Source: an uncultured Clostridia bacterium
GTDB lineage: Bacteria; Bacillota; Clostridia; Christensenellales; UBA3700
Assembly (NCBI GenBank): GCA_947038565.1
Contig: CAMQWP010000004.1
Coordinates: forward strand, 9,010 to 73,009
Direction: 5' to 3'
Length of the DNA: 64,000 bases
The notes beneath the pieces were generated by a model that was not told the DNA's origin, searched no databases, and was given only the letters and a program-made list of their open reading frames with translations. A program made the position numbers and the translations under genes. Within the stretch, counting starts at the first letter, position 1; each line of letters opens with the position of its first letter. This document shows positions 1 to 64,000 of this stretch, piece by piece.

Positions 1-1076
1 ATATGTGCAATAAACTTAGACATTTCAGCACCAACGAACCACTCGCAAGCAGTAACGTCAGGAGAAGTATATGTCAAGTTAGTAGATAGTACAGCAGTAA
101 ATAAACCATCAGCATAAGCCTTATTGAATTTTTCTACGCCCTCAGTAAATAATGCGAAAGTAGCAGCTAGGAAAATATTGCGACAGCCTTTTTCTTTTAG
201 CTCTTTGCATAAGTGTAATACGCTATCACCAGTTGCGATAATATCATCAGCAACGAATATATCCTTGCCTTTAACATCATTGCCTATATACTCATGATTA
301 ACGATAGGGTTACGACCATTTATAATAGTAGCGTAATCACGACGTTTATAGAACATACCTAAGTCAATACCAAGTACTGATGAGTAGTAGATATTTCTGC
401 TCATTGCACCCTCATCAGGGCTAACTATCATGAAATTGTCTTTATTAAAATTAACATCAGGGAACTTCTTAAGCAATGCCTTTAGAATCTGGTATGATGC
501 TTGGAAATTATCAAAGCCTAGCTCTGGAATAGCATTTTGAACGCGAGGGTCATGAGCGTCAAAAGTGATGATATCACTTACACCCATTATCTCAAGCTCA
601 CGCAACATTTGAGCGCAGTCTAAAGACTCACGGCTATTTCTACGGTGCTGACGACCGCCGTATAATATCGGCATAACTACTGTCATTCTCTTCGCTTTAC
701 CAGCATTAGCACTGATAAGTCTTTTAAGATCTGCATAATGATCATCTGGAGACATTCTGTTATTCACACCGAACATATTGTATTCGATATTATAATTACC
801 TACATCACAGATTAGATACAAGTCTTTACCACGAACTGAATCATTGATAATACCTTTACCATCACCAGTAGTGAAACGTGGGCATTTACTATCTATCAAG
901 AAAGTATCACGTCTAACCTCTTCACCTAGCATTTCAGCTTCAGCGTTATACCACTTAACAAGATGTGCATCTACCATTTTGGCAAGGTCTCTTGCACCCT
1001 CTGTTGGTAATATTGCTAGATTACTAGCCTCACCGTTGCTATCGAACTTAAAGATTTTACCTAGATTAGCTGTCAT
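1..1076 (-). CDS. prs: ribose-phosphate pyrophosphokinase (partial; C-terminus lies beyond the left window edge)
   Basis: Minus-strand ORF running off the edge. ATG at 1076 is preceded by GGAGGATA. My own translation gives MTANLGKIFKF...VVMPILYGGRQHRRNSRE...IFVADDIIATGDS, which matches the Prs catalytic flexible-loop and PRPP-binding-loop motifs. The plus-strand ORF 844-1113 is an antisense artefact. Confidence 0.85.
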   Translation of the reverse strand, partial: MTANLGKIFKFDSNGEASNLAILPTEGARDLAKMVDAHLVKWYNAEAEMLGEEVRRDTFLIDSKCPRFTTGDGKGIINDSVRGKDLYLICDVGNYNIEYNMFGVNNRMSPDDHYADLKRLISANAGKAKRMTVVMPILYGGRQHRRNSRESLDCAQMLRELEIMGVSDIITFDAHDPRVQNAIPELGFDNFQASYQILKALLKKFPDVNFNKDNFMIVSPDEGAMSRNIYYSSVLGIDLGMFYKRRDYATIINGRNPIVNHEYIGNDVKGKDIFVADDIIATGDSVLHLCKELKEKGCRNIFLAATFALFTEGVEKFNKAYADGLFTAVLSTNLTYTSPDVTACEWFVGAEMSKFIAH

Positions 1077-1195
1077 TTTATATCCTCCAATGTATACTAT
1101 ACAAAAAAATTAATTGTCTTTAAAATTATACCCATAGCCGTTACTGCTTAACGGTATAAACGTTTACTTATTATATTATAACTATATTAATTAGC

Positions 1196-2677
1196 TTACT
1201 CGTTATAAAGATTAGTACTGCTAAATACTGCATCAGTAGCCACATTCGTACCTAATTTTTTAAGCATAAGCTCATCAGCACTAGGCAATATACAGCTTGC
1301 GTGAACCTCGCAACTACGAAGATCATTCATTTTACTTATTGCACTTGCAGCCTTAGTACTAGTTACTGCACATATACTAAGTGCTATTAACATCTCTTCT
1401 AGAGTAAGTGCACTATGCTTTTCTTTTAATAGATCAGTTTTCATACGAACTATAGGCTCTAGTGTTGCCCTTGATATTAACATAACTTCATCATTAATTC
1501 CCGCAAGTGTCTTTACTGCATTCAAAACGCAGGCAGAAGACGCGGACAATAACTCGGAATTTTTACCAGTAACGATAGTGCCGTCGTGCAATTCTATAGC
1601 AACCACGGGAACACCCTCAAACTCTTTCGATCTTGATCTCGCAGCAAGAACTACCGCTCTATCTACAGGAGTGATACCTAGATCACCTAATAATAATTCG
1701 ATACGTTCTTTCACGCAAGCATCAGAATTACCTTGAGCATAGTCACAACTAGCTTTATAATATCTTCTAATTACTTCTTGATTTGCAGCATTGCATACCT
1801 CTTTATCATCAATAATAGCATATCCTGCCATGTTAACGCCCATATCAGTAGGAGAATTATACAAGCACTCGCCTGTAATTCTCTCTAGAATAGACTTTAC
1901 TACTGGGAATACTTCTATATCCCTATTGTAGTTAACACTTCTCACGCCGTATTTTTCTAAATGGAAGTGATCTATCATATTAACATCTTTAAGATCAGCA
2001 GTTGCCGCCTCGTAAGCTACATTCACTGGATGCTTCAATGGAAGGTTCCAAATTGGGAAAGTCTCAAACTTAGCATAGCCTGCGAAAATTCCATTCTTAT
2101 GTTCGTGATAAAGCTGTCCTAAACAAGTTGCTAGCTTTCCACTTCCTGGACCTGGAGCAGTTACAACTACTAACGGACGAGTTGTTTTAATGAAAGGATT
2201 TTTACCATATCCCTCATCAGAGATAATTACGTCAATATCAGTTGGATAGCCTTTGGTTTTAGTATGAACATACATACACTCGCCGCGTCTTTCCATCTTA
2301 GCCTTAAATACGTCCGCAGCTGACTGACCCTCATATTGAGTTATCACTATGCTACTAACATAAATATTTAAAGCCCTCAAATTATCAATAAGCCTCATGA
2401 CATCAGCGTCATAACCGATACCATAATCAGCCCTGATCTTATTTCTCGCAAGATCCGCCGCACTGATGGCAATAATTATCTCAGCCTTGTCTTTAAGGGT
2501 TTCTAAAAGTTTCACTTTAGCATTGACATCAAAACCGGGCAAAACACGAGCCGCATGACAATCATCAAACAGCTTTCCGCCGAACTCTAGATACAATTTA
2601 TCAAATTGATCAATCCTATTTAATATTTCAACTTTTTGTCTCATTACATATTCTTTGTTATTAAATCCTATCTTCAT
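1196..2677 (-). CDS. DUF1846 / UPF0371 family protein
   Basis: N-terminus MKIGFNN..YLEFGGKLFDD.HAARVLPGF is typical of UPF0371. I moved the start to ATG 2677, where GAGG lies 5 nt upstream. Confidence 0.8.
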   Translation of the reverse strand: MKIGFNNKEYVMRQKVEILNRIDQFDKLYLEFGGKLFDDCHAARVLPGFDVNAKVKLLETLKDKAEIIIAISAADLARNKIRADYGIGYDADVMRLIDNLRALNIYVSSIVITQYEGQSAADVFKAKMERRGECMYVHTKTKGYPTDIDVIISDEGYGKNPFIKTTRPLVVVTAPGPGSGKLATCLGQLYHEHKNGIFAGYAKFETFPIWNLPLKHPVNVAYEAATADLKDVNMIDHFHLEKYGVRSVNYNRDIEVFPVVKSILERITGECLYNSPTDMGVNMAGYAIIDDKEVCNAANQEVIRRYYKASCDYAQGNSDACVKERIELLLGDLGITPVDRAVVLAARSRSKEFEGVPVVAIELHDGTIVTGKNSELLSASSACVLNAVKTLAGINDEVMLISRATLEPIVRMKTDLLKEKHSALTLEEMLIALSICAVTSTKAASAISKMNDLRSCEVHASCILPSADELMLKKLGTNVATDAVFSSTNLYNE

Positions 2678-2909
2678 ATAAACCTCATTCGTACTATATC
2701 CTATATATGATACCATTTTATGAATGATTTTTCAATCCTTTTAGCACATTTTTTTGTAATATTTTTATTTTACCTATTATTTACAAATATTACCATAAAT
2801 GATATATAGGTAAATTTTTACTTATGCAGGTATTGTCCACTAGATATATTATAAAACTTTCTTATAGTCTCAGTGCAAAGCAAGTATTATGTGCAATGAA
2901 AATAGCAAA

Positions 2910-2946
2910 TAAAAACACGCACAATTCGCAATTAATCGTGCGTGTT
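2910..2946 (-). terminator. rho-independent terminator after ypeB
   Basis: Stem ACACGCAC (2915-2922) pairs with GTGCGTGT (2938-2945). A T-run follows on the minus strand. Confidence 0.6.
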
Positions 2947-2994
2947 ACAATTATTATATAGATTATCTTATATTATAATATTATATATACATTA

Positions 2995-4380
2995 TTACAT
3001 CAATAAATCGCCTTGATTACTGTCTATCATTCGCAAGACATTGATTTCTTCACCGGTTTTAGCGTCCACATATATAAAGTACTTTTCGCCATTAAATTCT
3101 CCAACCAATTCATAGCACAACTTTTCGCTTGTAACATTAATCGGTATCACACATAATCTTGCGTCGATATTTTCAAGTATCGCACTAGCACTAAGGACTG
3201 CCTCCTCTATGCTTATAGTAGCCTTAATATCTTCTGCTTTTCTCTCTACATGATTAAATGCATAGTTTAATCCTTCATAACCTATTATCTCTCCAGTGTC
3301 TAAGCTGATCTTCAGCTTGATCATGTCAGGATACATCACTACACCGTTTTGCACATTGCACATATTTATATACACATTACTATCATTATTATTTATCCAA
3401 ACGGCTTGCATGTCAGTCAGTCCTATTGACTCACAGTACTGGTTTGCTATTACCTCGCATTGCTCAAGATCAAGCATCGGATCAGTTACATCATGATATA
3501 GATCAAGTAGTAATAATAGTCCGCCTTTTTTAGCTATCTGCACAGTGCAGTTTCGCTCTATTTCACCTTTTAGCAATACCGAATAAATATAGCTAGGTAT
3601 TCTATTGTTATTCTCAATAACGTTTGTTACCTCAGTTATCTCATAACTATATAGATATTTATAAAGCAATTCTCTTGTCTCTGCCTCAGTTAGCTCTTCG
3701 CCGACCGTACCTTTTGGATCTCTATCCATAACGCCGTCACTAAATGGTCCATCATAAATAAGACTAGGATACTCTACAGAAGTCTCATCCATGCCCTCAA
3801 ATATTTCATTGAATTGATCGTCCATTTCGCCTAAACTCTCCGCAAAAGAATATCCTGTCGCCAAATGCTCTTGCATACTATTTAGTACTTTTCCGTACTC
3901 TTTAGACACTTCCCACATCTTGGTTAATGTTTCCGCATTTGAAGTAGTCAACTTTTTACCACTCGCAATATTTCGTCCTAGGTACTGGCTATACCCTCCA
4001 AGCTGATTAAAAAACATATTCAACTTTTCAAGGCTACCTGTATCACTAGACAATAGTGCTAAGTGAGTGCTAGCGATCTGACAATTTACATCTATACTCT
4101 CTAACGCTTCTTCAAGCACACGATCACCAGTCATAACTCTTGTTTTTGCAAGTTCATTTTCTATATCTACTAGACTTGCTACTAATCCATAATACGCTCG
4201 TTGATAAGAATTTTCATTATTACTCATAAGTCGACCTCTATCACTTGCCGTAAGACCAAATAGAACGCTTAATGTTATTATCACAGCAAGCAATATGCTC
4301 GCAGTAACACCTATTATCCACATTTGCGGCTTAGTCATTCTTCTACGCATAAGCCCAGCATCTCTTTCATTTTTACTCAT
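2995..4380 (-). CDS. ypeB: germination protein YpeB (N-terminal TM anchor, PepSY-type C-terminal repeats)
   Basis: 461 aa with a single N-terminal TM segment. Sits immediately downstream of sleB, as in the canonical sleB-ypeB operon. AGGAGAAGT precedes the ATG. Confidence 0.8.
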   Translation of the reverse strand: MSKNERDAGLMRRRMTKPQMWIIGVTASILLAVIITLSVLFGLTASDRGRLMSNNENSYQRAYYGLVASLVDIENELAKTRVMTGDRVLEEALESIDVNCQIASTHLALLSSDTGSLEKLNMFFNQLGGYSQYLGRNIASGKKLTTSNAETLTKMWEVSKEYGKVLNSMQEHLATGYSFAESLGEMDDQFNEIFEGMDETSVEYPSLIYDGPFSDGVMDRDPKGTVGEELTEAETRELLYKYLYSYEITEVTNVIENNNRIPSYIYSVLLKGEIERNCTVQIAKKGGLLLLLDLYHDVTDPMLDLEQCEVIANQYCESIGLTDMQAVWINNNDSNVYINMCNVQNGVVMYPDMIKLKISLDTGEIIGYEGLNYAFNHVERKAEDIKATISIEEAVLSASAILENIDARLCVIPINVTSEKLCYELVGEFNGEKYFIYVDAKTGEEINVLRMIDSNQGDLLM

Positions 4381-4388
4381 ACTTCTCC

Positions 4389-5111
4389 TTAAATAGCAAA
4401 CTTATGCCTACCTATAGTAAGCTGTACTTGCCTTGACCATATCCAGTCACTAGTTGCCGTAGCAGGATTGAAATAATATATACAACCGTTACTAGGATCC
4501 CAACCATTCATAGCATCTCTTGCAGCTCGTTTTGCTTCCTCATTCGGCTCTAGATTCATTTGACCATCATGGACAGCAGTGAATGCCCACGGCTGATATA
4601 TCACTCCACTAATAGAGTTAGGAAATTTTGAACTTGCAACACGATTTAACACTACTGATCCTACTGCTACTTGACCAATATATGGCTCTCCTCTAGCCTC
4701 CGCATGTATGCACTTAGCTAGCAAATAGACATCACTTCCAGTATAGTTGCTATTACCCGAGCTACCTCCTGAAATATCAACACCTAGTTTCTCAGCAGTA
4801 CGAGAACCTACTATACCATCAGAAGTAAGACCGTTATCGCTTTGGAATTTTTTGACAGCACTTACAGTTTTTGAACCAAATATACCATCTACAGTCCCTA
4901 CGCTATACCCTTTTTCATTCAACTTCTTTTGTATGTCCTTGACGATAGTCCCGCTTGCTCCCGACCTAATAGTCATGACCGCGTCGTCACTCTCTGCATA
5001 AGTAATAGGCAAATATATCGCTACTGCTATAATGCAAATCGCTAAGATTACCGCCGTTATAATAAAGCAAATCTTCCCTTTATTATCCTTGATCGAATTA
5101 ATTCTACTCAT
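4389..5111 (-). CDS. sleB: spore cortex-lytic enzyme SleB (two PG-binding repeats plus a SleB/CwlJ hydrolase domain)
   Basis: GSKTVSAVKKFQSDNGLTSDGIVG is a PG_binding_1 repeat. The C-terminal AEARGEPY..VA.VVLNRV...ISGVIYQP.AF region is the Hydrolase_2 signature. RBS is AAGGAG. Confidence 0.85.
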   Translation of the reverse strand: MSRINSIKDNKGKICFIITAVILAICIIAVAIYLPITYAESDDAVMTIRSGASGTIVKDIQKKLNEKGYSVGTVDGIFGSKTVSAVKKFQSDNGLTSDGIVGSRTAEKLGVDISGGSSGNSNYTGSDVYLLAKCIHAEARGEPYIGQVAVGSVVLNRVASSKFPNSISGVIYQPWAFTAVHDGQMNLEPNEEAKRAARDAMNGWDPSNGCIYYFNPATATSDWIWSRQVQLTIGRHKFAI

Positions 5112-5339
5112 GATACTCCTTATCGTCAGGTCAACCCCGACTAATTATTGTGCATACTATTCAGTTATTGCAAGCTTTATCCTCCTGTCTTGTGGAAGAT
5201 AAATCTCGCTTTATTTATCCGAGAATATGTATTATCACTTAACACTAAACTAGAACGGGGGGAGTATCTAACCATATTAAGTGATATTTAATTAATTGAT
5301 TATCGTCATGTTTCCACATGATCAAGTATCAAATAAAGA

Positions 5340-5855
5340 CTATTTTATCTTGTTAAACCATTCTTTGATAACCGACTTATACTCTATGTCATCACCTTCG
5401 CTATCTTCAGTCACAAAGCACAGCGGCGGAAATGCTACGCACCACCAATTATCACCTTTTCCTGTACCTAACTCTATAATCAATGCATCATACACTCCTG
5501 CACCTAGAGTTAGCTCTTCATAAGATCTGGTCGGGAATTCCTCACTGCAAACCTTAATATTCGAGCGGTATTCAAGCCCTAATTCACGAAGCCTATTATC
5601 AACGATTTGAGTAAGTACCGCTAAGTTTTGCTCTAGGACACTCATCATATCATCTTTATTATCTACACCCTCAGCTATAGGAACCAATGCCTTCACGACA
5701 ACAGATTTTATGTCGTACTTTATGTTTTGATCATATTCGCTATTGCTATTTGCTCTAATATGTAATCTAAGATAATCTTCTTCTTTATCATTTACTAAAA
5801 ATACGCAACTGATACATGCCACAATTGCCATCACACAAACCACTAATTTTTTCAT
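5340..5855 (-). CDS. spoIIR: stage II sporulation protein R
   Basis: LRLHIRANSNS...DNWWCVAFPPLCF are SpoIIR signatures. Start set at ATG 5855 (MKKLVVCV..., signal-like), which has GGAGGCGAAA upstream. Confidence 0.8.
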   Translation of the reverse strand: MKKLVVCVMAIVACISCVFLVNDKEEDYLRLHIRANSNSEYDQNIKYDIKSVVVKALVPIAEGVDNKDDMMSVLEQNLAVLTQIVDNRLRELGLEYRSNIKVCSEEFPTRSYEELTLGAGVYDALIIELGTGKGDNWWCVAFPPLCFVTEDSEGDDIEYKSVIKEWFNKIK

Positions 5856-6148
5856 TTTCGCCTCCGTTACTATTAGATTGTTGACTGATGATGATAAATA
5901 TATACAACAATACAAAATATAATAAAGAAACTTCACCGCAACCCCTATTATTCGCTTAACAAATCAGAATAATAGGAGTATACTAATAGACGTGTGGCAG
6001 CGATTGATTAAAAGTGATTATATTTACTCCATTAGTTATTATAATTTTTTGGATATATTATTTATAATTTCCGCAAGCAGTACTTATATAGCCTAGGCTA
6101 ATAACGTCATGCATTAAATTAATTATAATTTTCCAGAGGTATACATAT

Positions 6149-7753
6149 ATGAAACTTTCCATATTCAACAGCTTTCAGGGCTACAAATTCCCTGATTTTC
6201 TCCGCGACATAATGAGCGGAGTTCTTGTTGCAATAATAGCACTACCACTGTCTATTGCAATAGGCATTCAATCGGGTGAAGGTGCTACTCTTCAACAAGG
6301 TTTAATCACTGCAATAATAGCAGGATTCATGGTATCCATATTCGGTGGGTGTAGAGTTCAGATCGGCGGGCCTAGCGGAGCGTTTATCACTATTACTGTA
6401 GGTTACATAGCAAGCATAGGAATGCTAGGACTACACGCTGCAACTATTATGGCGGGTATCATCATGATACTATTAGGATTATTCAGAATAGGTGCGCTAG
6501 TTAAATACATGCCTTATCCTATAGTAATAGGATTTACTACAGGTCTTGGAATAACTCTCTTACTCGGTCAAATCGCCGACGTAACTGGCATTGTAACTAC
6601 TCCAAATTTTGATTTATTCAGCGGAACTCCTTCAATAATATTTAGCGACTTTGTAAATAAACTTGCAAACTTAGGTACAAATATTTCTACTTTAAATATA
6701 GCTACTCTATGCATAGGATTATTGACTATTGCTGTGATGGTTATACTAAGCAGAATAAGTAAAAAAATTCCTTCAGCATTCATTGCTATCATCATAGCAA
6801 CTTGCGTAACATTAATACTTGGAATTTTCAGCGAGACAAGTTTTGGCGTCGCTACTATCGGGACTGCGTATCCTAATATAAAACCTGAAATATCAATACC
6901 AAATTGGGGCAATATATCATCTATTAACTTTGCTAAACTTATTATCCCTGCGTTTGTTATTGCTTTTCTTGCTAGTATGGAAAGTCTACTATCAGCTACA
7001 GTATCAGACAACTTGACATCAAGCAAACATGACTCTAATGCTGAGTTATTCGGTCAAGGAATATCAAATATAACATGTAGTTTTTGCGGCGGACTACCAG
7101 CGACTGGAGCGATAGCAAGAACTGCTACAAATATACAAAACGGTGGAACTACTCCTATCGCGGGTATTACTCACTCGATAGTATTATTACTAATGTTTTT
7201 TGTACTTATGCCATTACTTAAATTTATCCCAATGGCATGTCTTGGCGCTGTGCTTGTAATGGTATCTATCCAAATGGCAAAATTTAGATTATACTTCAGC
7301 TTAGCGACATTTAACAAACGTGATACAATAATACTAATAGCGACGCTAGTGCTTACTGTATATAAGGATCTAATCTACGGCGTACTTGGCGGACTACTGA
7401 TCACAATACTTATTATGTCAACTGACCTTTTTCGCAAACACGATATCGAAACTCTTGAAGGAATGCAAGTTGCAGACGTATCGGATCAAGATACTACTAA
7501 TAGTACGATCGTCACTCCTAATACAAATTTAACTTTTATCAGCGGTACAAAACTTGTAGAAAGCATTGAGAAAAGTAGCAAGACTTGTAGCCATATAATT
7601 CTAGACTTATGCAAGGTAAAAACTGTAGACGTATCGTCAGTAGAAAAGATAACAAAACTAGAGCGAAACTTGCTCAAGAATGACATAAAAATAATTATCA
7701 TAAATCATAACGATAGCGTCAAACTACAGCTAGATAAGATGCGTAGACTGTAG
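6149..7753 (+). CDS. SulP family inorganic anion transporter with a C-terminal STAS domain
   Basis: 534 aa and polytopic, with SulP-typical N-terminal motifs (D..SG..VA...LP.S.A) and a soluble C-terminal tail of about 100 aa. Confidence 0.85.
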   Translation: MKLSIFNSFQGYKFPDFLRDIMSGVLVAIIALPLSIAIGIQSGEGATLQQGLITAIIAGFMVSIFGGCRVQIGGPSGAFITITVGYIASIGMLGLHAATIMAGIIMILLGLFRIGALVKYMPYPIVIGFTTGLGITLLLGQIADVTGIVTTPNFDLFSGTPSIIFSDFVNKLANLGTNISTLNIATLCIGLLTIAVMVILSRISKKIPSAFIAIIIATCVTLILGIFSETSFGVATIGTAYPNIKPEISIPNWGNISSINFAKLIIPAFVIAFLASMESLLSATVSDNLTSSKHDSNAELFGQGISNITCSFCGGLPATGAIARTATNIQNGGTTPIAGITHSIVLLLMFFVLMPLLKFIPMACLGAVLVMVSIQMAKFRLYFSLATFNKRDTIILIATLVLTVYKDLIYGVLGGLLITILIMSTDLFRKHDIETLEGMQVADVSDQDTTNSTIVTPNTNLTFISGTKLVESIEKSSKTCSHIILDLCKVKTVDVSSVEKITKLERNLLKNDIKIIIINHNDSVKLQLDKMRRL

Positions 7754-7914
7754 ACGTATACGGGTTTTGCTCTCATAATCGTAATATCGGATACTTTGCC
7801 ATATAATTTGTCAGATAATACAAAACACAATTACTACAATTACTACATCAAATTATTTGCAATTTTTTATGCAAAACAATTACTGATTTTATTCAAATTA
7901 ATTACAATAAATAT

Positions 7915-7949
7915 AAAAAAAGCTGAGTGTTTAAACTCAGCTTTTTTTA
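7915..7949. terminator. bidirectional rho-independent terminator (SulP gene / pyrD)
   Basis: AAAAAA-AGCTGAGT-gtttaa-ACTCAGCT-TTTTTTT. Confidence 0.75.
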
Positions 7950-7984
7950 TATTTATTCTGTTTTAATAGATATTTTATTATCAA

Positions 7985-8893
7985 TTAATCTACTTTTAAA
8001 GTACCTACTAATTCATTAATATCTATGTTGTTCTCATCTACATATCTTTGTAGATCTTTTACAATATTATAGCTAGCCATAGGATCATAAATATTTGCAG
8101 CGCCTACTTGAACAGCACTTGCTCCACATATCATAAACTCTAATACGTCTGTATAACTAGTAATACCACCAAGACCGACAATAGGTATATTGACAGCATT
8201 GTAACATTGCCATACCATTTTTAGTGCGACTGGTTTGATTGCAGAACCTGACATGCCACCCATTACATTTGCAAGGACTGGTCGTCTAGTTTTGTAATTC
8301 ACAGCCATACCGCCAACAGTATTTATAAGTGATATTGCATCCGCTCCACCCGCCTCGGCAGCTCTTGCATTATCAGCAATATTAGCTACGTTCGGAGTTA
8401 GTTTTATCATAAGCGGTTTACGGCAAGTATCTCTTACCGCACGAGTAATCATCTCGACATTTTTAGGGTCAATACCTAATGCTGCTCCGCCTGCTTTCAC
8501 ATTCGGACAGCTTATATTAAGCTCTACCATATCTACGCCGTCAATGCTTACTTTATCGCAAATACTTATATAGTCATCTACTGTAGATCCCGCCACATTT
8601 GCAATGATTCTGGTATCTATAGTTTTCAACCAAGGCAAGTAGTTTTCTATAAAATATTCAACGCCTGGATTTTGAAGTCCTACACTATTAAGCATACCCA
8701 TAGGGCTCTCTGCGATACGTGGATTAGCATTGCCATCACGCTCTAAAAGCGTTAGACCTTTTGTGCTAAATCCGCCAAGCTCTGATATGTCATAAAACTC
8801 GTTATACTCGCGACCAAAACCAAATGTGCCTGACGCTGGGATAATAGGATTTTTGAAATCCACTCCAGCGATATTAACTTTTAGATTACTCAT
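7985..8893 (-). CDS. pyrD: dihydroorotate dehydrogenase 1B, catalytic subunit
   Basis: 302 aa with class-1 DHOD motifs (NPIIPASGTFGFG, NISCPNV, GGI.S..D..E). ATGA overlap with pyrK. Confidence 0.9.
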   Translation of the reverse strand: MSNLKVNIAGVDFKNPIIPASGTFGFGREYNEFYDISELGGFSTKGLTLLERDGNANPRIAESPMGMLNSVGLQNPGVEYFIENYLPWLKTIDTRIIANVAGSTVDDYISICDKVSIDGVDMVELNISCPNVKAGGAALGIDPKNVEMITRAVRDTCRKPLMIKLTPNVANIADNARAAEAGGADAISLINTVGGMAVNYKTRRPVLANVMGGMSGSAIKPVALKMVWQCYNAVNIPIVGLGGITSYTDVLEFMICGASAVQVGAANIYDPMASYNIVKDLQRYVDENNIDINELVGTLKVD

Positions 8894-9663
8894 AGTATCA
8901 CCTCTTTCATAGGGAATACTGGACCATCAACGCAAGCACGCAAATACTTGTCGCCTTTTGGAGTCTTGACTTTACAATTACATACAAGGCAAGCACCAAC
9001 ACCACAACCCATTCTTCTCTCTAGTGATATGAATACAGGAATATCCATACCTTCAAGCTCTCGAGCAAGTGACTTATACATTATCTCAGGGCCACAGCAA
9101 AGTATTGCATCGGGTTTTATCATAGCTAGCTTGCTTGCAAGCAGACTTGTAACAAATCCTTTTTCGCCTAATGAACCATCATCAGTTGCGATATATACCT
9201 TTCCGCTTTTGCTTAGCTCGTCTACAAGCACAGCTTTACTAGCTGTCGCAAATCCTAAGAATGAATGGTAATCTTTATCCTGCCATGTAGTAGGAATAGC
9301 TGGCAATACAGCCACGCCCATTCCACCACCAACAAGTGCTATAGTTTTATAATCAGCGTCTAGTGAAAAGCCATTACCTAGAGGGAATAGAGCCTTAAGC
9401 TCAGTACCATTTTCAACTCTTGATAATATCTCAGTACCTTCTCCTACCACTGCGTATTCCACAGTAATAGTTTTAGCTGACATATCAAAGTTTGCTATAC
9501 AAAATGGTCTTCTCAAAGGGTGAGCTAGACTAGGAAGTGCTATATGAATAAACTGACCACCAACTATAAGCTCTGGGAAATCTTCAGAATGCACAACCAT
9601 CTCGAAGATTCCATCAGCAACTTTAGTGTTACTTAGTACGCTTACTACTCTATCTTTCATCAT
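8890..9663 (-). CDS. pyrK: dihydroorotate dehydrogenase electron-transfer subunit
   Basis: C-terminal CGVGACLVC.C 2Fe-2S motif. Start set at ATG 9663, which overlaps the carB stop (ATGA). The longer ORF-track start lies inside carB. Confidence 0.85.
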   Translation of the reverse strand: MMKDRVVSVLSNTKVADGIFEMVVHSEDFPELIVGGQFIHIALPSLAHPLRRPFCIANFDMSAKTITVEYAVVGEGTEILSRVENGTELKALFPLGNGFSLDADYKTIALVGGGMGVAVLPAIPTTWQDKDYHSFLGFATASKAVLVDELSKSGKVYIATDDGSLGEKGFVTSLLASKLAMIKPDAILCCGPEIMYKSLARELEGMDIPVFISLERRMGCGVGACLVCNCKVKTPKGDKYLRACVDGPVFPMKEVIL

Positions 9664-12600
9664 ACTTTCAAGTCCTGTAATGCTATTGGAGTTAGATCTT
9701 TTGCTTCCATGTTTAGCTTCAGTGCCTCGCATAGTGCAGCAGCAGTGTCTATACTTGTAAGACAAGTTAAGCCTAGCTCTACAGCAGTTCTTCTGATCTT
9801 AAATCCGTCACGTGATGACTGACGACCCTTAGTAGGAGTATTGATGATTAGCTCTATAATTCCCTTTTTAGCAAGGTAAACTATATCTCCATTTCTCTTC
9901 TCTACAAGTTTGTTTACAGCCATTGCATACACATCGTTATCAGCAAGGAACTGAGCAGTTCCAACAGTTGCGAATATCTTAAATCCTAAGTCATTAAGAG
10001 TCTTAGCTACTGGAAGAATTTCGTTTTTGAATGAATCACTTACGCTTATTACTACGCCACTACCACTAGTTAGATTAATACCACTTGCGATAAGTCCCTT
10101 TAGCAATGCCTCTGGATACGTATCAGCAATACCTAATACCTCGCCAGTAGACTTCATCTCTGGGCTTGCAGATATCTCAAGGTCTGGTAATTTCTCACTA
10201 GAGAATACTGGTACCTTTACGCAGAAAACTTCAGATCTCTTATATAGACCTGTACCGTAACCTAAGTCACCAATCTTCTCACCTAGAGCACAACGAAGTG
10301 CAAGCTGAACCATTGGGATATCTGTTACTTTACTGATATAAGGTATAGTACGACTTGATCTAGGATTAACTTCTATAATGAATAACTTACCCTTAGATAT
10401 AATGTACTGAATATTGATAAGTCCCTTAGTTTTAAGTGCAACAGCAAGTCTATGCGTTACCTCAACTATTTCTTTAGTCATTTCTTCAGTTATATTAAGA
10501 GAAGGATATACACTTATACTATCTCCACTATGAACTCCAGCTCTCTCGATATGCTCCATAATTCCTGGTATCAAGATATTCTCGCCATCACTAATAGCAT
10601 CAACTTCTACTTCCATACCAGTTACATATTTATCAACTAGTATTGGGTGCTCTTGCTCTACAGAATTAATGATATTCATATATTCTACAAGGTCTGTCTC
10701 GTTATAAGCTATCTCCATACCTTGTCCACCTAGTACATAACTTGGTCTAACAACAACAGGGTAACCTAATTTCTCGCCGACAGCGATTGCTTCTAGTGCT
10801 GTGAATACTGTATCGCCTTGAGGTCTAGCTAAGTCAAGCTCAGTCAAGACAGCGTCAAATACTTCTCTATCTTCTGCAGCGTCTATGTCTTTAGGTTGAG
10901 TACCTATAATTCTATAGCCAGCATCACTTACTGCTTTAGTAAGTTTGATAGCAGTCTGTCCACCGAACTGTACTACTACGCCTACTGGTTTCTCAATCTC
11001 AAGGATATTTAATACTTCCTCTACAGTTAAAGGCTCGAAGTAAAGTCTATCAGCAGTATCAAAGTCAGTAGAAACAGTCTCTGGATTGTTATTAATAATA
11101 ACTGTTTTGTAACCAGCCTTTTGAAGTGCCCATGTACAGTGTACGCTACAATAATCGAACTCTACGCCCTGACCGATACGGATAGGACCACTACCTAGTA
11201 CGACAACTGTATTATTTGTTGCCTCTGGCTCTTCACGATTATCTTCGTACTTGCTGTAATAATAAGGACTTCCGTCTTTATGTCCACCACAAACAACGTC
11301 TATTAAACCGAAACTTGGGTGTATATCTAGCTTGTTACGTAGTACTCTAATTTCTTTCTCGTCTACATTAAGCATTTTAGCTATCTCTTTATCACAGATA
11401 CCGATAGTCTTAAGTCTAGTAAGGGTTTCTTTATCAAGTCCCTTCATTCCTATTGCAACTATCTCTAGCTCTGCATCAGTTATCATCTTCATTTGCTCTA
11501 AGAACCATGGAGTGATAGCAGTAATCTCATTAATTTTCTCAATAGAAACGCCTTGCTTCATTGCTTGCATTACTGCGAATATTCTCTCGTCATTCTTAAT
11601 GCCAACTTTAACTAGTAATTGCTCTACGCTGTCATCTTTATTCTTAGCTAAGCTAGAACCGAATACGCCTAGCTCTAGAGAACGGATAGCTTTTAGCATA
11701 GCACTTGAGAAATTATTACTAATACTCATTACCTCACCAGTTGCTTTCATACGAGTTCCCAAAAGCTTATTAGCTTGAGTGAACTTATCAAAAGGCCAAC
11801 GAGGGAATTTGCAAACTACGTACTCAACTACTGGCTCTAAGTGAGCGAATGTTGTACCAGTCTTTGCACTTACGATCTCATCAAGATTGTAACCGATAGC
11901 AACAAGTGCACTTACTCTAGCGATAGGATATCCAGTCGCTTTAGATGCTAGTGCTGATGAACGGCTTACGCGAGGATTAACCTCTATCAAGAAATACTCA
12001 TTTGTTACTGGGTGTAGAGCGTATTGGATATTACAACCACCCTCTATTCCTAATGCACCGATGATTTTAAGTGAAGAATCTTTAAGCATTTTTACTTGAT
12101 CAGCTCTTAAAGTCTGACAAGGTGCTACTACTATACTATCACCTGTATGAATACCGACTGGGTCAATATTTTCCATGTCGCATATGATGATAGCGTGTCC
12201 TGACTTATCACGCATTACTTCGAATTCTATTTCTTGGTAACCAGCAACGCTCTTCTCTACAAGAATTTGTCCAACTCTTGAAGCCTTAATACCGCTAGTA
12301 GCTATCTCGCGAAGCTCTTCTTCAGTCTCTGCGATACCACCACCAGTACCACCTAGTGTATATGCTGGACGGATAATGATAGGAAGACCATTCTCCTTAC
12401 CGAACTTCATAGCACCCTCTACATTGTTTACGATAACACTATCGATAACTGGCTCGTCAATGTCTATCATAGTCTGCTTGAACATCTCTCTGTCTTCGGC
12501 TTTCTTAATAGTTTCAACATTTGTTCCTAGAAGTCTAACGCCCTTTGATGCAAGGAAACCACTTTCCGCAAGTTGAACTGCAAGGTTAAGACCAGTTTGT

Positions 12601-12875
12601 CCACCTAGAGTAGGAAGAATACTGTCTGGCTTTTCTATCTCTATGATATTCTTTAGAACTTCTTCTTTTAGAGGCTCTAAGTAAACTCTATCCGCCATTT
12701 CTTTATCAGTCATGATTGTAGCTGGGTTACTATTTACTAGTACTACTTCGATACCATTTTCTTTTAAAGCACGACACGCCTGTGTTCCTGCATAATCAAA
12801 CTCTGCTGCTTGACCTATTACTATTGGACCACTACCGATAACTAAAACTTTCTTAATACTCATATCTCTTGACAT
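9660..12875 (-). CDS. carB: carbamoyl-phosphate synthase large subunit
   Basis: 1071 aa with duplicated ATP-grasp halves and an MGS-like C-terminus. GGAG lies 9 nt before the ATG. Confidence 0.95.
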   Translation of the reverse strand: MSRDMSIKKVLVIGSGPIVIGQAAEFDYAGTQACRALKENGIEVVLVNSNPATIMTDKEMADRVYLEPLKEEVLKNIIEIEKPDSILPTLGGQTGLNLAVQLAESGFLASKGVRLLGTNVETIKKAEDREMFKQTMIDIDEPVIDSVIVNNVEGAMKFGKENGLPIIIRPAYTLGGTGGGIAETEEELREIATSGIKASRVGQILVEKSVAGYQEIEFEVMRDKSGHAIIICDMENIDPVGIHTGDSIVVAPCQTLRADQVKMLKDSSLKIIGALGIEGGCNIQYALHPVTNEYFLIEVNPRVSRSSALASKATGYPIARVSALVAIGYNLDEIVSAKTGTTFAHLEPVVEYVVCKFPRWPFDKFTQANKLLGTRMKATGEVMSISNNFSSAMLKAIRSLELGVFGSSLAKNKDDSVEQLLVKVGIKNDERIFAVMQAMKQGVSIEKINEITAITPWFLEQMKMITDAELEIVAIGMKGLDKETLTRLKTIGICDKEIAKMLNVDEKEIRVLRNKLDIHPSFGLIDVVCGGHKDGSPYYYSKYEDNREEPEATNNTVVVLGSGPIRIGQGVEFDYCSVHCTWALQKAGYKTVIINNNPETVSTDFDTADRLYFEPLTVEEVLNILEIEKPVGVVVQFGGQTAIKLTKAVSDAGYRIIGTQPKDIDAAEDREVFDAVLTELDLARPQGDTVFTALEAIAVGEKLGYPVVVRPSYVLGGQGMEIAYNETDLVEYMNIINSVEQEHPILVDKYVTGMEVEVDAISDGENILIPGIMEHIERAGVHSGDSISVYPSLNITEEMTKEIVEVTHRLAVALKTKGLINIQYIISKGKLFIIEVNPRSSRTIPYISKVTDIPMVQLALRCALGEKIGDLGYGTGLYKRSEVFCVKVPVFSSEKLPDLEISASPEMKSTGEVLGIADTYPEALLKGLIASGINLTSGSGVVISVSDSFKNEILPVAKTLNDLGFKIFATVGTAQFLADNDVYAMAVNKLVEKRNGDIVYLAKKGIIELIINTPTKGRQSSRDGFKIRRTAVELGLTCLTSIDTAAALCEALKLNMEAKDLTPIALQDLKV

Positions 12876-13000
12876 ATAATCTATCTCCTTTTCCTGTTGT
12901 TTATTTATACTACTTATATGTCTTGCTTCGTCGGTGTAATGATTTCCACCAATCCCGCAAGACTATAATTGTTACTAATCTATTAACTCTCGACTCTTAA

Positions 13001-13906
13001 TTACTTTTTAATAGCACTATTCAAGTCATCACGCATGTCTAAACTTGCCTGATATGCTGCATCAGCATAATTTAGTCCTGCATACTTTTCATTTCTATAA
13101 GCACATAAGATACCTCTAGAACTATTTACGATACCACCGATACCGTCAGTAAAACATACTGCTAAGTCATCAGCTTTTCCGCCCTGAGCACCGTATCCCG
13201 GTATCAAGAAGAAAGTATGAGGAGCACGTTTTCTGATAATAGCCGCTTGATCTCTATGAGTAGCACCAACTACTGCACCTACGCTACTATATCCATACTT
13301 ACCTATTGTTGACTCGCCCCACTTAGACACTAAGTCACTCATCTCTTCGTATATAGTGTTTCCATTTTCCATTATCTTGTCTTGCAACTCGCCACTAGTA
13401 GGATTAGAAGTCTTAACTAATATGAAAAGTCCCTTCTCAAATTCCTCACAGTCTTTAGTGAATGGTAATATACCGTCACTACCTAAGTAGCCATTTACAG
13501 TAATGAACTCACTTTCAAAAGGAGTAAATACTTTACCTGCTACTTTAGTGCCTGATAAATATGCCTTACTGTAACAGCCTGCCGTAGATCCGATATCATT
13601 TCTCTTAACATCAGCTATTACTAACATGCCTTTTGATCTAGCGTATGCTATAGTATCAGCGAATGCTTTCATTCCCTCATGACCATACATCTCATAGTAA
13701 GCAACCTGAACTTTAACCGCTGGAACAATGTCGCAAATTTTATCAACGATATTCTTATTGAACTCGAAAATTTGTTCGCCTGCGTTTTTAGCGTTTTGCA
13801 CATTTGCTAGCATATCCTCTGGCAAATACTCTAAACAAGTATCTAGTCCGATTACTGATGGGTTATCAGTTCGCTTAATAGCGTCTATTAGCTTATCAAT
13901 TATCAT
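13001..13906 (-). CDS. pyrF: orotidine 5'-phosphate decarboxylase (long, type 2)
   Basis: 301 aa with D.KR.DIG..., an OMPdecase type-2 motif. RBS is GGAGGA. Confidence 0.9.
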   Translation of the reverse strand: MIIDKLIDAIKRTDNPSVIGLDTCLEYLPEDMLANVQNAKNAGEQIFEFNKNIVDKICDIVPAVKVQVAYYEMYGHEGMKAFADTIAYARSKGMLVIADVKRNDIGSTAGCYSKAYLSGTKVAGKVFTPFESEFITVNGYLGSDGILPFTKDCEEFEKGLFILVKTSNPTSGELQDKIMENGNTIYEEMSDLVSKWGESTIGKYGYSSVGAVVGATHRDQAAIIRKRAPHTFFLIPGYGAQGGKADDLAVCFTDGIGGIVNSSRGILCAYRNEKYAGLNYADAAYQASLDMRDDLNSAIKK

Positions 13907-13966
13907 ATTATCCTCCGATTATTAATTATACATACACACAGTTTGCGTGATTGCATGTTGACTATA

Positions 13967-15223
13967 TTATATTTTATATACAAGGCGACCATCTACTATA
14001 GTTGCCATTACCTTACCTGTTACATGTCTACCATTGAAAGGCGTATTCTTTCCTTTGCTATACCAATTTGAACTGTCTATAATATACTCGGCACTCTCAT
14101 CTACTATTACGAAGTCTGCAAGCCCGTCTTCTACTATCTCTCCACAAGGGATATCTAATATCTTAGCTACATTAGTAGTCATAAGTTCACTTAATCTATC
14201 AAGCGTCATTCTACCAGTTAGCACAAGCTCTGTGTAACACATACTAAATGCTGACTCCAAACCGCTGATACCGAATGGTGCAGTCGCGAATTCTTTACTC
14301 TTCTCACTCATTGAATGAGGAGCATGGTCTGTCGCTATACAGTCTATAGTACCATCTACTAAACCTTGTATTATCGCAAGCCTATCACTCTCTTCTCTTA
14401 GCGGCGGATTTACCTTCGCACTTGGATTGTAGTCTAGTATAAGCTCATCAGTACCACATATATAGTTAGGTCCAGTCTCTGCCGTTACTCTAATGCCCTT
14501 TGCCTTAGCCCAACGAATTAGGTCAACACCGTTAGCAGTAGATACATGTGCTATATGCACTCTAGTTTTAAGTGCATCAGCAAGAAGTATCTCTCTTGCT
14601 ATCATGCTCTCTTCAGCAACACGATTAATACCTTCTATACCAGCACGAGTAGCATTTGCACCTTCATTTACATAACCTTTTGCAAGCTCTTTATCTTCGC
14701 TATGGCTTATTACTAATAGTCCTAAGCCGTCTGCGTATTCCATAGCAAGTCGCATAAGTCCACTACTAGCAACAGGCATTCCATCATCACTTACAGCGAC
14801 GATACCTTCTTTTTGCATACTCGCCATCTCAGCAAGCTCAAGCCCTTTCATACCCTTAGATATACAACCTATCGGATACACCCTAGCAAGTTTGCACTCG
14901 CGAGCTTTATTCATAATGTAGTTTACTATATATTGATTATCAGTAACTGGATTAGTATTCGGCATAGGACAAACTGCACTATAACCGCCTGCAACAGCAC
15001 TTTCAAGACCGCTCTTGATATCTTCTTTATACTCATATCCTGGCTCACGAAGATGTACATGCATATCTATAAAAGCTGGCATAAGCACGCCACCCTTACC
15101 ATCAAAGCTAGGAGTATTGCTAGTATCTTCACTCTTATCGTAAGATATCTTAGACACTCTATTGCCAATAAGGTGTACATTCGCAACCTTTCCGCCTACT
15201 AGAACATTCTTTATAATAAACAT
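13967..15223 (-). CDS. pyrC: dihydroorotase
   Basis: 418 aa with DMHVHLREPG and TDHAPH metal-ligand motifs. Its start overlaps the pyrB stop (TAATG). Confidence 0.9.
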   Translation of the reverse strand: MFIIKNVLVGGKVANVHLIGNRVSKISYDKSEDTSNTPSFDGKGGVLMPAFIDMHVHLREPGYEYKEDIKSGLESAVAGGYSAVCPMPNTNPVTDNQYIVNYIMNKARECKLARVYPIGCISKGMKGLELAEMASMQKEGIVAVSDDGMPVASSGLMRLAMEYADGLGLLVISHSEDKELAKGYVNEGANATRAGIEGINRVAEESMIAREILLADALKTRVHIAHVSTANGVDLIRWAKAKGIRVTAETGPNYICGTDELILDYNPSAKVNPPLREESDRLAIIQGLVDGTIDCIATDHAPHSMSEKSKEFATAPFGISGLESAFSMCYTELVLTGRMTLDRLSELMTTNVAKILDIPCGEIVEDGLADFVIVDESAEYIIDSSNWYSKGKNTPFNGRHVTGKVMATIVDGRLVYKI

Positions 15224-16134
15224 TATTTCGCCTCCGACATTAGTTTTATAACAGCCATTCTGACCGCTAAACCGTTAGTTACTTGCTCAAATATCTTCGA
15301 ATTCGCACTATCAACCACTTCGCCCGATATCTCCACTCCACGATTAACAGGAGCTGGATGCATTATTATCGCGTTCGCATTTGCTAGCTTGACTCTATCT
15401 GCTGTGATACCAAATTCGCGATGATACTCTCTGACGCTTGGGAACTGTCCACTCTGCATTCTCTCTAGCTGTATCCTAAGACCCATGATTACATCAGAGC
15501 CTTTGATAGCTTCTTCTATACTCTCGCATACTGTTGCACCCATTTCCTCAATACCTGCAGGCATAAGAGTTTTTATTCCGAATACTTTTACAGTCGCACC
15601 CATTGTCGTAAGTCCTATTATGTTCGACCTAGCTACTCGGCTATATTTAATATCACCGATAATCGCAACAGTCAAACCTTCTAGCCTACCAAAATGTCTA
15701 CGCATTGTAAGCATATCTAAAAGACCTTGCGTTGGATGTTCATGTTGTCCATCACCAGCATTTATCACGTGTGAGTCTACATGCTTAGATAAATAATGTG
15801 CAGCACCCGCTATACTATGTCGCATTACAATGATATCATTTTTAATACACTGTAGTGTCATAGCAGTATCATACATACTCTCGCCTTTAGTCACACTAGA
15901 AGACGCAACGGATATATTAACTATATTAGCACCTACGAACTTGCTAGCATTCTCAAATGAAGTCCTAGTCCTAGTACTATTTTCAAAAAACAAATTAACA
16001 ACTGAAGAGCCACTAGCGTAATCATTATCAAACTCACCTTTATCAAGGTGGTCACGCATCATGTCTGCAGTGTCTAGTATCTCTACGATCTCATCACGGC
16101 TCATACCTTCTAGTCCTAGTAAATGTTTTCTCAT
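15223..16134 (-). CDS. pyrB: aspartate carbamoyltransferase catalytic subunit
   Basis: STRTR, HPTQ and HP.P motifs. Start set at ATG 16134 (MRKHLLGLEG), with GGAGGTAT upstream. The longer ORF-track start lies inside the leader terminator. Confidence 0.9.
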   Translation of the reverse strand: MRKHLLGLEGMSRDEIVEILDTADMMRDHLDKGEFDNDYASGSSVVNLFFENSTRTRTSFENASKFVGANIVNISVASSSVTKGESMYDTAMTLQCIKNDIIVMRHSIAGAAHYLSKHVDSHVINAGDGQHEHPTQGLLDMLTMRRHFGRLEGLTVAIIGDIKYSRVARSNIIGLTTMGATVKVFGIKTLMPAGIEEMGATVCESIEEAIKGSDVIMGLRIQLERMQSGQFPSVREYHREFGITADRVKLANANAIIMHPAPVNRGVEISGEVVDSANSKIFEQVTNGLAVRMAVIKLMSEAK

Positions 16135-16145
16135 TGTATACCTCC

Positions 16146-16180
16146 AAAAAAAAATGCTCGTATCCATATAGATACGAGCA
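16146..16180 (-). terminator. leader (attenuator) terminator immediately upstream of the pyrB RBS
   Basis: The minus strand reads TGCTCGTATC-tatatg-GATACGAGCA followed by TTTTTTTTT, then GGAGGTATACA-ATG. Confidence 0.7.
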
Positions 16181-16265
16181 AATAATTCATCATAATATAA
16201 TATGTACATAGTAGTATAGTAATGACTTGTATTAGCCTAGCTATATCAATGTATAATATTGTGTG

Positions 16266-16300
16266 AATCTTCGTGGTCTCTCGTACCTACATTAAAGATT
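16266..16300 (-). promoter_or_regulatory. 5'-proximal leader stem-loop with a GA-rich apical loop (candidate PyrR-type binding hairpin)
   Basis: The minus strand reads AATCTT-taatgtaGGT-ACGAGAG-ACC-acg-AAGATT. This gives a 6-bp basal stem, an internal loop, a 3-bp apical stem and an ACGAGAG loop. It only partly resembles the PyrR box (..UCCAGAGAGG..). Confidence 0.35.
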
Positions 16301-16311
16301 TATCTTAAGTA

Positions 16312-16340
16312 ATAATACCACATTACTGCGGATTTGTAAA
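16312..16340 (-). promoter_or_regulatory. sigma-A-type promoter of the pyr operon
   Basis: On the minus strand: TTTACA, 17 nt, TATTAT. Confidence 0.5.
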
Positions 16341-16462
16341 GTAATATTATAAAAAAAATAATATTTTACATTCTTGCCTGATTAATGTAAAATTCAAATA
16401 GCACAAAATCTAATTCCTCAAGCATAATCAAGTCATAAATCTGCATGATTGTACCGCTAACT

Positions 16463-16498
16463 AAAAAAATACATGCTGGCATAATTGCAAGCATGTAT
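16463..16498 (-). terminator. rho-independent terminator after asnS
   Basis: ATACATGC...GCATGTAT stem, with a T7 run on the minus strand. Confidence 0.7.
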
Positions 16499-16558
16499 TA
16501 TATTATAATATTGATATACATTATCTATATTAAAGCATATAGGATAATTAATGATTTC

Positions 16559-17950
16559 TTAAAATTCTGCATTTCCAGTAGTTCTGGCAAATGGAATTAC
16601 GTCACGGATATTGCTAACACCAGTCATGTACATAACTAATCTATCAAAACCAAGACCGAAACCAGCATGTTTTACGCCGCCAAATCTTCTAAGGTCTAAG
16701 TACCAAGAATAATCATCTTCACTAAGTCCTAACTCTTTAATCCTAGCAACAAGTAAATCAAGTCTTTCTTCTCTCTGGCTACCACCGATAAGCTCGCCAA
16801 CTCCTGGCACTAGCATATCTACAGCGGCAACAGTCTTACCGTCATCATTAAGTCTCATATAGAAAGCCTTTATATCTTTTGGATAGTCAGTAACGAATAC
16901 TGGACCATTAAAGATCTTCTCAGTAAGATATCGCTCATGCTCTGTCTGCAAGTCGATACCCCAAGCTACTGGATACTGGAATTTTTCACCGCATTTAGAA
17001 AGTAGCTCAACTGCTTCAGTATAAGTAACAGTCTTAAACTCGCTATCAACTAGCTTAGTAAGTTTTTCGATAACACCCTTTTCTACGAATGAGTTGCAAA
17101 ACTGCATCTCTTCTGAACATTTTTCTAAAACATCAGCCACTACATACTTGATCATGTCGCGAGATAAATTCATATCGTCTTGCAAATCAGCAAAAGCGAT
17201 CTCTGGCTCTATCATCCAAAACTCTGCCGCATGTCTACCAGTGTAGCTTTTCTCTGCACGGAAAGTAGGTCCGAAAGTATAAACATTACCTAAAGCCATA
17301 GCGAAACACTCAGCATTCAACTGACCACTTACAGTAAGACTTGTCTGCTTGCCGAAGAAATCTTCAGCATAGTTAACTTTGCCGTCCTCAGTCATAGGTA
17401 AATTATCCATGTCAAGAGTAGTTATCTTAAACATCTCACCTGCACCCTCGCAGTCATTACCAGTAACGATAGGAGTGTGAACATAAGCAAATCCGCGAGT
17501 AGCGAAAAAGCTGTGAATAGCTTGTGCTGCCACTGAACGAATGCGGAAAGTAGCCATGAATAAATTAGTCCTAGGTCTAAGATGACCTATTTCACGAAGA
17601 AACTCAACAGAATGACGTTTTTTCTGAAGTGGATAATCCGGAGTAGAAGTACCTTCTACAACGAAGCTAATTGCTCTTATCTCAAATGGCTGTTTCATAT
17701 CTGGAGTTACTATTACAGTACCTGTAATGCTAAGTCCAGCACCTACATTTTGACTAACTAAAAGATCATAACCTTCCATAGTGCTATCAGCAACTATTTG
17801 AGTATTTTTAAATCTTGAGCCATCATTTAGCTCGATAAAAGCGAAGTTTTTAGAATCTCTAATTGTTTTAACCCAACCACAAATTTCTACTGTTTGATTT
17901 GCTAAACTCTCGTAAGAGCTACCTAATTGTTTTAGTTCAATTCTTGCCAT
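16559..17950 (-). CDS. asnS: asparagine--tRNA ligase
   Basis: Class IIb aaRS with an N-terminal OB fold and motifs FRAE.S.T.RH..EF.M.E.E and GFGLGFDR. Start is ATG 17950 (MARIELK), with GAGGTG upstream. Confidence 0.92.
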
Positions 17951-18092
17951 AAAACACCTCAACTTTATTTAATGATATTAAGTATAACATATAAGGAATA
18001 TAAAGTAAAGTATTATTAATATATTAAATACCTTATACACTCCTTATTATAGCTTAAAGTTTTACAATTATGATATATATGCGATTGAGCAT

Positions 18093-18127
18093 AAAAAAAG
18101 TGACAGCGAAATAAATCCACTGCCACT
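18093..18127 (-). terminator. rho-independent terminator after the 177-aa membrane-protein gene
   Basis: AGTGGCAG...CTGTCACT stem (one G-U pair), followed by T7 on the minus strand. Confidence 0.6.
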
Positions 18128-18152
18128 TTATAATCCTGTCTTAAAAAACTGA

Positions 18153-18686
18153 TTAGCGTTTCTTTTTGTAAATCATAGCTCCCGCTAGACTAATAGCTGA
18201 GCCTATTGCAAGCATAAATGAGCCCGCATGCATGCTGACTGATACTATAGTTTGACCTAGCACCTCAGCAGTGTTTTTACTCTGGATAACACCAGTGCAT
18301 ATTATTGCAACCGCACCCGCGATTACAGCGATGATGCTTAGTACTCTAAGTATTAATTTTCCTGCTGGAACTTTTACAAAAATCCCTAAGATACTTAATA
18401 TAAATATTATTGAACCTAATGCAATACCCGCAAGCACTGACAATTGTAACATTGTAAGAGCAGAAGGAACGCTAGAAGTTATTAGGTCAATCCAAATTTT
18501 GTTGCCTAAACTCTGAAAGCTGTCAGACCCACCAAAAAGTAGTGATGTTAGATCCATACCGCTAAGTGTTTGACCGCTCGCTTTACCTGCAAGGAACGGA
18601 ATGAAGAATGATATTATCATTACAAGTGCACCAACTGCAGCGACGATTGCGCCTATGTTGATTTTTTTCTTTTTCAATTTTGCCAT
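18153..18686 (-). CDS. hypothetical polytopic membrane protein
   Basis: 177 aa with about 4 hydrophobic segments and Lys-rich termini. I recognise no family. Confidence 0.55.
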   Translation of the reverse strand: MAKLKKKKINIGAIVAAVGALVMIISFFIPFLAGKASGQTLSGMDLTSLLFGGSDSFQSLGNKIWIDLITSSVPSALTMLQLSVLAGIALGSIIFILSILGIFVKVPAGKLILRVLSIIAVIAGAVAIICTGVIQSKNTAEVLGQTIVSVSMHAGSFMLAIGSAISLAGAMIYKKKR

Positions 18687-18761
18687 TTTTTGAATCCCCC
18701 AATGATGATTGTATTTTTATTATACTAGTGTTAAGACTAGGATTATGCACAATATCTTTTA

Positions 18762-19262
18762 TTACTTAATTATTTCAATGTTCTTAATGATGATAGGTAC
18801 TACTGGCACATCATCATGATATCCACGTCTACCAGTTGCTATTGAGCTCATATCTAATACTACAGCCAGACTTGCTTCATCAGCAACTTCGCCGAAAGCA
18901 GCATAAGAGCCGTCAAGGTGTGGAGTATTTGTACTACAAATAAAGAACTGTGAAGAAGCACTATCGTTGACATTTGTACGAGCCATGCTTAATGTACCAG
19001 TCTTGTGAGTACGAGTATTATTAACACCATTAGCTTTGAACTCGCCTTTGATAGTCTTAGTCTCGCGTTTTTCTTTCATATTAACATCCATACCACCAGC
19101 TTGTACCATAAAATTAGGTATAACTCTGTGGAAAATTAATCCGTTGTAGTAGTTTGCTTCAGCAAGTGCTATAAAGTTAGCTGCTGATATTGGAGCGCAC
19201 TCAGAATCAATTGATACTGCTATGCTTTTGCCATTTTCTAAATTAATAATTGCTTTAGTCAT
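18762..19262 (-). CDS. peptidyl-prolyl cis-trans isomerase, cyclophilin type
   Basis: FHRVI.NFM.QGG, SMA and GSQFFI-like motifs (SSQFFIC). Confidence 0.9.
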   Translation of the reverse strand: MTKAIINLENGKSIAVSIDSECAPISAANFIALAEANYYNGLIFHRVIPNFMVQAGGMDVNMKEKRETKTIKGEFKANGVNNTRTHKTGTLSMARTNVNDSASSQFFICSTNTPHLDGSYAAFGEVADEASLAVVLDMSSIATGRRGYHDDVPVVPIIIKNIEIIK

Positions 19263-19333
19263 TTTTGTTTCCTTCCTTTATATTAATTATTTTATTATGT
19301 CATATTCATTTCATCATATGTAGTTGGTTCGAA

Positions 19334-19621
19334 TTAGAACTCGTAATCAACCGCATGGGAACACTCGACCCTTGGCTTAACGTATTCTTTTACAGGAATG
19401 TGAACAGGATGAGTTTGATAGTTTTCAAGATCTTCTCTTGTATTAAAAGTACACTCTAGCACGACATCAAAACTTCTTCCTTCCTTTAAAAAATCCACTC
19501 CCGCTGATAAATTCACCATGTAATTTATCTTACCTTTCATAGCTAAAAAAACGTCACGCATATCGCACGCGTTGGCTTCAGTTCTTTCTTTCAATCTAAA
19601 CATTACTATATGCTTTACCAT
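19334..19621 (-). CDS. Dabb (stress-responsive alpha/beta-barrel) family protein
   Basis: MVKHIVMFRLKE...HP.H is a typical Dabb pattern. ATG 19621 has AAGGAG 8 nt upstream, so the GTG at 19627 is less likely. Confidence 0.75.
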   Translation of the reverse strand: MVKHIVMFRLKERTEANACDMRDVFLAMKGKINYMVNLSAGVDFLKEGRSFDVVLECTFNTREDLENYQTHPVHIPVKEYVKPRVECSHAVDYEF

Positions 19622-19686
19622 TCTCACTACTCCTTTGTTGTATATAAAAAATACATAGTACGTAACTTTATAATTACCAAAAGTTA

Positions 19687-21006
19687 TTATTCTTCAGTGT
19701 CTTCTTCTATATTATCGCTAGCTATTTCAACCTTCGCTACATCGTCCACTTCAGCGGATTGCAATAGTTTTTTCGTTGCGTCATCAGCGTCTATTAATAG
19801 TTGCTTTTTCTTGTTGTAATTCTTTTCCGCTACTAGTAGCAATATCTCACCTACAACCTTATCGCAATTTGGTAATAAGTATTCATTTTGTCTATATGCT
19901 AGATCTCTACAAAACTCTTCATCAGTAATATACTTCGACATGCTTTGCACAAGATCGTCGTTATTATCTCCTAGAAGTGATAATTGATGTGTCGCAAGAT
20001 AATGCGCATTTCGATCTTCTATCCCCTCCGCTCCGCGACAAGTGATAAGTTTTACATTGTGATAAATCGCCTCAAAAGTTATTGTGGCTGTAGGCTTTGC
20101 AATCATGATATCCGCTACCGCATATAACTTACTAAGGTCTTCTACTTGCTCCACTATAAATACATCTCTTTCTCTGCTTTTAGTCTTTGCAAGCATATCC
20201 GTGTATTTAATTAGACCGTCATTTTCGCCAGTGATAAGGATAATATTCATATCATATTGCATCTCTATCAGTGACATAACAGCACTTTTAATTACTTTTC
20301 CGCCATACCTTCCCGACACTAGAACTACATTCATATTATCGTTTTCTATACCAAGCTCTCTTAATACTATTTCTCTTTCATGATTTTTCATAACGTTTCT
20401 GCATATAGGTGTACCAGATACTTTAATCCTACGCTTCTCGACACCATATCCGACTAATCTTTCTTGGATATCATCGTTTTGCACAAAGTAATAATTTGTC
20501 CTATAATCGACAAATCTTGAATCAAGATTATAATCAGTGATCAGTGCAGCAACGCTTAGATTTTTCATACTGCCCTTATGTTTTGCGGTGATAGTATCAT
20601 GAAGTAACTTAGGAGTAGAACACACTACTACATCAGGAGTATACCGAATCAAGATATTGTGTATCCTTCGGTATTTCTCTGTAATATTATAGAAAAACTC
20701 ACCTATTACACCAGTAGCTGGCTTACTAGCTTTTATCTTTTTCTTCTTGCCATTCTTTAATCTTAGCTTGCAAGTCAGTGACCTAACCTTTACATTAAAG
20801 CTATTTATAAAGCCACAACTTCTGCTACTAAGTTTGTATATAAAGAACCCTATCTTGAATTTATTAAAAGAATATAGTTCTTTATCACTAATAGCAACGA
20901 CATAGGCATCTCGATGATTAGTCTCGATGTAATCCTTTATCGCTTTCATGCTAGTGTCATACCTACCCTCGCCGTATAGCAAAAGTATACATTTTTTCTC
21001 TAACAT
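19687..21006 (-). CDS. GT28 / MGDG-synthase-like glycosyltransferase with an acidic C-terminal tail (divergent)
   Basis: The C-terminal half (ADIMIAKPTATITFEAIYHNVKLI) resembles the UgtP/MurG-type nucleotide-sugar site (KPGG.T..E) but is degenerate. The ATG at 21006 overlaps the stop of the U32 gene (TGATG). Confidence 0.45.
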   Translation of the reverse strand: MLEKKCILLLYGEGRYDTSMKAIKDYIETNHRDAYVVAISDKELYSFNKFKIGFFIYKLSSRSCGFINSFNVKVRSLTCKLRLKNGKKKKIKASKPATGVIGEFFYNITEKYRRIHNILIRYTPDVVVCSTPKLLHDTITAKHKGSMKNLSVAALITDYNLDSRFVDYRTNYYFVQNDDIQERLVGYGVEKRRIKVSGTPICRNVMKNHEREIVLRELGIENDNMNVVLVSGRYGGKVIKSAVMSLIEMQYDMNIILITGENDGLIKYTDMLAKTKSRERDVFIVEQVEDLSKLYAVADIMIAKPTATITFEAIYHNVKLITCRGAEGIEDRNAHYLATHQLSLLGDNNDDLVQSMSKYITDEEFCRDLAYRQNEYLLPNCDKVVGEILLLVAEKNYNKKKQLLIDADDATKKLLQSAEVDDVAKVEIASDNIEEDTEE

Positions 21007-22214
21007 CACATCACCTTCTTACGTAAAATATCGTGTTTTTGCAAATGGAAATCAGTTTTTATATATAAAACTTGCTGAACTAGTTTCGCATCATCTATCT
21101 CTTCGCCCAACTCGTTTTGCATGTTTTCAATCAATATCTCACTATTAACGAACTTTTCATCCGCTGATAATATTTCTAGCGTATCACCGATCTTAAATCT
21201 ATTACGTTGCTCGACGATGATACCGCCACGCTCCTCGTCATAACCTCTGACTTCCGCCATAAAGTCATACTCACAAGTAGCCTGAGAGCTTTCTAGATTA
21301 ACCGTATCCGTATCGCCATAATAAAATCCAGTAGTGTAATCACGGTGAGAAGTTTTCAGCAGCTCCATCTCTAGCAAGTCAGGTATCTCTCTGCCTTCAA
21401 GGTAAGCGTCTATAGCTTTCCTATATGCAGCAATAACAGTACCGACATAATACTGAGACTTCATACGCCCTTCTATCTTAAAAGATGTAACGCCTGCTTT
21501 TGCAAGATCACCAACATGTTTTAACATATTTAAATCACGACTATTCATTATATAAGTACCACGCTCGTCCTCTGAAATACTCATAGGACTATCTGGTCTA
21601 TTCACCTCATGGATCTTGTACTCCCACCTACATGCCTGTACACAACCGCCACGATTTCCGTCACGTTTTGTCAAATAATTACTTAGCAAACACCTTCCAC
21701 TATGAGCAATGCACATAGCACCATGAACGAATGCTTCTAGCTCTACTTCGCCTATATGCTCTTTTATCTCTGTTATCTCTGGCACTGAAAGCTCTCTTGC
21801 TAGAACTACACGCGAACAGCCTTGATCAGCCCAAAATTTCACTGAGTATTTATTAGTCGCATTAGCTTGGGTAGATAGATGTATCTCTGTAGTCTTTAGA
21901 ACTTCTCGAGCTACCATGATGATACCAGGGTCTGATACGATAACGGCATCCACTGCGATACTATCTAGATATTGAAGATACTCAGCAAGCCCAGCAAAAT
22001 CTTCGTTATGAGCAACTATGTTGCAAGTAACGTATAACTTTTTGCCTTTACTGTGCACATACTCTACTGCTTCTTTCAGCTGTTCATTGCTAAAATTTTT
22101 CGCACCGCGTCTAAGTCCATAGCTATTGCCACCTACATACACAGCGTCAGCGCCAAAGTGAATGGCAGTCTTAAGTTTGTTTATGTCTCCACATGGAGCT
22201 AATAATTCTATCAT
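21006..22214 (-). CDS. peptidase U32 family protein (TrhP/YrrO-like, tRNA ho5U synthesis)
   Basis: MIELLAPCGD..AI..GADAVY.GG and the Cys-rich core are U32 signatures. ATGA overlap with the upstream O-methyltransferase mirrors B. subtilis yrrM-yrrN-yrrO. Confidence 0.8.
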   Translation of the reverse strand: MIELLAPCGDINKLKTAIHFGADAVYVGGNSYGLRRGAKNFSNEQLKEAVEYVHSKGKKLYVTCNIVAHNEDFAGLAEYLQYLDSIAVDAVIVSDPGIIMVAREVLKTTEIHLSTQANATNKYSVKFWADQGCSRVVLARELSVPEITEIKEHIGEVELEAFVHGAMCIAHSGRCLLSNYLTKRDGNRGGCVQACRWEYKIHEVNRPDSPMSISEDERGTYIMNSRDLNMLKHVGDLAKAGVTSFKIEGRMKSQYYVGTVIAAYRKAIDAYLEGREIPDLLEMELLKTSHRDYTTGFYYGDTDTVNLESSQATCEYDFMAEVRGYDEERGGIIVEQRNRFKIGDTLEILSADEKFVNSEILIENMQNELGEEIDDAKLVQQVLYIKTDFHLQKHDILRKKVM

Positions 22215-22912
22215 TTAATCACCTTTATTATCGCAATACCGTCGCCTTTACTCATTACATTAGACTGGTATTTTGGTTCATTCTGTATTCTTTCTAAAAA
22301 GCACCTCATGCCGACTATAATAGTTCTAAACTTGTGCGGTGGACGTTTTCCATTCATTACCATACCCCTAAAGTGTACGTTATCACAAAAAACATATCCT
22401 CCTGCTACGATATTATTTTCTACCATATCAAGATACTGTCCGTACTTACTCTTAGGTCCATCAAGGAAAACTATATCATAATAATTACCTTTAATGATCT
22501 CTGGTATAAGCTCATAAGCATCACCTAAAAAACTATTAACTCTCGACAACACACCAAACTTACTAAAGTTTACTAGTGCTTCGTCACGCCTTGCGGGCAT
22601 AAGTTCTACAGTATCAAGAATGCAATCTGGCGAGTTAAGTAGCATAATACTACCGCTATAGCCTATTGCCGTGCCTATCTCTAATATCCTAGTAGGTTTA
22701 ACCTCATCAATAAGTTTGATAAGCTCGTCTAGCGAATCACCGAGTATTATCGGTACATATCTCTCTCTAGCACTTACTTCAATCCTTGCGAATTCTTCCG
22801 CTTGTTCTACAGTGCCTAGATTAATTTCGTGTTTGACGTCATTTATAATACCCATATTGTTATACGAATTATTAATAGATGGCTCTAGCTCTTTTAGTAA
22901 ATTTTCCATCAT
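22211..22912 (-). CDS. class I SAM-dependent O-methyltransferase (TrmR/YrrM-like)
   Basis: ILEIGTAIGYS (SAM motif I) and DIVFLD.PK fit Methyltransf_3. The start could be 22912 or 22909. Confidence 0.75.
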   Translation of the reverse strand: MMENLLKELEPSINNSYNNMGIINDVKHEINLGTVEQAEEFARIEVSARERYVPIILGDSLDELIKLIDEVKPTRILEIGTAIGYSGSIMLLNSPDCILDTVELMPARRDEALVNFSKFGVLSRVNSFLGDAYELIPEIIKGNYYDIVFLDGPKSKYGQYLDMVENNIVAGGYVFCDNVHFRGMVMNGKRPPHKFRTIIVGMRCFLERIQNEPKYQSNVMSKGDGIAIIKVIK

Positions 22913-22930
22913 AACCTCTAAATCAATTTA

Positions 22931-24574
22931 TTAAATTTCCATTATAATAGGTAATATCATTGGTCTTTGTTTTAATCTATTCTTAATAGTGTTATTCAAA
23001 ATACGTCTAATCTTTGCCTTTAAACTTCCTCTATCGGCAGAGCCTCTGTAGCTGAAGTCATCGAACAAGTCCATGATAGCACTACGCATTTCTTCTATTA
23101 ATTCTTCGTTGAATTGTAGACCTCTTGCGATGATCTCTGGTGGAGATGCAAGCGTCTTTAGATCAAGAGAGATACCCAACATAACTACTACAAATCCATC
23201 TTTTGATAATTGTGTTCTATCACGTAATACTACGTCATCAACGTCCATCAAACCATCAACATATACTTTACCTGCTTGGACATGTTCTAGTGGGATTAAC
23301 TTATTCTGTTTGATCTCAACTCGAGAGCCTATTTCGCATATCATAGTGTTATTTGCATTTACGCCTAGATTAATAGCAAGCTCTTGATGTTGTTTTAAAT
23401 GTCTGTACTCGCCATGCACTGGGATAAAGAACTTAGGTCTAATAAGTGATAACATTAATTTCAACTCTTCTTTGCAAGCATGACCTGACACGTGTAAGTC
23501 ACCTAATGAGCCGTATATAACTTTTGCACCACGCTTGTATAAGTTATTTATTACATTATATACATGCTTCTCGTTTCCAGGGATAGGAGAAGAAGATAAA
23601 ATGATTACATCACGGCTACCAACGCTGATTTTATCATCACCGCTAGCCATACGAGTAAGTGCACTCATTGGCTCGCCTTGAGATCCAGTAGATATAATAC
23701 ATAGTTTCTTTGGATTATATTTATTCATCTCATCAGCTTCAATGACAGTACCATCTTTATAATTTAACTCGCCAATTTGCTTTGCTAGATCAGATACTTT
23801 CAGCATACTTCTGCCGTTGAATACTACCTTACGTCCGTACTTCTCGCACATGTTTATTATCTGTTGCTGTCTGTGAACATTACTTGCAAAAGTAGCTATG
23901 ATTAATCGTTCTTCAATATTCTCAGCAAATAGCTTATCGAATGTAAGTCCGACAGCACTCTCGCTCATAGAATATCCGCTCTTCTCTATATTTGTACTCT
24001 CGCCCAGCATTAGCAATACGCCTTCGTCGCCAAGTGATGCAAACCTTGCTAGGTTAGCCCTGTCACCGTCGATAGGAGTAAAGTCTATTTTGTAATCTCC
24101 AGTATGGAAAATTACACCTACAGGAGTAGTTACTGCAAGAGCAAACGCACCAGAAATAGAGTGTGACTGCTTGATAAATTCCACAGTGAATACACCTATT
24201 TTCTCGCGACAACCGTCAGCAACGGCAACGCACTTAGGCATTTTCTGTCGTCCCTCAGTTAGCTTGTGCTCTAGTAATGCAAGAGTAAGCGTAGAGCCGT
24301 ACACCTTAACATTAGGAAGTTCCTTTAGTAAGAACGGCATAGCACCGATATGATCCTCGTGACCATGAGTCAGTAATATTGCGCGTACTTTGTCTTTGTT
24401 CTCCAACACATAGTTAAAGTCAGGTATGACAAGGTCTATACCTGGAGTTTCGCTTGATGGAAATGTAGATCCACAGTCTATAATGAATATGTTATCACCG
24501 TACTCTATTGCGGTCATATTCTTACCGATCTCACCTACGCCTCCTAAGAAAGCTATTTTTAATTGTTTAGCCAT
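22931..24574 (-). CDS. rnj: ribonuclease J
   Basis: LTHGHEDHIG metallo-beta-lactamase motif, a beta-CASP region and an RNase J C-terminal domain. RBS is GGAGGA. Confidence 0.92.
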   Translation of the reverse strand: MAKQLKIAFLGGVGEIGKNMTAIEYGDNIFIIDCGSTFPSSETPGIDLVIPDFNYVLENKDKVRAILLTHGHEDHIGAMPFLLKELPNVKVYGSTLTLALLEHKLTEGRQKMPKCVAVADGCREKIGVFTVEFIKQSHSISGAFALAVTTPVGVIFHTGDYKIDFTPIDGDRANLARFASLGDEGVLLMLGESTNIEKSGYSMSESAVGLTFDKLFAENIEERLIIATFASNVHRQQQIINMCEKYGRKVVFNGRSMLKVSDLAKQIGELNYKDGTVIEADEMNKYNPKKLCIISTGSQGEPMSALTRMASGDDKISVGSRDVIILSSSPIPGNEKHVYNVINNLYKRGAKVIYGSLGDLHVSGHACKEELKLMLSLIRPKFFIPVHGEYRHLKQHQELAINLGVNANNTMICEIGSRVEIKQNKLIPLEHVQAGKVYVDGLMDVDDVVLRDRTQLSKDGFVVVMLGISLDLKTLASPPEIIARGLQFNEELIEEMRSAIMDLFDDFSYRGSADRGSLKAKIRRILNNTIKNRLKQRPMILPIIMEI

Positions 24575-24843
24575 TAATCCTCCTCGATTAAAAAGTAAAT
24601 TTATACCATTAAATTATTTTAAATATTAAATACCATAAAGATATTCTCAGCCCACCTTTACAAACGCACTAGATTTTTTGCGTACTTAGGCGGACTAGCC
24701 TTATGATAGCATACATATATTCTTATTCTAACATGATTATGTATATAATGTCAATAATAATACCCCCATATAGATTAAATAATAATATATAATTAAATTT
24801 TTTATATTTAATTTATAAATATTCATTTATTTCTCTATAGACC

Positions 24844-24872
24844 TTGCATTTATTCGTTTGATAATGTATAAT
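24844..24872 (+). promoter_or_regulatory. sigma-A-type promoter for the decarboxylase-tmk-holB-ricT operon
   Basis: TTGCAT, 17 nt, TATAAT, with an extended TG. Confidence 0.5.
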
Positions 24873-24904
24873 GTATCATGAGTATGGTACGTGGAGGAAT
24901 GTTT

Positions 24905-26158
24905 ATGACTAATAGTTTATCGGGCGTAATAAAAGATTATGCAAATAGTAACGCTATTAGATTTCATATGCCCGGTCATAATGGATCCGATATCAAGATA
25001 GATACTAGCATGGATATTACAGAGCTTTCTTTCTCTGATAATTTAATTTCAGCAACTGGCATTATTTCAGATACTGAGAAGCTAATTGCATCAGCTTATA
25101 ATATGAATTATGCACTTATGCTAACATCGGGTGCTACTAGTGGCATTGCTATTGCTATGTACTGTGCAAGCCTATTTGGCAGTAATGTTGCAATAGTTGG
25201 CAATGCGCACAAATCAGTATATAATTATGCAAATATTTTCGCACTAAAAACGCATAATATTAATTGCGAAAAAGAGCTAGAAAAGTTACAAGATTTATCT
25301 GCCGTAATCATAACCTCTCCAGACTACTTTGGCATGGTGACTGATTATTCAAAATACAAGGGCAAACATCTACTTATAATAGACCAATCGCATGGTGCAC
25401 ATTTTGCTTTTTCAAGCAAACTTCCTGACATAAGTTCTGATGCTGACATACTTATCACTTCATGGCACAAAACACTTCCAGTACTGACAGGCGGAGCGGT
25501 AATGACATGTAACAATGATGATATATATACTAAGCTATTATTAGGTAGAAATATCTTACACTCTTCTAGTCCTAACTACATGATTATGTCAAGCATTGAT
25601 AACTGCGTAAGGGGCATGATAAATAACGGAGAAATCTTATACGAAAACGCAATAAATGCTATAAATATTTTTAAAAATAATTTACCTTCACGTTATGAAT
25701 ACTTACCCGTTTCTGACCCAACTAGGTTAGTTATTAGTCTAAAAGGTGTAAACGCTAGCAGTTTAGCAAGTATTTTAGAGAAATACAATATATTTTTAGA
25801 GATGAGTTATTTAGATAAATTAGTCGCAATAATCACTCCATATAATTATCAGCATTTACCGAAGTTTTTGCAAGTTTTAGCAAGTATTAATCTGCAAGAA
25901 AATAGTTTTTTTGATCTTGATTTTGATCTTGTTATTGCATATAATTACGATGAGAGAAAATCAAGACTTATGCATCTTAATGATTGTTGCGGTATGGTGT
26001 GTATGACTAGCATAGGAGTATACCCTCCGGGCGTACCAATAATCAACAAAGGACAAGTTATAAACGCGAAATTAATAACGTTTTTAACAGAAAATATAAA
26101 CGACATTTTTGGACTAATCACGGGCAAAATTTTTGCTACAGATAATACTAAGGAGTAG
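24905..26158 (+). CDS. Orn/Lys/Arg decarboxylase-family PLP enzyme (YaaO-like)
   Basis: HMPGH.G and S.HKTLP (PLP lysine) motifs. Start set at ATG 24905, 7 nt after GGAGGA. The earlier ATGs lie too close to the promoter and RBS. Confidence 0.75.
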   Translation: MTNSLSGVIKDYANSNAIRFHMPGHNGSDIKIDTSMDITELSFSDNLISATGIISDTEKLIASAYNMNYALMLTSGATSGIAIAMYCASLFGSNVAIVGNAHKSVYNYANIFALKTHNINCEKELEKLQDLSAVIITSPDYFGMVTDYSKYKGKHLLIIDQSHGAHFAFSSKLPDISSDADILITSWHKTLPVLTGGAVMTCNNDDIYTKLLLGRNILHSSSPNYMIMSSIDNCVRGMINNGEILYENAINAINIFKNNLPSRYEYLPVSDPTRLVISLKGVNASSLASILEKYNIFLEMSYLDKLVAIITPYNYQHLPKFLQVLASINLQENSFFDLDFDLVIAYNYDERKSRLMHLNDCCGMVCMTSIGVYPPGVPIINKGQVINAKLITFLTENINDIFGLITGKIFATDNTKE

Positions 26159-26161
26159 GAT

Positions 26162-26791
26162 ATGATCAAAGGAAAATTTATAACTTTTGAAGGCTGTGAA
26201 GGAGTAGGTAAATCTACTCAAATACGTATGCTTAAAGAGTATCTAAAAACCACTAATCAAGAAGCAATATTCATACGCGAGCCGGGCGGAAATAGCATAA
26301 GCGAAAAGATCAGAGAGCTAATACTAGACCCTGCAAATTCTAGCATGACTAGCATGTGCGAAGCTATGCTCTACTCATCAGCAAGATCACAGCTAATAGA
26401 GCAAGTCATTGCTCCCGCACTCGACAATGGTACTACCGTTATATGCGATAGATTTATAGACAGTACTATTGCTTATCAAGGCTATGCAAGAGGTTTGGGT
26501 GTGCAAAAAATTAAGCTAATGAACGAGCTTGTATGCGGTGATTATATGCCTGATCTTACTATATTCCTCGACCTTCCTCCTAGCGATTCATTTAAGAGAA
26601 AAGGCGGACATGATAAGTCGGATAGAATGGAATTAGAGTCTATCGAATTCCATAATGATGTATACTCTGGATATATTGAGGCTACTAAGTTATACCCAAC
26701 TCGAATAGTACGCATATCACCTAGAGGCTCAAAGAGCGATACAGCATCAGCAATAATTAAGACATTGCAAGCTAGAGGGCTTATACAATGA
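26162..26791 (+). CDS. tmk: dTMP kinase
   Basis: FITFEG.EG.GKST P-loop and DRF..S..AYQG motif. Confidence 0.92.
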   Translation: MIKGKFITFEGCEGVGKSTQIRMLKEYLKTTNQEAIFIREPGGNSISEKIRELILDPANSSMTSMCEAMLYSSARSQLIEQVIAPALDNGTTVICDRFIDSTIAYQGYARGLGVQKIKLMNELVCGDYMPDLTIFLDLPPSDSFKRKGGHDKSDRMELESIEFHNDVYSGYIEATKLYPTRIVRISPRGSKSDTASAIIKTLQARGLIQ

Positions 26792-27732
26792 TAAAATATA
26801 ACGACAGAATCAAACAGTCTAAAAGTTTTGATTTGATACTAAAAGACGTCAATAGCAATTCTCTTGCTCACAGTTATATGATCATTTCCGAGGATAAGGA
26901 TACTCTATATAACTACATTAAGATCATGTCACAAGTCATATATTGCGACACTCGCACTGCTTGCGGAAAGTGCAACAACTGTATAAAAATCGACTCAGAT
27001 AATCATACTAATATCACCACTCTTAGAAGTGATGACAGTATAAAAGTTGATGATATCAAGACTCTAGTAAATCATACTTATATGTCGGCTATGCAAGATG
27101 GCGTTAAGCTGTATATCATCGCTGATGGCGAGAAAATGAATGAATCTAGCCAAAATAAATTATTAAAAACACTAGAAGAACCTAGCCGTAATGTGGTCAT
27201 ATTAATAGGAACTACGAACGAAAATAGCATGCTACAGACGATAAAATCTAGGTGCAAGAAAATACATTTATCAGTATGGAATGACAATACTATAAGCATG
27301 GAGCTATCTAAAGTATCCACAGACAGTGAGCTTATCAGTCTTGCAAGCAAGTTTAGTACTGGAAGTATTACAAGGGCTATGTCAATCTTATCCGATGAGA
27401 CATGGCGTATTAAATATAACAACATATTATCAGTGCTTAATGACTTTAAAGGCTCAGCTAATCTAGCAAAGTTCCAAAATATTTTCGGTACTGATAAGGA
27501 GCAAGTTGTAGCACATTTAAATGTTTTCGAGGGAGTTATAAGCTCACTTATTAAATCAATTTCTAAAGGTACAGACACAGAGTTATCTGGCAAATATAGT
27601 ATCGGTACTCTTGCAAATATATATGACATTATCATAGACGCCTACAAGCGTATAAATAGCAATTGCAACATATCAAGTGTTGTATACAACCTGCTACTAC
27701 AAATAGCAGAAACAAAATACAAGCTAGCATAA
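26788..27732 (+). CDS. holB: DNA polymerase III subunit delta'
   Basis: HSYMI...C..C.NC zinc module and a KLLKTLEEP motif. ATGA overlap with tmk. Confidence 0.8.
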   Translation: MIKYNDRIKQSKSFDLILKDVNSNSLAHSYMIISEDKDTLYNYIKIMSQVIYCDTRTACGKCNNCIKIDSDNHTNITTLRSDDSIKVDDIKTLVNHTYMSAMQDGVKLYIIADGEKMNESSQNKLLKTLEEPSRNVVILIGTTNENSMLQTIKSRCKKIHLSVWNDNTISMELSKVSTDSELISLASKFSTGSITRAMSILSDETWRIKYNNILSVLNDFKGSANLAKFQNIFGTDKEQVVAHLNVFEGVISSLIKSISKGTDTELSGKYSIGTLANIYDIIIDAYKRINSNCNISSVVYNLLLQIAETKYKLA

Positions 27733-27741
27733 GGAGGAAAT

Positions 27742-28710
27742 ATGCAAGAAGTTATAGGCGTGAAGTTTAGTTCCGCTACTAAAGTATATTATTTTAGTCC
27801 TAAAGGCATTATGTTTAATGATGGTGACGGAGTAATCGTCGAGACATCTAGAGGTACAGAATTTGGAACTGTTGCCAGTGCAAATCACGAGGTACAAGAT
27901 AGCGATATCGTTGCTACTCTAAAGCCAGTGATAAGACGAGCAACAGACAGAGATTTGAGGCAAAACGCTGATAATCAATCTAAGAAAGCATGGGCTTTCA
28001 AGATGTGTCACGAAAAGATCGCTAGTCGCAAACTTGACATGAAGCTGATCGATGCAGAATACACTTTTGATAAGACTAAAGCGATATTTACTTTCACTAG
28101 CGAGGGAAGAATTGACTTCCGCGACCTAGTAAGAGACCTTGCTAGTTTGCTAAAAACACGTATAGAAATGCGTCAAATATATGAACGTGATGATATAAAA
28201 ATGCGTGGTGCATTAGCGTCATGCGGTAGAGTTTGCTGTTGTCATAACCACTTGCAAGACTTCGAAAAAGTAAGCATCAAGATGGCAAAAAACCAGAACT
28301 TATCACTTAACCCACAAAAAATAAGCGGTGTTTGCGGCAAGTTAATGTGTTGTTTAAAGTACGAAAACGATTACTATGTAGAGACAAATAAGCTTATGCC
28401 AAAGCTAGGTAGTTTTGTAAAGACTCCACTAGGACTAGGTCGAGTAGATAATCACGACGTGCTTAAAAGACGTATCAAGGCAAAAGTAGAGCTTGAAGAC
28501 GGATCATATACTTACAAAGATTTTAGCATTACTGAGCTAGAAAAAGCAGATATGCCAGATTCTTATGATAATAACATACGTCGTGAAAACACAGCAAGAG
28601 TTTCGAAAGACAAAAATTCTACTGGCGATAACAGAAATAATAATACACCAAAATCGGATAATTCAAAGGTCAATCCAATTATAGCAAATGATGCTGAAAA
28701 GAATGACTAA
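27742..28710 (+). CDS. ricT: PSP1-domain protein RicT/YaaT (stage 0 sporulation protein)
   Basis: VIGV.F....YYF and a Cys-rich CGRVCCC...CGKLMCCL PSP1 core, plus a low-complexity tail of about 60 aa. Confidence 0.85.
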   Translation: MQEVIGVKFSSATKVYYFSPKGIMFNDGDGVIVETSRGTEFGTVASANHEVQDSDIVATLKPVIRRATDRDLRQNADNQSKKAWAFKMCHEKIASRKLDMKLIDAEYTFDKTKAIFTFTSEGRIDFRDLVRDLASLLKTRIEMRQIYERDDIKMRGALASCGRVCCCHNHLQDFEKVSIKMAKNQNLSLNPQKISGVCGKLMCCLKYENDYYVETNKLMPKLGSFVKTPLGLGRVDNHDVLKRRIKAKVELEDGSYTYKDFSITELEKADMPDSYDNNIRRENTARVSKDKNSTGDNRNNNTPKSDNSKVNPIIANDAEKND

Positions 28711-29440
28711 TACTACCACTATCGAGTTACCATCTAATATGACTACTGCTATATTAGACACTTTTATACATGATGGGGAGCGATTAGACGACCTTGAATT
28801 TAACGGCATGAGCATTATATCTCATAAAGAAAAATACTGCTTTACTTCCGATTCGGTCATGCTAGCAAATCTAGTCAAGGCTGGTTGTCGCGATACTGTA
28901 GTAGACCTATGTACTGGCGGAGGGATTATTGCTCTGCTTATTGCTGCCAAAACTAACGCTAATAAAGTATATGGAATTGAAATACAACAAGATATGGCGG
29001 ATATGGCGGATCGAAGTGTACAGCTAAATAATCTTACTGAAAAAATCAGCATAATCAATGCTGATGTAATAGGAATAAGTAAATTATTAGGTCATGGAAG
29101 TGCTGATATTATAGTATGTAATCCACCCTACTACAAAACTAGCGAAGGCGTGTCAAGACTGAATAAGTGCATAGCAATAGCAAGGCACGAGATATTATTA
29201 CCTCTTCAAGAGATGATAAAGAGTGCAAGTGAATTATTAAAATATGGCGGAGCATTTTACATGGTGCATAAATCTGAACGACTTGCCGAGGCAATAGTTT
29301 TATTATCCAAGCACACACTGGAGCCGAAGATATTATATAATATCACTACTGGCACTAGCGATATTGCTGATACATTTATAGTAGTGTGCAAAAAAGGTGC
29401 AAAAACTGGGATTAAAGTACACAACATACAGCATATTTAG
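28688..29440 (+). CDS. tRNA (adenine-N6)-methyltransferase-like SAM enzyme (YabB/TrmN6-like)
   Basis: DLCTGGG and VCNPPYY (NPPY) motifs. The exact start is uncertain; the ORF overlaps the ricT tail by 23 nt. Confidence 0.75.
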   Translation: MMLKRMTNTTTIELPSNMTTAILDTFIHDGERLDDLEFNGMSIISHKEKYCFTSDSVMLANLVKAGCRDTVVDLCTGGGIIALLIAAKTNANKVYGIEIQQDMADMADRSVQLNNLTEKISIINADVIGISKLLGHGSADIIVCNPPYYKTSEGVSRLNKCIAIARHEILLPLQEMIKSASELLKYGGAFYMVHKSERLAEAIVLLSKHTLEPKILYNITTGTSDIADTFIVVCKKGAKTGIKVHNIQHI

Positions 29441-29475
29441 AATATTAAAAGTCGAATTTAATTAAATAGAATAAT

Positions 29476-29515
29476 AAAAAGGATGGTATCAAAACTGATA
29501 CCATCCTTATTTTAT
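29476..29515. terminator. bidirectional terminator (trmN6-like gene / uppP)
   Basis: AGGATGGTATC-aaaact-GATACCATCCT, flanked by A- and T-runs. Confidence 0.75.
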
Positions 29516-29526
29516 TAAAATATACT

Positions 29527-30381
29527 TTACCAAATGCCAACAAAGTTATTAACTATTACAAATATAGACATAAGTACTAAATACAGACTAAACCATTTCA
29601 ATTGACATTTTTCAACCAAACGCAACATCCATTTAACGGCTACATACCCACTAATTAATGCAGCAACCATACCGATAACTATGCTATACCAAGGTATATC
29701 GATGACAACATGATCTACAGCCATACCAATGCCTTCAAGCAATGCAGAGCTTAAAATAATAGGAATACTCATAAGGAATGAGAACCTAGCTACTTCACTT
29801 CTTTTCGCCTTACCTGCAACACCACCCGCAATGGTAGATCCACTTCGTGTAACACCAGGGAAAATAGCAAACGCCTGACATAGTCCCATGATAAGAGTAG
29901 TATCATAACCGATCGTACTAAATAATGGAGCAGGGACAGTAGTACCGTCCTCTTTTACAGTATCCATTTTAGGAGTACGAGTTAGACCCTTTTTCTCATA
30001 CCAATGACCTATGATATCAGAAGCTAGCAAAATGCAAGCCGACATCAGGAAAAATATCCATAACCACTTAGTACCCTCAAACATAGTATCAAAAAAATCA
30101 TTTAATGCAAGACCTACTATTCCTGCAGGGATAGTAGCAAGCACTAGGCAATAAACTGGCTTAGAAAAAGGTTTTTTAAGCAATGCCCATATCTCTTTAT
30201 ACAGCACTGCACATACTGAAACTAACGTAGCGACGTGCAACATAACAGCGAAAAACACTGTATTGTTAGACTCAACTCCTAACCAACTTTGGACAAGAAC
30301 TAGATGACCACTGCTTGACACTGGCAAGAATTCAGTAAACCCTTGCACTAGACCTAAAATTAATGCTTTCCACCATTCCAT
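29527..30381 (-). CDS. uppP: undecaprenyl-diphosphate phosphatase
   Basis: GL.QG.TEFLPVSSSGHL and PG.SRSG.TI BacA motifs. Confidence 0.92.
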   Translation of the reverse strand: MEWWKALILGLVQGFTEFLPVSSSGHLVLVQSWLGVESNNTVFFAVMLHVATLVSVCAVLYKEIWALLKKPFSKPVYCLVLATIPAGIVGLALNDFFDTMFEGTKWLWIFFLMSACILLASDIIGHWYEKKGLTRTPKMDTVKEDGTTVPAPLFSTIGYDTTLIMGLCQAFAIFPGVTRSGSTIAGGVAGKAKRSEVARFSFLMSIPIILSSALLEGIGMAVDHVVIDIPWYSIVIGMVAALISGYVAVKWMLRLVEKCQLKWFSLYLVLMSIFVIVNNFVGIW

Positions 30382-30550
30382 ACATGCACTTCCTAAATTT
30401 ATTTATTACTATTATATTACACTATCATCAATTCAATGTCAAGTGGATATATATTAGATTAATATTAGTATAGTTTTAACATACGATACTTTCGCGACAT
30501 TCGACAAATTTAGACAAAATTATACAAAGCTAAATATTTGTTAAATTTAA

Positions 30551-30579
30551 TTGTAAAAGGGTGTAAAATATGCTATAAT
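30551..30579 (+). promoter_or_regulatory. sigma-A-type promoter
   Basis: TTGTAA, 17 nt, TATAAT, about 30 nt upstream of the 30609 ATG. Confidence 0.45.
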
Positions 30580-30608
30580 AATTATAATATTAAAATTTGG
30601 AGGATATC

Positions 30609-30929
30609 ATGGCAAATAATAACAATAATAAAAAGAAAGGTAGTAGCAATGGAAATAAGCTATCTTTAAATAAAATTTCATTCTATGTAATCGGAGCAAT
30701 AAGTATTATCTATCTGGTTTCTGCGATATTATCAGTACTTAATTTAAATGATTTAGGTTTCAACATAGTTTCTTTATTCCAAGCTATCGCAACTTATGTA
30801 ACAGTAGGAGTTGTATCTATACTAGCATGGAGATATGTAGACTCTAAGCCTACAGTATACAAGGTATTATACTTTATATTTATGGTAATAGTTACTATCA
30901 CAGTATTTATTCCTATCTTAAAGTTCTAA
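30609..30929 (+). CDS. small membrane protein (3 TM; Asn/Lys-rich N-terminus)
   Basis: GGAGGATATC-ATG. The ORF-track start at 30597 is a TTG inside the RBS. I recognise no family. Confidence 0.55.
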   Translation: MANNNNNKKKGSSNGNKLSLNKISFYVIGAISIIYLVSAILSVLNLNDLGFNIVSLFQAIATYVTVGVVSILAWRYVDSKPTVYKVLYFIFMVIVTITVFIPILKF

Positions 30930-30951
30930 TATTTTATTCCAAAAAACATAT

Positions 30952-30986
30952 AAAAACACCACCTATACTTTAGGCGGTGTTTTTTA
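30952..30986 (+). terminator. rho-independent terminator
   Basis: ACACCACC...GGCGGTGT stem followed by TTTTTT. Confidence 0.7.
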
Positions 30987-31091
30987 TTTCGATTTATTGG
31001 GGCACATACTCTCATTAATATTTAACATGATCAACATTGACAAAACAACTATAATATTGTATAATATAGTATACCTTAGGAGGTACTTTGT

Positions 31092-32186
31092 ATGCAAATT
31101 GAAAAAGTAGACATTCTTGAATACAACGACATGATTAATTTTGCTAATAGCGTTTTTCATCTTAATTTTGCAAAAAAACTTTCATGGCTATATAACGACA
31201 ATCCTAATATTTGCCAGCATCATCACAGCATTCGTGATGAGAAAGGTAATTTCATTGGACTTATTGCAAGCATTCCTATGACTATTGTCAATGGTACAGA
31301 CACTCTTGAGATGAGAGGCGTAGGTACAGTATCTGCACATAAAAAATATCGCGGTCAAGGCATTATGAAGACTATGCTTTTGCATATAGCAGACCATGCA
31401 AAAACTGAGAATGTAGATATAATGGTACTTAACGGTAATAGGCAGAGATATCAACGATATGGATATGTGCCTATTGGTCATCACATGAAATACACCGTCA
31501 CTAGTGCCAATCTTAAAAATCACAATGTATATGACAGCTACACTCTTGAGAAAGTAAAAGACGATCGCTACAATGATCAATTTAAAGCATTAGCTGATAG
31601 CGAATATCAGCATGTAATAAGACCAAAATGCGACTATATCAAAAGGCTAGATACATGGAAGAATAATACCTTAGCAGTCCTTAAAGACGGAGAAGTAGTA
31701 GGACAAATTTGCTACAAATTCAACACTATAGTAGAATTATTACTTGCACATAAAGTAGACATAATATCAGTATTAAAATTGTTTTCTAGCACAATTAAAA
31801 GCCTACCTATCATTGTAAATTGTTATGGTCATCAGCAAATTCTTCAAAATACGCTTGACATAATATCCGAGAACTTCAAGTCGGAAAAATGTGCACAAAT
31901 CAAGATAGTAAATCCCCGTAACTTAGTAAGAGTTCTACTTAAAACTCATCTTTTGCGTACGAAGATAGGAGATATGTCAGTGAGTATACACATAGAAGGC
32001 ATTGATACTTTCCAGTGCATTATACGTGATAATGTTTGCTCAATTACTGACTGCGACGATATTAACTTTGATTACAGCTATACCCTAGAAGAATTCAGTT
32101 TTGCAGTATTTGGCATGTCACACTCACTAAGTGCACCATTTAGACTAGGATATTTACTAGGAATCCCGAATATTGATCAGGTATAA
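31092..32186 (+). CDS. GNAT N-acetyltransferase, Eis-like three-domain type
   Basis: V..HKKYRGQGIMK.ML is the acetyl-CoA motif A. The 364-aa length is consistent with Eis-type GNAT plus a sterol-carrier-like tail. Confidence 0.7.
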   Translation: MQIEKVDILEYNDMINFANSVFHLNFAKKLSWLYNDNPNICQHHHSIRDEKGNFIGLIASIPMTIVNGTDTLEMRGVGTVSAHKKYRGQGIMKTMLLHIADHAKTENVDIMVLNGNRQRYQRYGYVPIGHHMKYTVTSANLKNHNVYDSYTLEKVKDDRYNDQFKALADSEYQHVIRPKCDYIKRLDTWKNNTLAVLKDGEVVGQICYKFNTIVELLLAHKVDIISVLKLFSSTIKSLPIIVNCYGHQQILQNTLDIISENFKSEKCAQIKIVNPRNLVRVLLKTHLLRTKIGDMSVSIHIEGIDTFQCIIRDNVCSITDCDDINFDYSYTLEEFSFAVFGMSHSLSAPFRLGYLLGIPNIDQV

Positions 32187-32224
32187 ATACTAACTAAATA
32201 TTGCATTTTTATATATATAGACAT

Positions 32225-32265
32225 AAATAAGGCATTCGCAAATACTCGCGAATGCCTTATTTATA
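32225..32265. terminator. bidirectional terminator (GNAT gene / nadC)
   Basis: AAGGCATTCGC-8 nt-GCGAATGCCTT. Confidence 0.75.
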
Positions 32266-32289
32266 TATTATCAAATTATATATTAAATA

Positions 32290-33144
32290 TTATTTTACTG
32301 CGTGTAGATTTTTTAAAGATAAATCAAGTAGCGGTGCAGAATAAGTAAGAGCACCACTAGAAACAAAGTCAACACCGATCTCGCCGATCTCGCGTAACCT
32401 ATCGCGAGTAACGTTACCAGAACACTCAGTTTGTGCTTTACCACTACATATAGCAACAGCTGTTTTCATGGTTTCATTATCCATATTATCAAGCATTATT
32501 ATGTCTGCTCCAGCTAGAACTGCCTCTCTTACCATGTCTAAATTCTCTGTTTCTACTTCTATTTTGCGTACAAATGGTGCATACTCACGAGCCATTTCTA
32601 TAGCCCTAGTCACACTACCCGCAGCACCGATATGGTTATCTTTGATAAGTACACCATCAGTAAGGTTGTATCTATGATTATATGCTCCGCCAACTTTAAC
32701 AGAGTATTTCTCAAAAAATCTCATGTTTGGAGTTGTTTTTCTTGTATCAAGCAGTCTAGTTTTGTAGCCATCCAACTGATCAACACATGACCTTGTGAAG
32801 GTTGCGATACCGCTCATTCTCTGCAAATAATTTAGAGCAATCCTTTCTGACGAAAGCAAAACGCTGATATTACCTCTTATAGTACCTAAAAGCTCGCCTT
32901 TAGTTATAAGTTCGCCGTCAGTCTTACAAAGATCGAAAGATACACTCTCATCAATGATAGTAAAGCATCTCATAAACACATCAATTCCGCAAAGAATACC
33001 GTCTTGCTTAGCTATCAATTGAACTTCGCCTAACTGATCGTATGGCATTATAGCATTAGTGGTAACATCTTCACTTGTAATATCTTCTTGCAATGCTGAA
33101 AGTAAGTACTTATCAACAATTGTCCTCATGGTCACACCATTTAT
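32290..33144 (-). CDS. nadC: nicotinate-nucleotide pyrophosphorylase (carboxylating)
   Basis: L.ED....D.T and LDTRKT.P..R...K.AV..GG..NHR motifs. Start chosen at ATG 33144 (GAGGTG upstream); 33129 is also possible. Overlaps the nadB 3' end. Confidence 0.88.
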   Translation of the reverse strand: MNGVTMRTIVDKYLLSALQEDITSEDVTTNAIMPYDQLGEVQLIAKQDGILCGIDVFMRCFTIIDESVSFDLCKTDGELITKGELLGTIRGNISVLLSSERIALNYLQRMSGIATFTRSCVDQLDGYKTRLLDTRKTTPNMRFFEKYSVKVGGAYNHRYNLTDGVLIKDNHIGAAGSVTRAIEMAREYAPFVRKIEVETENLDMVREAVLAGADIIMLDNMDNETMKTAVAICSGKAQTECSGNVTRDRLREIGEIGVDFVSSGALTYSAPLLDLSLKNLHAVK

Positions 33145-34432
33145 CATAGAACACCTCATTATTTTTCTTTATTTCCGACATTATTAAATGTCTGCTATTT
33201 TTACGCCAATTTTCCATATCCGAATACTGATCTAGGTCAATATCCATGTTAGATTGCATGTCTATCTCGCTATTATTTTGATTAATTAATTTCGCACAAT
33301 TATACGCAAATACTAAACTTTCTAAAAGCGAATTACTCGCAAGCCTATTAGCACCATGCACTCCATTTCCAGCACACTCACCTACAGCATATAAATGCGA
33401 CATAGACGTTACTCCATTAATATCCGATTTAATTCCGCCCATCATATAGTGCTGTGCAGGTACTACTGGTATGCGTTCAGTAGTGATATCAAATCCCTCT
33501 TCTAAGCAACGCTCTGATATATTAGGAAAATGTACAAGTAATTTATTTCTGCTGATAGCACTGCAATCAAGATAAACGTGATCACTTCCAAACCTGTCCA
33601 TCTCTGCAAGAATAGCCCCTGCTACCACATCTCTAGGCAATAATTCATTTACAAATCTCTCGCCTAACTCATTATGAAGGGTTGCACCTTCACCCCTTAC
33701 TGACTCTGATATCAAAAACCTTCTACCAGGAGTATCAGAGGATAATACAGTCGGGTGTATTTGTATATAATCTATATGGTCGATAACGACATTATGCTTT
33801 AAAGCTATCGCTAGCGAGTCACCTGTTATATGTGAAAAATTAGTAGAATTTTTAAATAGTCCGCCAATGCCACCAGTTGCCAAAACGATATCTTTAGCAT
33901 ATACTTCTAAAAATTCGCCATTATTACTTTTGATTATAATACCATTACACTTATTATTAGCCGTGATAATGTCAAGCAATGTAGTAAATTGTAAAATAGT
34001 TACATTTTCAAGTTCACGGACTAGTTCGTACAAGGTTGATGTGATCTCTTTGCCCGTTACGTCCTTATGATGTAGGATACGGAATATAGAATGTCCACCC
34101 TCACGAGTATATTCAAGCTCGCCGTTAATCTTGTCAAAATCCACACCTTTAAAGATAAGATCATTTACTGCGTCACGAGACTTATTGATCATCTCGGTAA
34201 CGGCAACAGTACTATTTTCATATCTTCCTGCGCGCAGAGTATCTTCATAATACCGATCAAAATCGTCATCATCATGCTGTGTAGATATACCGCCTTGTGC
34301 AAGATAAGAATCGCTATTTAAAGCCTCATCTTTTGTTATCAGTAATACATTTTTTGATTTATCAATATTTAAGCATGCATACAAACCTGCAAGCCCAGTT
34401 CCAACGACTATTACATCATAAAATTTTTCCAT
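33113..34432 (-). CDS. nadB: L-aspartate oxidase
   Basis: DVIVVGTGLAG FAD motif, and AQGGI and HYMMGG motifs. Start is ATG 34432 (MEKFYDV). Confidence 0.9.
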   Translation of the reverse strand: MEKFYDVIVVGTGLAGLYACLNIDKSKNVLLITKDEALNSDSYLAQGGISTQHDDDDFDRYYEDTLRAGRYENSTVAVTEMINKSRDAVNDLIFKGVDFDKINGELEYTREGGHSIFRILHHKDVTGKEITSTLYELVRELENVTILQFTTLLDIITANNKCNGIIIKSNNGEFLEVYAKDIVLATGGIGGLFKNSTNFSHITGDSLAIALKHNVVIDHIDYIQIHPTVLSSDTPGRRFLISESVRGEGATLHNELGERFVNELLPRDVVAGAILAEMDRFGSDHVYLDCSAISRNKLLVHFPNISERCLEEGFDITTERIPVVPAQHYMMGGIKSDINGVTSMSHLYAVGECAGNGVHGANRLASNSLLESLVFAYNCAKLINQNNSEIDMQSNMDIDLDQYSDMENWRKNSRHLIMSEIKKNNEVFYDKWCDHEDNC

Positions 34433-34569
34433 TTCGATATCCTCTATAACGCTACAATACAAACTAATGAATATCTACTTTAACATTAATTGATAATAAT
34501 ATCAAGTAGGTAATGTGTATTTATTTGTGTAATAAGTAGTAACACTTATTGTATTATAATGATATAATT

Positions 34570-35478
34570 TTACTCAGATAACTCAAGCATTTTAATAAGT
34601 GGCTTTAGTGCCTTTTCGCTAAATTCTTTATCGAGTTTAACTTCAGGACTAAGCGTTTTCAACGAGTCATATATTTTCTGCATAGTAATTTTTTTCATGT
34701 CTTGGCACACATCATCAGGGTGATGGTAGAATATCCTATCAGGATACTTTTTCTCTAACTGATGAAGCACTCCGATTTCAGTGCAAATATAGAAGTATTT
34801 ATCACTGCAAGTTTCAACGTGATTGATGATACCAGTAGTACTACCAATATAGTCAGCTTGATCTAAAATGCGACTATTGCACTCAGGATGTGCAAGGACT
34901 TTTATATCACTTCTTATTTTTTTTGCTGCGATTATATTATCTACATTCATATTCTCATGAACATGGCAAAATCCTTCATTATACACAAAGTGTTTATCAG
35001 GAACTTGCGCCGAGACATAATGTGCCAAGTTGCGATCAGGAATAAAGAATATATTTTTATTAGGCAACGCTCTAGTAATAGAAACAGCATTTGCACTAGT
35101 AACGCAAACATCTGAAGCCGCCTTTAAATCAGTAGAAGAATTAATGTAACACACGACTGCTAAGTCATCATACATGCTACGAACTTTTTCTATCCTCTCG
35201 ACAGTAACCATATGAGCCATAGGGCAATCTGCCGTCGAATCAGGATGAAGAACTATTTTATTAGGATTTAAAATTTTAGCACTATCTGCCATAAAACTAA
35301 CGCCAGCAAAAACAAGCACATCAGCACTAGTGCTGCTTGCTATTTTACTTAGATAATAAGAGTCACCAACATAATCAGAGATCTCTTGTATCTCGCCATC
35401 AACATAATAATGAGCTAATATGATAGCATTTTTTTCTTTCTTTAATATTTCTATTTCATTCTTCAAATTATTCGGCAT
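34570..35478 (-). CDS. nadA: quinolinate synthase
   Basis: ILAHYY, F.GV.FM..SAK and CP.M motifs. Start is ATG 35478, with AGGAGA upstream. Confidence 0.9.
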   Translation of the reverse strand: MPNNLKNEIEILKKEKNAIILAHYYVDGEIQEISDYVGDSYYLSKIASSTSADVLVFAGVSFMADSAKILNPNKIVLHPDSTADCPMAHMVTVERIEKVRSMYDDLAVVCYINSSTDLKAASDVCVTSANAVSITRALPNKNIFFIPDRNLAHYVSAQVPDKHFVYNEGFCHVHENMNVDNIIAAKKIRSDIKVLAHPECNSRILDQADYIGSTTGIINHVETCSDKYFYICTEIGVLHQLEKKYPDRIFYHHPDDVCQDMKKITMQKIYDSLKTLSPEVKLDKEFSEKALKPLIKMLELSE

Positions 35479-35716
35479 ATTTATTCTCCTAATATTACAC
35501 TGAATTATATCATAATAGTATACATAAGTCAATCAATATAATACGCAAAATACCTCAAGAGTGTAATTAAGCAAAAATAAGTTTAATAAGAAAGTATTTT
35601 TATTTTAAATGAATTAGAATTTTTACTATCACGACAATATAATTGAGCATAAGTAAGGCAACTAAATATAAGCATTGCAGCATACACTTCTGTGCGAATT
35701 AATAGCTATATATGAT

Positions 35717-35756
35717 ATATACTGTCTAAAATAATGTCATTTTATAGACAGTATAT
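35717..35756. promoter_or_regulatory. 12-bp perfect inverted repeat (ATATACTGTCTA / TAGACAGTATAT, 16-nt spacer) upstream of nadA
   Basis: Read directly from the sequence. Lies between the DUF134 terminator and the nadABC operon, about 240 nt before the nadA ATG. Confidence 0.3.
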
Positions 35757-35770
35757 CAGAATAAATATGT

Positions 35771-35801
35771 AAAAAAAATGCCAATTATATTGGCATTTTT
35801 T
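35771..35801. terminator. bidirectional terminator after the DUF134 gene
   Basis: AAAAAAA-ATGCCAAT-tat-ATTGGCAT-TTTTT. Confidence 0.7.
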
Positions 35802-35832
35802 GCTTATATTTTTGCTATATTTCGACAGATAA

Positions 35833-36180
35833 TTAGTCTAATTTATGACACCTATTTCGCTTGTTTCTATGCATACAATTCGCATCGGTATCAGCACACA
35901 ATGTGTAGTCACCACCCTCTATAACTATGCTTTTTCCATTGACAAAAAAGTCCGCTATTTTACGCCTTGCATTAGCGTATAATATCTGAATAGTAGGTCT
36001 AGAAACCTTCATCTGCACAGCACATTCGTCCTGTGTCATATCTTCTAAATCTATCAATCTTATCACTTCATATTCTTCGATTGTGAGATAAATCTTGCAG
36101 TTTTCAGTAGCACTTTTGGCAAAAAATTCATTGCATTTTGGATCTTCACAGATAAATTTTTTTATCTTTGGTCTTGCCAT
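35833..36180 (-). CDS. DUF134 (UPF0251) HTH protein
   Basis: L..EE.E.IRL.D.E...Q.E.A..M.VSR.T......ARKK pattern, with Cys residues at both termini. Confidence 0.8.
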   Translation of the reverse strand: MARPKIKKFICEDPKCNEFFAKSATENCKIYLTIEEYEVIRLIDLEDMTQDECAVQMKVSRPTIQILYANARRKIADFFVNGKSIVIEGGDYTLCADTDANCMHRNKRNRCHKLD

Positions 36181-36316
36181 ATCAGTCTCCTTAATTTGTC
36201 CTATAGTATAGTTTTTATATTTATATTATAGTTAAAATCAGTGCAAATAGCAATACCTAAACCCAAAGTTTACATATATTATATACAAACTTTATAAAAG
36301 TACTTAGTTTTTTAAA

Positions 36317-36910
36317 CTATTGTGGTACTTTTATGTTATTTTCTTTAGCATTATCAAGTACTTTCAACATCCAAGCCATATTTTTTGCAAGATTTTTCAT
36401 GATATCGACACCTTCAGTATCATTAAGCACCTCTTCTGGAGTTCGTCCATTCATCATATTCCAATATTTAGAAGGTACTTGTATCATATTATTTATACCA
36501 ATATATCTATTTAACTGATCGAATACTTCGCCTGCACCAGCACGCCTTTGACACACTACACTAAAGGCTGGCTTGTAACTCATCAAACTTCTACCCGCCA
36601 TAAATGCTCTATTCAGAAACGATGTTACCTGACCACTCGCAGCGGCAAAATATGATGGTGATCCGAATACATATCCATCGGCATCTTTAGCTTTTAATAA
36701 ATATTCATTTACCTTATCATCAATCACGCACTTTTTACTTCCTGTCTTCTTGCAATTGTAGCAACCTATACAGCCACTCATAGGCTGAGTACCAACGTGG
36801 AAAATCTCACTTTCCACACCGTGCAATTTCAACTCTTCACCAATTATGCTTAGTGCAGTGTATGTAGATCCAAACTCGTGTGGGCTACCATTTAACATTA
36901 AAACTTTCAT
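36317..36910 (-). CDS. flavodoxin-like NAD(P)H-dependent FMN reductase / iron-sulfur flavoprotein family
   Basis: MKVLMLNGSP....T and C.GC..C motifs. Confidence 0.75.
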   Translation of the reverse strand: MKVLMLNGSPHEFGSTYTALSIIGEELKLHGVESEIFHVGTQPMSGCIGCYNCKKTGSKKCVIDDKVNEYLLKAKDADGYVFGSPSYFAAASGQVTSFLNRAFMAGRSLMSYKPAFSVVCQRRAGAGEVFDQLNRYIGINNMIQVPSKYWNMMNGRTPEEVLNDTEGVDIMKNLAKNMAWMLKVLDNAKENNIKVPQ

Positions 36911-37040
36911 ATTTATTCCCTCCGTGACGTATTGTCAATATTATTTATATTCTATACTTATTATATATACTATTCTCATAGTCATATATGACAAAAATTA
37001 CCGTGCAAACGATAATTTTTGTATGATTAATTTAAAATTA

Positions 37041-37634
37041 CTAATTATGTTCGTAGTAGGAATGAAATTTAATATATCTATCTTTAACTTCCAGATATCT
37101 CTCTTTGAATAAATTATTGAAATTTTCCTCTCCACGTTCTATCTCTCCGGCATGTTCTTTGCCGTCAATCCTTGCAAGGCATATAAGTATTTTCAATATA
37201 TCTTTTTCGATTAACTGGAAAAAGTTATTAGAAGTTTTTATATCCGCCTCTACAAAATATTTTACAAATTCGTTCATGGCTGGGAAATAATCTTCACCTA
37301 GCATTACTATCAATTGCATTATATAAAAGTTTGGCATTGACTGCAGCTTACTCCATGATAAATCAGTGTTAGTTCGTTTGCTAAAAGTATCAAGAATATC
37401 GCCTGACTCCGCAATTCGATCTATAAATTCACACTCGTACAAGCATAAATCACTATCCTCCATTGCTTGAGAAAGTAATATGTACTGCAAAGTTTGGTCG
37501 AATAAATTAGACATTAAGTGTGGTAAATTTTTTTCTTTACGCAACATACCCACCAGAATGCCAGCGTCTTTTATATGATTTAATGCATCTCTATAATATA
37601 ATTTTGCTAAATCAAATGTCTTTTTTACGTCCAT
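37041..37634 (-). CDS. hypothetical protein
   Basis: About 197 aa, predicted helical and soluble. I recognise no family. The start is uncertain (ATG 37634 or GTG 37652). Confidence 0.45.
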   Translation of the reverse strand: MDVKKTFDLAKLYYRDALNHIKDAGILVGMLRKEKNLPHLMSNLFDQTLQYILLSQAMEDSDLCLYECEFIDRIAESGDILDTFSKRTNTDLSWSKLQSMPNFYIMQLIVMLGEDYFPAMNEFVKYFVEADIKTSNNFFQLIEKDILKILICLARIDGKEHAGEIERGEENFNNLFKERYLEVKDRYIKFHSYYEHN

Positions 37635-37732
37635 TCCCACCTCACAATTCACATTATATCATAAAAATTATATTTTTCAAATAGTTTTTTTATACTTATT
37701 GTATATTTTTTTCATATAGTATGATGTTTCTA

Positions 37733-38740
37733 TTATACGACTTCTATACTTAAGACTTCACGAGTCCTTGTACGATTATAGTATTTGTACTTATCACATG
37801 CTGATTCGAATAAAATGTGTACTCTACCGCCAACTACATCCATGCCTTCACTCATTGCTGGACCTTTTAGAGTGCTCGATAGATTTGCATCAATGTCCAA
37901 TACTATCATCGGTATATCAACGCCGTTAAAGCTGTATGTTTTATCAGTCTTTCTGCCTTCTTCAGTATCTAAATCAATGTTAAATATATGAAATTCTGAT
38001 GCTGCAATACCATATGATGTAGATAATATTATCTTTCCGCTATCATAGGTAAATCCTTGCACTTGTGCAGGCAAAGATAAAATTAAGTTAGGTGTAGTCG
38101 ACACTACGCCATTAGTCACAGTACTGTCTATAGTATACTCTGACGCTATTGCTTGGTTGTAACCATTTTTAGTAGTTACCTTATGAGTTACGTCCGTCTC
38201 GAATTTGCCATCTTTGTAGTATTCTCCAATATACAACTTGTCGTCACTAGCATATGCAAAAGACGCCGCATTGCCCGCATTGAATTCGTCAATGACATGC
38301 ACCTCAGTCGCATCGGCAACCGATACCACCTGAGCAAGCGACACTCTCATGACAACTCCCTCAGACGCTAGCCATACATTATCGCCAACAGTAGCAACAC
38401 CGCCTAGATGACCAAAAGTCAATTTATCATCAGACGCGTCTTTTATCGTAACATAATGAGGCGCATTTAACGCGTCATCAGGCACAAAGTACAATCTCGA
38501 CTTCAATGATTTATCAACCATATATCCGCTTATTAAATATCCTTTATTACTATCAGCATAAGCCATGCCCTGAGGCACAAACCCTTCGTCTAGTCCAGGT
38601 ATCGAAACTTCCGTTTTCATTGTTTTTTCGAACTCTGGATAACTAGCAGTAAAATAGAATAATGTTAAAATACTAATCAATATTAATAAAACTGCAACAG
38701 TATAAATAATTATACTCCTTATTTTCTGTTTCTTTGTCAT
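37733..38740 (-). CDS. hypothetical membrane-anchored extracytoplasmic protein (beta-rich)
   Basis: N-terminal TM segment (IIIYTVAVLLILISILTLFYF) followed by a beta-strand-rich domain of about 300 aa. RBS is AGAGGTGGA. Confidence 0.55.
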   Translation of the reverse strand: MTKKQKIRSIIIYTVAVLLILISILTLFYFTASYPEFEKTMKTEVSIPGLDEGFVPQGMAYADSNKGYLISGYMVDKSLKSRLYFVPDDALNAPHYVTIKDASDDKLTFGHLGGVATVGDNVWLASEGVVMRVSLAQVVSVADATEVHVIDEFNAGNAASFAYASDDKLYIGEYYKDGKFETDVTHKVTTKNGYNQAIASEYTIDSTVTNGVVSTTPNLILSLPAQVQGFTYDSGKIILSTSYGIAASEFHIFNIDLDTEEGRKTDKTYSFNGVDIPMIVLDIDANLSSTLKGPAMSEGMDVVGGRVHILFESACDKYKYYNRTRTREVLSIEVV

Positions 38741-38993
38741 AATCCACCTCTTTAAAACATTTTAACATAGATCATTACTTTTTGCAATACCGTATCGTTA
38801 TAATCGTTATATTAATAAGTATATGTATAATTTAGATTTTACATATACTACCAACTTACCATAAAATACATTATATTATATATATTTCCAATGATTTTTC
38901 CGTGCTGGTATTGCAATTACTTAATTAATATGTTAGAATATATTGTATATGTTTATAAATACTAAAATAAATAATCATACAAAGAGAGGAATT

Positions 38994-41900
38994 ATGAGAT
39001 ATAATTTGAAAACTAATCATTACCACGACTTCGACACTTTCGAGATGAACAAATTACCTGCTCGTAGTTACTTCATTCCGCACTCAACGGACGATGGAAT
39101 GAGGAATAGCACTTTCATGAACGAGCGTTTTGGTAGCGATAAAGTCATCATGCTTAATGGCGAATGGGACATGAAATATTACGATCATTGCGATGATATC
39201 AAGTCGGATTTTGATAGCAATAATGAAAAATTTGATAAAATAATTTTACCTTCTACTTGGCAGAGAACTGGTTACGAAAACCCTAACTATCTAAATAGTA
39301 GGTATCAATTTCCGCTAGCACCGCCACGTATTCCTAAGAACATACCTTGCAGTGTCTATCGTAAAAAGATTTCAATAGACAGTTTAAACAACTTATTTCT
39401 TATAAATTTTTTAGGTGTCGTGTCTTGCTTCGATTTATTTATTAACGGTAGCTTTGCTGGCTACAGTGAAGGCAGTCATAACACAGCAGAGTTTAACATC
39501 ACTCCACTACTTACTGTAGGCGAAAATGAAATCATCGTAGTAGTTTATAAGTGGTGTAACGGGTCTTACCTTGAGTGTCAAGACATGTTTAGAGAGAATG
39601 GTATATTTAGAGATACATTCATTATCGTCGAGAGTAAAAATTACTTGTACGACTTTGGTTATACTACTAAATATAATAACGACGGCACTTACAATTTCAC
39701 TTTTGACTACGAGCTAAATAATTCTGATGATACAAGCGTGTCATACCAACTTGTAAGTAGTAATAAGACTGTAATTAGCTCTCATACTTTTAGTGATATC
39801 AAAGGCACTTTCACCGCTGAAAACCTAACTGTTGACGAGTGGAGTGCTGAAATGCCTAATCTTTATGAGCTAGTCGTAACTACATACTCTGGAGGTAAAG
39901 CTATAAGCCATACTCGAAAGATGGCTGGCTTTAAACACATTGAAATAGTAGGCAATGTATTCTATCTTAATGGTGAGAAAATAAAACTTAAAGGTGTTAA
40001 TCATCATGAAAGTCACCCTGAGACTGGTTATGTAATGACTGCTGAACAGTTAGAAAATGATATCATCAATCTTCGAGATTATAATGCTAACTGCGTTCGT
40101 CTATCACACTATCCGCACGACCCTATCTTCTTGACTCTTTGCGATATATATGGATTATACAGTATCGACGAGGCTGATATAGAATGTCACGGAATATACA
40201 GCAACCCTCTAAATGCTAACCATGAATTAATAAGTGACAATCTTATATGGGAAAAGCAATTCCTTGATAGAGTTAGCCGTATGTTTGAGCGTGATAGATG
40301 TCATGCGAGTGTTGTAATGTGGTCATTAGGAAATGAAGCTGGTGGCGACAAGTGCCACAATATAGCGTATGATTACCTTAAAACAGTTACGGACATCCCT
40401 GTACATTACGAAGGGGTATGGCACACAAAAAGATTTAGTTACGATTTGGTATGTGAATTCTATCCTGCATTTAGTAGGCTTGACTCTTACATCGACGGGA
40501 CTGCGGATAAAAAATATACTGCAAAGCCATATTTCATGAGCGAGTTCGCGCATGCAATGGGTGTAGGTCCTGGCGGTCTTGGACTATACTATGATTATAT
40601 CCTATCAAATGATAATTTCCTAGGCGGTTGTATCTGGGAGTACTGCGACCATATCGTTCATAATCCTGATCACAAGTATGCATACACTTATGGTGGCGAT
40701 TACGGTGAGAAAAAACATGACGGTAATTTTTGCGTCGATGGGCTTTTCTTCCCTGATAGAACTCCAAGCACTGGTGCTCTGAATATGAGAGAAGTATATA
40801 GACCAATTAGAAGCATTAGAAATGGTGCTGGATATACATTCACTAACACTAACTACTTTAAAGATAGTTCAGATATAGTTATCACATGGACAATGCTTAG
40901 AAATGGAAGTAAATTTAATACTGGCACTCTTGACTTGTTAATACCTGCCAAAACTAGTATTGATGCATTTATTCCAACGCCTCTTCCTCGTGATATGTCA
41001 GAATACTGTATGGTATTTACTTACACTACTAAAGACGGAGTATACATCGCTCACGAAGATCACATAATCACAAAAGCACCAGGCATGACTCCTACAAATA
41101 GCGTTCCAGGATACACCACTAATGGTAAGATCTTAAACGTTACTACAGACAATGGCATAATTCAACTAAACAAACGTAACGGCGAAATCTTATCATATGT
41201 TATAGATGGAAGAGAGACTATAAACCAAACTCCACAGCTAGGCAAAAAAGGTATCCTTCCTAATATATATAGAAAGCCTATTGACAACGATAGATTTATC
41301 AAAATTGGTTGGTTATTTCTAGGCACATTAAAAGCATTGCCAAAACATCGACATACTAAAGTTAAGAGTAATGAATGCCTACAAATAATAAGCAAATATA
41401 GTATACGCGGCTACGGAAAACTAGCTACTTGCACTATTACAAAATCCATTACTAAATCAGGCGTTATGACTGTAACAGCAGAAATTAAGAAAGCAATAAA
41501 GTTATCATTCTACAGTGATATCCCTAGATTTGGTGTTACAATGGAACTAAGCAGAGATATAGAAAATATTTCTTATTACGGCTTAGGCGATAGAGAAACA
41601 CTATGCGACTTTGATGAGCATGGAAAACTAGGCATTTACAATTTGAAGGTTTCAGATATGCACGAGAAGTATATCATGCCTCAAGAAAGTGGTAATAGAA
41701 GTGGCATAAGATGGACAGAGCTTACTGATAATGAAGGCTATGGCTTGAGAATAGACAAATGTGATACTCTATTAAATGTGAATGCAAATCACTACACAAG
41801 AACTCAGCTTACTCCATGCAAACACATAGAAGATTTAAAAGAAGTAGATACTACATGCCTTCAAATCGATGGATTTATGCGCGGAGCTGGCACGCAAAGT

Positions 41901-41996
41901 TGTGGACCTCAGCCTCTTCCTAAACATAGACCAAATCTAAAAACCCCTATTTCCTTTAAATTCATTTTATCACCTGTTAAAGGTAAAGTTAACTAA
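38994..41996 (+). CDS. beta-galactosidase, GH2
   Basis: WSLGNEAG (acid/base) and MSEFAHAMG (nucleophile) motifs, with a Bgal small-N C-terminal domain. Start is ATG 38994, with AGAGAGGA upstream. Confidence 0.9.
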   Translation: MRYNLKTNHYHDFDTFEMNKLPARSYFIPHSTDDGMRNSTFMNERFGSDKVIMLNGEWDMKYYDHCDDIKSDFDSNNEKFDKIILPSTWQRTGYENPNYLNSRYQFPLAPPRIPKNIPCSVYRKKISIDSLNNLFLINFLGVVSCFDLFINGSFAGYSEGSHNTAEFNITPLLTVGENEIIVVVYKWCNGSYLECQDMFRENGIFRDTFIIVESKNYLYDFGYTTKYNNDGTYNFTFDYELNNSDDTSVSYQLVSSNKTVISSHTFSDIKGTFTAENLTVDEWSAEMPNLYELVVTTYSGGKAISHTRKMAGFKHIEIVGNVFYLNGEKIKLKGVNHHESHPETGYVMTAEQLENDIINLRDYNANCVRLSHYPHDPIFLTLCDIYGLYSIDEADIECHGIYSNPLNANHELISDNLIWEKQFLDRVSRMFERDRCHASVVMWSLGNEAGGDKCHNIAYDYLKTVTDIPVHYEGVWHTKRFSYDLVCEFYPAFSRLDSYIDGTADKKYTAKPYFMSEFAHAMGVGPGGLGLYYDYILSNDNFLGGCIWEYCDHIVHNPDHKYAYTYGGDYGEKKHDGNFCVDGLFFPDRTPSTGALNMREVYRPIRSIRNGAGYTFTNTNYFKDSSDIVITWTMLRNGSKFNTGTLDLLIPAKTSIDAFIPTPLPRDMSEYCMVFTYTTKDGVYIAHEDHIITKAPGMTPTNSVPGYTTNGKILNVTTDNGIIQLNKRNGEILSYVIDGRETINQTPQLGKKGILPNIYRKPIDNDRFIKIGWLFLGTLKALPKHRHTKVKSNECLQIISKYSIRGYGKLATCTITKSITKSGVMTVTAEIKKAIKLSFYSDIPRFGVTMELSRDIENISYYGLGDRETLCDFDEHGKLGIYNLKVSDMHEKYIMPQESGNRSGIRWTELTDNEGYGLRIDKCDTLLNVNANHYTRTQLTPCKHIEDLKEVDTTCLQIDGFMRGAGTQSCGPQPLPKHRPNLKTPISFKFILSPVKGKVN

Positions 41997-42049
41997 ATAT
42001 ATATTTAATTTTAAGATAATATTATACCTTCAAACATGTTTTACAAAAA

Positions 42050-42086
42050 GAAATAAGAGCTATCTCTTTCGAGATAGCTCTTTTTA
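42050..42086. terminator. bidirectional terminator
   Basis: AGAGCTATCTC-tttc-GAGATAGCTCT-TTTT. Confidence 0.75.
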
Positions 42087-42101
42087 TTATTGATTTAATT
42101 A

Positions 42102-42599
42102 CTATTTATTTCCACTAGCAATTTCTTTGAACATAGTTAAACTTCGCACTACATCACGACCATTACAATTACGTTTATTAGTATACGCCTTTACTTTAAA
42201 TCCATTCTTCATTGCAATCCTGAGTGCAGCATCGTTATAATCGAATACGTTTAGACTTAATTTTTTAAAGCCACTTAGCTCTGCAAACTTAATAATGTTT
42301 ATTGCCAATGCACTACCAACACCTTGAGACCTGAACTCTTTAGCTACACATATATTTAAACATAAATTTGTCCTGCCGGCATTATATGCCTCAGCCCAGC
42401 CTACGATTTCATCATTATTGCACGCTATTAACTGCGGTAATTTTTCTTCAAGTCCAGTTTTTAATCTATGAAAAGTTTCTTTGATGTCGACCTTATTTTC
42501 GACATACCACTCGCCTTCTGCAGCAATATTCTGCATAAGTTCATAAACATCATCTAATGTTTCTATATTAAATCTTTTAATCTTTAGCACGTCATCCAT
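42102..42599 (-). CDS. GNAT family N-acetyltransferase
   Basis: V..EFRSQGVGSAL is the motif A. Start is ATG 42599, with AGAGG upstream. Confidence 0.8.
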   Translation of the reverse strand: MDDVLKIKRFNIETLDDVYELMQNIAAEGEWYVENKVDIKETFHRLKTGLEEKLPQLIACNNDEIVGWAEAYNAGRTNLCLNICVAKEFRSQGVGSALAINIIKFAELSGFKKLSLNVFDYNDAALRIAMKNGFKVKAYTNKRNCNGRDVVRSLTMFKEIASGNK

Positions 42600-42723
42600 A
42601 ACAACCTCTTTCACCAAGTATATCACAAATTATCAATAATTTCAAGCCGTTTACTTTCTTTTTGCATTTTTTTTATTAATTACACGTAAATTTGATTATA
42701 ATTTTATTATTCCTAAATCCTTT

Positions 42724-44247
42724 CTACTTATTTTGCTTAGCTAGTTTCTTTGCTGATTTAGCTTTTGCTCTCTCTAAATGGTGTAGATAGATTGTAGTAC
42801 CAAGTATTTTAAAATATGATTTTATACCGTCTAATCTTTCACTTTTAATAGTGGTATAATCTGTCTTGTACACATCAAAAGTTTTAATATGTGCGTCAAG
42901 TCTACACTTTTTGATTGAAATAGTTAAATTATCGGTATTTACAATATCAAATCTAGCTATCTTTTTATGACCTATAACTGTACCATTGAACACTATGATT
43001 TTTTCGCCGTCTACATTGGTAGATAGTTCAAACATCTCCACCCTTTGCGAAAAGTCTATATCCTCTACAAGCATAGCTTTATCAATATCGCACGCATCGA
43101 AAGTTATAGTGTATTCTTGATATTCCGACTGCGTAATAGTTACTTCAATACCATTAGCCACATCATCAGCTATAAGGATATTTCCGCTTGCACTTTTCAC
43201 TTTCATCTTCTCAGCAAATGCACTGTTGATCCTGTCTCCCAGTCCTTTTAATGCTATCACGTCAGCATCAGCAAATTTACCTTCACGGTTAGGTGGTACA
43301 TTTAGTAACAACATACTATTACCGCCCGTTGAGCCATAATATATATTTAGTAATTTGTCAATGCTTTTTACTTTTTTATCTTGTGACTTATGATAGAACC
43401 AGCCCGGTCTGATAGATACATCTACCTCCGCAGGGTACCACATAAGATTTTCATAATTCGATAAAACACTTCGACTTCCTAGATCCTCTGACATATTATC
43501 GATTTTTTCAAATTTGTCTGTGTCAGTTTGCTGTGATCCTTTTTGTATGGTTTGAGTATCAGCATTGTATGCAGGGACAACATTATACTCAGAATACCTT
43601 GCACGACCCTCCTCATTTCCTACCCATCTAACATCTGGCCCACAGTTAGAAATAGCACAGTTTGGTTGCAACTTTCTAATAAGGCTATAGTAAGACGCAA
43701 AGTCATAAACTTGCGCTGGTTTCCCGTCCATGTGTGCACCACACGCACCATCAAACCACATTGTAAATAGATCACCATATCCAGTCAATAACTCTTGCAA
43801 CTGAGCAAGGTAAAACTCATTATATTTTGGTGTAGAATAATGCTTACTATTTCTATCCCAAGGCGATAAATATACTCCTAATTCTATACCTATCTTGTCA
43901 CAAGATACTCTAAGCTCTGATAACAAGTCACGTCCATAAGGCGAGTTCATTATTTTATAATCAGTAGTTTTTGTATCCCATAGACAAAAGCCATCATGAT
44001 GCTTTGCAGTATAAATAAGTCCCTTCATGCCTGCTTCTTTTAGACATGTACACCACTGATCAGTGTCGGCATCTTTTAATGTAAATGTACTTACAGGCTC
44101 TTTACCATTACCCCATTCCTTACCAGTAAACGTATTCATGCCAAAATGTATAAATGCATAGCACCCCATTTCTTCTATATGTTTTTGCGGTGCATTTGGA
44201 ACAACTGCAACCATTTTTTCTAAAAAGCTTATATCATCTATTTTCAT
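42724..44247 (-). CDS. alpha-L-fucosidase, GH29, with a C-terminal beta-sandwich domain
   Basis: F.HFG.NTF, AKHHDGFCLWDT and W.DGA motifs. No signal peptide. Confidence 0.88.
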   Translation of the reverse strand: MKIDDISFLEKMVAVVPNAPQKHIEEMGCYAFIHFGMNTFTGKEWGNGKEPVSTFTLKDADTDQWCTCLKEAGMKGLIYTAKHHDGFCLWDTKTTDYKIMNSPYGRDLLSELRVSCDKIGIELGVYLSPWDRNSKHYSTPKYNEFYLAQLQELLTGYGDLFTMWFDGACGAHMDGKPAQVYDFASYYSLIRKLQPNCAISNCGPDVRWVGNEEGRARYSEYNVVPAYNADTQTIQKGSQQTDTDKFEKIDNMSEDLGSRSVLSNYENLMWYPAEVDVSIRPGWFYHKSQDKKVKSIDKLLNIYYGSTGGNSMLLLNVPPNREGKFADADVIALKGLGDRINSAFAEKMKVKSASGNILIADDVANGIEVTITQSEYQEYTITFDACDIDKAMLVEDIDFSQRVEMFELSTNVDGEKIIVFNGTVIGHKKIARFDIVNTDNLTISIKKCRLDAHIKTFDVYKTDYTTIKSERLDGIKSYFKILGTTIYLHHLERAKAKSAKKLAKQNK

Positions 44248-44725
44248 AATTATTCCCCCATAACTTGATTCATTATTTTTGTTTATTTATCTCACATTGT
44301 AATACTTGTTTTATCAACGCAATTTATTTATATTTATTATTAATTTTCTATCTTAATGTATATGTTTAAATTACTACAAAATCTATAAATACTTTATTGA
44401 TTATTAGCAATATTATGAATAGAATTGTATATATTTTTTGTTTGTGAATTCATAACTTTTTCTTTTGTTTTGTGAACATAATGCATAAATTGCACGCTTA
44501 AAGCGTTAACGCATACAACAAATAGGTACTAAACCATAAATATTTTATAAATTAAATAATAAATGTTTATATAGATTATTTAGTTTTTATATTATATGTT
44601 TGATTATTTTTATTATACTTGTTTCTAATATTATATCATAAAACGAGAAATTGTCAACATAAAAATCTGTTATTTAATTCACTATTATATACAATATTTA
44701 TCTTATTATAAGTCACTTAAAAACA

Positions 44726-44767
44726 ATAAAAAATATCGCAAGATAGTTTTACTATCATGCGATATTT
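44726..44767 (-). terminator. rho-independent terminator after the ALDH gene
   Basis: AAATATCGCA..GATAGT/ACTATC..TGCGATATTT long stem, followed by T6 on the minus strand. Confidence 0.7.
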
Positions 44768-44784
44768 CGTTAGTCTAGTCTTTA

Positions 44785-46149
44785 TTATTTTAATAATTTT
44801 CTTAGCAACTTTAAATGGTCTTTATATGGTGCATATCGTATAGGTATATCAAATGACCAAAACTTTTTCATAACACTTTTACTATGAGAGAAAGTATCAA
44901 TACTCTTTGCCCCATGGTAACTTCCCATACCGCTATCACCTACACCACCAAAAGCCATAGTTGAAGAAGCAAGATGAAGTAGCGTGTCATTTACACAACC
45001 ACCGCCATATGATATATTTCTTATAATACATTTTTCTACCTGCTTACTTTTCGTGAATAAATATAGAGCCAGTGGCTTAGGTCTACTATTAATGCGTATT
45101 ATTACCTCATTGATATCTGAATACTCTATGATCGGTATAATTGGACCGAAGATTTCTTCTTGCATTATTTCATCATCCCACTGAACATTTGTAAGGATAG
45201 CTGGTGATATTTTATTTGTCTCAACTCGGCTTACCCCACCGAATTCAACAGTACCATTACTTATTAATTTATTCAATCTTTCAAAGTGTTTTCTATTTAT
45301 TATTTTTGGATAATCAGGGCTATCAAGTTGATTCTCACCATAGAACTTAACTATCCACTTCTTCATTTCCAATACCAGTTGATCTTTAATATCTTTATGT
45401 GCAAAAACATAATCTGGTGCGACACATGTTTGCCCACAATTGACTAGCTTTCCCCATACAATACGTTTTGCAGAGATATCTATATTTGCTGTCACGTCTA
45501 CTATACATGGACTTTTACCGCCTAACTCAAGAGTCACTGGAGTCAAGTTTTTAGCAGCTTTTTCCATTACGATTTTACCTACTTCCACACTACCCGTAAA
45601 GAAAATATGGTCAAACTTTGTTTCAAATAAACTTTGATTTACGTCACGACCACCTCTTATGACTTTTATAAACCTTTCATCAAATACCGCAAGAATTTCC
45701 TCTAACATCATAGATACATTACTAGAGTAATTAGACGGCTTCAACACTACGCAATTACCCGCAGCAATTGCACCGACCATCGGCATAATTGATAATAACA
45801 ATGGATAATTCCACGGCGATACGACCAATACAACACCAAGCGGTTCTTTATAAATTTTCGACTTCGCGGGGAATTGTGCAAGGCTTACCTTAACACGTCG
45901 AGGCATAGTTAACTTCTTTAAATTCTTAAGCATAAAATTAATCTCTTCATATATAAGACTTAATTCCGTCTCAAATGACTCAAAATTAGACTTGCCTAAA
46001 TCTTTGTTTAATGCTGTCAACAAATTACTTTCATTACTTTTTAATACATCTAATAGAGTTACTAACTGTTTACGTCTAAAATATATTTCTTTTGTTGCTC
46101 CGCTGTTAAAATATTCCCTTTGTTTATTTACGATACTGGTTTCGAACAT
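44785..46149 (-). CDS. NAD(P)-dependent aldehyde dehydrogenase (ALDH3-like)
   Basis: ELGGKSP and GQTCVAPDY (catalytic Cys) motifs. Confidence 0.9.
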   Translation of the reverse strand: MFETSIVNKQREYFNSGATKEIYFRRKQLVTLLDVLKSNESNLLTALNKDLGKSNFESFETELSLIYEEINFMLKNLKKLTMPRRVKVSLAQFPAKSKIYKEPLGVVLVVSPWNYPLLLSIMPMVGAIAAGNCVVLKPSNYSSNVSMMLEEILAVFDERFIKVIRGGRDVNQSLFETKFDHIFFTGSVEVGKIVMEKAAKNLTPVTLELGGKSPCIVDVTANIDISAKRIVWGKLVNCGQTCVAPDYVFAHKDIKDQLVLEMKKWIVKFYGENQLDSPDYPKIINRKHFERLNKLISNGTVEFGGVSRVETNKISPAILTNVQWDDEIMQEEIFGPIIPIIEYSDINEVIIRINSRPKPLALYLFTKSKQVEKCIIRNISYGGGCVNDTLLHLASSTMAFGGVGDSGMGSYHGAKSIDTFSHSKSVMKKFWSFDIPIRYAPYKDHLKLLRKLLK

Positions 46150-46246
46150 AATTCACCTCTTTTTATTAAAATAACACGAAATTTACGTGCAAATCTTGAC
46201 AATTGATCACCTTTGTATTATACTATACATATAAAACCTATACAAT

Positions 46247-46261
46247 AGTTAATTATTAACT
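46247..46261. promoter_or_regulatory. perfect 15-bp palindrome AGTTAATTATTAACT in the TetR/ALDH divergent intergenic region (candidate TetR operator)
   Basis: Read directly from the sequence. Lies 56 nt upstream of the TetR ATG. Confidence 0.35.
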
Positions 46262-46316
46262 TTATGTATAAACTTAAACATAGCACGCAAAACGGACATC
46301 ATTGAGGAGAATTATT

Positions 46317-46895
46317 ATGACTACTAAAGCACCATACCGCAACTCTATACGATCAAAGAAGATGATTAAAAAAGCATTTCTACAATTAATTTGTGATAAA
46401 GATATATCAAAAATCAAAGTATTAGAGATAACTGATTTAGCGGATATTAGCAAAGGCACATTTTACACACACTTTCATGACGTATATAATGTACTAGAAG
46501 ATATTGAAAATGAATGCATTAATGGCATGATTGAAGTATTAAGTCATAATACTGCAGTAAATATTCTTGATGATTTATCACCATTTTTAAAGACAGTATT
46601 TGACGGTTTAGAGAGAGAAAAAGAAAAATATACTTTCCTTATCAAATCTACATGCGCTACATCATTTTTGTACAAGCTACAAAAAGCATTTGTCGATTAC
46701 ATGCTAAGTTTCACTGAGATTGTTGACAGGATAAAATCACCAGCACTGGCAAGTTTATTCTTTTCATTTATCGCTGTAGGCATTTCTAATATTATCCATC
46801 AATGGATACTAGGCAATGCGGATATCTCTTTAGTTGAGCTTTCGACTCAGCTTAATGGCTGTATAATTAATGGAATATCAACCATCTTAAAATAA
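46317..46895 (+). CDS. TetR/AcrR family transcriptional regulator
   Basis: The N-terminal HTH region (..I.V.EI...A.ISKGTFY.HF.D) is a TetR_N signature. Start is ATG 46317, after GAGGAG. Confidence 0.85.
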   Translation: MTTKAPYRNSIRSKKMIKKAFLQLICDKDISKIKVLEITDLADISKGTFYTHFHDVYNVLEDIENECINGMIEVLSHNTAVNILDDLSPFLKTVFDGLEREKEKYTFLIKSTCATSFLYKLQKAFVDYMLSFTEIVDRIKSPALASLFFSFIAVGISNIIHQWILGNADISLVELSTQLNGCIINGISTILK

Positions 46896-46920
46896 TAATT
46901 TTATTTTCAATTCACATAAA

Positions 46921-46958
46921 ACAAAACACCCTCAACGCAAAGTTGAAGGTGTTTTTTT
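46921..46958. terminator. bidirectional terminator
   Basis: ACACCCTCAAC...GTTGAAGGTGT stem followed by T7. Confidence 0.75.
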
Positions 46959-46970
46959 ATCTTTAATATA

Positions 46971-48443
46971 TTAATCTACACAGATCTTAAAACAAATAGG
47001 TAGCTTACTGATTATAGCTTCATCGGTAGTAATATCTAAACTATTACCGTTTTGCTTAAAAGTGACGCCTACATCAGATCCAAGAATTTTTATCGAAGTG
47101 ATATCGTATTTGATACCATTCTCATTTGCCCTTCTTAATAATTTCATTGAGTAAGTACTACGTCCATTTTTATTAGACATAGGGAAAGCATATATAACTC
47201 CAGTACGGTAAGTGTACCTATAGTCTTTGATTGAAAATCTTTTAGACTCTTTAAATGCTCCGTTCTTAGACATCTTGCCTTCACCAAAACCTAGCTCAAA
47301 AGGCCCTGATCCATATATTGCCTCGCCATTTATCTCGAGCCACTTTCCGATATCAAGAAGTATTTCCTCTTCCTCTTTGCATATTTCACCTTCAGGAGTA
47401 GGTCCAACATTAAGCATATAGCAACCGTTTTTAGAAAATACTTCTATCATATTAGTTATTATGTCATAAGTATTTTTAAAAGTATTATTATATGTAAATC
47501 CCCAACTTCTCTTACCCATAGAAGTATCATTCTGCCATAAATCAGGAAGTATATTATCTACCTGACCACGCTCAACATCGAAAGTTGCGCAACCATTCAT
47601 CACAGCACCCCACTTATAGAATAGAGTTACTTCTTTACCCCATTCAATAGCACGGTTATAATAATAAGCCATAAATTTACGCATGTATGGACGGAACTCA
47701 CTTTTTTGCACCCACCAGTCAAGGTATATCGCTGAAGGCTGAAGCCTATCTAGCATATCACATAGTGAAACTAACCAATCTTCTAGCCACTCTACTGGAG
47801 CAGTAATGTGCTTATCAGTCTTGTGTATTTTGCCATTTTCCGGCGCAAAGGCAGGACCATACAAATCACGCAATTGTTCATTTATAGCCACTTCACCACT
47901 TGGCTCGTAGTGAGTTGCCGTATTCATAAACCAATAGTGCTCGGCTCTATGATGAGACGCTAGAAATTCAAGACCAGTATCCTCACATGCTTTTTTGATC
48001 TCCATAGAATAATCTCTTCCGTTAAGTGCCATCATATTCCAACGCGATAGATCTGTGTCGTACATTTTTACACCATCATGATGCTCTACAACTGGCATGA
48101 CATGCCTAGCACCCGCTTTTTTAAACAATTCACACCATTTATTAGGATCGAATTTTTCAGGCTTGAACATTGGGATCAACTGACTATATTCAAAATCCTT
48201 GCCGTATGTATTTATTCTATGAGTATAAGACTTATGTCCCGGCATATACATCCACCTAGGATACCATTCATTTTCAACGCCTGCTACTGAGTAAACTCCC
48301 CAGTGAATAAATATACCGAATCTGCCTTGCTTATACCATTCAGGAGTAGACCACTGAGCTAGACTCTCCCAGCTATCCTTATACTTGCCACTTGCTATTA
48401 CATCGTCTATCTTTACTAAATAATTTTTAAATTTTTCCATCAT
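46971..48443 (-). CDS. alpha-L-fucosidase, GH29 (second paralog)
   Basis: GIFIHWG.YS, VEHHDG and Y.DWW motifs. No signal peptide. The start could be 48443 or 48440. Confidence 0.88.
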   Translation of the reverse strand: MMEKFKNYLVKIDDVIASGKYKDSWESLAQWSTPEWYKQGRFGIFIHWGVYSVAGVENEWYPRWMYMPGHKSYTHRINTYGKDFEYSQLIPMFKPEKFDPNKWCELFKKAGARHVMPVVEHHDGVKMYDTDLSRWNMMALNGRDYSMEIKKACEDTGLEFLASHHRAEHYWFMNTATHYEPSGEVAINEQLRDLYGPAFAPENGKIHKTDKHITAPVEWLEDWLVSLCDMLDRLQPSAIYLDWWVQKSEFRPYMRKFMAYYYNRAIEWGKEVTLFYKWGAVMNGCATFDVERGQVDNILPDLWQNDTSMGKRSWGFTYNNTFKNTYDIITNMIEVFSKNGCYMLNVGPTPEGEICKEEEEILLDIGKWLEINGEAIYGSGPFELGFGEGKMSKNGAFKESKRFSIKDYRYTYRTGVIYAFPMSNKNGRSTYSMKLLRRANENGIKYDITSIKILGSDVGVTFKQNGNSLDITTDEAIISKLPICFKICVD

Positions 48444-48676
48444 ATCACCTTCCCACTTATTGATATAATTATATCATATCCGATTAACAATTGCAATGCT
48501 AATATTGAATTGCACTATATATTAATAATGCTATCATACTCGCATATTATATTTTAATACATATTCCTACTTGCTTTTAGCACAGTTTTAAGTATAATTT
48601 CATAGACTAAGTATAGGCGTATCTACATACTATTCCGATTGTTTTAATCGTGAATGGACAAACGGAGGTTTTAAAA

Positions 48677-48970
48677 ATGACTATATCTATAATATCAAAT
48701 GTAATTTTAGCACTACTAGCAGTATTATCAAGTTTCTTATCATATTTTTTTCACATAAAAAATGAGCTTGAAAAAGCAGTGCCTGACGCTATAAACAATG
48801 CAGAGCTAGCTGGAAAAACTGGTGCTGAAAAGCTAGAGTTGGCTACTACCAACATTTACAAACTTGTACCTAAGTACATGCACACATTTATCACGAAAGA
48901 ATTTGTTAGAAATATCATTCAATTAGCTTTTGATAAAATAGCTGATTATGCTAGAAAGCAAGCTGAATAG
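48677..48970 (+). CDS. LL-H-type (superfamily 6) holin-like small membrane protein
   Basis: One N-terminal TM segment followed by ..GKTGAEKLELA....Y.L.P., which resembles the Holin_LLH pattern. GGAGGT lies 8 nt before ATG 48677. No lysin gene is adjacent. Confidence 0.5.
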   Translation: MTISIISNVILALLAVLSSFLSYFFHIKNELEKAVPDAINNAELAGKTGAEKLELATTNIYKLVPKYMHTFITKEFVRNIIQLAFDKIADYARKQAE

Positions 48971-49051
48971 TCTAACAACAAGGACTAGCATATATACTGA
49001 ATTATGATATTTCAATTAACACATCTTGAATATAATCATTATTTTAATAAT

Positions 49052-49087
49052 ACACCTAACATTAATTTACAGTTAGGTGTTTTTTTA
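49052..49087 (+). terminator. rho-independent terminator
   Basis: ACACCTAAC...GTTAGGTGT stem followed by T6. Confidence 0.7.
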
Positions 49088-49182
49088 ATCTTTAACTACC
49101 CTTAACATTTAAGATTTTAAAAACTATTGTTACGCATATGTGTTTTAATAGGTTATCTAAATAAAAAGCAATGATGTATTGT

Positions 49183-50280
49183 TTAATTGCTTACATTTTC
49201 ATGTCTTCTCTTATCACGCTTAATCATTTTCGCAGTATTCCTTTCCGATTCAATTCTATCGTAATTATAGTCTATAAAGTGCATAACACACTTAAGCGTA
49301 TCATCATTAATTATACTGATCAATACTGGTTTAAACTTAACTTTTGAACCTAACTCGCTTGCATATATCTTAAGACTTTCATTTGGGATCACTAAATAAC
49401 AATCTATATTCCATTTACTAATAATCACTTTCACTAATTGACTTCTACCATACATTATCAAATCATACTTTTCATTTACAGTCATTCTAGTCCCATGCTT
49501 AGACATTGCGTTATGCAATACACTCTCATATCTATGTTTCTGCTGCTCGCTTAATTGCTCGTATTTATCGTATTTATTCATGATGTTTTTTTCACAAATC
49601 TCTATTGATCGCGATTGCACTTTTATTTCATCATCTTCCATCAACAAACTGCATATGTTATTATTTTCATACCTATTCTCATTTTTTATTAAACTTGGTA
49701 ATATTTCGAATTCTTCTTGTGCAAGTGGACTCCACTTCGCATAAAGAGTTATATTATCTATAATAGGTAATGACTGATCAAAGAATACAACGCAATTTTT
49801 ATCTATGCACCAGTAGTCAAACTTACGATCATAATGTAAGGGTATACTATCTATATATATATACTCCCCATTTACTATAGATATTGCTTCTATAAACGTC
49901 CCTCCAAGAGTATTAAACTTCACCATACAAACGCACGGCTTCCATATAGCGTATAGCACTAATATATCATCATCAACACTAATACTATGTTTCATGTTTT
50001 GCATGTTATTATATATCTCTCCGTTATCGTCAGGAGAAGTATTCCAATGATAGAAGATGTAGTTTTCCTTCTTGTAATTATTTTTGCACAGCATGCAATT
50101 ATCTTTGAAAGAAGTATATTTGTGTTGCATTTCGCCATCAGTAGCTCCATTCGAGCGGAATTTTATGCAAACTTTTGTCTCTTTTAGTTTTATAGAAATA
50201 AGCACAATCAAAATAAGTAAAATAGCTATTACAATAATCCACCAATATTTATTTATCCATATTGCATTCACCATCGACAA
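49183..50280 (-). CDS. membrane-anchored protein with two Listeria-Bacteroides (InlB B / Flg_new) repeats and an unknown C-terminal domain
   Basis: N-terminal TM segment (WWIIVIAILLILIVLISI). Two repeats follow, ending ..F.HWNT..DG..Y......LYAIW and ..F.YW.........LYAKW. The last roughly 170 aa are unrecognised. Confidence 0.55.
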   Translation of the reverse strand: MSMVNAIWINKYWWIIVIAILLILIVLISIKLKETKVCIKFRSNGATDGEMQHKYTSFKDNCMLCKNNYKKENYIFYHWNTSPDDNGEIYNNMQNMKHSISVDDDILVLYAIWKPCVCMVKFNTLGGTFIEAISIVNGEYIYIDSIPLHYDRKFDYWCIDKNCVVFFDQSLPIIDNITLYAKWSPLAQEEFEILPSLIKNENRYENNNICSLLMEDDEIKVQSRSIEICEKNIMNKYDKYEQLSEQQKHRYESVLHNAMSKHGTRMTVNEKYDLIMYGRSQLVKVIISKWNIDCYLVIPNESLKIYASELGSKVKFKPVLISIINDDTLKCVMHFIDYNYDRIESERNTAKMIKRDKRRHENVSN

Positions 50281-50411
50281 CTCCCTTAAATGTAATCAAT
50301 CTGATTAATCGTACTTAGTCTATTACAATATGATAACATTTTTTAGACGTATTTAAGTTATTAAATCATGCCTAATATTGCCTTATTATGTCGATTATTG
50401 ACCTATAGAAT

Positions 50412-50446
50412 CAAAACAAGGCATCAAGCCTTAAACTTGATACCTT
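50412..50446 (-). terminator. rho-independent terminator after the 60-aa ORF
   Basis: AAGGTATCAAG-tttaagg-CTTGATGCCTT (one mismatch), followed by GTTTTG on the minus strand. Confidence 0.55.
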
Positions 50447-50495
50447 ATTAATAATTATTGTAGTCTATTCGATTATTACTCTTCATGTCAGATAC

Positions 50496-50678
50496 TCAAA
50501 TTGTTTTTCCTATCTTCCAAGATATTAACTGTTTAAACACCTCGTCACCACCGAAATTGTAACGTGCGCCTATTTCCCACAATTTCTTTTTCATTATAAG
50601 CATGCCTCTATCATAAGATACATGTTCTTGATTCATCTGTTCCTCTAGCCTTATAAATTCATCTTCTGGTATATTCAT
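50496..50678 (-). CDS. small hypothetical protein (60 aa)
   Basis: Strong RBS (AAAGGAG 7 nt before the ATG) and its own terminator. No TM segment and no Cys. I recognise no family. Confidence 0.45.
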   Translation of the reverse strand: MNIPEDEFIRLEEQMNQEHVSYDRGMLIMKKKLWEIGARYNFGGDEVFKQLISWKIGKTI

Positions 50679-50985
50679 CCTGAACTCCTTTTGTAATATG
50701 TAGTATTGTCTTTGATTTATTTGAGTATAATCGGAGTAGTAAATCTAAATGTCACATCGATATTAATTAACATTAGCAGTATCAACTCAAAATAATCTGA
50801 ACTTATCCCTGCATAACATTGATTATAATTACACACATTATGTTATTATATATAATTCTTCCTGTAATAAATACAGTTAGAATGTTACTTTCGAATTTTT
50901 TTGCTAACGAGTTAAAATGCGGTAGTTATTCTCTATTAGCAAAATTATTTCGTATCACTTTCGCAATACATCTTACTAGAATCAA

Positions 50986-51132
50986 TTATTTCTTATTCTT
51001 CATTGACTCAGGCACTTTTGGCTGATTGATCCACCAAGTACAAGCAACATCTACTGAATGCTCGCCCATTTTTCTAGCCATCTTAGGAACTAATCCCTCT
51101 CTTACGTTTGCATCATTCTTCTTGTTATTCAT
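50986..51132 (-). CDS. agrD: AgrD-like cyclic-lactone autoinducing-peptide precursor (48 aa; absent from the ORF track)
   Basis: My own translation is MNNKKNDANVREGLVPKMARKMGEHSVDVACTWWINQPKVPESMKNKK. GGAG lies 9 nt upstream, and the gene starts 38 nt downstream of agrB. The A-C-x-W-x-x-x-Q-P-x-x-P-x-S tail matches the clostridial AgrD signature. Confidence 0.7.
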   Translation of the reverse strand: MNNKKNDANVREGLVPKMARKMGEHSVDVACTWWINQPKVPESMKNKK

Positions 51133-51170
51133 ATACATTTTCTCCATTATATCCACAGCCCTAATGTCTG

Positions 51171-51764
51171 TTAAATAACTTTCTTTTGTCTCATCTTATT
51201 TTGTATCGTCCCTATAATATATAGTATCGATACGGAAAACATGGTAAAAGCGATACTGAAAGCATATATTCTTGTCACTTCAAATACCATCATGATCACA
51301 TAGGCAATAGATAAAATCAGTATTGCAAATACTAGCTTTATCTTCAATTTTCTACCTTCAGCTTTTTCAATATCTTTATTTGCACAACCTACTGGCGCAA
51401 GTATCAATCCTAATATGACAGACAAGCTATAAAAAGGAATACTCATATAGCTTAGAATATATAAAGGAGCATAAGTAAGCCCGATAAATGTACTATAAAA
51501 CACTAGCAGTCCTAATATACAACGCATGTGAGTTTTCGCATGACATCCGCCACCTAATCCTCGCATTGTCATAAATACGCTTATAAATATGAATGTTTCA
51601 ATATACCTTGCTGTAGCAATACCAATCACAATTAAAATAATCAAATTCAACAATGTTGATATGAATATCTCAAAGCTATAATCGTATATTTCTCTATCAA
51701 CTTCGGCAATGTTTTTTTTATTAACAAAGAATGTTGTTAATCTTTTGGAAATCTTTTGTATCAT
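51171..51764 (-). CDS. agrB: accessory gene regulator B (AgrD-processing membrane peptidase)
   Basis: 197 aa and polytopic. R.LGGGCHAKTHMRC places His and Cys 7 residues apart, as in the AgrB catalytic pair. Confidence 0.85.
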   Translation of the reverse strand: MIQKISKRLTTFFVNKKNIAEVDREIYDYSFEIFISTLLNLIILIVIGIATARYIETFIFISVFMTMRGLGGGCHAKTHMRCILGLLVFYSTFIGLTYAPLYILSYMSIPFYSLSVILGLILAPVGCANKDIEKAEGRKLKIKLVFAILILSIAYVIMMVFEVTRIYAFSIAFTMFSVSILYIIGTIQNKMRQKKVI

Positions 51765-51784
51765 ACTTTCTCCTTTCCACTATA

Positions 51785-53134
51785 TTAACATTTTTTGTTT
51801 CTTTTTTCAATATTTTTGCGTGAACTACACTCTAACGGGTGTGAAATGCAGTTTTTTAATAATATTGCCATTAAAAACTGTCCTTTTTCCACCTTGAAAT
51901 TCATAATACCGTCATATTTTGTCGATAATTCATTTATCTTTTGTAGACCATATCCATGATTTAGACTCGTATTATCTTTTGTGCTTTTTCCTATTTCGAC
52001 GTTTTCATTAGAAGTAGGGTTCGTGCATTTTATAGCTAAATAATTCCCTTGCATTTTCAAAGCAAGAGATATTTCTTTACGCTCTGCAGTCAAGTTTTCA
52101 CAAGCCTCAATGCTATTGCATAATATATTACCTAGAATTACACAAATATCCATGCTATTTATTTCAATACTACTAAATATAAAAGCCGTAATATTAAGTT
52201 TGATACCATGCCTAGCTGCAAGGTTACTTTTCACATTCAATAATGCATTGATGTCATCAAGGCCTACATAATTCACGATCTGCTTAGATAACATTGACTC
52301 GCAAATTTGATTGACTACATCAAATGCTTTATCATCATTGTTATGCATGTACTCCTTTATGGTGAACATTTTATGCTTAAGATCATGTATTTCCCTATTA
52401 GACTCTATTTGCGATGAAATCAATAGGTTATAATGATTTATTTCCGTTTCTAAATTTATTATTTCTTTTTCTTGATTGTGTATCTTACCTTCCCTTTTAG
52501 CTATTGAGTCAAATGTAATTAATGCACTTATATTAGCAGCAATTAGCAAAACTGCCGATGATAAAACCATTATTTTTTCCGTTATGCCATTTGCTTTATA
52601 TACCACAAAAGAAAGTATTATCAACACAACTATAGAAGCAATCGGCATAAGTAGGCTTAAAGAGCTATGCCAAATATTAATTCCATTCGCTACTGGCTTT
52701 ACAAGCATGAGCATAGTCTTCACTGTACAATATAGTAAAAACTTTGATATTACGCCACATAGTAGATAAAGCTCAATGTCATCCTGTATCATCACTGGGC
52801 TAATATTATTAATAGCACCAACCGTCAACGTAACAAGTAACTCAAATGACATAGATATCACTATATACATTAGAATCGATACTATTCTTTTATTAAGTTT
52901 CATCTTGTAAATATAAGTAAAATCAAATAAAATAATAGAATTGATCGTGATTAGCATAATTGGATTATTGATAAATACTGTGGCAACAGCTGAAAATATC
53001 AAATACAATACTACAGTGATAACCCCGATAGATTTCTTCGCTATATCGCCAAATCTGAATCTTTTAGATAATTCATAAATAACCAACAATTCGATTATCG
53101 CAACGAATTGATTTATAATTATTTTCTCTATCAT
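51785..53134 (-). CDS. agrC: AgrC-like (HPK10, GHKL) sensor histidine kinase
   Basis: About 6 N-terminal TM helices, an H-box (EIHDLKHKM), an N-box (LGNILCNSIEA) and a G-box (GYGL). ATGA overlap with the response-regulator gene. Confidence 0.8.
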   Translation of the reverse strand: MIEKIIINQFVAIIELLVIYELSKRFRFGDIAKKSIGVITVVLYLIFSAVATVFINNPIMLITINSIILFDFTYIYKMKLNKRIVSILMYIVISMSFELLVTLTVGAINNISPVMIQDDIELYLLCGVISKFLLYCTVKTMLMLVKPVANGINIWHSSLSLLMPIASIVVLIILSFVVYKANGITEKIMVLSSAVLLIAANISALITFDSIAKREGKIHNQEKEIINLETEINHYNLLISSQIESNREIHDLKHKMFTIKEYMHNNDDKAFDVVNQICESMLSKQIVNYVGLDDINALLNVKSNLAARHGIKLNITAFIFSSIEINSMDICVILGNILCNSIEACENLTAERKEISLALKMQGNYLAIKCTNPTSNENVEIGKSTKDNTSLNHGYGLQKINELSTKYDGIMNFKVEKGQFLMAILLKNCISHPLECSSRKNIEKRNKKC

Positions 53135-53850
53135 ATCTCTACCTTATTAATATAATTATTTAATTGCGACTTAAATTCATCTTTATATTTCCGACTTACC
53201 AAAACTGTATTCCCATTATCCAGTAGAATTTCATTACTATTCATAGAAAATACCTTTGTGAGATTAACGATATAGCACCTATGCGAACGACAGAAGTGTA
53301 ATTGATCTAGTTCTTCATATATTTCAGAAAGCTGTTTTACAAGCTCAACAGTAGTATTATCATGCATATGTATTAGTACAGCTTTATTAAGACTTTCAAT
53401 ATAGGCTATATTATTTACATCTATAAATACATTATTACGCTGTTTCTCTACTCTAAGGATTTTTCTATTTGATATAAAACTAGTGACTGCTCTATGTATC
53501 TCATGTTTAAATATCTGATCATCTATAGGTTTACTTATGTATTGAAATGCACCTACGCAAAAAGCATCAGATACAAACGAATTATGGCTAGTAACAAATA
53601 TCACTATGACATTATTATCTATTTCCCTAATTTTTGATATAGCTCGGACTCCATTATCATCACCCACTTCTATATCCATGAAAATAATATCAAGCATTCC
53701 TGCATGTTTATAAAAATTGACTAGATTCAAGCAGTTTGTAAATTCGAAAATTTTAAACTTCTCACAGTCATCATCAAAATAATCCATAACACGTATAGAA
53801 ACATCATCAACCATAAATTTTTCATCATCACAAATAGCTATTTTAATCAT
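53131..53850 (-). CDS. agrA: LytTR-family response regulator (AgrA-like)
   Basis: Receiver domain (IAICDDE...DIIFMDI) plus a C-terminal LytTR domain (I.YIES....V..H........L...E.....F.R.HR.YIVN). Confidence 0.9.
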   Translation of the reverse strand: MIKIAICDDEKFMVDDVSIRVMDYFDDDCEKFKIFEFTNCLNLVNFYKHAGMLDIIFMDIEVGDDNGVRAISKIREIDNNVIVIFVTSHNSFVSDAFCVGAFQYISKPIDDQIFKHEIHRAVTSFISNRKILRVEKQRNNVFIDVNNIAYIESLNKAVLIHMHDNTTVELVKQLSEIYEELDQLHFCRSHRCYIVNLTKVFSMNSNEILLDNGNTVLVSRKYKDEFKSQLNNYINKVEI

Positions 53851-53924
53851 AATCTTGCCTCCGATCTACTAATGAATTTTTAGAATATATAACTATAATC
53901 GAATAATCATATCTTTCAAATTAA

Positions 53925-53953
53925 AGTATAACATATTATTTTACCAAAATCAA
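53925..53953 (-). promoter_or_regulatory. sigma-A-type promoter upstream of the agrA-like gene
   Basis: On the minus strand: TTGATT, 17 nt, TATACT, about 70 nt before ATG 53850. Confidence 0.45.
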
Positions 53954-54111
53954 TAATTGAAGCATAATTTATACTATAAATTCATTTTTTAAATAATAAT
54001 CAAATATATTGTCGAATATTGTCATATTTTACATTATCCTGCAAATATTTAGTATCAAGCTGAATTTTAAATTTGCTGATTTAACGCGTTTTATAAATAT
54101 GTGATTGCGCC

Positions 54112-54148
54112 AAAAAAAGCTGAGCAATATGATTGCTCAGCTTTTTTA
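54112..54148. terminator. bidirectional terminator after xylB, insulating it from the agr cassette
   Basis: AAAAAA-AGCTGAGCAAT-atg-ATTGCTCAGCT-TTTTTT. Confidence 0.8.
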
Positions 54149-54233
54149 TTATAATTATTTTTAATATGAACTTATATTATTTAATGGTATTCAACCTATC
54201 TTCAATTTTCTTTTCAAAGTTTCCAATACTCAC

Positions 54234-55727
54234 TTATCTGATTTTAGCAAGATTTCTATTGTTATCTTTTAATAGCGAGTAAAGTTGACTATATAACAAA
54301 TATAAATTATCAGCCATTGCACTATCTTCTTGTTGCGGATTGTTATAAGTTGTATTATCATTTAAAAACGAAGTACTTGCACTAATTATATCATCATATA
54401 CACCAGCGCCCACACACGCTAAAATAGCAACGCCTCTAGCACCGCTTTCAGCACTTTCTCTTGATATCAATGTCTTTTTTGTAATATTTGATATTATACT
54501 TAACCATACATCACTTTTAGCACCGCCTCCTGATACAGTTATATCCCCTATCAAAACGCCTATATTTTCTATCACAGTTATGCAATCACGCATACTAAAA
54601 GCGACACCTTCAAGCACTGATCTATATAAATGCCCAAGTTTATGAGTAATAGACAGCCCGATAAAACTTGCTCTGATATCATTATCTAAGTGAGGAGTTC
54701 TCTCGCCTTGCAAATATGGCAAGAATAATAATCCTTCACTGCCCAACGCTATGCCATAAGCTAATCTGTCTAGCTCTTTGTATGATATATCTTTCGCAAA
54801 ATTCTTTTTGAACCAGCTAAGCGACAGGCATGCTGACTGCGTAACGCCCATCACATGCCAAGTATTTGGCATTGCGTGACAAAACGTCTGCACCCTTCCT
54901 TTCTCGTCACGGTTTGGCTTGTCAAGCGATGCAAACACAACGCCCGAACTACCTAGCGACATACTTACCTCGCCGTCATGAATGATACCGTTACCTAGCC
55001 CTGCAGCTGCCTGATCACCAGCACCAGCGACCACTACAGTATCAGTCGTTAATCCCGTTAGCGACGCAATATTATTAGTAATATCACCTACCACTTCACA
55101 GCTTTCAAATACTTGTGGCAACCAGTTTATGTCAATATCAAAATGATTTAATATCTCATTTGACCACTGTCTTTTGCCCACATCTAACATTCCTGTACCA
55201 CTTGCATCAGAAACATCAGTAGTAAAATTTCCTGTAAGCATGAAATTAACATAGTCTTTTGGTAGCAATATTTTATCTATATTAGCATATACTTCCGCAA
55301 GATTATTTTTCACCCATAGCAGACTCGGTAATGTAAATGCCGCAATAGCAGGATTTAGCGTATAATCAGCATAATCCTTCATGCTTGAATTTATGTATTC
55401 ACACTCTGCCTCTGCCCTTGTATCACACCATATTATACTATTATGTAACAGTGTTAGTTTTTCATCAAGCATTACGAGACCATGCATTTGACCTGATAAT
55501 CCGATACCTTTAATAAGGTCTGGGCTTACTATATTCATATCAACAATATTTTTAATACAATAGATAGTAGCATCATACCACAGTTTAGCGTCTTGCTCTG
55601 CGTAACCATTTTTCGGATTAAGTAAAGGGTAGGACTGATATGATTCTGCCATTTTATCGCCTACACTACTATATAATATAGCTTTAGTTCCGCTAGTACC
55701 GATATCTAAACCTAGGACATAATACAT
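54234..55727 (-). CDS. xylB: xylulokinase
   Basis: FGGY kinase with N-terminus YVLGLDIGTSGTKA. Its start overlaps the xylA stop. Confidence 0.88.
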   Translation of the reverse strand: MYYVLGLDIGTSGTKAILYSSVGDKMAESYQSYPLLNPKNGYAEQDAKLWYDATIYCIKNIVDMNIVSPDLIKGIGLSGQMHGLVMLDEKLTLLHNSIIWCDTRAEAECEYINSSMKDYADYTLNPAIAAFTLPSLLWVKNNLAEVYANIDKILLPKDYVNFMLTGNFTTDVSDASGTGMLDVGKRQWSNEILNHFDIDINWLPQVFESCEVVGDITNNIASLTGLTTDTVVVAGAGDQAAAGLGNGIIHDGEVSMSLGSSGVVFASLDKPNRDEKGRVQTFCHAMPNTWHVMGVTQSACLSLSWFKKNFAKDISYKELDRLAYGIALGSEGLLFLPYLQGERTPHLDNDIRASFIGLSITHKLGHLYRSVLEGVAFSMRDCITVIENIGVLIGDITVSGGGAKSDVWLSIISNITKKTLISRESAESGARGVAILACVGAGVYDDIISASTSFLNDNTTYNNPQQEDSAMADNLYLLYSQLYSLLKDNNRNLAKIR

Positions 55728-57046
55728 TATCTACCTGCCTTGATTATGCAATCATTAAGCACTGACTCTAACCACTCTTGTCTGCCACTATTAGTAGTAG
55801 GCTCAACTCCATTAAGAGTATAATTATATAAATCAAGAAGACTTGTCTTTCCGTCAACTATGTCTTTTCCAATACCGCTATTATAGCTAGAGTATCTATC
55901 CTCGACGAACTTATCAATTCTACCATCAGTCACAAGCTGTTCTGCAACTAGCAAGCCGTACGCGAATGAATCCATACCTGCAATGTAACATAGGAATATA
56001 TCTTCGAATGAGTTACTTTGTCTGCGTGCTTTAGAATCAAAATTTAAGCCACCGTTTGTAAAGCCACCCGCACGAATTGTCTCATACATACATAATGAAG
56101 TATCGTATATATTTGTAGGGAATTGGTCAGTATCCCAACCAAGCAACATATCGCCCTGATTTGCATCAATTGAACCAAACATTCCATTATCACTAGCAAC
56201 TCTAAGCTCGTGGTTAAAAGTATGACCAGCAAGGGTAGCATGGTTTGCTTCTATATTTAACTTAAAATCCTTATCAAGACCGTAATGTCTCAGGAAACCT
56301 ATAACTGTCGCAGAGTCGAAATCATACTGATGTTTTGTAGGCTCTTTTGGTTTTGGCTCTATGTAAAAATCTCCTTCATAGCCAATAGACCTACCATACT
56401 CCACGGTCATCTTCATAAGCCTTGCCATATTATCTTGCTCAAACTTCATGTCAGTATTCAGTAGAGTATCGTATCCTTCACGACCGCCCCAGAACACATA
56501 ACCAGTACCGCCAAGCTCTACAGTAATATCAAGAGCTTTCTTGATCTGTGCACCTGCATATGCAAATACCTCACTGCTAGGATTTGTACCTGCACCACTC
56601 ATAAATCGTGGATTAGCAAAACAGTTTGCAGTACCCCATAAAAGTTTAATTCCAGTTCTTTGCATTTCACTTTTTATTAAAGGTACTATCACGTCAAGAT
56701 TTGCACTGCTTTCAGCGAAAGTTGCACCCTCAGGAGCGATATCTCTATCATGAAAACAGAAGTATTCTATTCCTAATTTCTCCATTATTTCAAACCCTGC
56801 GAACACTTTATTTTTGCAAGTATCTAATGGATTATCTGCACCGAAAGACTTGTTTATCGTATCATCACCAAACATGTCTTTTCCGCCTGCACACATTGTA
56901 TGCCAGTAGCTCATTGCGAACTTTAAATGCTCGCTCATTTTACGTCCAAGCACTATTTTGTTTTTATCATAATGCTTAAAACTTAACATATTATCACTAT
57001 CAATACCTTCGTATTTTATATTGCCAATATTCTCAAAAAACTTCAT
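55727..57046 (-). CDS. xylA: xylose isomerase
   Basis: FCFHD.D, WGGREG and IEPKP.EP..HQYD motifs. Confidence 0.95.
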
Positions 57047-57103
57047 AACTATATTTTCTCCTTGTGCTATTTCTAAATAACACCATTCTATTTATATTTT
57101 TAA

Positions 57104-60100
57104 CTAATTAAATCTGATGCACATTAATTCAAATGGATTAAAAGATATACAACCATCAACATCACTAATCTTATCCTCCATGATATCTACTACACTAACA
57201 TCAGTCATACCACTCATCTTAACATTTAACTTTTGTTTAGTATCACTTGAGTTATATAGTCTTACAATACTACCCCCGCAGTCAGCTTTTTTCACAGCCT
57301 CTAATACAATATTTTTATTATCTATATCAATATTATGCTGTATTAAATCTTCCTCACCTTCCACTTCAATAATTGGATTATTTAGCAAATAAGCATACTT
57401 GTAAGTATCCATTCCTAACTTACCTTCATGAGTGAATATTGCATATTTGAATTCACTGTTCCCTTGGTCGATATTTTTACCTGGCCCACCTTTCGGGTTA
57501 CGGATTATGCACATATCCATTTTACTGCCCTTGCATGCAAATCCATATTTACTATCATTTATTATTGATATGCCTGATAGCTCATCTGACATGTCTATGA
57601 ACTTTTGTCCTGACACTTCGAACTGTGCTTGTTCAGTTTTTGTCAGTTCAGTAGTAGATCTTTTAAAATGACCAAACTGTGTATTAAAACTACAGACTTC
57701 TGACTTCATACTTGTGTCAAAAGAAAGTCTTAACATTTGCTCCTGTCCTGCAAACTTTACGCTAACTTTTGCAGTAGCCATACTACTATCATCAGTTATT
57801 GTAATGCATTGTTTTACTACTGTATTATCTATCATAAAAGTCATAGTTGCTACAGCGGTAGGCCCATCCGAATGCGATGTGAAACTTGTACAATTAAGCG
57901 ACTTTTTATTCTTTTTATAATTACTCTTTATATCCCAACAATCCCCTTTATCAGCATACATAATAAATTCACTCATACATGCATTTTTAGATACGAATTC
58001 TTTGTTTAATTTCTTATCAAAATAACTTACAATATTACCATTGCGGAATATTATTTTTACACTATTATTTTCTATAAAATCTTTACCTGCTACTGCATAA
58101 AAATCATTAATAATCACCGCATTTTTCGCATCTACACTTGTTAATGCCTTAGCGTAAAGAGATAACCACGCACCATTTGATTTAAACACATGTTGATAGT
58201 CATATGAGTTAGTATTTAAAAATCCATTTCCATCACAAGTTTTTGCGGTTAAAGCTTGTACTGCTTTGTCTATTTCTTTGAGCAATATTTCATACCTAGG
58301 CACGCACTCGTCGTACACTCTATTTATAGAAGAACCTGGCAAAATATCATGAAATTGATATAGCAATATTTCTTTCCAAATTTCTTCAAGTCTAGCATTA
58401 TTTATTGGCATTTTTTCTTCATCATAACCAAGCATTGATATTAACAATTCGTAGTTTCTAAGAGAAAATTCGCACTTTCTATTATACCATTTATTTAACA
58501 CTCTAGAAGTGTAAGTTCCCTGATGTTTTTCTAGGTATAGCTCACCTTTATATGTACTAAACATATCTTTATCTTTTTCTAAATCGTCGAAGAAATTAAC
58601 TGCTTTCTCTATCTTCACGCTAGGCAATGGTTTTATATCCTCAAGACGTGTAGCTCGCTCTAAATGTTCAAATCCTGGACCCGCTCCACCGTCACCTATT
58701 CCAGCTAACATCATTGCCTTTCTACACTTATCAGCTTCCTGATAATTCTTAACTCCGAACACCATCTTATCCGCTCTACATGGGCTATTGTAAGTACTTT
58801 CTGGTAGCATATGTGCAAACACTGTACTTCCATCAAGACCCTCCCAATTAAATGTGTGATAAGGGAATTTAGTTACAGCATTCCAACTCATTTTTTGAGT
58901 TAAGAAATACGGTACATTCGCAAGTTTCATTACTTGAGGAAGACATGGAGAATATCCGAAACTATCAGGCAGCCACAGTATTTTCATATCCTCACCAAAC
59001 TCGTTTTGGAAATACTTCTTACCATAATAGAACTGACGAACTAAACTCTCACCACCTATTAAATTAGAGTCCATTTCTACCCATGTAGCACCTTGCACTT
59101 CCCATCTTCCCTGCTTGATGTACTCACTCATTCTACCATATACTTCAGGGTTATCTCTCTTTACCCAGTCATATAACTGAGCTTGAGATGCACCAAACTT
59201 ATATGTCGGGAACTTATCTAAGTTCATGAGCTGATTAGAAAAAGTCCTAATTCCTTTTCTATAACTCTCTCTAATTGGCCATAACCATGCTAGATCAAGA
59301 TGCGCATGTCCTATCATACTATAAGTAAATTTATTATCATCGTTAGCATTTTTAAATAGGCTAGCTATCTCCGAACGCATTAACTTAGCTGACGATTCGT
59401 CTATCCCATTTTTTGACATTGTACGTACTTTCATAAGCCCTTGCATTATGCTTTTTGCAGTCTGATTATCAGCGTAATTATATGCTGATATTAATACGTC
59501 TACATCATATGCAAGTCCTCTTATTTCAGTATTTTGAATCACTACATCCATTTGACATACTTTCGCTTGATCGTGGAAATATCCAAACAAATCATTACCC
59601 GCAAGGTCAATCCAAAAGTCTACTTTATCACCATGTATTAAACCTTCGCTTAATACTATTTTTTTCTCGGGACGACCTAGCTGATAGTCATAATCAGACG
59701 CGTAGCAAGTTATTGCTTGCTTTGCCGATCCATTACTATCCACTACTAAACCTTCTCCGCCCATGTCGATTAGAAAAGCGATTTTATTAGTGTCAACTTT
59801 GTGCTTTGACAATTCTGCTGTCATGTTTACCCACATACAGTCAAATACTTCATCCGCCCAAACAGTACCAACCGATACTGACTTTTCTAGTCCATCAAGT
59901 TTATTTTCAAAAGCTAAAGGTTCTTTTGACCATCTACCTATAGCATCAAGTGTTGTGACATAAGTAAATGATTTTTCATGCAATTGCTTTGCAAATTTTT
60001 GCATGCTAGCAGATTTCGCAGCATGACCTAGTCTATTACTTTTCTTAGAAACAAAATTCGCATGAGTGCATTTTATTTTATCTAAAAGATCGCCCTCTAT

Positions 60101-60124
60101 TGCCATTTTTAATTTATAATTCAT
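57104..60124 (-). CDS. alpha-mannosidase, GH38
   Basis: GHAHLDLAWLWP metal-site motif, about 1000 aa, no signal peptide. Start set at ATG 60124 (GGGGGA 10 nt upstream); the ORF-track start at 60133 is a TTG. Confidence 0.9.
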   Translation of the reverse strand: MNYKLKMAIEGDLLDKIKCTHANFVSKKSNRLGHAAKSASMQKFAKQLHEKSFTYVTTLDAIGRWSKEPLAFENKLDGLEKSVSVGTVWADEVFDCMWVNMTAELSKHKVDTNKIAFLIDMGGEGLVVDSNGSAKQAITCYASDYDYQLGRPEKKIVLSEGLIHGDKVDFWIDLAGNDLFGYFHDQAKVCQMDVVIQNTEIRGLAYDVDVLISAYNYADNQTAKSIMQGLMKVRTMSKNGIDESSAKLMRSEIASLFKNANDDNKFTYSMIGHAHLDLAWLWPIRESYRKGIRTFSNQLMNLDKFPTYKFGASQAQLYDWVKRDNPEVYGRMSEYIKQGRWEVQGATWVEMDSNLIGGESLVRQFYYGKKYFQNEFGEDMKILWLPDSFGYSPCLPQVMKLANVPYFLTQKMSWNAVTKFPYHTFNWEGLDGSTVFAHMLPESTYNSPCRADKMVFGVKNYQEADKCRKAMMLAGIGDGGAGPGFEHLERATRLEDIKPLPSVKIEKAVNFFDDLEKDKDMFSTYKGELYLEKHQGTYTSRVLNKWYNRKCEFSLRNYELLISMLGYDEEKMPINNARLEEIWKEILLYQFHDILPGSSINRVYDECVPRYEILLKEIDKAVQALTAKTCDGNGFLNTNSYDYQHVFKSNGAWLSLYAKALTSVDAKNAVIINDFYAVAGKDFIENNSVKIIFRNGNIVSYFDKKLNKEFVSKNACMSEFIMYADKGDCWDIKSNYKKNKKSLNCTSFTSHSDGPTAVATMTFMIDNTVVKQCITITDDSSMATAKVSVKFAGQEQMLRLSFDTSMKSEVCSFNTQFGHFKRSTTELTKTEQAQFEVSGQKFIDMSDELSGISIINDSKYGFACKGSKMDMCIIRNPKGGPGKNIDQGNSEFKYAIFTHEGKLGMDTYKYAYLLNNPIIEVEGEEDLIQHNIDIDNKNIVLEAVKKADCGGSIVRLYNSSDTKQKLNVKMSGMTDVSVVDIMEDKISDVDGCISFNPFELMCIRFN

Positions 60125-60149
60125 TATATCCAATCCCCCTTCAAGAAAG

Positions 60150-62258
60150 TCAATTCGAGTTATTAATCAATATTTCCTCGTCAATGACGGTCATTAAACA
60201 CTCGCTGTATTTTGGCTGACCTCCACCAATATAGACGCCATATTCACCCTTTACTACGACTTGATGACCTTCCGTATTAAATCCAAGCAATTGCTCTTTC
60301 TTTATAGAAATTGAAACTTTTGCACGCTCCCCAACTTTTATTGCAACTCTTTTTGTAGCTAGTAGTTTGATTTTAGGTTGTGTTTTATCACCTTTATAGT
60401 CCATATATACTTGTACTACATCGTCACCATCTATATCCCCAGTATTCGTTACAGTAGTATTAATTATTACGCTATCGTCATTTACGTCTACTGTCATATC
60501 TTTATAATCGAATGATGTGTAAGATAAACCATATCCGAATGGATAAGCTGGCTTTCCTTCAAAATATCTATACGTTCTATTTGTCATCGAGTAATCGTAA
60601 AAATCACCTAGATCTTTATCGTCAGCATAGAATGTTAAAGGCAATTTTCCAGATGGATTTACTTCTCCAAAAAGTATTCTCGCTATTGCTTCTCCGCCCT
60701 TTGCACCAGGATACCACACCTGAACTATTGCCGATACATGATTTTCTATAGGAGCAAAACTAACTGCACCGCCCGAGAAATTGACTACTATGACCTTCTT
60801 GCCCGACTTTGCTAGATCATCTATAAATTGTGTTTGTATGTTTGGCAGTGCAATACTTTCTCTATCGCCTTGCTTACCTACAATACCTTCAGCTCCAGCT
60901 CCAGCATCACCAGCCTCACCTTCTAGAGAGCTGTCAAGTCCCGTTGCAACTATTACATAGTCACATGAACTAGCTTTTTCTAGTGCATTAATATACTCAG
61001 TTTTTCCGCCCTTTTTAGTTAACCCCGCAAGACCAAACCCCTCTGCATATACTATATTATCTTTAGCCCTTCGAGCTACTCCGTCAAAAAGCGTTTCAAA
61101 ACTTGAAGGAGTGCCAAAATAATTACCAAGATACGCAAGCTCATTTGTTGCATTATGTCCAAACAAACCGATCTTAACGTCCTTATCAGTTATAGGCAAA
61201 ACACCGTCGTTCTTTAATAGTACTATACTTTTACTCGCTACATCAATCGCATAATCTTCATGTTCTTTTTTACAATTCTCACTGTAAGGTATTTTATTAT
61301 ATTTACAGTCATCGTCGAACATGCCCATTTTAATTTTAGCAGATAGCAACCTAGAAAGTGCCTTGTCGATAGTTGACTCCGATACATATCCTCTCTTAAC
61401 TGCTATAGGTAGGATAGCATAAAACTGTCCACACTCTAAGTCAAGACCATTATTTATAGCAAGTGCAACTGCCTTTAGCGGATTATAAGTGACTTTATGC
61501 TTAAGCATTATGTCAAACAGCCCACCACAATCACTTACCACATGCCCTTCAAAACCCCACTCACCTCGAAGTGTATCCACAAGCAACGATTTACTCGCAC
61601 AGCAAGATTCGCCATTCACCATATTATATGCGGTCATTATCGCCTCAACATCAGCATCAATTACACTACTTTTGAAAGCGTACAGGTAAGTTTCCGCTAG
61701 ATCCTTTTTACTGACCGACACATCAATAGAGTGTCGCTCCGACTCTGGCCCGCTATGAACTGCAAAATGTTTACTGCATGCACATGTCTTTAAGAATTTT
61801 TCGTCATCACCCTGTAGCCCCTTTATAAATGCGACACCTAGTTTGCTTGTAAGCACTGGACACTCGCCATAGCTCTCATGACCTCTACCCCAACGCGGAT
61901 CGCGGTAAATATTGATATTAGGCGACCAGAAGTTAAGTCCTTGATACATTTTCCTGCTACGTTGACGTATAAACTCGTGATGTTTTGCTCTAGCCTCAGT
62001 AGAGATAATATCTCCTACACGAAACAGTATTTCATCACTAAAAGTTGCCGCCATGGCTATTGCTTGTGGGAATACTGTAGCAAGCCCCGCACGAGCTACG
62101 CCGTGTAGACATTCATTCCACCAATTATACTCATGGATACCATGCTTAGGCAAGGCTTTAGAATGATTACGCAACTGGCTTACTTTCTCAGTTAGGGTCA
62201 TACTATTAACCATCTCCATAGCACGAAGATTATAATTTTGTTTAATCTCTTTATTCAT
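60150..62258 (-). CDS. GH3 beta-glucosidase/beta-xylosidase-type exo-glycosidase (with Fn3-like C-terminal domain)
   Basis: KHFA.HSGPE and SDCGG (nucleophile region) motifs. Start is ATG 62258, after GGAGGTG. Confidence 0.88.
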   Translation of the reverse strand: MNKEIKQNYNLRAMEMVNSMTLTEKVSQLRNHSKALPKHGIHEYNWWNECLHGVARAGLATVFPQAIAMAATFSDEILFRVGDIISTEARAKHHEFIRQRSRKMYQGLNFWSPNINIYRDPRWGRGHESYGECPVLTSKLGVAFIKGLQGDDEKFLKTCACSKHFAVHSGPESERHSIDVSVSKKDLAETYLYAFKSSVIDADVEAIMTAYNMVNGESCCASKSLLVDTLRGEWGFEGHVVSDCGGLFDIMLKHKVTYNPLKAVALAINNGLDLECGQFYAILPIAVKRGYVSESTIDKALSRLLSAKIKMGMFDDDCKYNKIPYSENCKKEHEDYAIDVASKSIVLLKNDGVLPITDKDVKIGLFGHNATNELAYLGNYFGTPSSFETLFDGVARRAKDNIVYAEGFGLAGLTKKGGKTEYINALEKASSCDYVIVATGLDSSLEGEAGDAGAGAEGIVGKQGDRESIALPNIQTQFIDDLAKSGKKVIVVNFSGGAVSFAPIENHVSAIVQVWYPGAKGGEAIARILFGEVNPSGKLPLTFYADDKDLGDFYDYSMTNRTYRYFEGKPAYPFGYGLSYTSFDYKDMTVDVNDDSVIINTTVTNTGDIDGDDVVQVYMDYKGDKTQPKIKLLATKRVAIKVGERAKVSISIKKEQLLGFNTEGHQVVVKGEYGVYIGGGQPKYSECLMTVIDEEILINNSN

Positions 62259-62607
62259 AATATCCACCTCCATCATCTCATACAACATCGCATATCAATT
62301 ATTATGCAATATTTATGTTATCATTTTAATTTTACACTATTACTCTTACTATTACAAGTATATAATTCTATTTATATAGACAAAATGTATGATATTTGTA
62401 ATTATAATCATCAACATCACTTTGAAGTATCGCTATTATATTTAATTATAACATTAAAATGTATATAATTATAATATTATAGCAAATAGACTATAAAGTT
62501 ATCAATAAACGATCGAATTATCAGTCGCATATATAATATTAATAGTTTTACGGCTATTATTTACTGGACAAAAAAACCCATTTCCACACTATTCTAGCAA
62601 CTTATAA

Positions 62608-62645
62608 AGCAAAATAACTGCTTGGGATTATTCCCAAACAGTTAC
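62608..62645 (-). terminator. rho-independent terminator after the GH95 gene
   Basis: AACTGTTTGGGA-ata-ATCCCAAGCAGTT followed by ATTTTGCTTT on the minus strand. Confidence 0.6.
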
Positions 62646-62652
62646 TTTTTAT

Positions 62653-64000
62653 CTAGTCAACTAGCTTATATATTTCCTCATATGCGGTAGTAATTTCTTC
62701 AATTTTTCCATTTATTTTAACCGTCGCAACCTGCTTAGTTTTGTGAGTTATAGAGCATGAAGTCACCTCGCAATTCACCCAACTGAAACTTACTTTAAAT
62801 CCACCTCTAGCTATCAAACCATGCACTTCACCCGTACTCCATTGACTAGGTAATGCTGGTAATAACTCGATAAAACCATCATGGCTTTGCATCAGCATCT
62901 CAATAATTGCTGAACATACTCCCATGTTACCATCTATCTGGAATGGTGGGTGCGCGCATAACATTGATCCATACGTACCACCACCGCCAATACTGATATT
63001 ATTGCCTGCTTTTACAAATGTTAATTGTTTCATAATCGCATTATAAGCGTTTTGACCATCATGAAGTCTAGCAAAAACATTTGATTTCCAGGCAATAGAC
63101 CAACCAGTGCCTTCAATTCCACGTTTATTAAGTGATAACGCAGTTGCACGCATAAGATCAGGAGTCTTAGTTTCAGTCCATTCACTAGAAGGGAATGCAC
63201 CATAAAGATGAGATATATGTCTATGCTTAGCGTTTATTTCCATATAATCGTCATGCCACTCCATGACCCTTCCGCTCTTACTCACTTGAACTTGTTTTAA
63301 GCTGTCAAGTGCTGATGATATTCTACAGATAACACCTTCACTATCCTCATATTTTATAATATTACTGATGTTTATAACACTTTTGAAAAGCTCTCTAATT
63401 ATCGTTATATCCATAGTACTAGCCTTGCTCAAACTGCAAAAACCATATTTGAAATATTTGTTTTCAGGGGAGGCTGACGGGTTACACACAAGTGTTCCGT
63501 CCTCACTATCCGCAGTAAGATAATCCAAATAGAATTTTGCACTTTCAATTAATACGACAAAATGATTTTCTATAAATTCTTTGTCTTCTGTAAATAAATA
63601 ATGCTCGTAGATATGTCTACACAGCCACCCTGCCGATCCTATACATAATCCAAAACTAACACTATTATTCTTCGCATGGACACCTACTGGACTACTTGAA
63701 CCCCAACCATCAGAGTTATGACCACATACCCATCCCGACATGTTAAACGTATCTTTAGCAGTCTTTTTTCCATTTTCATATATACGCTTTATTAAATCAA
63801 TCATAGGCATATGACACTTATCTAGTCCTACTAGAAGTGTTGGCCAATAATTCATTTGTGTATTAATATTTGTTGTATAATTACTCGACCATGGTGCTCT
63901 AAGCATATTATTCCATATACCTTGCAAATTTGAAGCATATGTACCTTCTCTAGAGCTAGCAATAGTAAGATAGCGACCCATATTGAATGCTAATGTTACC
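62653..64000 (-). CDS. GH95 alpha-L-fucosidase (partial; N-terminus lies beyond the right window edge)
   Basis: LQGIWN....PWSS.YT.NIN.QMNYWP is a GH95 signature. The reading frame stays open to position 64000. Confidence 0.85.
   Translation of the reverse strand, partial: VTLAFNMGRYLTIASSREGTYASNLQGIWNNMLRAPWSSNYTTNINTQMNYWPTLLVGLDKCHMPMIDLIKRIYENGKKTAKDTFNMSGWVCGHNSDGWGSSSPVGVHAKNNSVSFGLCIGSAGWLCRHIYEHYLFTEDKEFIENHFVVLIESAKFYLDYLTADSEDGTLVCNPSASPENKYFKYGFCSLSKASTMDITIIRELFKSVINISNIIKYEDSEGVICRISSALDSLKQVQVSKSGRVMEWHDDYMEINAKHRHISHLYGAFPSSEWTETKTPDLMRATALSLNKRGIEGTGWSIAWKSNVFARLHDGQNAYNAIMKQLTFVKAGNNISIGGGGTYGSMLCAHPPFQIDGNMGVCSAIIEMLMQSHDGFIELLPALPSQWSTGEVHGLIARGGFKVSFSWVNCEVTSCSITHKTKQVATVKINGKIEEITTAYEEIYKLVD

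Follow-up and report, generated by a model that had tools for sequence, protein, structure and literature searches.

A small gene of the AgrD family at the end of a predicted four-gene agr operon in an uncultured Clostridia bacterium

The DNA analysed here is a stretch of 64,000 nucleotides (the window; G+C content 35%) from an uncultured Clostridia bacterium, a host known solely from metagenome assemblies. Judged by its sequence, a small ORF on the minus strand is a genuine, conserved AgrD gene that ends a complete four-gene agr operon. With a probability of roughly 85%, it is the agrD of a complete quorum-sensing operon of the agr type and encodes a precursor with a cationic leader of 30 residues, the core CTWWI and a charged follower, from which AgrB would produce the signal. 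The gene is an uncharacterised, new addition to a family already detected by public annotation pipelines; it is an ordinary member of this family and no new kind of signal. The genes of the operon and the parts of the precursor are as follows:

50986..51132, minus strand: agrD, 48-codon gene for an autoinducing-peptide precursor, stop codon included (reading, TIGR04223 and synteny)
51043..51132, minus strand: leader, residues 1-30; Lys/Asn-rich in residues 1-12, followed by the amphipathic helix GLVPKMARKMGEHSVDVA in residues 13-30
51028..51042, minus strand: core CTWWI, residues 31-35, predicted five-residue macrocycle (register and conservation)
50989..51027, minus strand: follower NQPKVPESMKNKK, residues 36-48, charged recognition tail predicted to be removed by AgrB (within the TIGR04223 match)
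51142..51145, minus strand: Shine-Dalgarno sequence GGAG, 9 nt 5' of the agrD ATG
51171..51764, minus strand: agrB, membrane peptidase/cyclase, 197 aa (PF04647, E 6e-30, model positions 1-183 of 185)
51785..53134, minus strand: agrC-type sensor histidine kinase, 449 aa (HATPase_c_5, E 7e-17)
53131..53850, minus strand: agrA-type response regulator, 239 aa (receiver PF00072, E 5e-14, and LytTR PF04397, E 2e-18)

Read on the minus strand from 51132 down to 50986, the ORF begins with ATG AAT AAC, ends with AAG AAA TAA and encodes 48 amino acids, MNNKKNDANVREGLVPKMARKMGEHSVDVACTWWINQPKVPESMKNKK. This is, letter by letter, the 48-codon ORF of the original prediction, and the GGAG 9 nt upstream of the ATG and a start 38 nt past the agrB stop were also found as described there. 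The mechanical ORF list gives an alternative start, a GTG at position 51156, that would extend the product to 56 aa; among public gene calls the 48-aa form is present and the 56-aa form is not. Gene calls for the identical 48-aa product already exist on 15 contigs of NCBI and ENA assemblies, and relatives carry the name cyclic lactone autoinducer peptide. The gene had been presented as hidden, but since its exact product is already called publicly, it was hidden solely from the 60-aa ORF track on which that description was based.

The assignment to the family rests on a match to NCBIfam TIGR04223 (AgrD family) with 34.7 bits (E 1.3e-8), well above the curated cut-off of 19 bits; residues 17-46 of the peptide align with positions 9-38 of the 38 positions of the model. 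The layout is that of the small precursors, C31-TWWI-N-Q-P38-K-V-P41-ESMKNKK with a charged C terminus, and the neighbourhood is that of TIGR04223-type genes, with agrB (PF04647) adjoining on the same strand. The TIGR04223 search had been named beforehand as a check, together with a search against the Pfam AgrD model PF05931; the latter gave no match to the peptide, even at E <= 10. PF05931 is staphylococcal in scope, and because this match is missing the gene is not placed in the staphylococcal-type family. The Pfam search of the peptide returned just a sub-threshold, spurious match to Ig_TRAPPC10. When a profile of the subfamily was run against the 1101 stop-to-stop segments of the window, agrD was the sole match and a second AgrD was not found within the 64 kb.

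On the minus strand the four agr genes follow one another head to tail: LytTR regulator, AgrC-type kinase, AgrB and, as the last gene, AgrD; the regulator gene and the start of the kinase gene overlap by 4 nt, and all four genes are intact. By sequence, the operon has the constituents of a complete agr system: an AgrB with active-site residues, a polytopic kinase of the GHKL HATPase_c_5 type and a regulator with receiver and LytTR domains. AgrB has five predicted hydrophobic segments. Its residues R68, G73, H75 and C82 do not vary among six homologues and are spaced just as R70, G75, H77 and C84, which are essential in AgrB of S. aureus (PMC10196373). A search of solved structures found no relative of the AgrB of the window in the PDB. 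The kinase is predicted to have six N-terminal hydrophobic segments and is syntenic at all related loci.

The borders of the operon can be described as well. A strong hairpin (54113..54147) lies between the agr operon and the upstream genes for xylose kinase and isomerase. Directly 3' of agrD no terminator-like hairpin was found; the first one downstream is at 50449..50415, past an unconserved 60-aa ORF. This ORF and a 365-aa Listeria-Bacteroides-repeat protein were considered as conserved targets of agr and rejected, for neither has homologues at the related loci.

The same arrangement is found elsewhere. AgrB homologues with 68, 66, 50 and 40% identity are all encoded in the order regulator-kinase-AgrB, and the four-gene order together with a terminal ORF of 44-48 aa is kept in L001/L002, L003, L004, L005 and L026, of which L001 to L005 are four distinct related loci (L001 and L002 counted together). 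The Pelethenecus locus has this four-gene order. At related loci the 44-48 aa gene that follows AgrB is called, with the products MKNKNEETKVKEGIIPMLARKVGERSVDAACTWWLNQPKVPESMRKQK, MNNKNEITKIKEGIIPKIARKVGEGSVDAACHWWMCQPKVPESMKKKK, MQNKKVKEALLPKLAKKIGEKSVDSACLWWVNQPKVPESMKKQK and MRNKNQKKGLIPKLVRKIGECSANQTCAWWSYQPKLPESLKKDKN. The homologues start at the equivalent ATG, preceded by GGAG, AGGAGG or AAGGA, in five of five loci. According to the original prediction, related loci that lack a conserved ORF at this position would have spoken against the gene; because all related loci keep both the ORF and a Shine-Dalgarno sequence, with an ORF of 44-48 aa at the four distinct loci, this possibility is refuted. 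For the three closest sequences dN/dS is 0.11-0.37, with silent sites near saturation, and agrD is under purifying selection.

These data bear on the question of whether the ORF could be a chance frame or a decayed remnant, leaving a locus without a peptide signal. L007, a related metagenomic contig, has a gene call of just 128 aa upstream of agrD, with no family match on record, and agrB may thus be disrupted in some strains. Against this stand the HMM score well above the curated cut-off, the retention of the same start and Shine-Dalgarno sequence where AgrB is merely 40-68% identical, a dN/dS well below 1, the identical product on 15 contigs and four intact agr genes in the window. We regard chance or decay as extremely improbable. 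An AgrD-type precursor beside agrB, as originally proposed, is borne out by the TIGR04223 score, the synteny and the conservation of the ORF.

Where the precursor is verified and the AIP characterised, a single residue separates the end of the ring from (Q/E)P: CLWFT|HQP (C. perfringens), CFMFV|YEP (Listeria) and CVLVTL|YEP (C. acetobutylicum). Applied to the window this register therefore gives CTWWI|NQP, which agrees with the predicted core CTWWI followed by NQPKVPES; the C. perfringens AgrD ending quoted in that context, ..SACLWFTHQPEEPKSL.., is correct when compared with the public sequence. The alternative is a ring of six residues, CTWWIN, with AgrB cutting directly before Gln37. Clostridial AIPs with six-membered rings do exist (CVLVTL of C. 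acetobutylicum, CWFWSY of Ruminiclostridium cellulolyticum) and the residue after the ring varies in the subfamily, being Asn, His, Tyr or Cys. However, the verified rings always end one residue before (Q/E)P, the six-membered CVLVTL|YEP included, and the subfamily has an invariable Cys-to-QP distance of six residues, which is also that of C. perfringens. By this analogy CTWWIN is less likely than CTWWI, and we consider it very unlikely.

The chemistry of the five-residue core CTWWI may differ from that proposed at the outset, a thiolactone with zero to a few N-terminal residues. The native clostridial AIPs detected so far are without an N-terminal tail, the thiolactone having rearranged to a homodetic lactam (PMC8251862). 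Because tail-less clostridial AIPs undergo this rearrangement, the thiolactone may be just a transient intermediate, and the CTWWI product is possibly tail-less and rearranged to the lactam. If the leader were cut directly before Cys31, a lactam would be the most likely chemistry. The computed [M+H]+ is 690.307 for the CTWWI thiolactone and the lactam alike.

How far the gene belongs to a group of its own was addressed with searches for relatives. A word-indexed homology search with the single peptide as query retrieved the peptide itself alone; relatives were only reached by an exhaustive HMMER search and a profile search. The HMMER search of 1.84 billion representatives gave 14 matches at E <= 1e-3, three of them repeat proteins (P0013, P0018 and P0020), which were matched in 4-7 stretches, are eukaryote-like repeats or BspA-type leucine-rich repeats and were discarded as repeat-inflated chance matches. 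The profile search brought at least 66 clusters (90% identity) into the agrD subfamily, with the consensus ...IPKxA(R/K)KxGExSVDxA-C-x-W-W-x-xQPKVPESMKK, also written ...IPKxAxKxGExSVDxAC-x-W-W-F-N-QPKVPxSMKK. TIGR04223 was matched by 40 of the 40 members tested. Across 40 relatives, Gly23, Cys31, Gln37 and Pro38 are invariant, Ala19, Trp34 and Pro41 are nearly so, and the motif GExSVDxA directly N-terminal to the Cys is strongly conserved in the subfamily. Within the ring, Trp3 and Trp4 are almost fixed and positions 2 and 5 are variable, the pattern to be expected if these peptides were agr specificity variants.

The members of this clade are all from uncultured, apparently gut-associated Firmicutes, some of which are filed under Mollicutes or Anaeroplasmataceae. 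For several, NCBI uses the name cyclic lactone autoinducer peptide; their MAGs carry the labels Clostridia bacterium, Candidatus Pelethenecus (placed in Mollicutes incertae sedis), Anaeroplasma and Anaeroplasmataceae. These names might suggest a wall-less Mollicute as host, but this is ruled out by SleB, YpeB and BacA: since the window encodes the spore-cortex lytic pair SleB/YpeB and BacA, the host is a walled, spore-forming Firmicute. Control of sporulation by agr is known in clostridia. The window also contains many glycan-degrading genes (fucosidases, GH2, GH3, GH38, GH95) as well as xylA and xylB.

The leader deserves closer inspection, as it had been singled out as unusually hydrophilic. 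It is indeed hydrophilic and rich in Lys, Arg and Asn, with a GRAVY of -0.91, a net charge of +2 (from +2 to +7 across the subfamily) and a best 11-residue window of -0.10, which is among the lowest compared. Each of the six reference precursors used for comparison (S. aureus I-III, L. monocytogenes, C. perfringens and C. acetobutylicum) is identical to a public sequence that bears the name AgrD or cyclic lactone autoinducer peptide. A scan of GTDB genomes found nothing when AgrB alone was the query; when the query was an AgrB alignment, 12 distant loci were detected, which served as comparators with hydrophobic leaders. The values for the leaders, GRAVY first and best 11-residue window second, are:

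Subfamily leaders, median: -0.63; +0.95
S. aureus I-III: +0.40 to +1.19; +1.37 to +1.95
C. perfringens: +0.80; +2.19
Eight AgrDs of GTDB genomes, encoded next to distantly related AgrBs: +0.46 to +1.23; +1.79 to +2.65
L. monocytogenes: -0.78; -0.19
C. acetobutylicum: -0.82; +0.29

The leader is hydrophilic but not unusual, for the leaders of L. monocytogenes and C. acetobutylicum have nearly the same GRAVY. The agr systems of both organisms are experimentally functional (PMC4916163 and PMC12312760, respectively), and the Listeria AIP was produced in E. coli from agrBD alone (PMC4916163). A hydrophilic leader is therefore not unprecedented. These two AgrDs, with hydrophilic, Lys-rich leaders whose helical moment is moderate (0.39 in both), a canonical AgrB and proven function, are direct precedents for the leader of the window. 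The hydrophilic, cationic leader is a trait of the clade; it falls at an extreme of the range known for AgrDs and is no sign of a mechanism of another kind.

The further claim that the leader is hydrophilic instead of amphipathic did not hold. The window leader is amphipathic in character: the helical hydrophobic moment of residues 13-30 is 0.44 (p = 0.036 when compared with shuffled sequences), close to the 0.42 of S. aureus AgrD-I. Taken one by one, only nine of 40 subfamily leaders exceed their shuffles in amphipathicity at p < 0.05. AlphaFold2, run with a 40-sequence alignment, predicts one helix spanning residues 5-35 with a pLDDT of about 80-85 in this region (mean pLDDT 76.7). On the helical wheel L14, M18, V29, M22, V15, W33 and A19 fall within one arc of 140 degrees, with K17, R20, K21, E24 and D28 on the opposite side. 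The AgrDs linked to distant AgrB relatives have hydrophobic residues at the aligned positions, AFALVVGL as against KMARKMGE in the window; compared to these relatives, part of the hydrophobic run is basic in the clade, and the hydrophobic stripe at i, i+1, i+4 and i+8 is retained. Because the mean hydrophobicity of residues 13-30 is about zero and the best 11-residue window is -0.10, docking to the membrane is less certain than in S. aureus.

From these data one could argue that the Lys/Arg/Asn-rich leader marks a mechanistically divergent subclass that reaches AgrB, or is exported or trimmed, by a route other than the membrane anchoring through an amphipathic helix seen in staphylococcal AgrD, for example by purely electrostatic binding to anionic lipids, or whose leader has a function of its own. 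The leader core of the window is among the least hydrophobic of the AgrDs compared, the clade is coherent (14 clusters when grouped at 50% identity and at least 66 when grouped at 90%), its leaders carry net charges of +2 to +7, GExSVDxA is strongly conserved before the Cys and the distant AgrB-linked AgrDs are hydrophobic at the aligned sites. However, S. aureus AgrD-I has an equal hydrophobic moment and a helix is predicted for the segment, the equally hydrophilic AgrDs of Listeria and C. acetobutylicum are processed by an ordinary AgrB, the AgrB of the window is canonical in its catalytic residues and its full-length match to PF04647, and TIGR04223 already spans leader residues 17-30. Such a divergent mechanism is unlikely in our view. 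The divergent AgrD subclass of the original prediction stands in a weak sense, as a coherent sequence clade inside TIGR04223, and not beyond that. It is tempting to speculate that the C-x-W-W-x clade with its cationic leaders is functionally distinct, with the Gly, the GExSVDxA motif and the basic leader specifying a different processing or membrane delivery, or with a leader that is itself bioactive, and with a Trp-Trp pair that allows wide cross-talk or interference in the gut; we consider this rather doubtful. If it were true, the near-universal Trp-Trp pharmacophore might permit such cross-talk or interference between many species in the gut.

For the preferred reading, an agrD processed by an ordinary AgrB, homology to characterised systems is the basis for the inferred cleavage sites, chemistry of the ring and length of the tail, as well as for autoinduction and a regulated phenotype. 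The leader helix would dock the precursor to the membrane from the cytoplasmic side; AgrB (Cys82/His75) would cut between Ile35 and Asn36 and the acyl group would be passed to the thiol of Cys31, giving the CTWWI thiolactone. A protease would trim the leader during or after export; within the window no gene for such a leader protease was identified. If this cut were directly before Cys31, the free amine could attack the thioester to yield the homodetic lactam cyclo(CTWWI). The peptide would then be read by the six-helix sensor domain of the kinase, which would phosphorylate the LytTR regulator, and the regulator would presumably auto-induce the operon.

Among known systems, those of C. perfringens (AIP CLWFT) and C. 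difficile (AgrD1, CPWII), both with AgrDs of the clostridial type, are among the closest. Like the AgrD of the window, these are 44-48 aa long, fall within TIGR04223, have a Cys and four further ring residues including an aromatic Trp, continue with one spacer residue, QP-x-x-P-x-S/L and a charged end, and are encoded immediately downstream of agrB. Differences are the strongly hydrophobic leader of C. perfringens, the WW pair in the ring, almost fixed in the clade of the window, and an operon of the order A-C-B-D, which includes a kinase and a regulator of its own. The precursors of Listeria and C. acetobutylicum share the leader type, but their rings differ in sequence from CTWWI, that of C. 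acetobutylicum has six residues and their followers begin with YEP, as compared to xQP in the window; the gene order is agrBDCA in Listeria and agrBD plus agrCA in C. acetobutylicum.

AgrD I-IV of S. aureus (PF05931) also have a helical leader, a five-residue ring anchored by a Cys and a charged tail. Their leaders are hydrophobic (GRAVY +0.4 to +1.2), in contrast to the hydrophilic leader of the window, and their follower reads DE-x-x-VP and not NQPKVP. Mature S. aureus AIPs retain tails of 2-4 residues and use MroQ. No partner like the S. aureus RNAIII is evident in the window. Rc-AIP1 of Ruminiclostridium cellulolyticum resembles the predicted signal by the description of core and product, as it has the Trp-rich core CWFWSY and is a tail-less native lactam; its ring has six residues and that of the window is predicted to have five.

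Two noncoding elements accompany the operon:

51146..51174, minus strand: conserved agrB-agrD intergenic block, promoter-like TTAACA-17-TATAAT (11 of 12 consensus positions, the best of the region)
54006..54033, minus strand: candidate operator/promoter element ATGTAAAATATGACAATATTCGACAATA, upstream of the regulator gene

With L001 and L003 the window shares 23-24 of 25 nt of the block between agrB and agrD, compared to 71-78% identity in the flanking coding DNA. An internal promoter was considered and not accepted, because a transcript starting about 7 nt past the -10 would lose the conserved Shine-Dalgarno sequence. The window, L001 and L003 have in common a block ATGT[AT]AAAT-n-ATGACAAT that lies 5' of the regulator gene, about equally far from its start. 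The sequence GACAATAT is present twice, 10 nt apart, upstream of the operon; a clear direct-repeat pair of the LytTR type was not seen there, and the repeat finder reported none. Rfam families gave no match across the whole window.

The biology of agr is left unchanged by this gene, as the family model, the logic of the operon and hydrophilic leaders are all established. What novelty is left lies in the coherent Trp-Trp clade with its basic leader and the conserved 25-nt spacer between agrB and agrD. For an uncultured, spore-forming, glycan-degrading Firmicute of the gut there is now a concrete prediction of its signal, cyclo- or thiolactone-CTWWI. Moreover, a sizeable AgrD clade has been delineated in which the Trp-Trp of the ring hardly varies and the leader is basic; this clade could be mined for cross-species agr interference.

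The 25-nt spacer between agrB and agrD, CAGACATTAGGGCTGTGGATATAAT, is nearly identical in L001 and L003, two related loci with the order regulator, kinase, agrB and small agrD ORF: 23-24 of the 25 nt are the same. Identity of the window to these loci is only 71-78% in the coding DNA flanking the spacer and only 58-63% in the 200 nt 3' of agrD. Taken with TTAACA across the agrB stop, CAGACATTAGGGCTGTGGATATAAT is the top promoter-like match of the region (11/12). A transcription start within the spacer would delete the Shine-Dalgarno site; the block may be an internal promoter, an operator or an RNA element. A further block, ATGT[AT]AAAT-n-ATGACAAT, is common to three related loci, about 135-175 nt 5' of the LytTR regulator gene, and in the window there are two copies of GACAATAT at a spacing of 10 nt. 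The block is a candidate operator for autoinduction.

Conserved non-coding blocks and genes 3' of agrD
51146..51170, minus strand: agrB-agrD spacer block
54006..54033, minus strand: block upstream of the regulator gene (also L001 1473-1490 and L003 2760-2777)
50496..50678, minus strand: 60-aa ORF without family, downstream of agrD
49183..50280, minus strand: protein of 365 aa, downstream of agrD, with a single transmembrane segment and repeats of the Listeria-Bacteroides type (Flg_new)

A Flg_new protein is likewise encoded immediately 3' of agrD in L003, and tblastn revealed no sequence homology between the loci. In the Candidatus Pelethenecus relative, the genes directly after agrD encode a radical-SAM protein, small ORFs and an ABC transporter. 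This arrangement resembles a cluster for a modified peptide (RiPP) or a bacteriocin, which would be under agr control. On L007, a metagenomic contig with an identical agrD, the upstream gene was called at only 128 aa, has no family match on record and is separated from agrD by a gap of 256 nt; agrB may be disrupted in some strains, or this may be an assembly error.

An agr-type locus was also found outside the window, on a scaffold that probably belongs to the same genome. There, a LytTR fragment is accompanied by genes for an HATPase_c_5 protein of 288 aa and an AgrB of 207 aa. The AgrD of this locus, 45 aa long (..SVSAASVWWYHQPVVPESMKSKK), has the ring Cys replaced by Ser, so that its predicted product would be a lactone.

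Loci on other sequences
L026/L027 5170-8953 (MAG GCA_035439785.1): Candidatus Pelethenecus agr neighbourhood
L007 1160-1949 (ENA ERZ28619698 scaffold_3752): short gene call upstream of agrD
L025 2562-5138 (ENA scaffold RIIS20-1_SAMEA5316449_METAG-scaffold_7, 260,018 bp): second agr-type locus

In the PHROGs database, AgrB (51171..51764) matches phrog_10353 (E 2e-16) and AgrD (50986..51132) matches phrog_17065, a phage family of 45 positions (E 1.7e-4), which indicates that agr-type genes circulate on phages too. Around the agr locus of the window, no phage-like gene was found besides one ORF with weak similarity to families of phage holins (E 5e-6 for phrog_15303; E 4e-4 for the holin family phrog_19508). 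This ORF lies isolated, with a fucosidase gene on one side and the agr-adjacent genes on the other.

Wider setting in the window
48650..48970, plus strand: 106-aa ORF with a hydrophobic N-terminal segment, weakly holin-like
2995..5111, minus strand: paired SleB-type cortex hydrolase (Hydrolase_2 + PG_binding_1) and YpeB
29527..30381: BacA
42724..48443 and 54234..63981: dense glycan-utilisation genes around the agr operon

The SleB/YpeB pair identifies the host as an endospore former, and BacA indicates recycling of the peptidoglycan lipid carrier. The glycan genes flanking the agr operon encode two alpha-L-fucosidases, a GH2 beta-galactosidase, a GH38 alpha-mannosidase, GH3 and GH95, and the set also includes xylose isomerase and xylulokinase. 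In C. thermocellum, exposure to pentoses has been linked to induction of agrD (PMC5322536).
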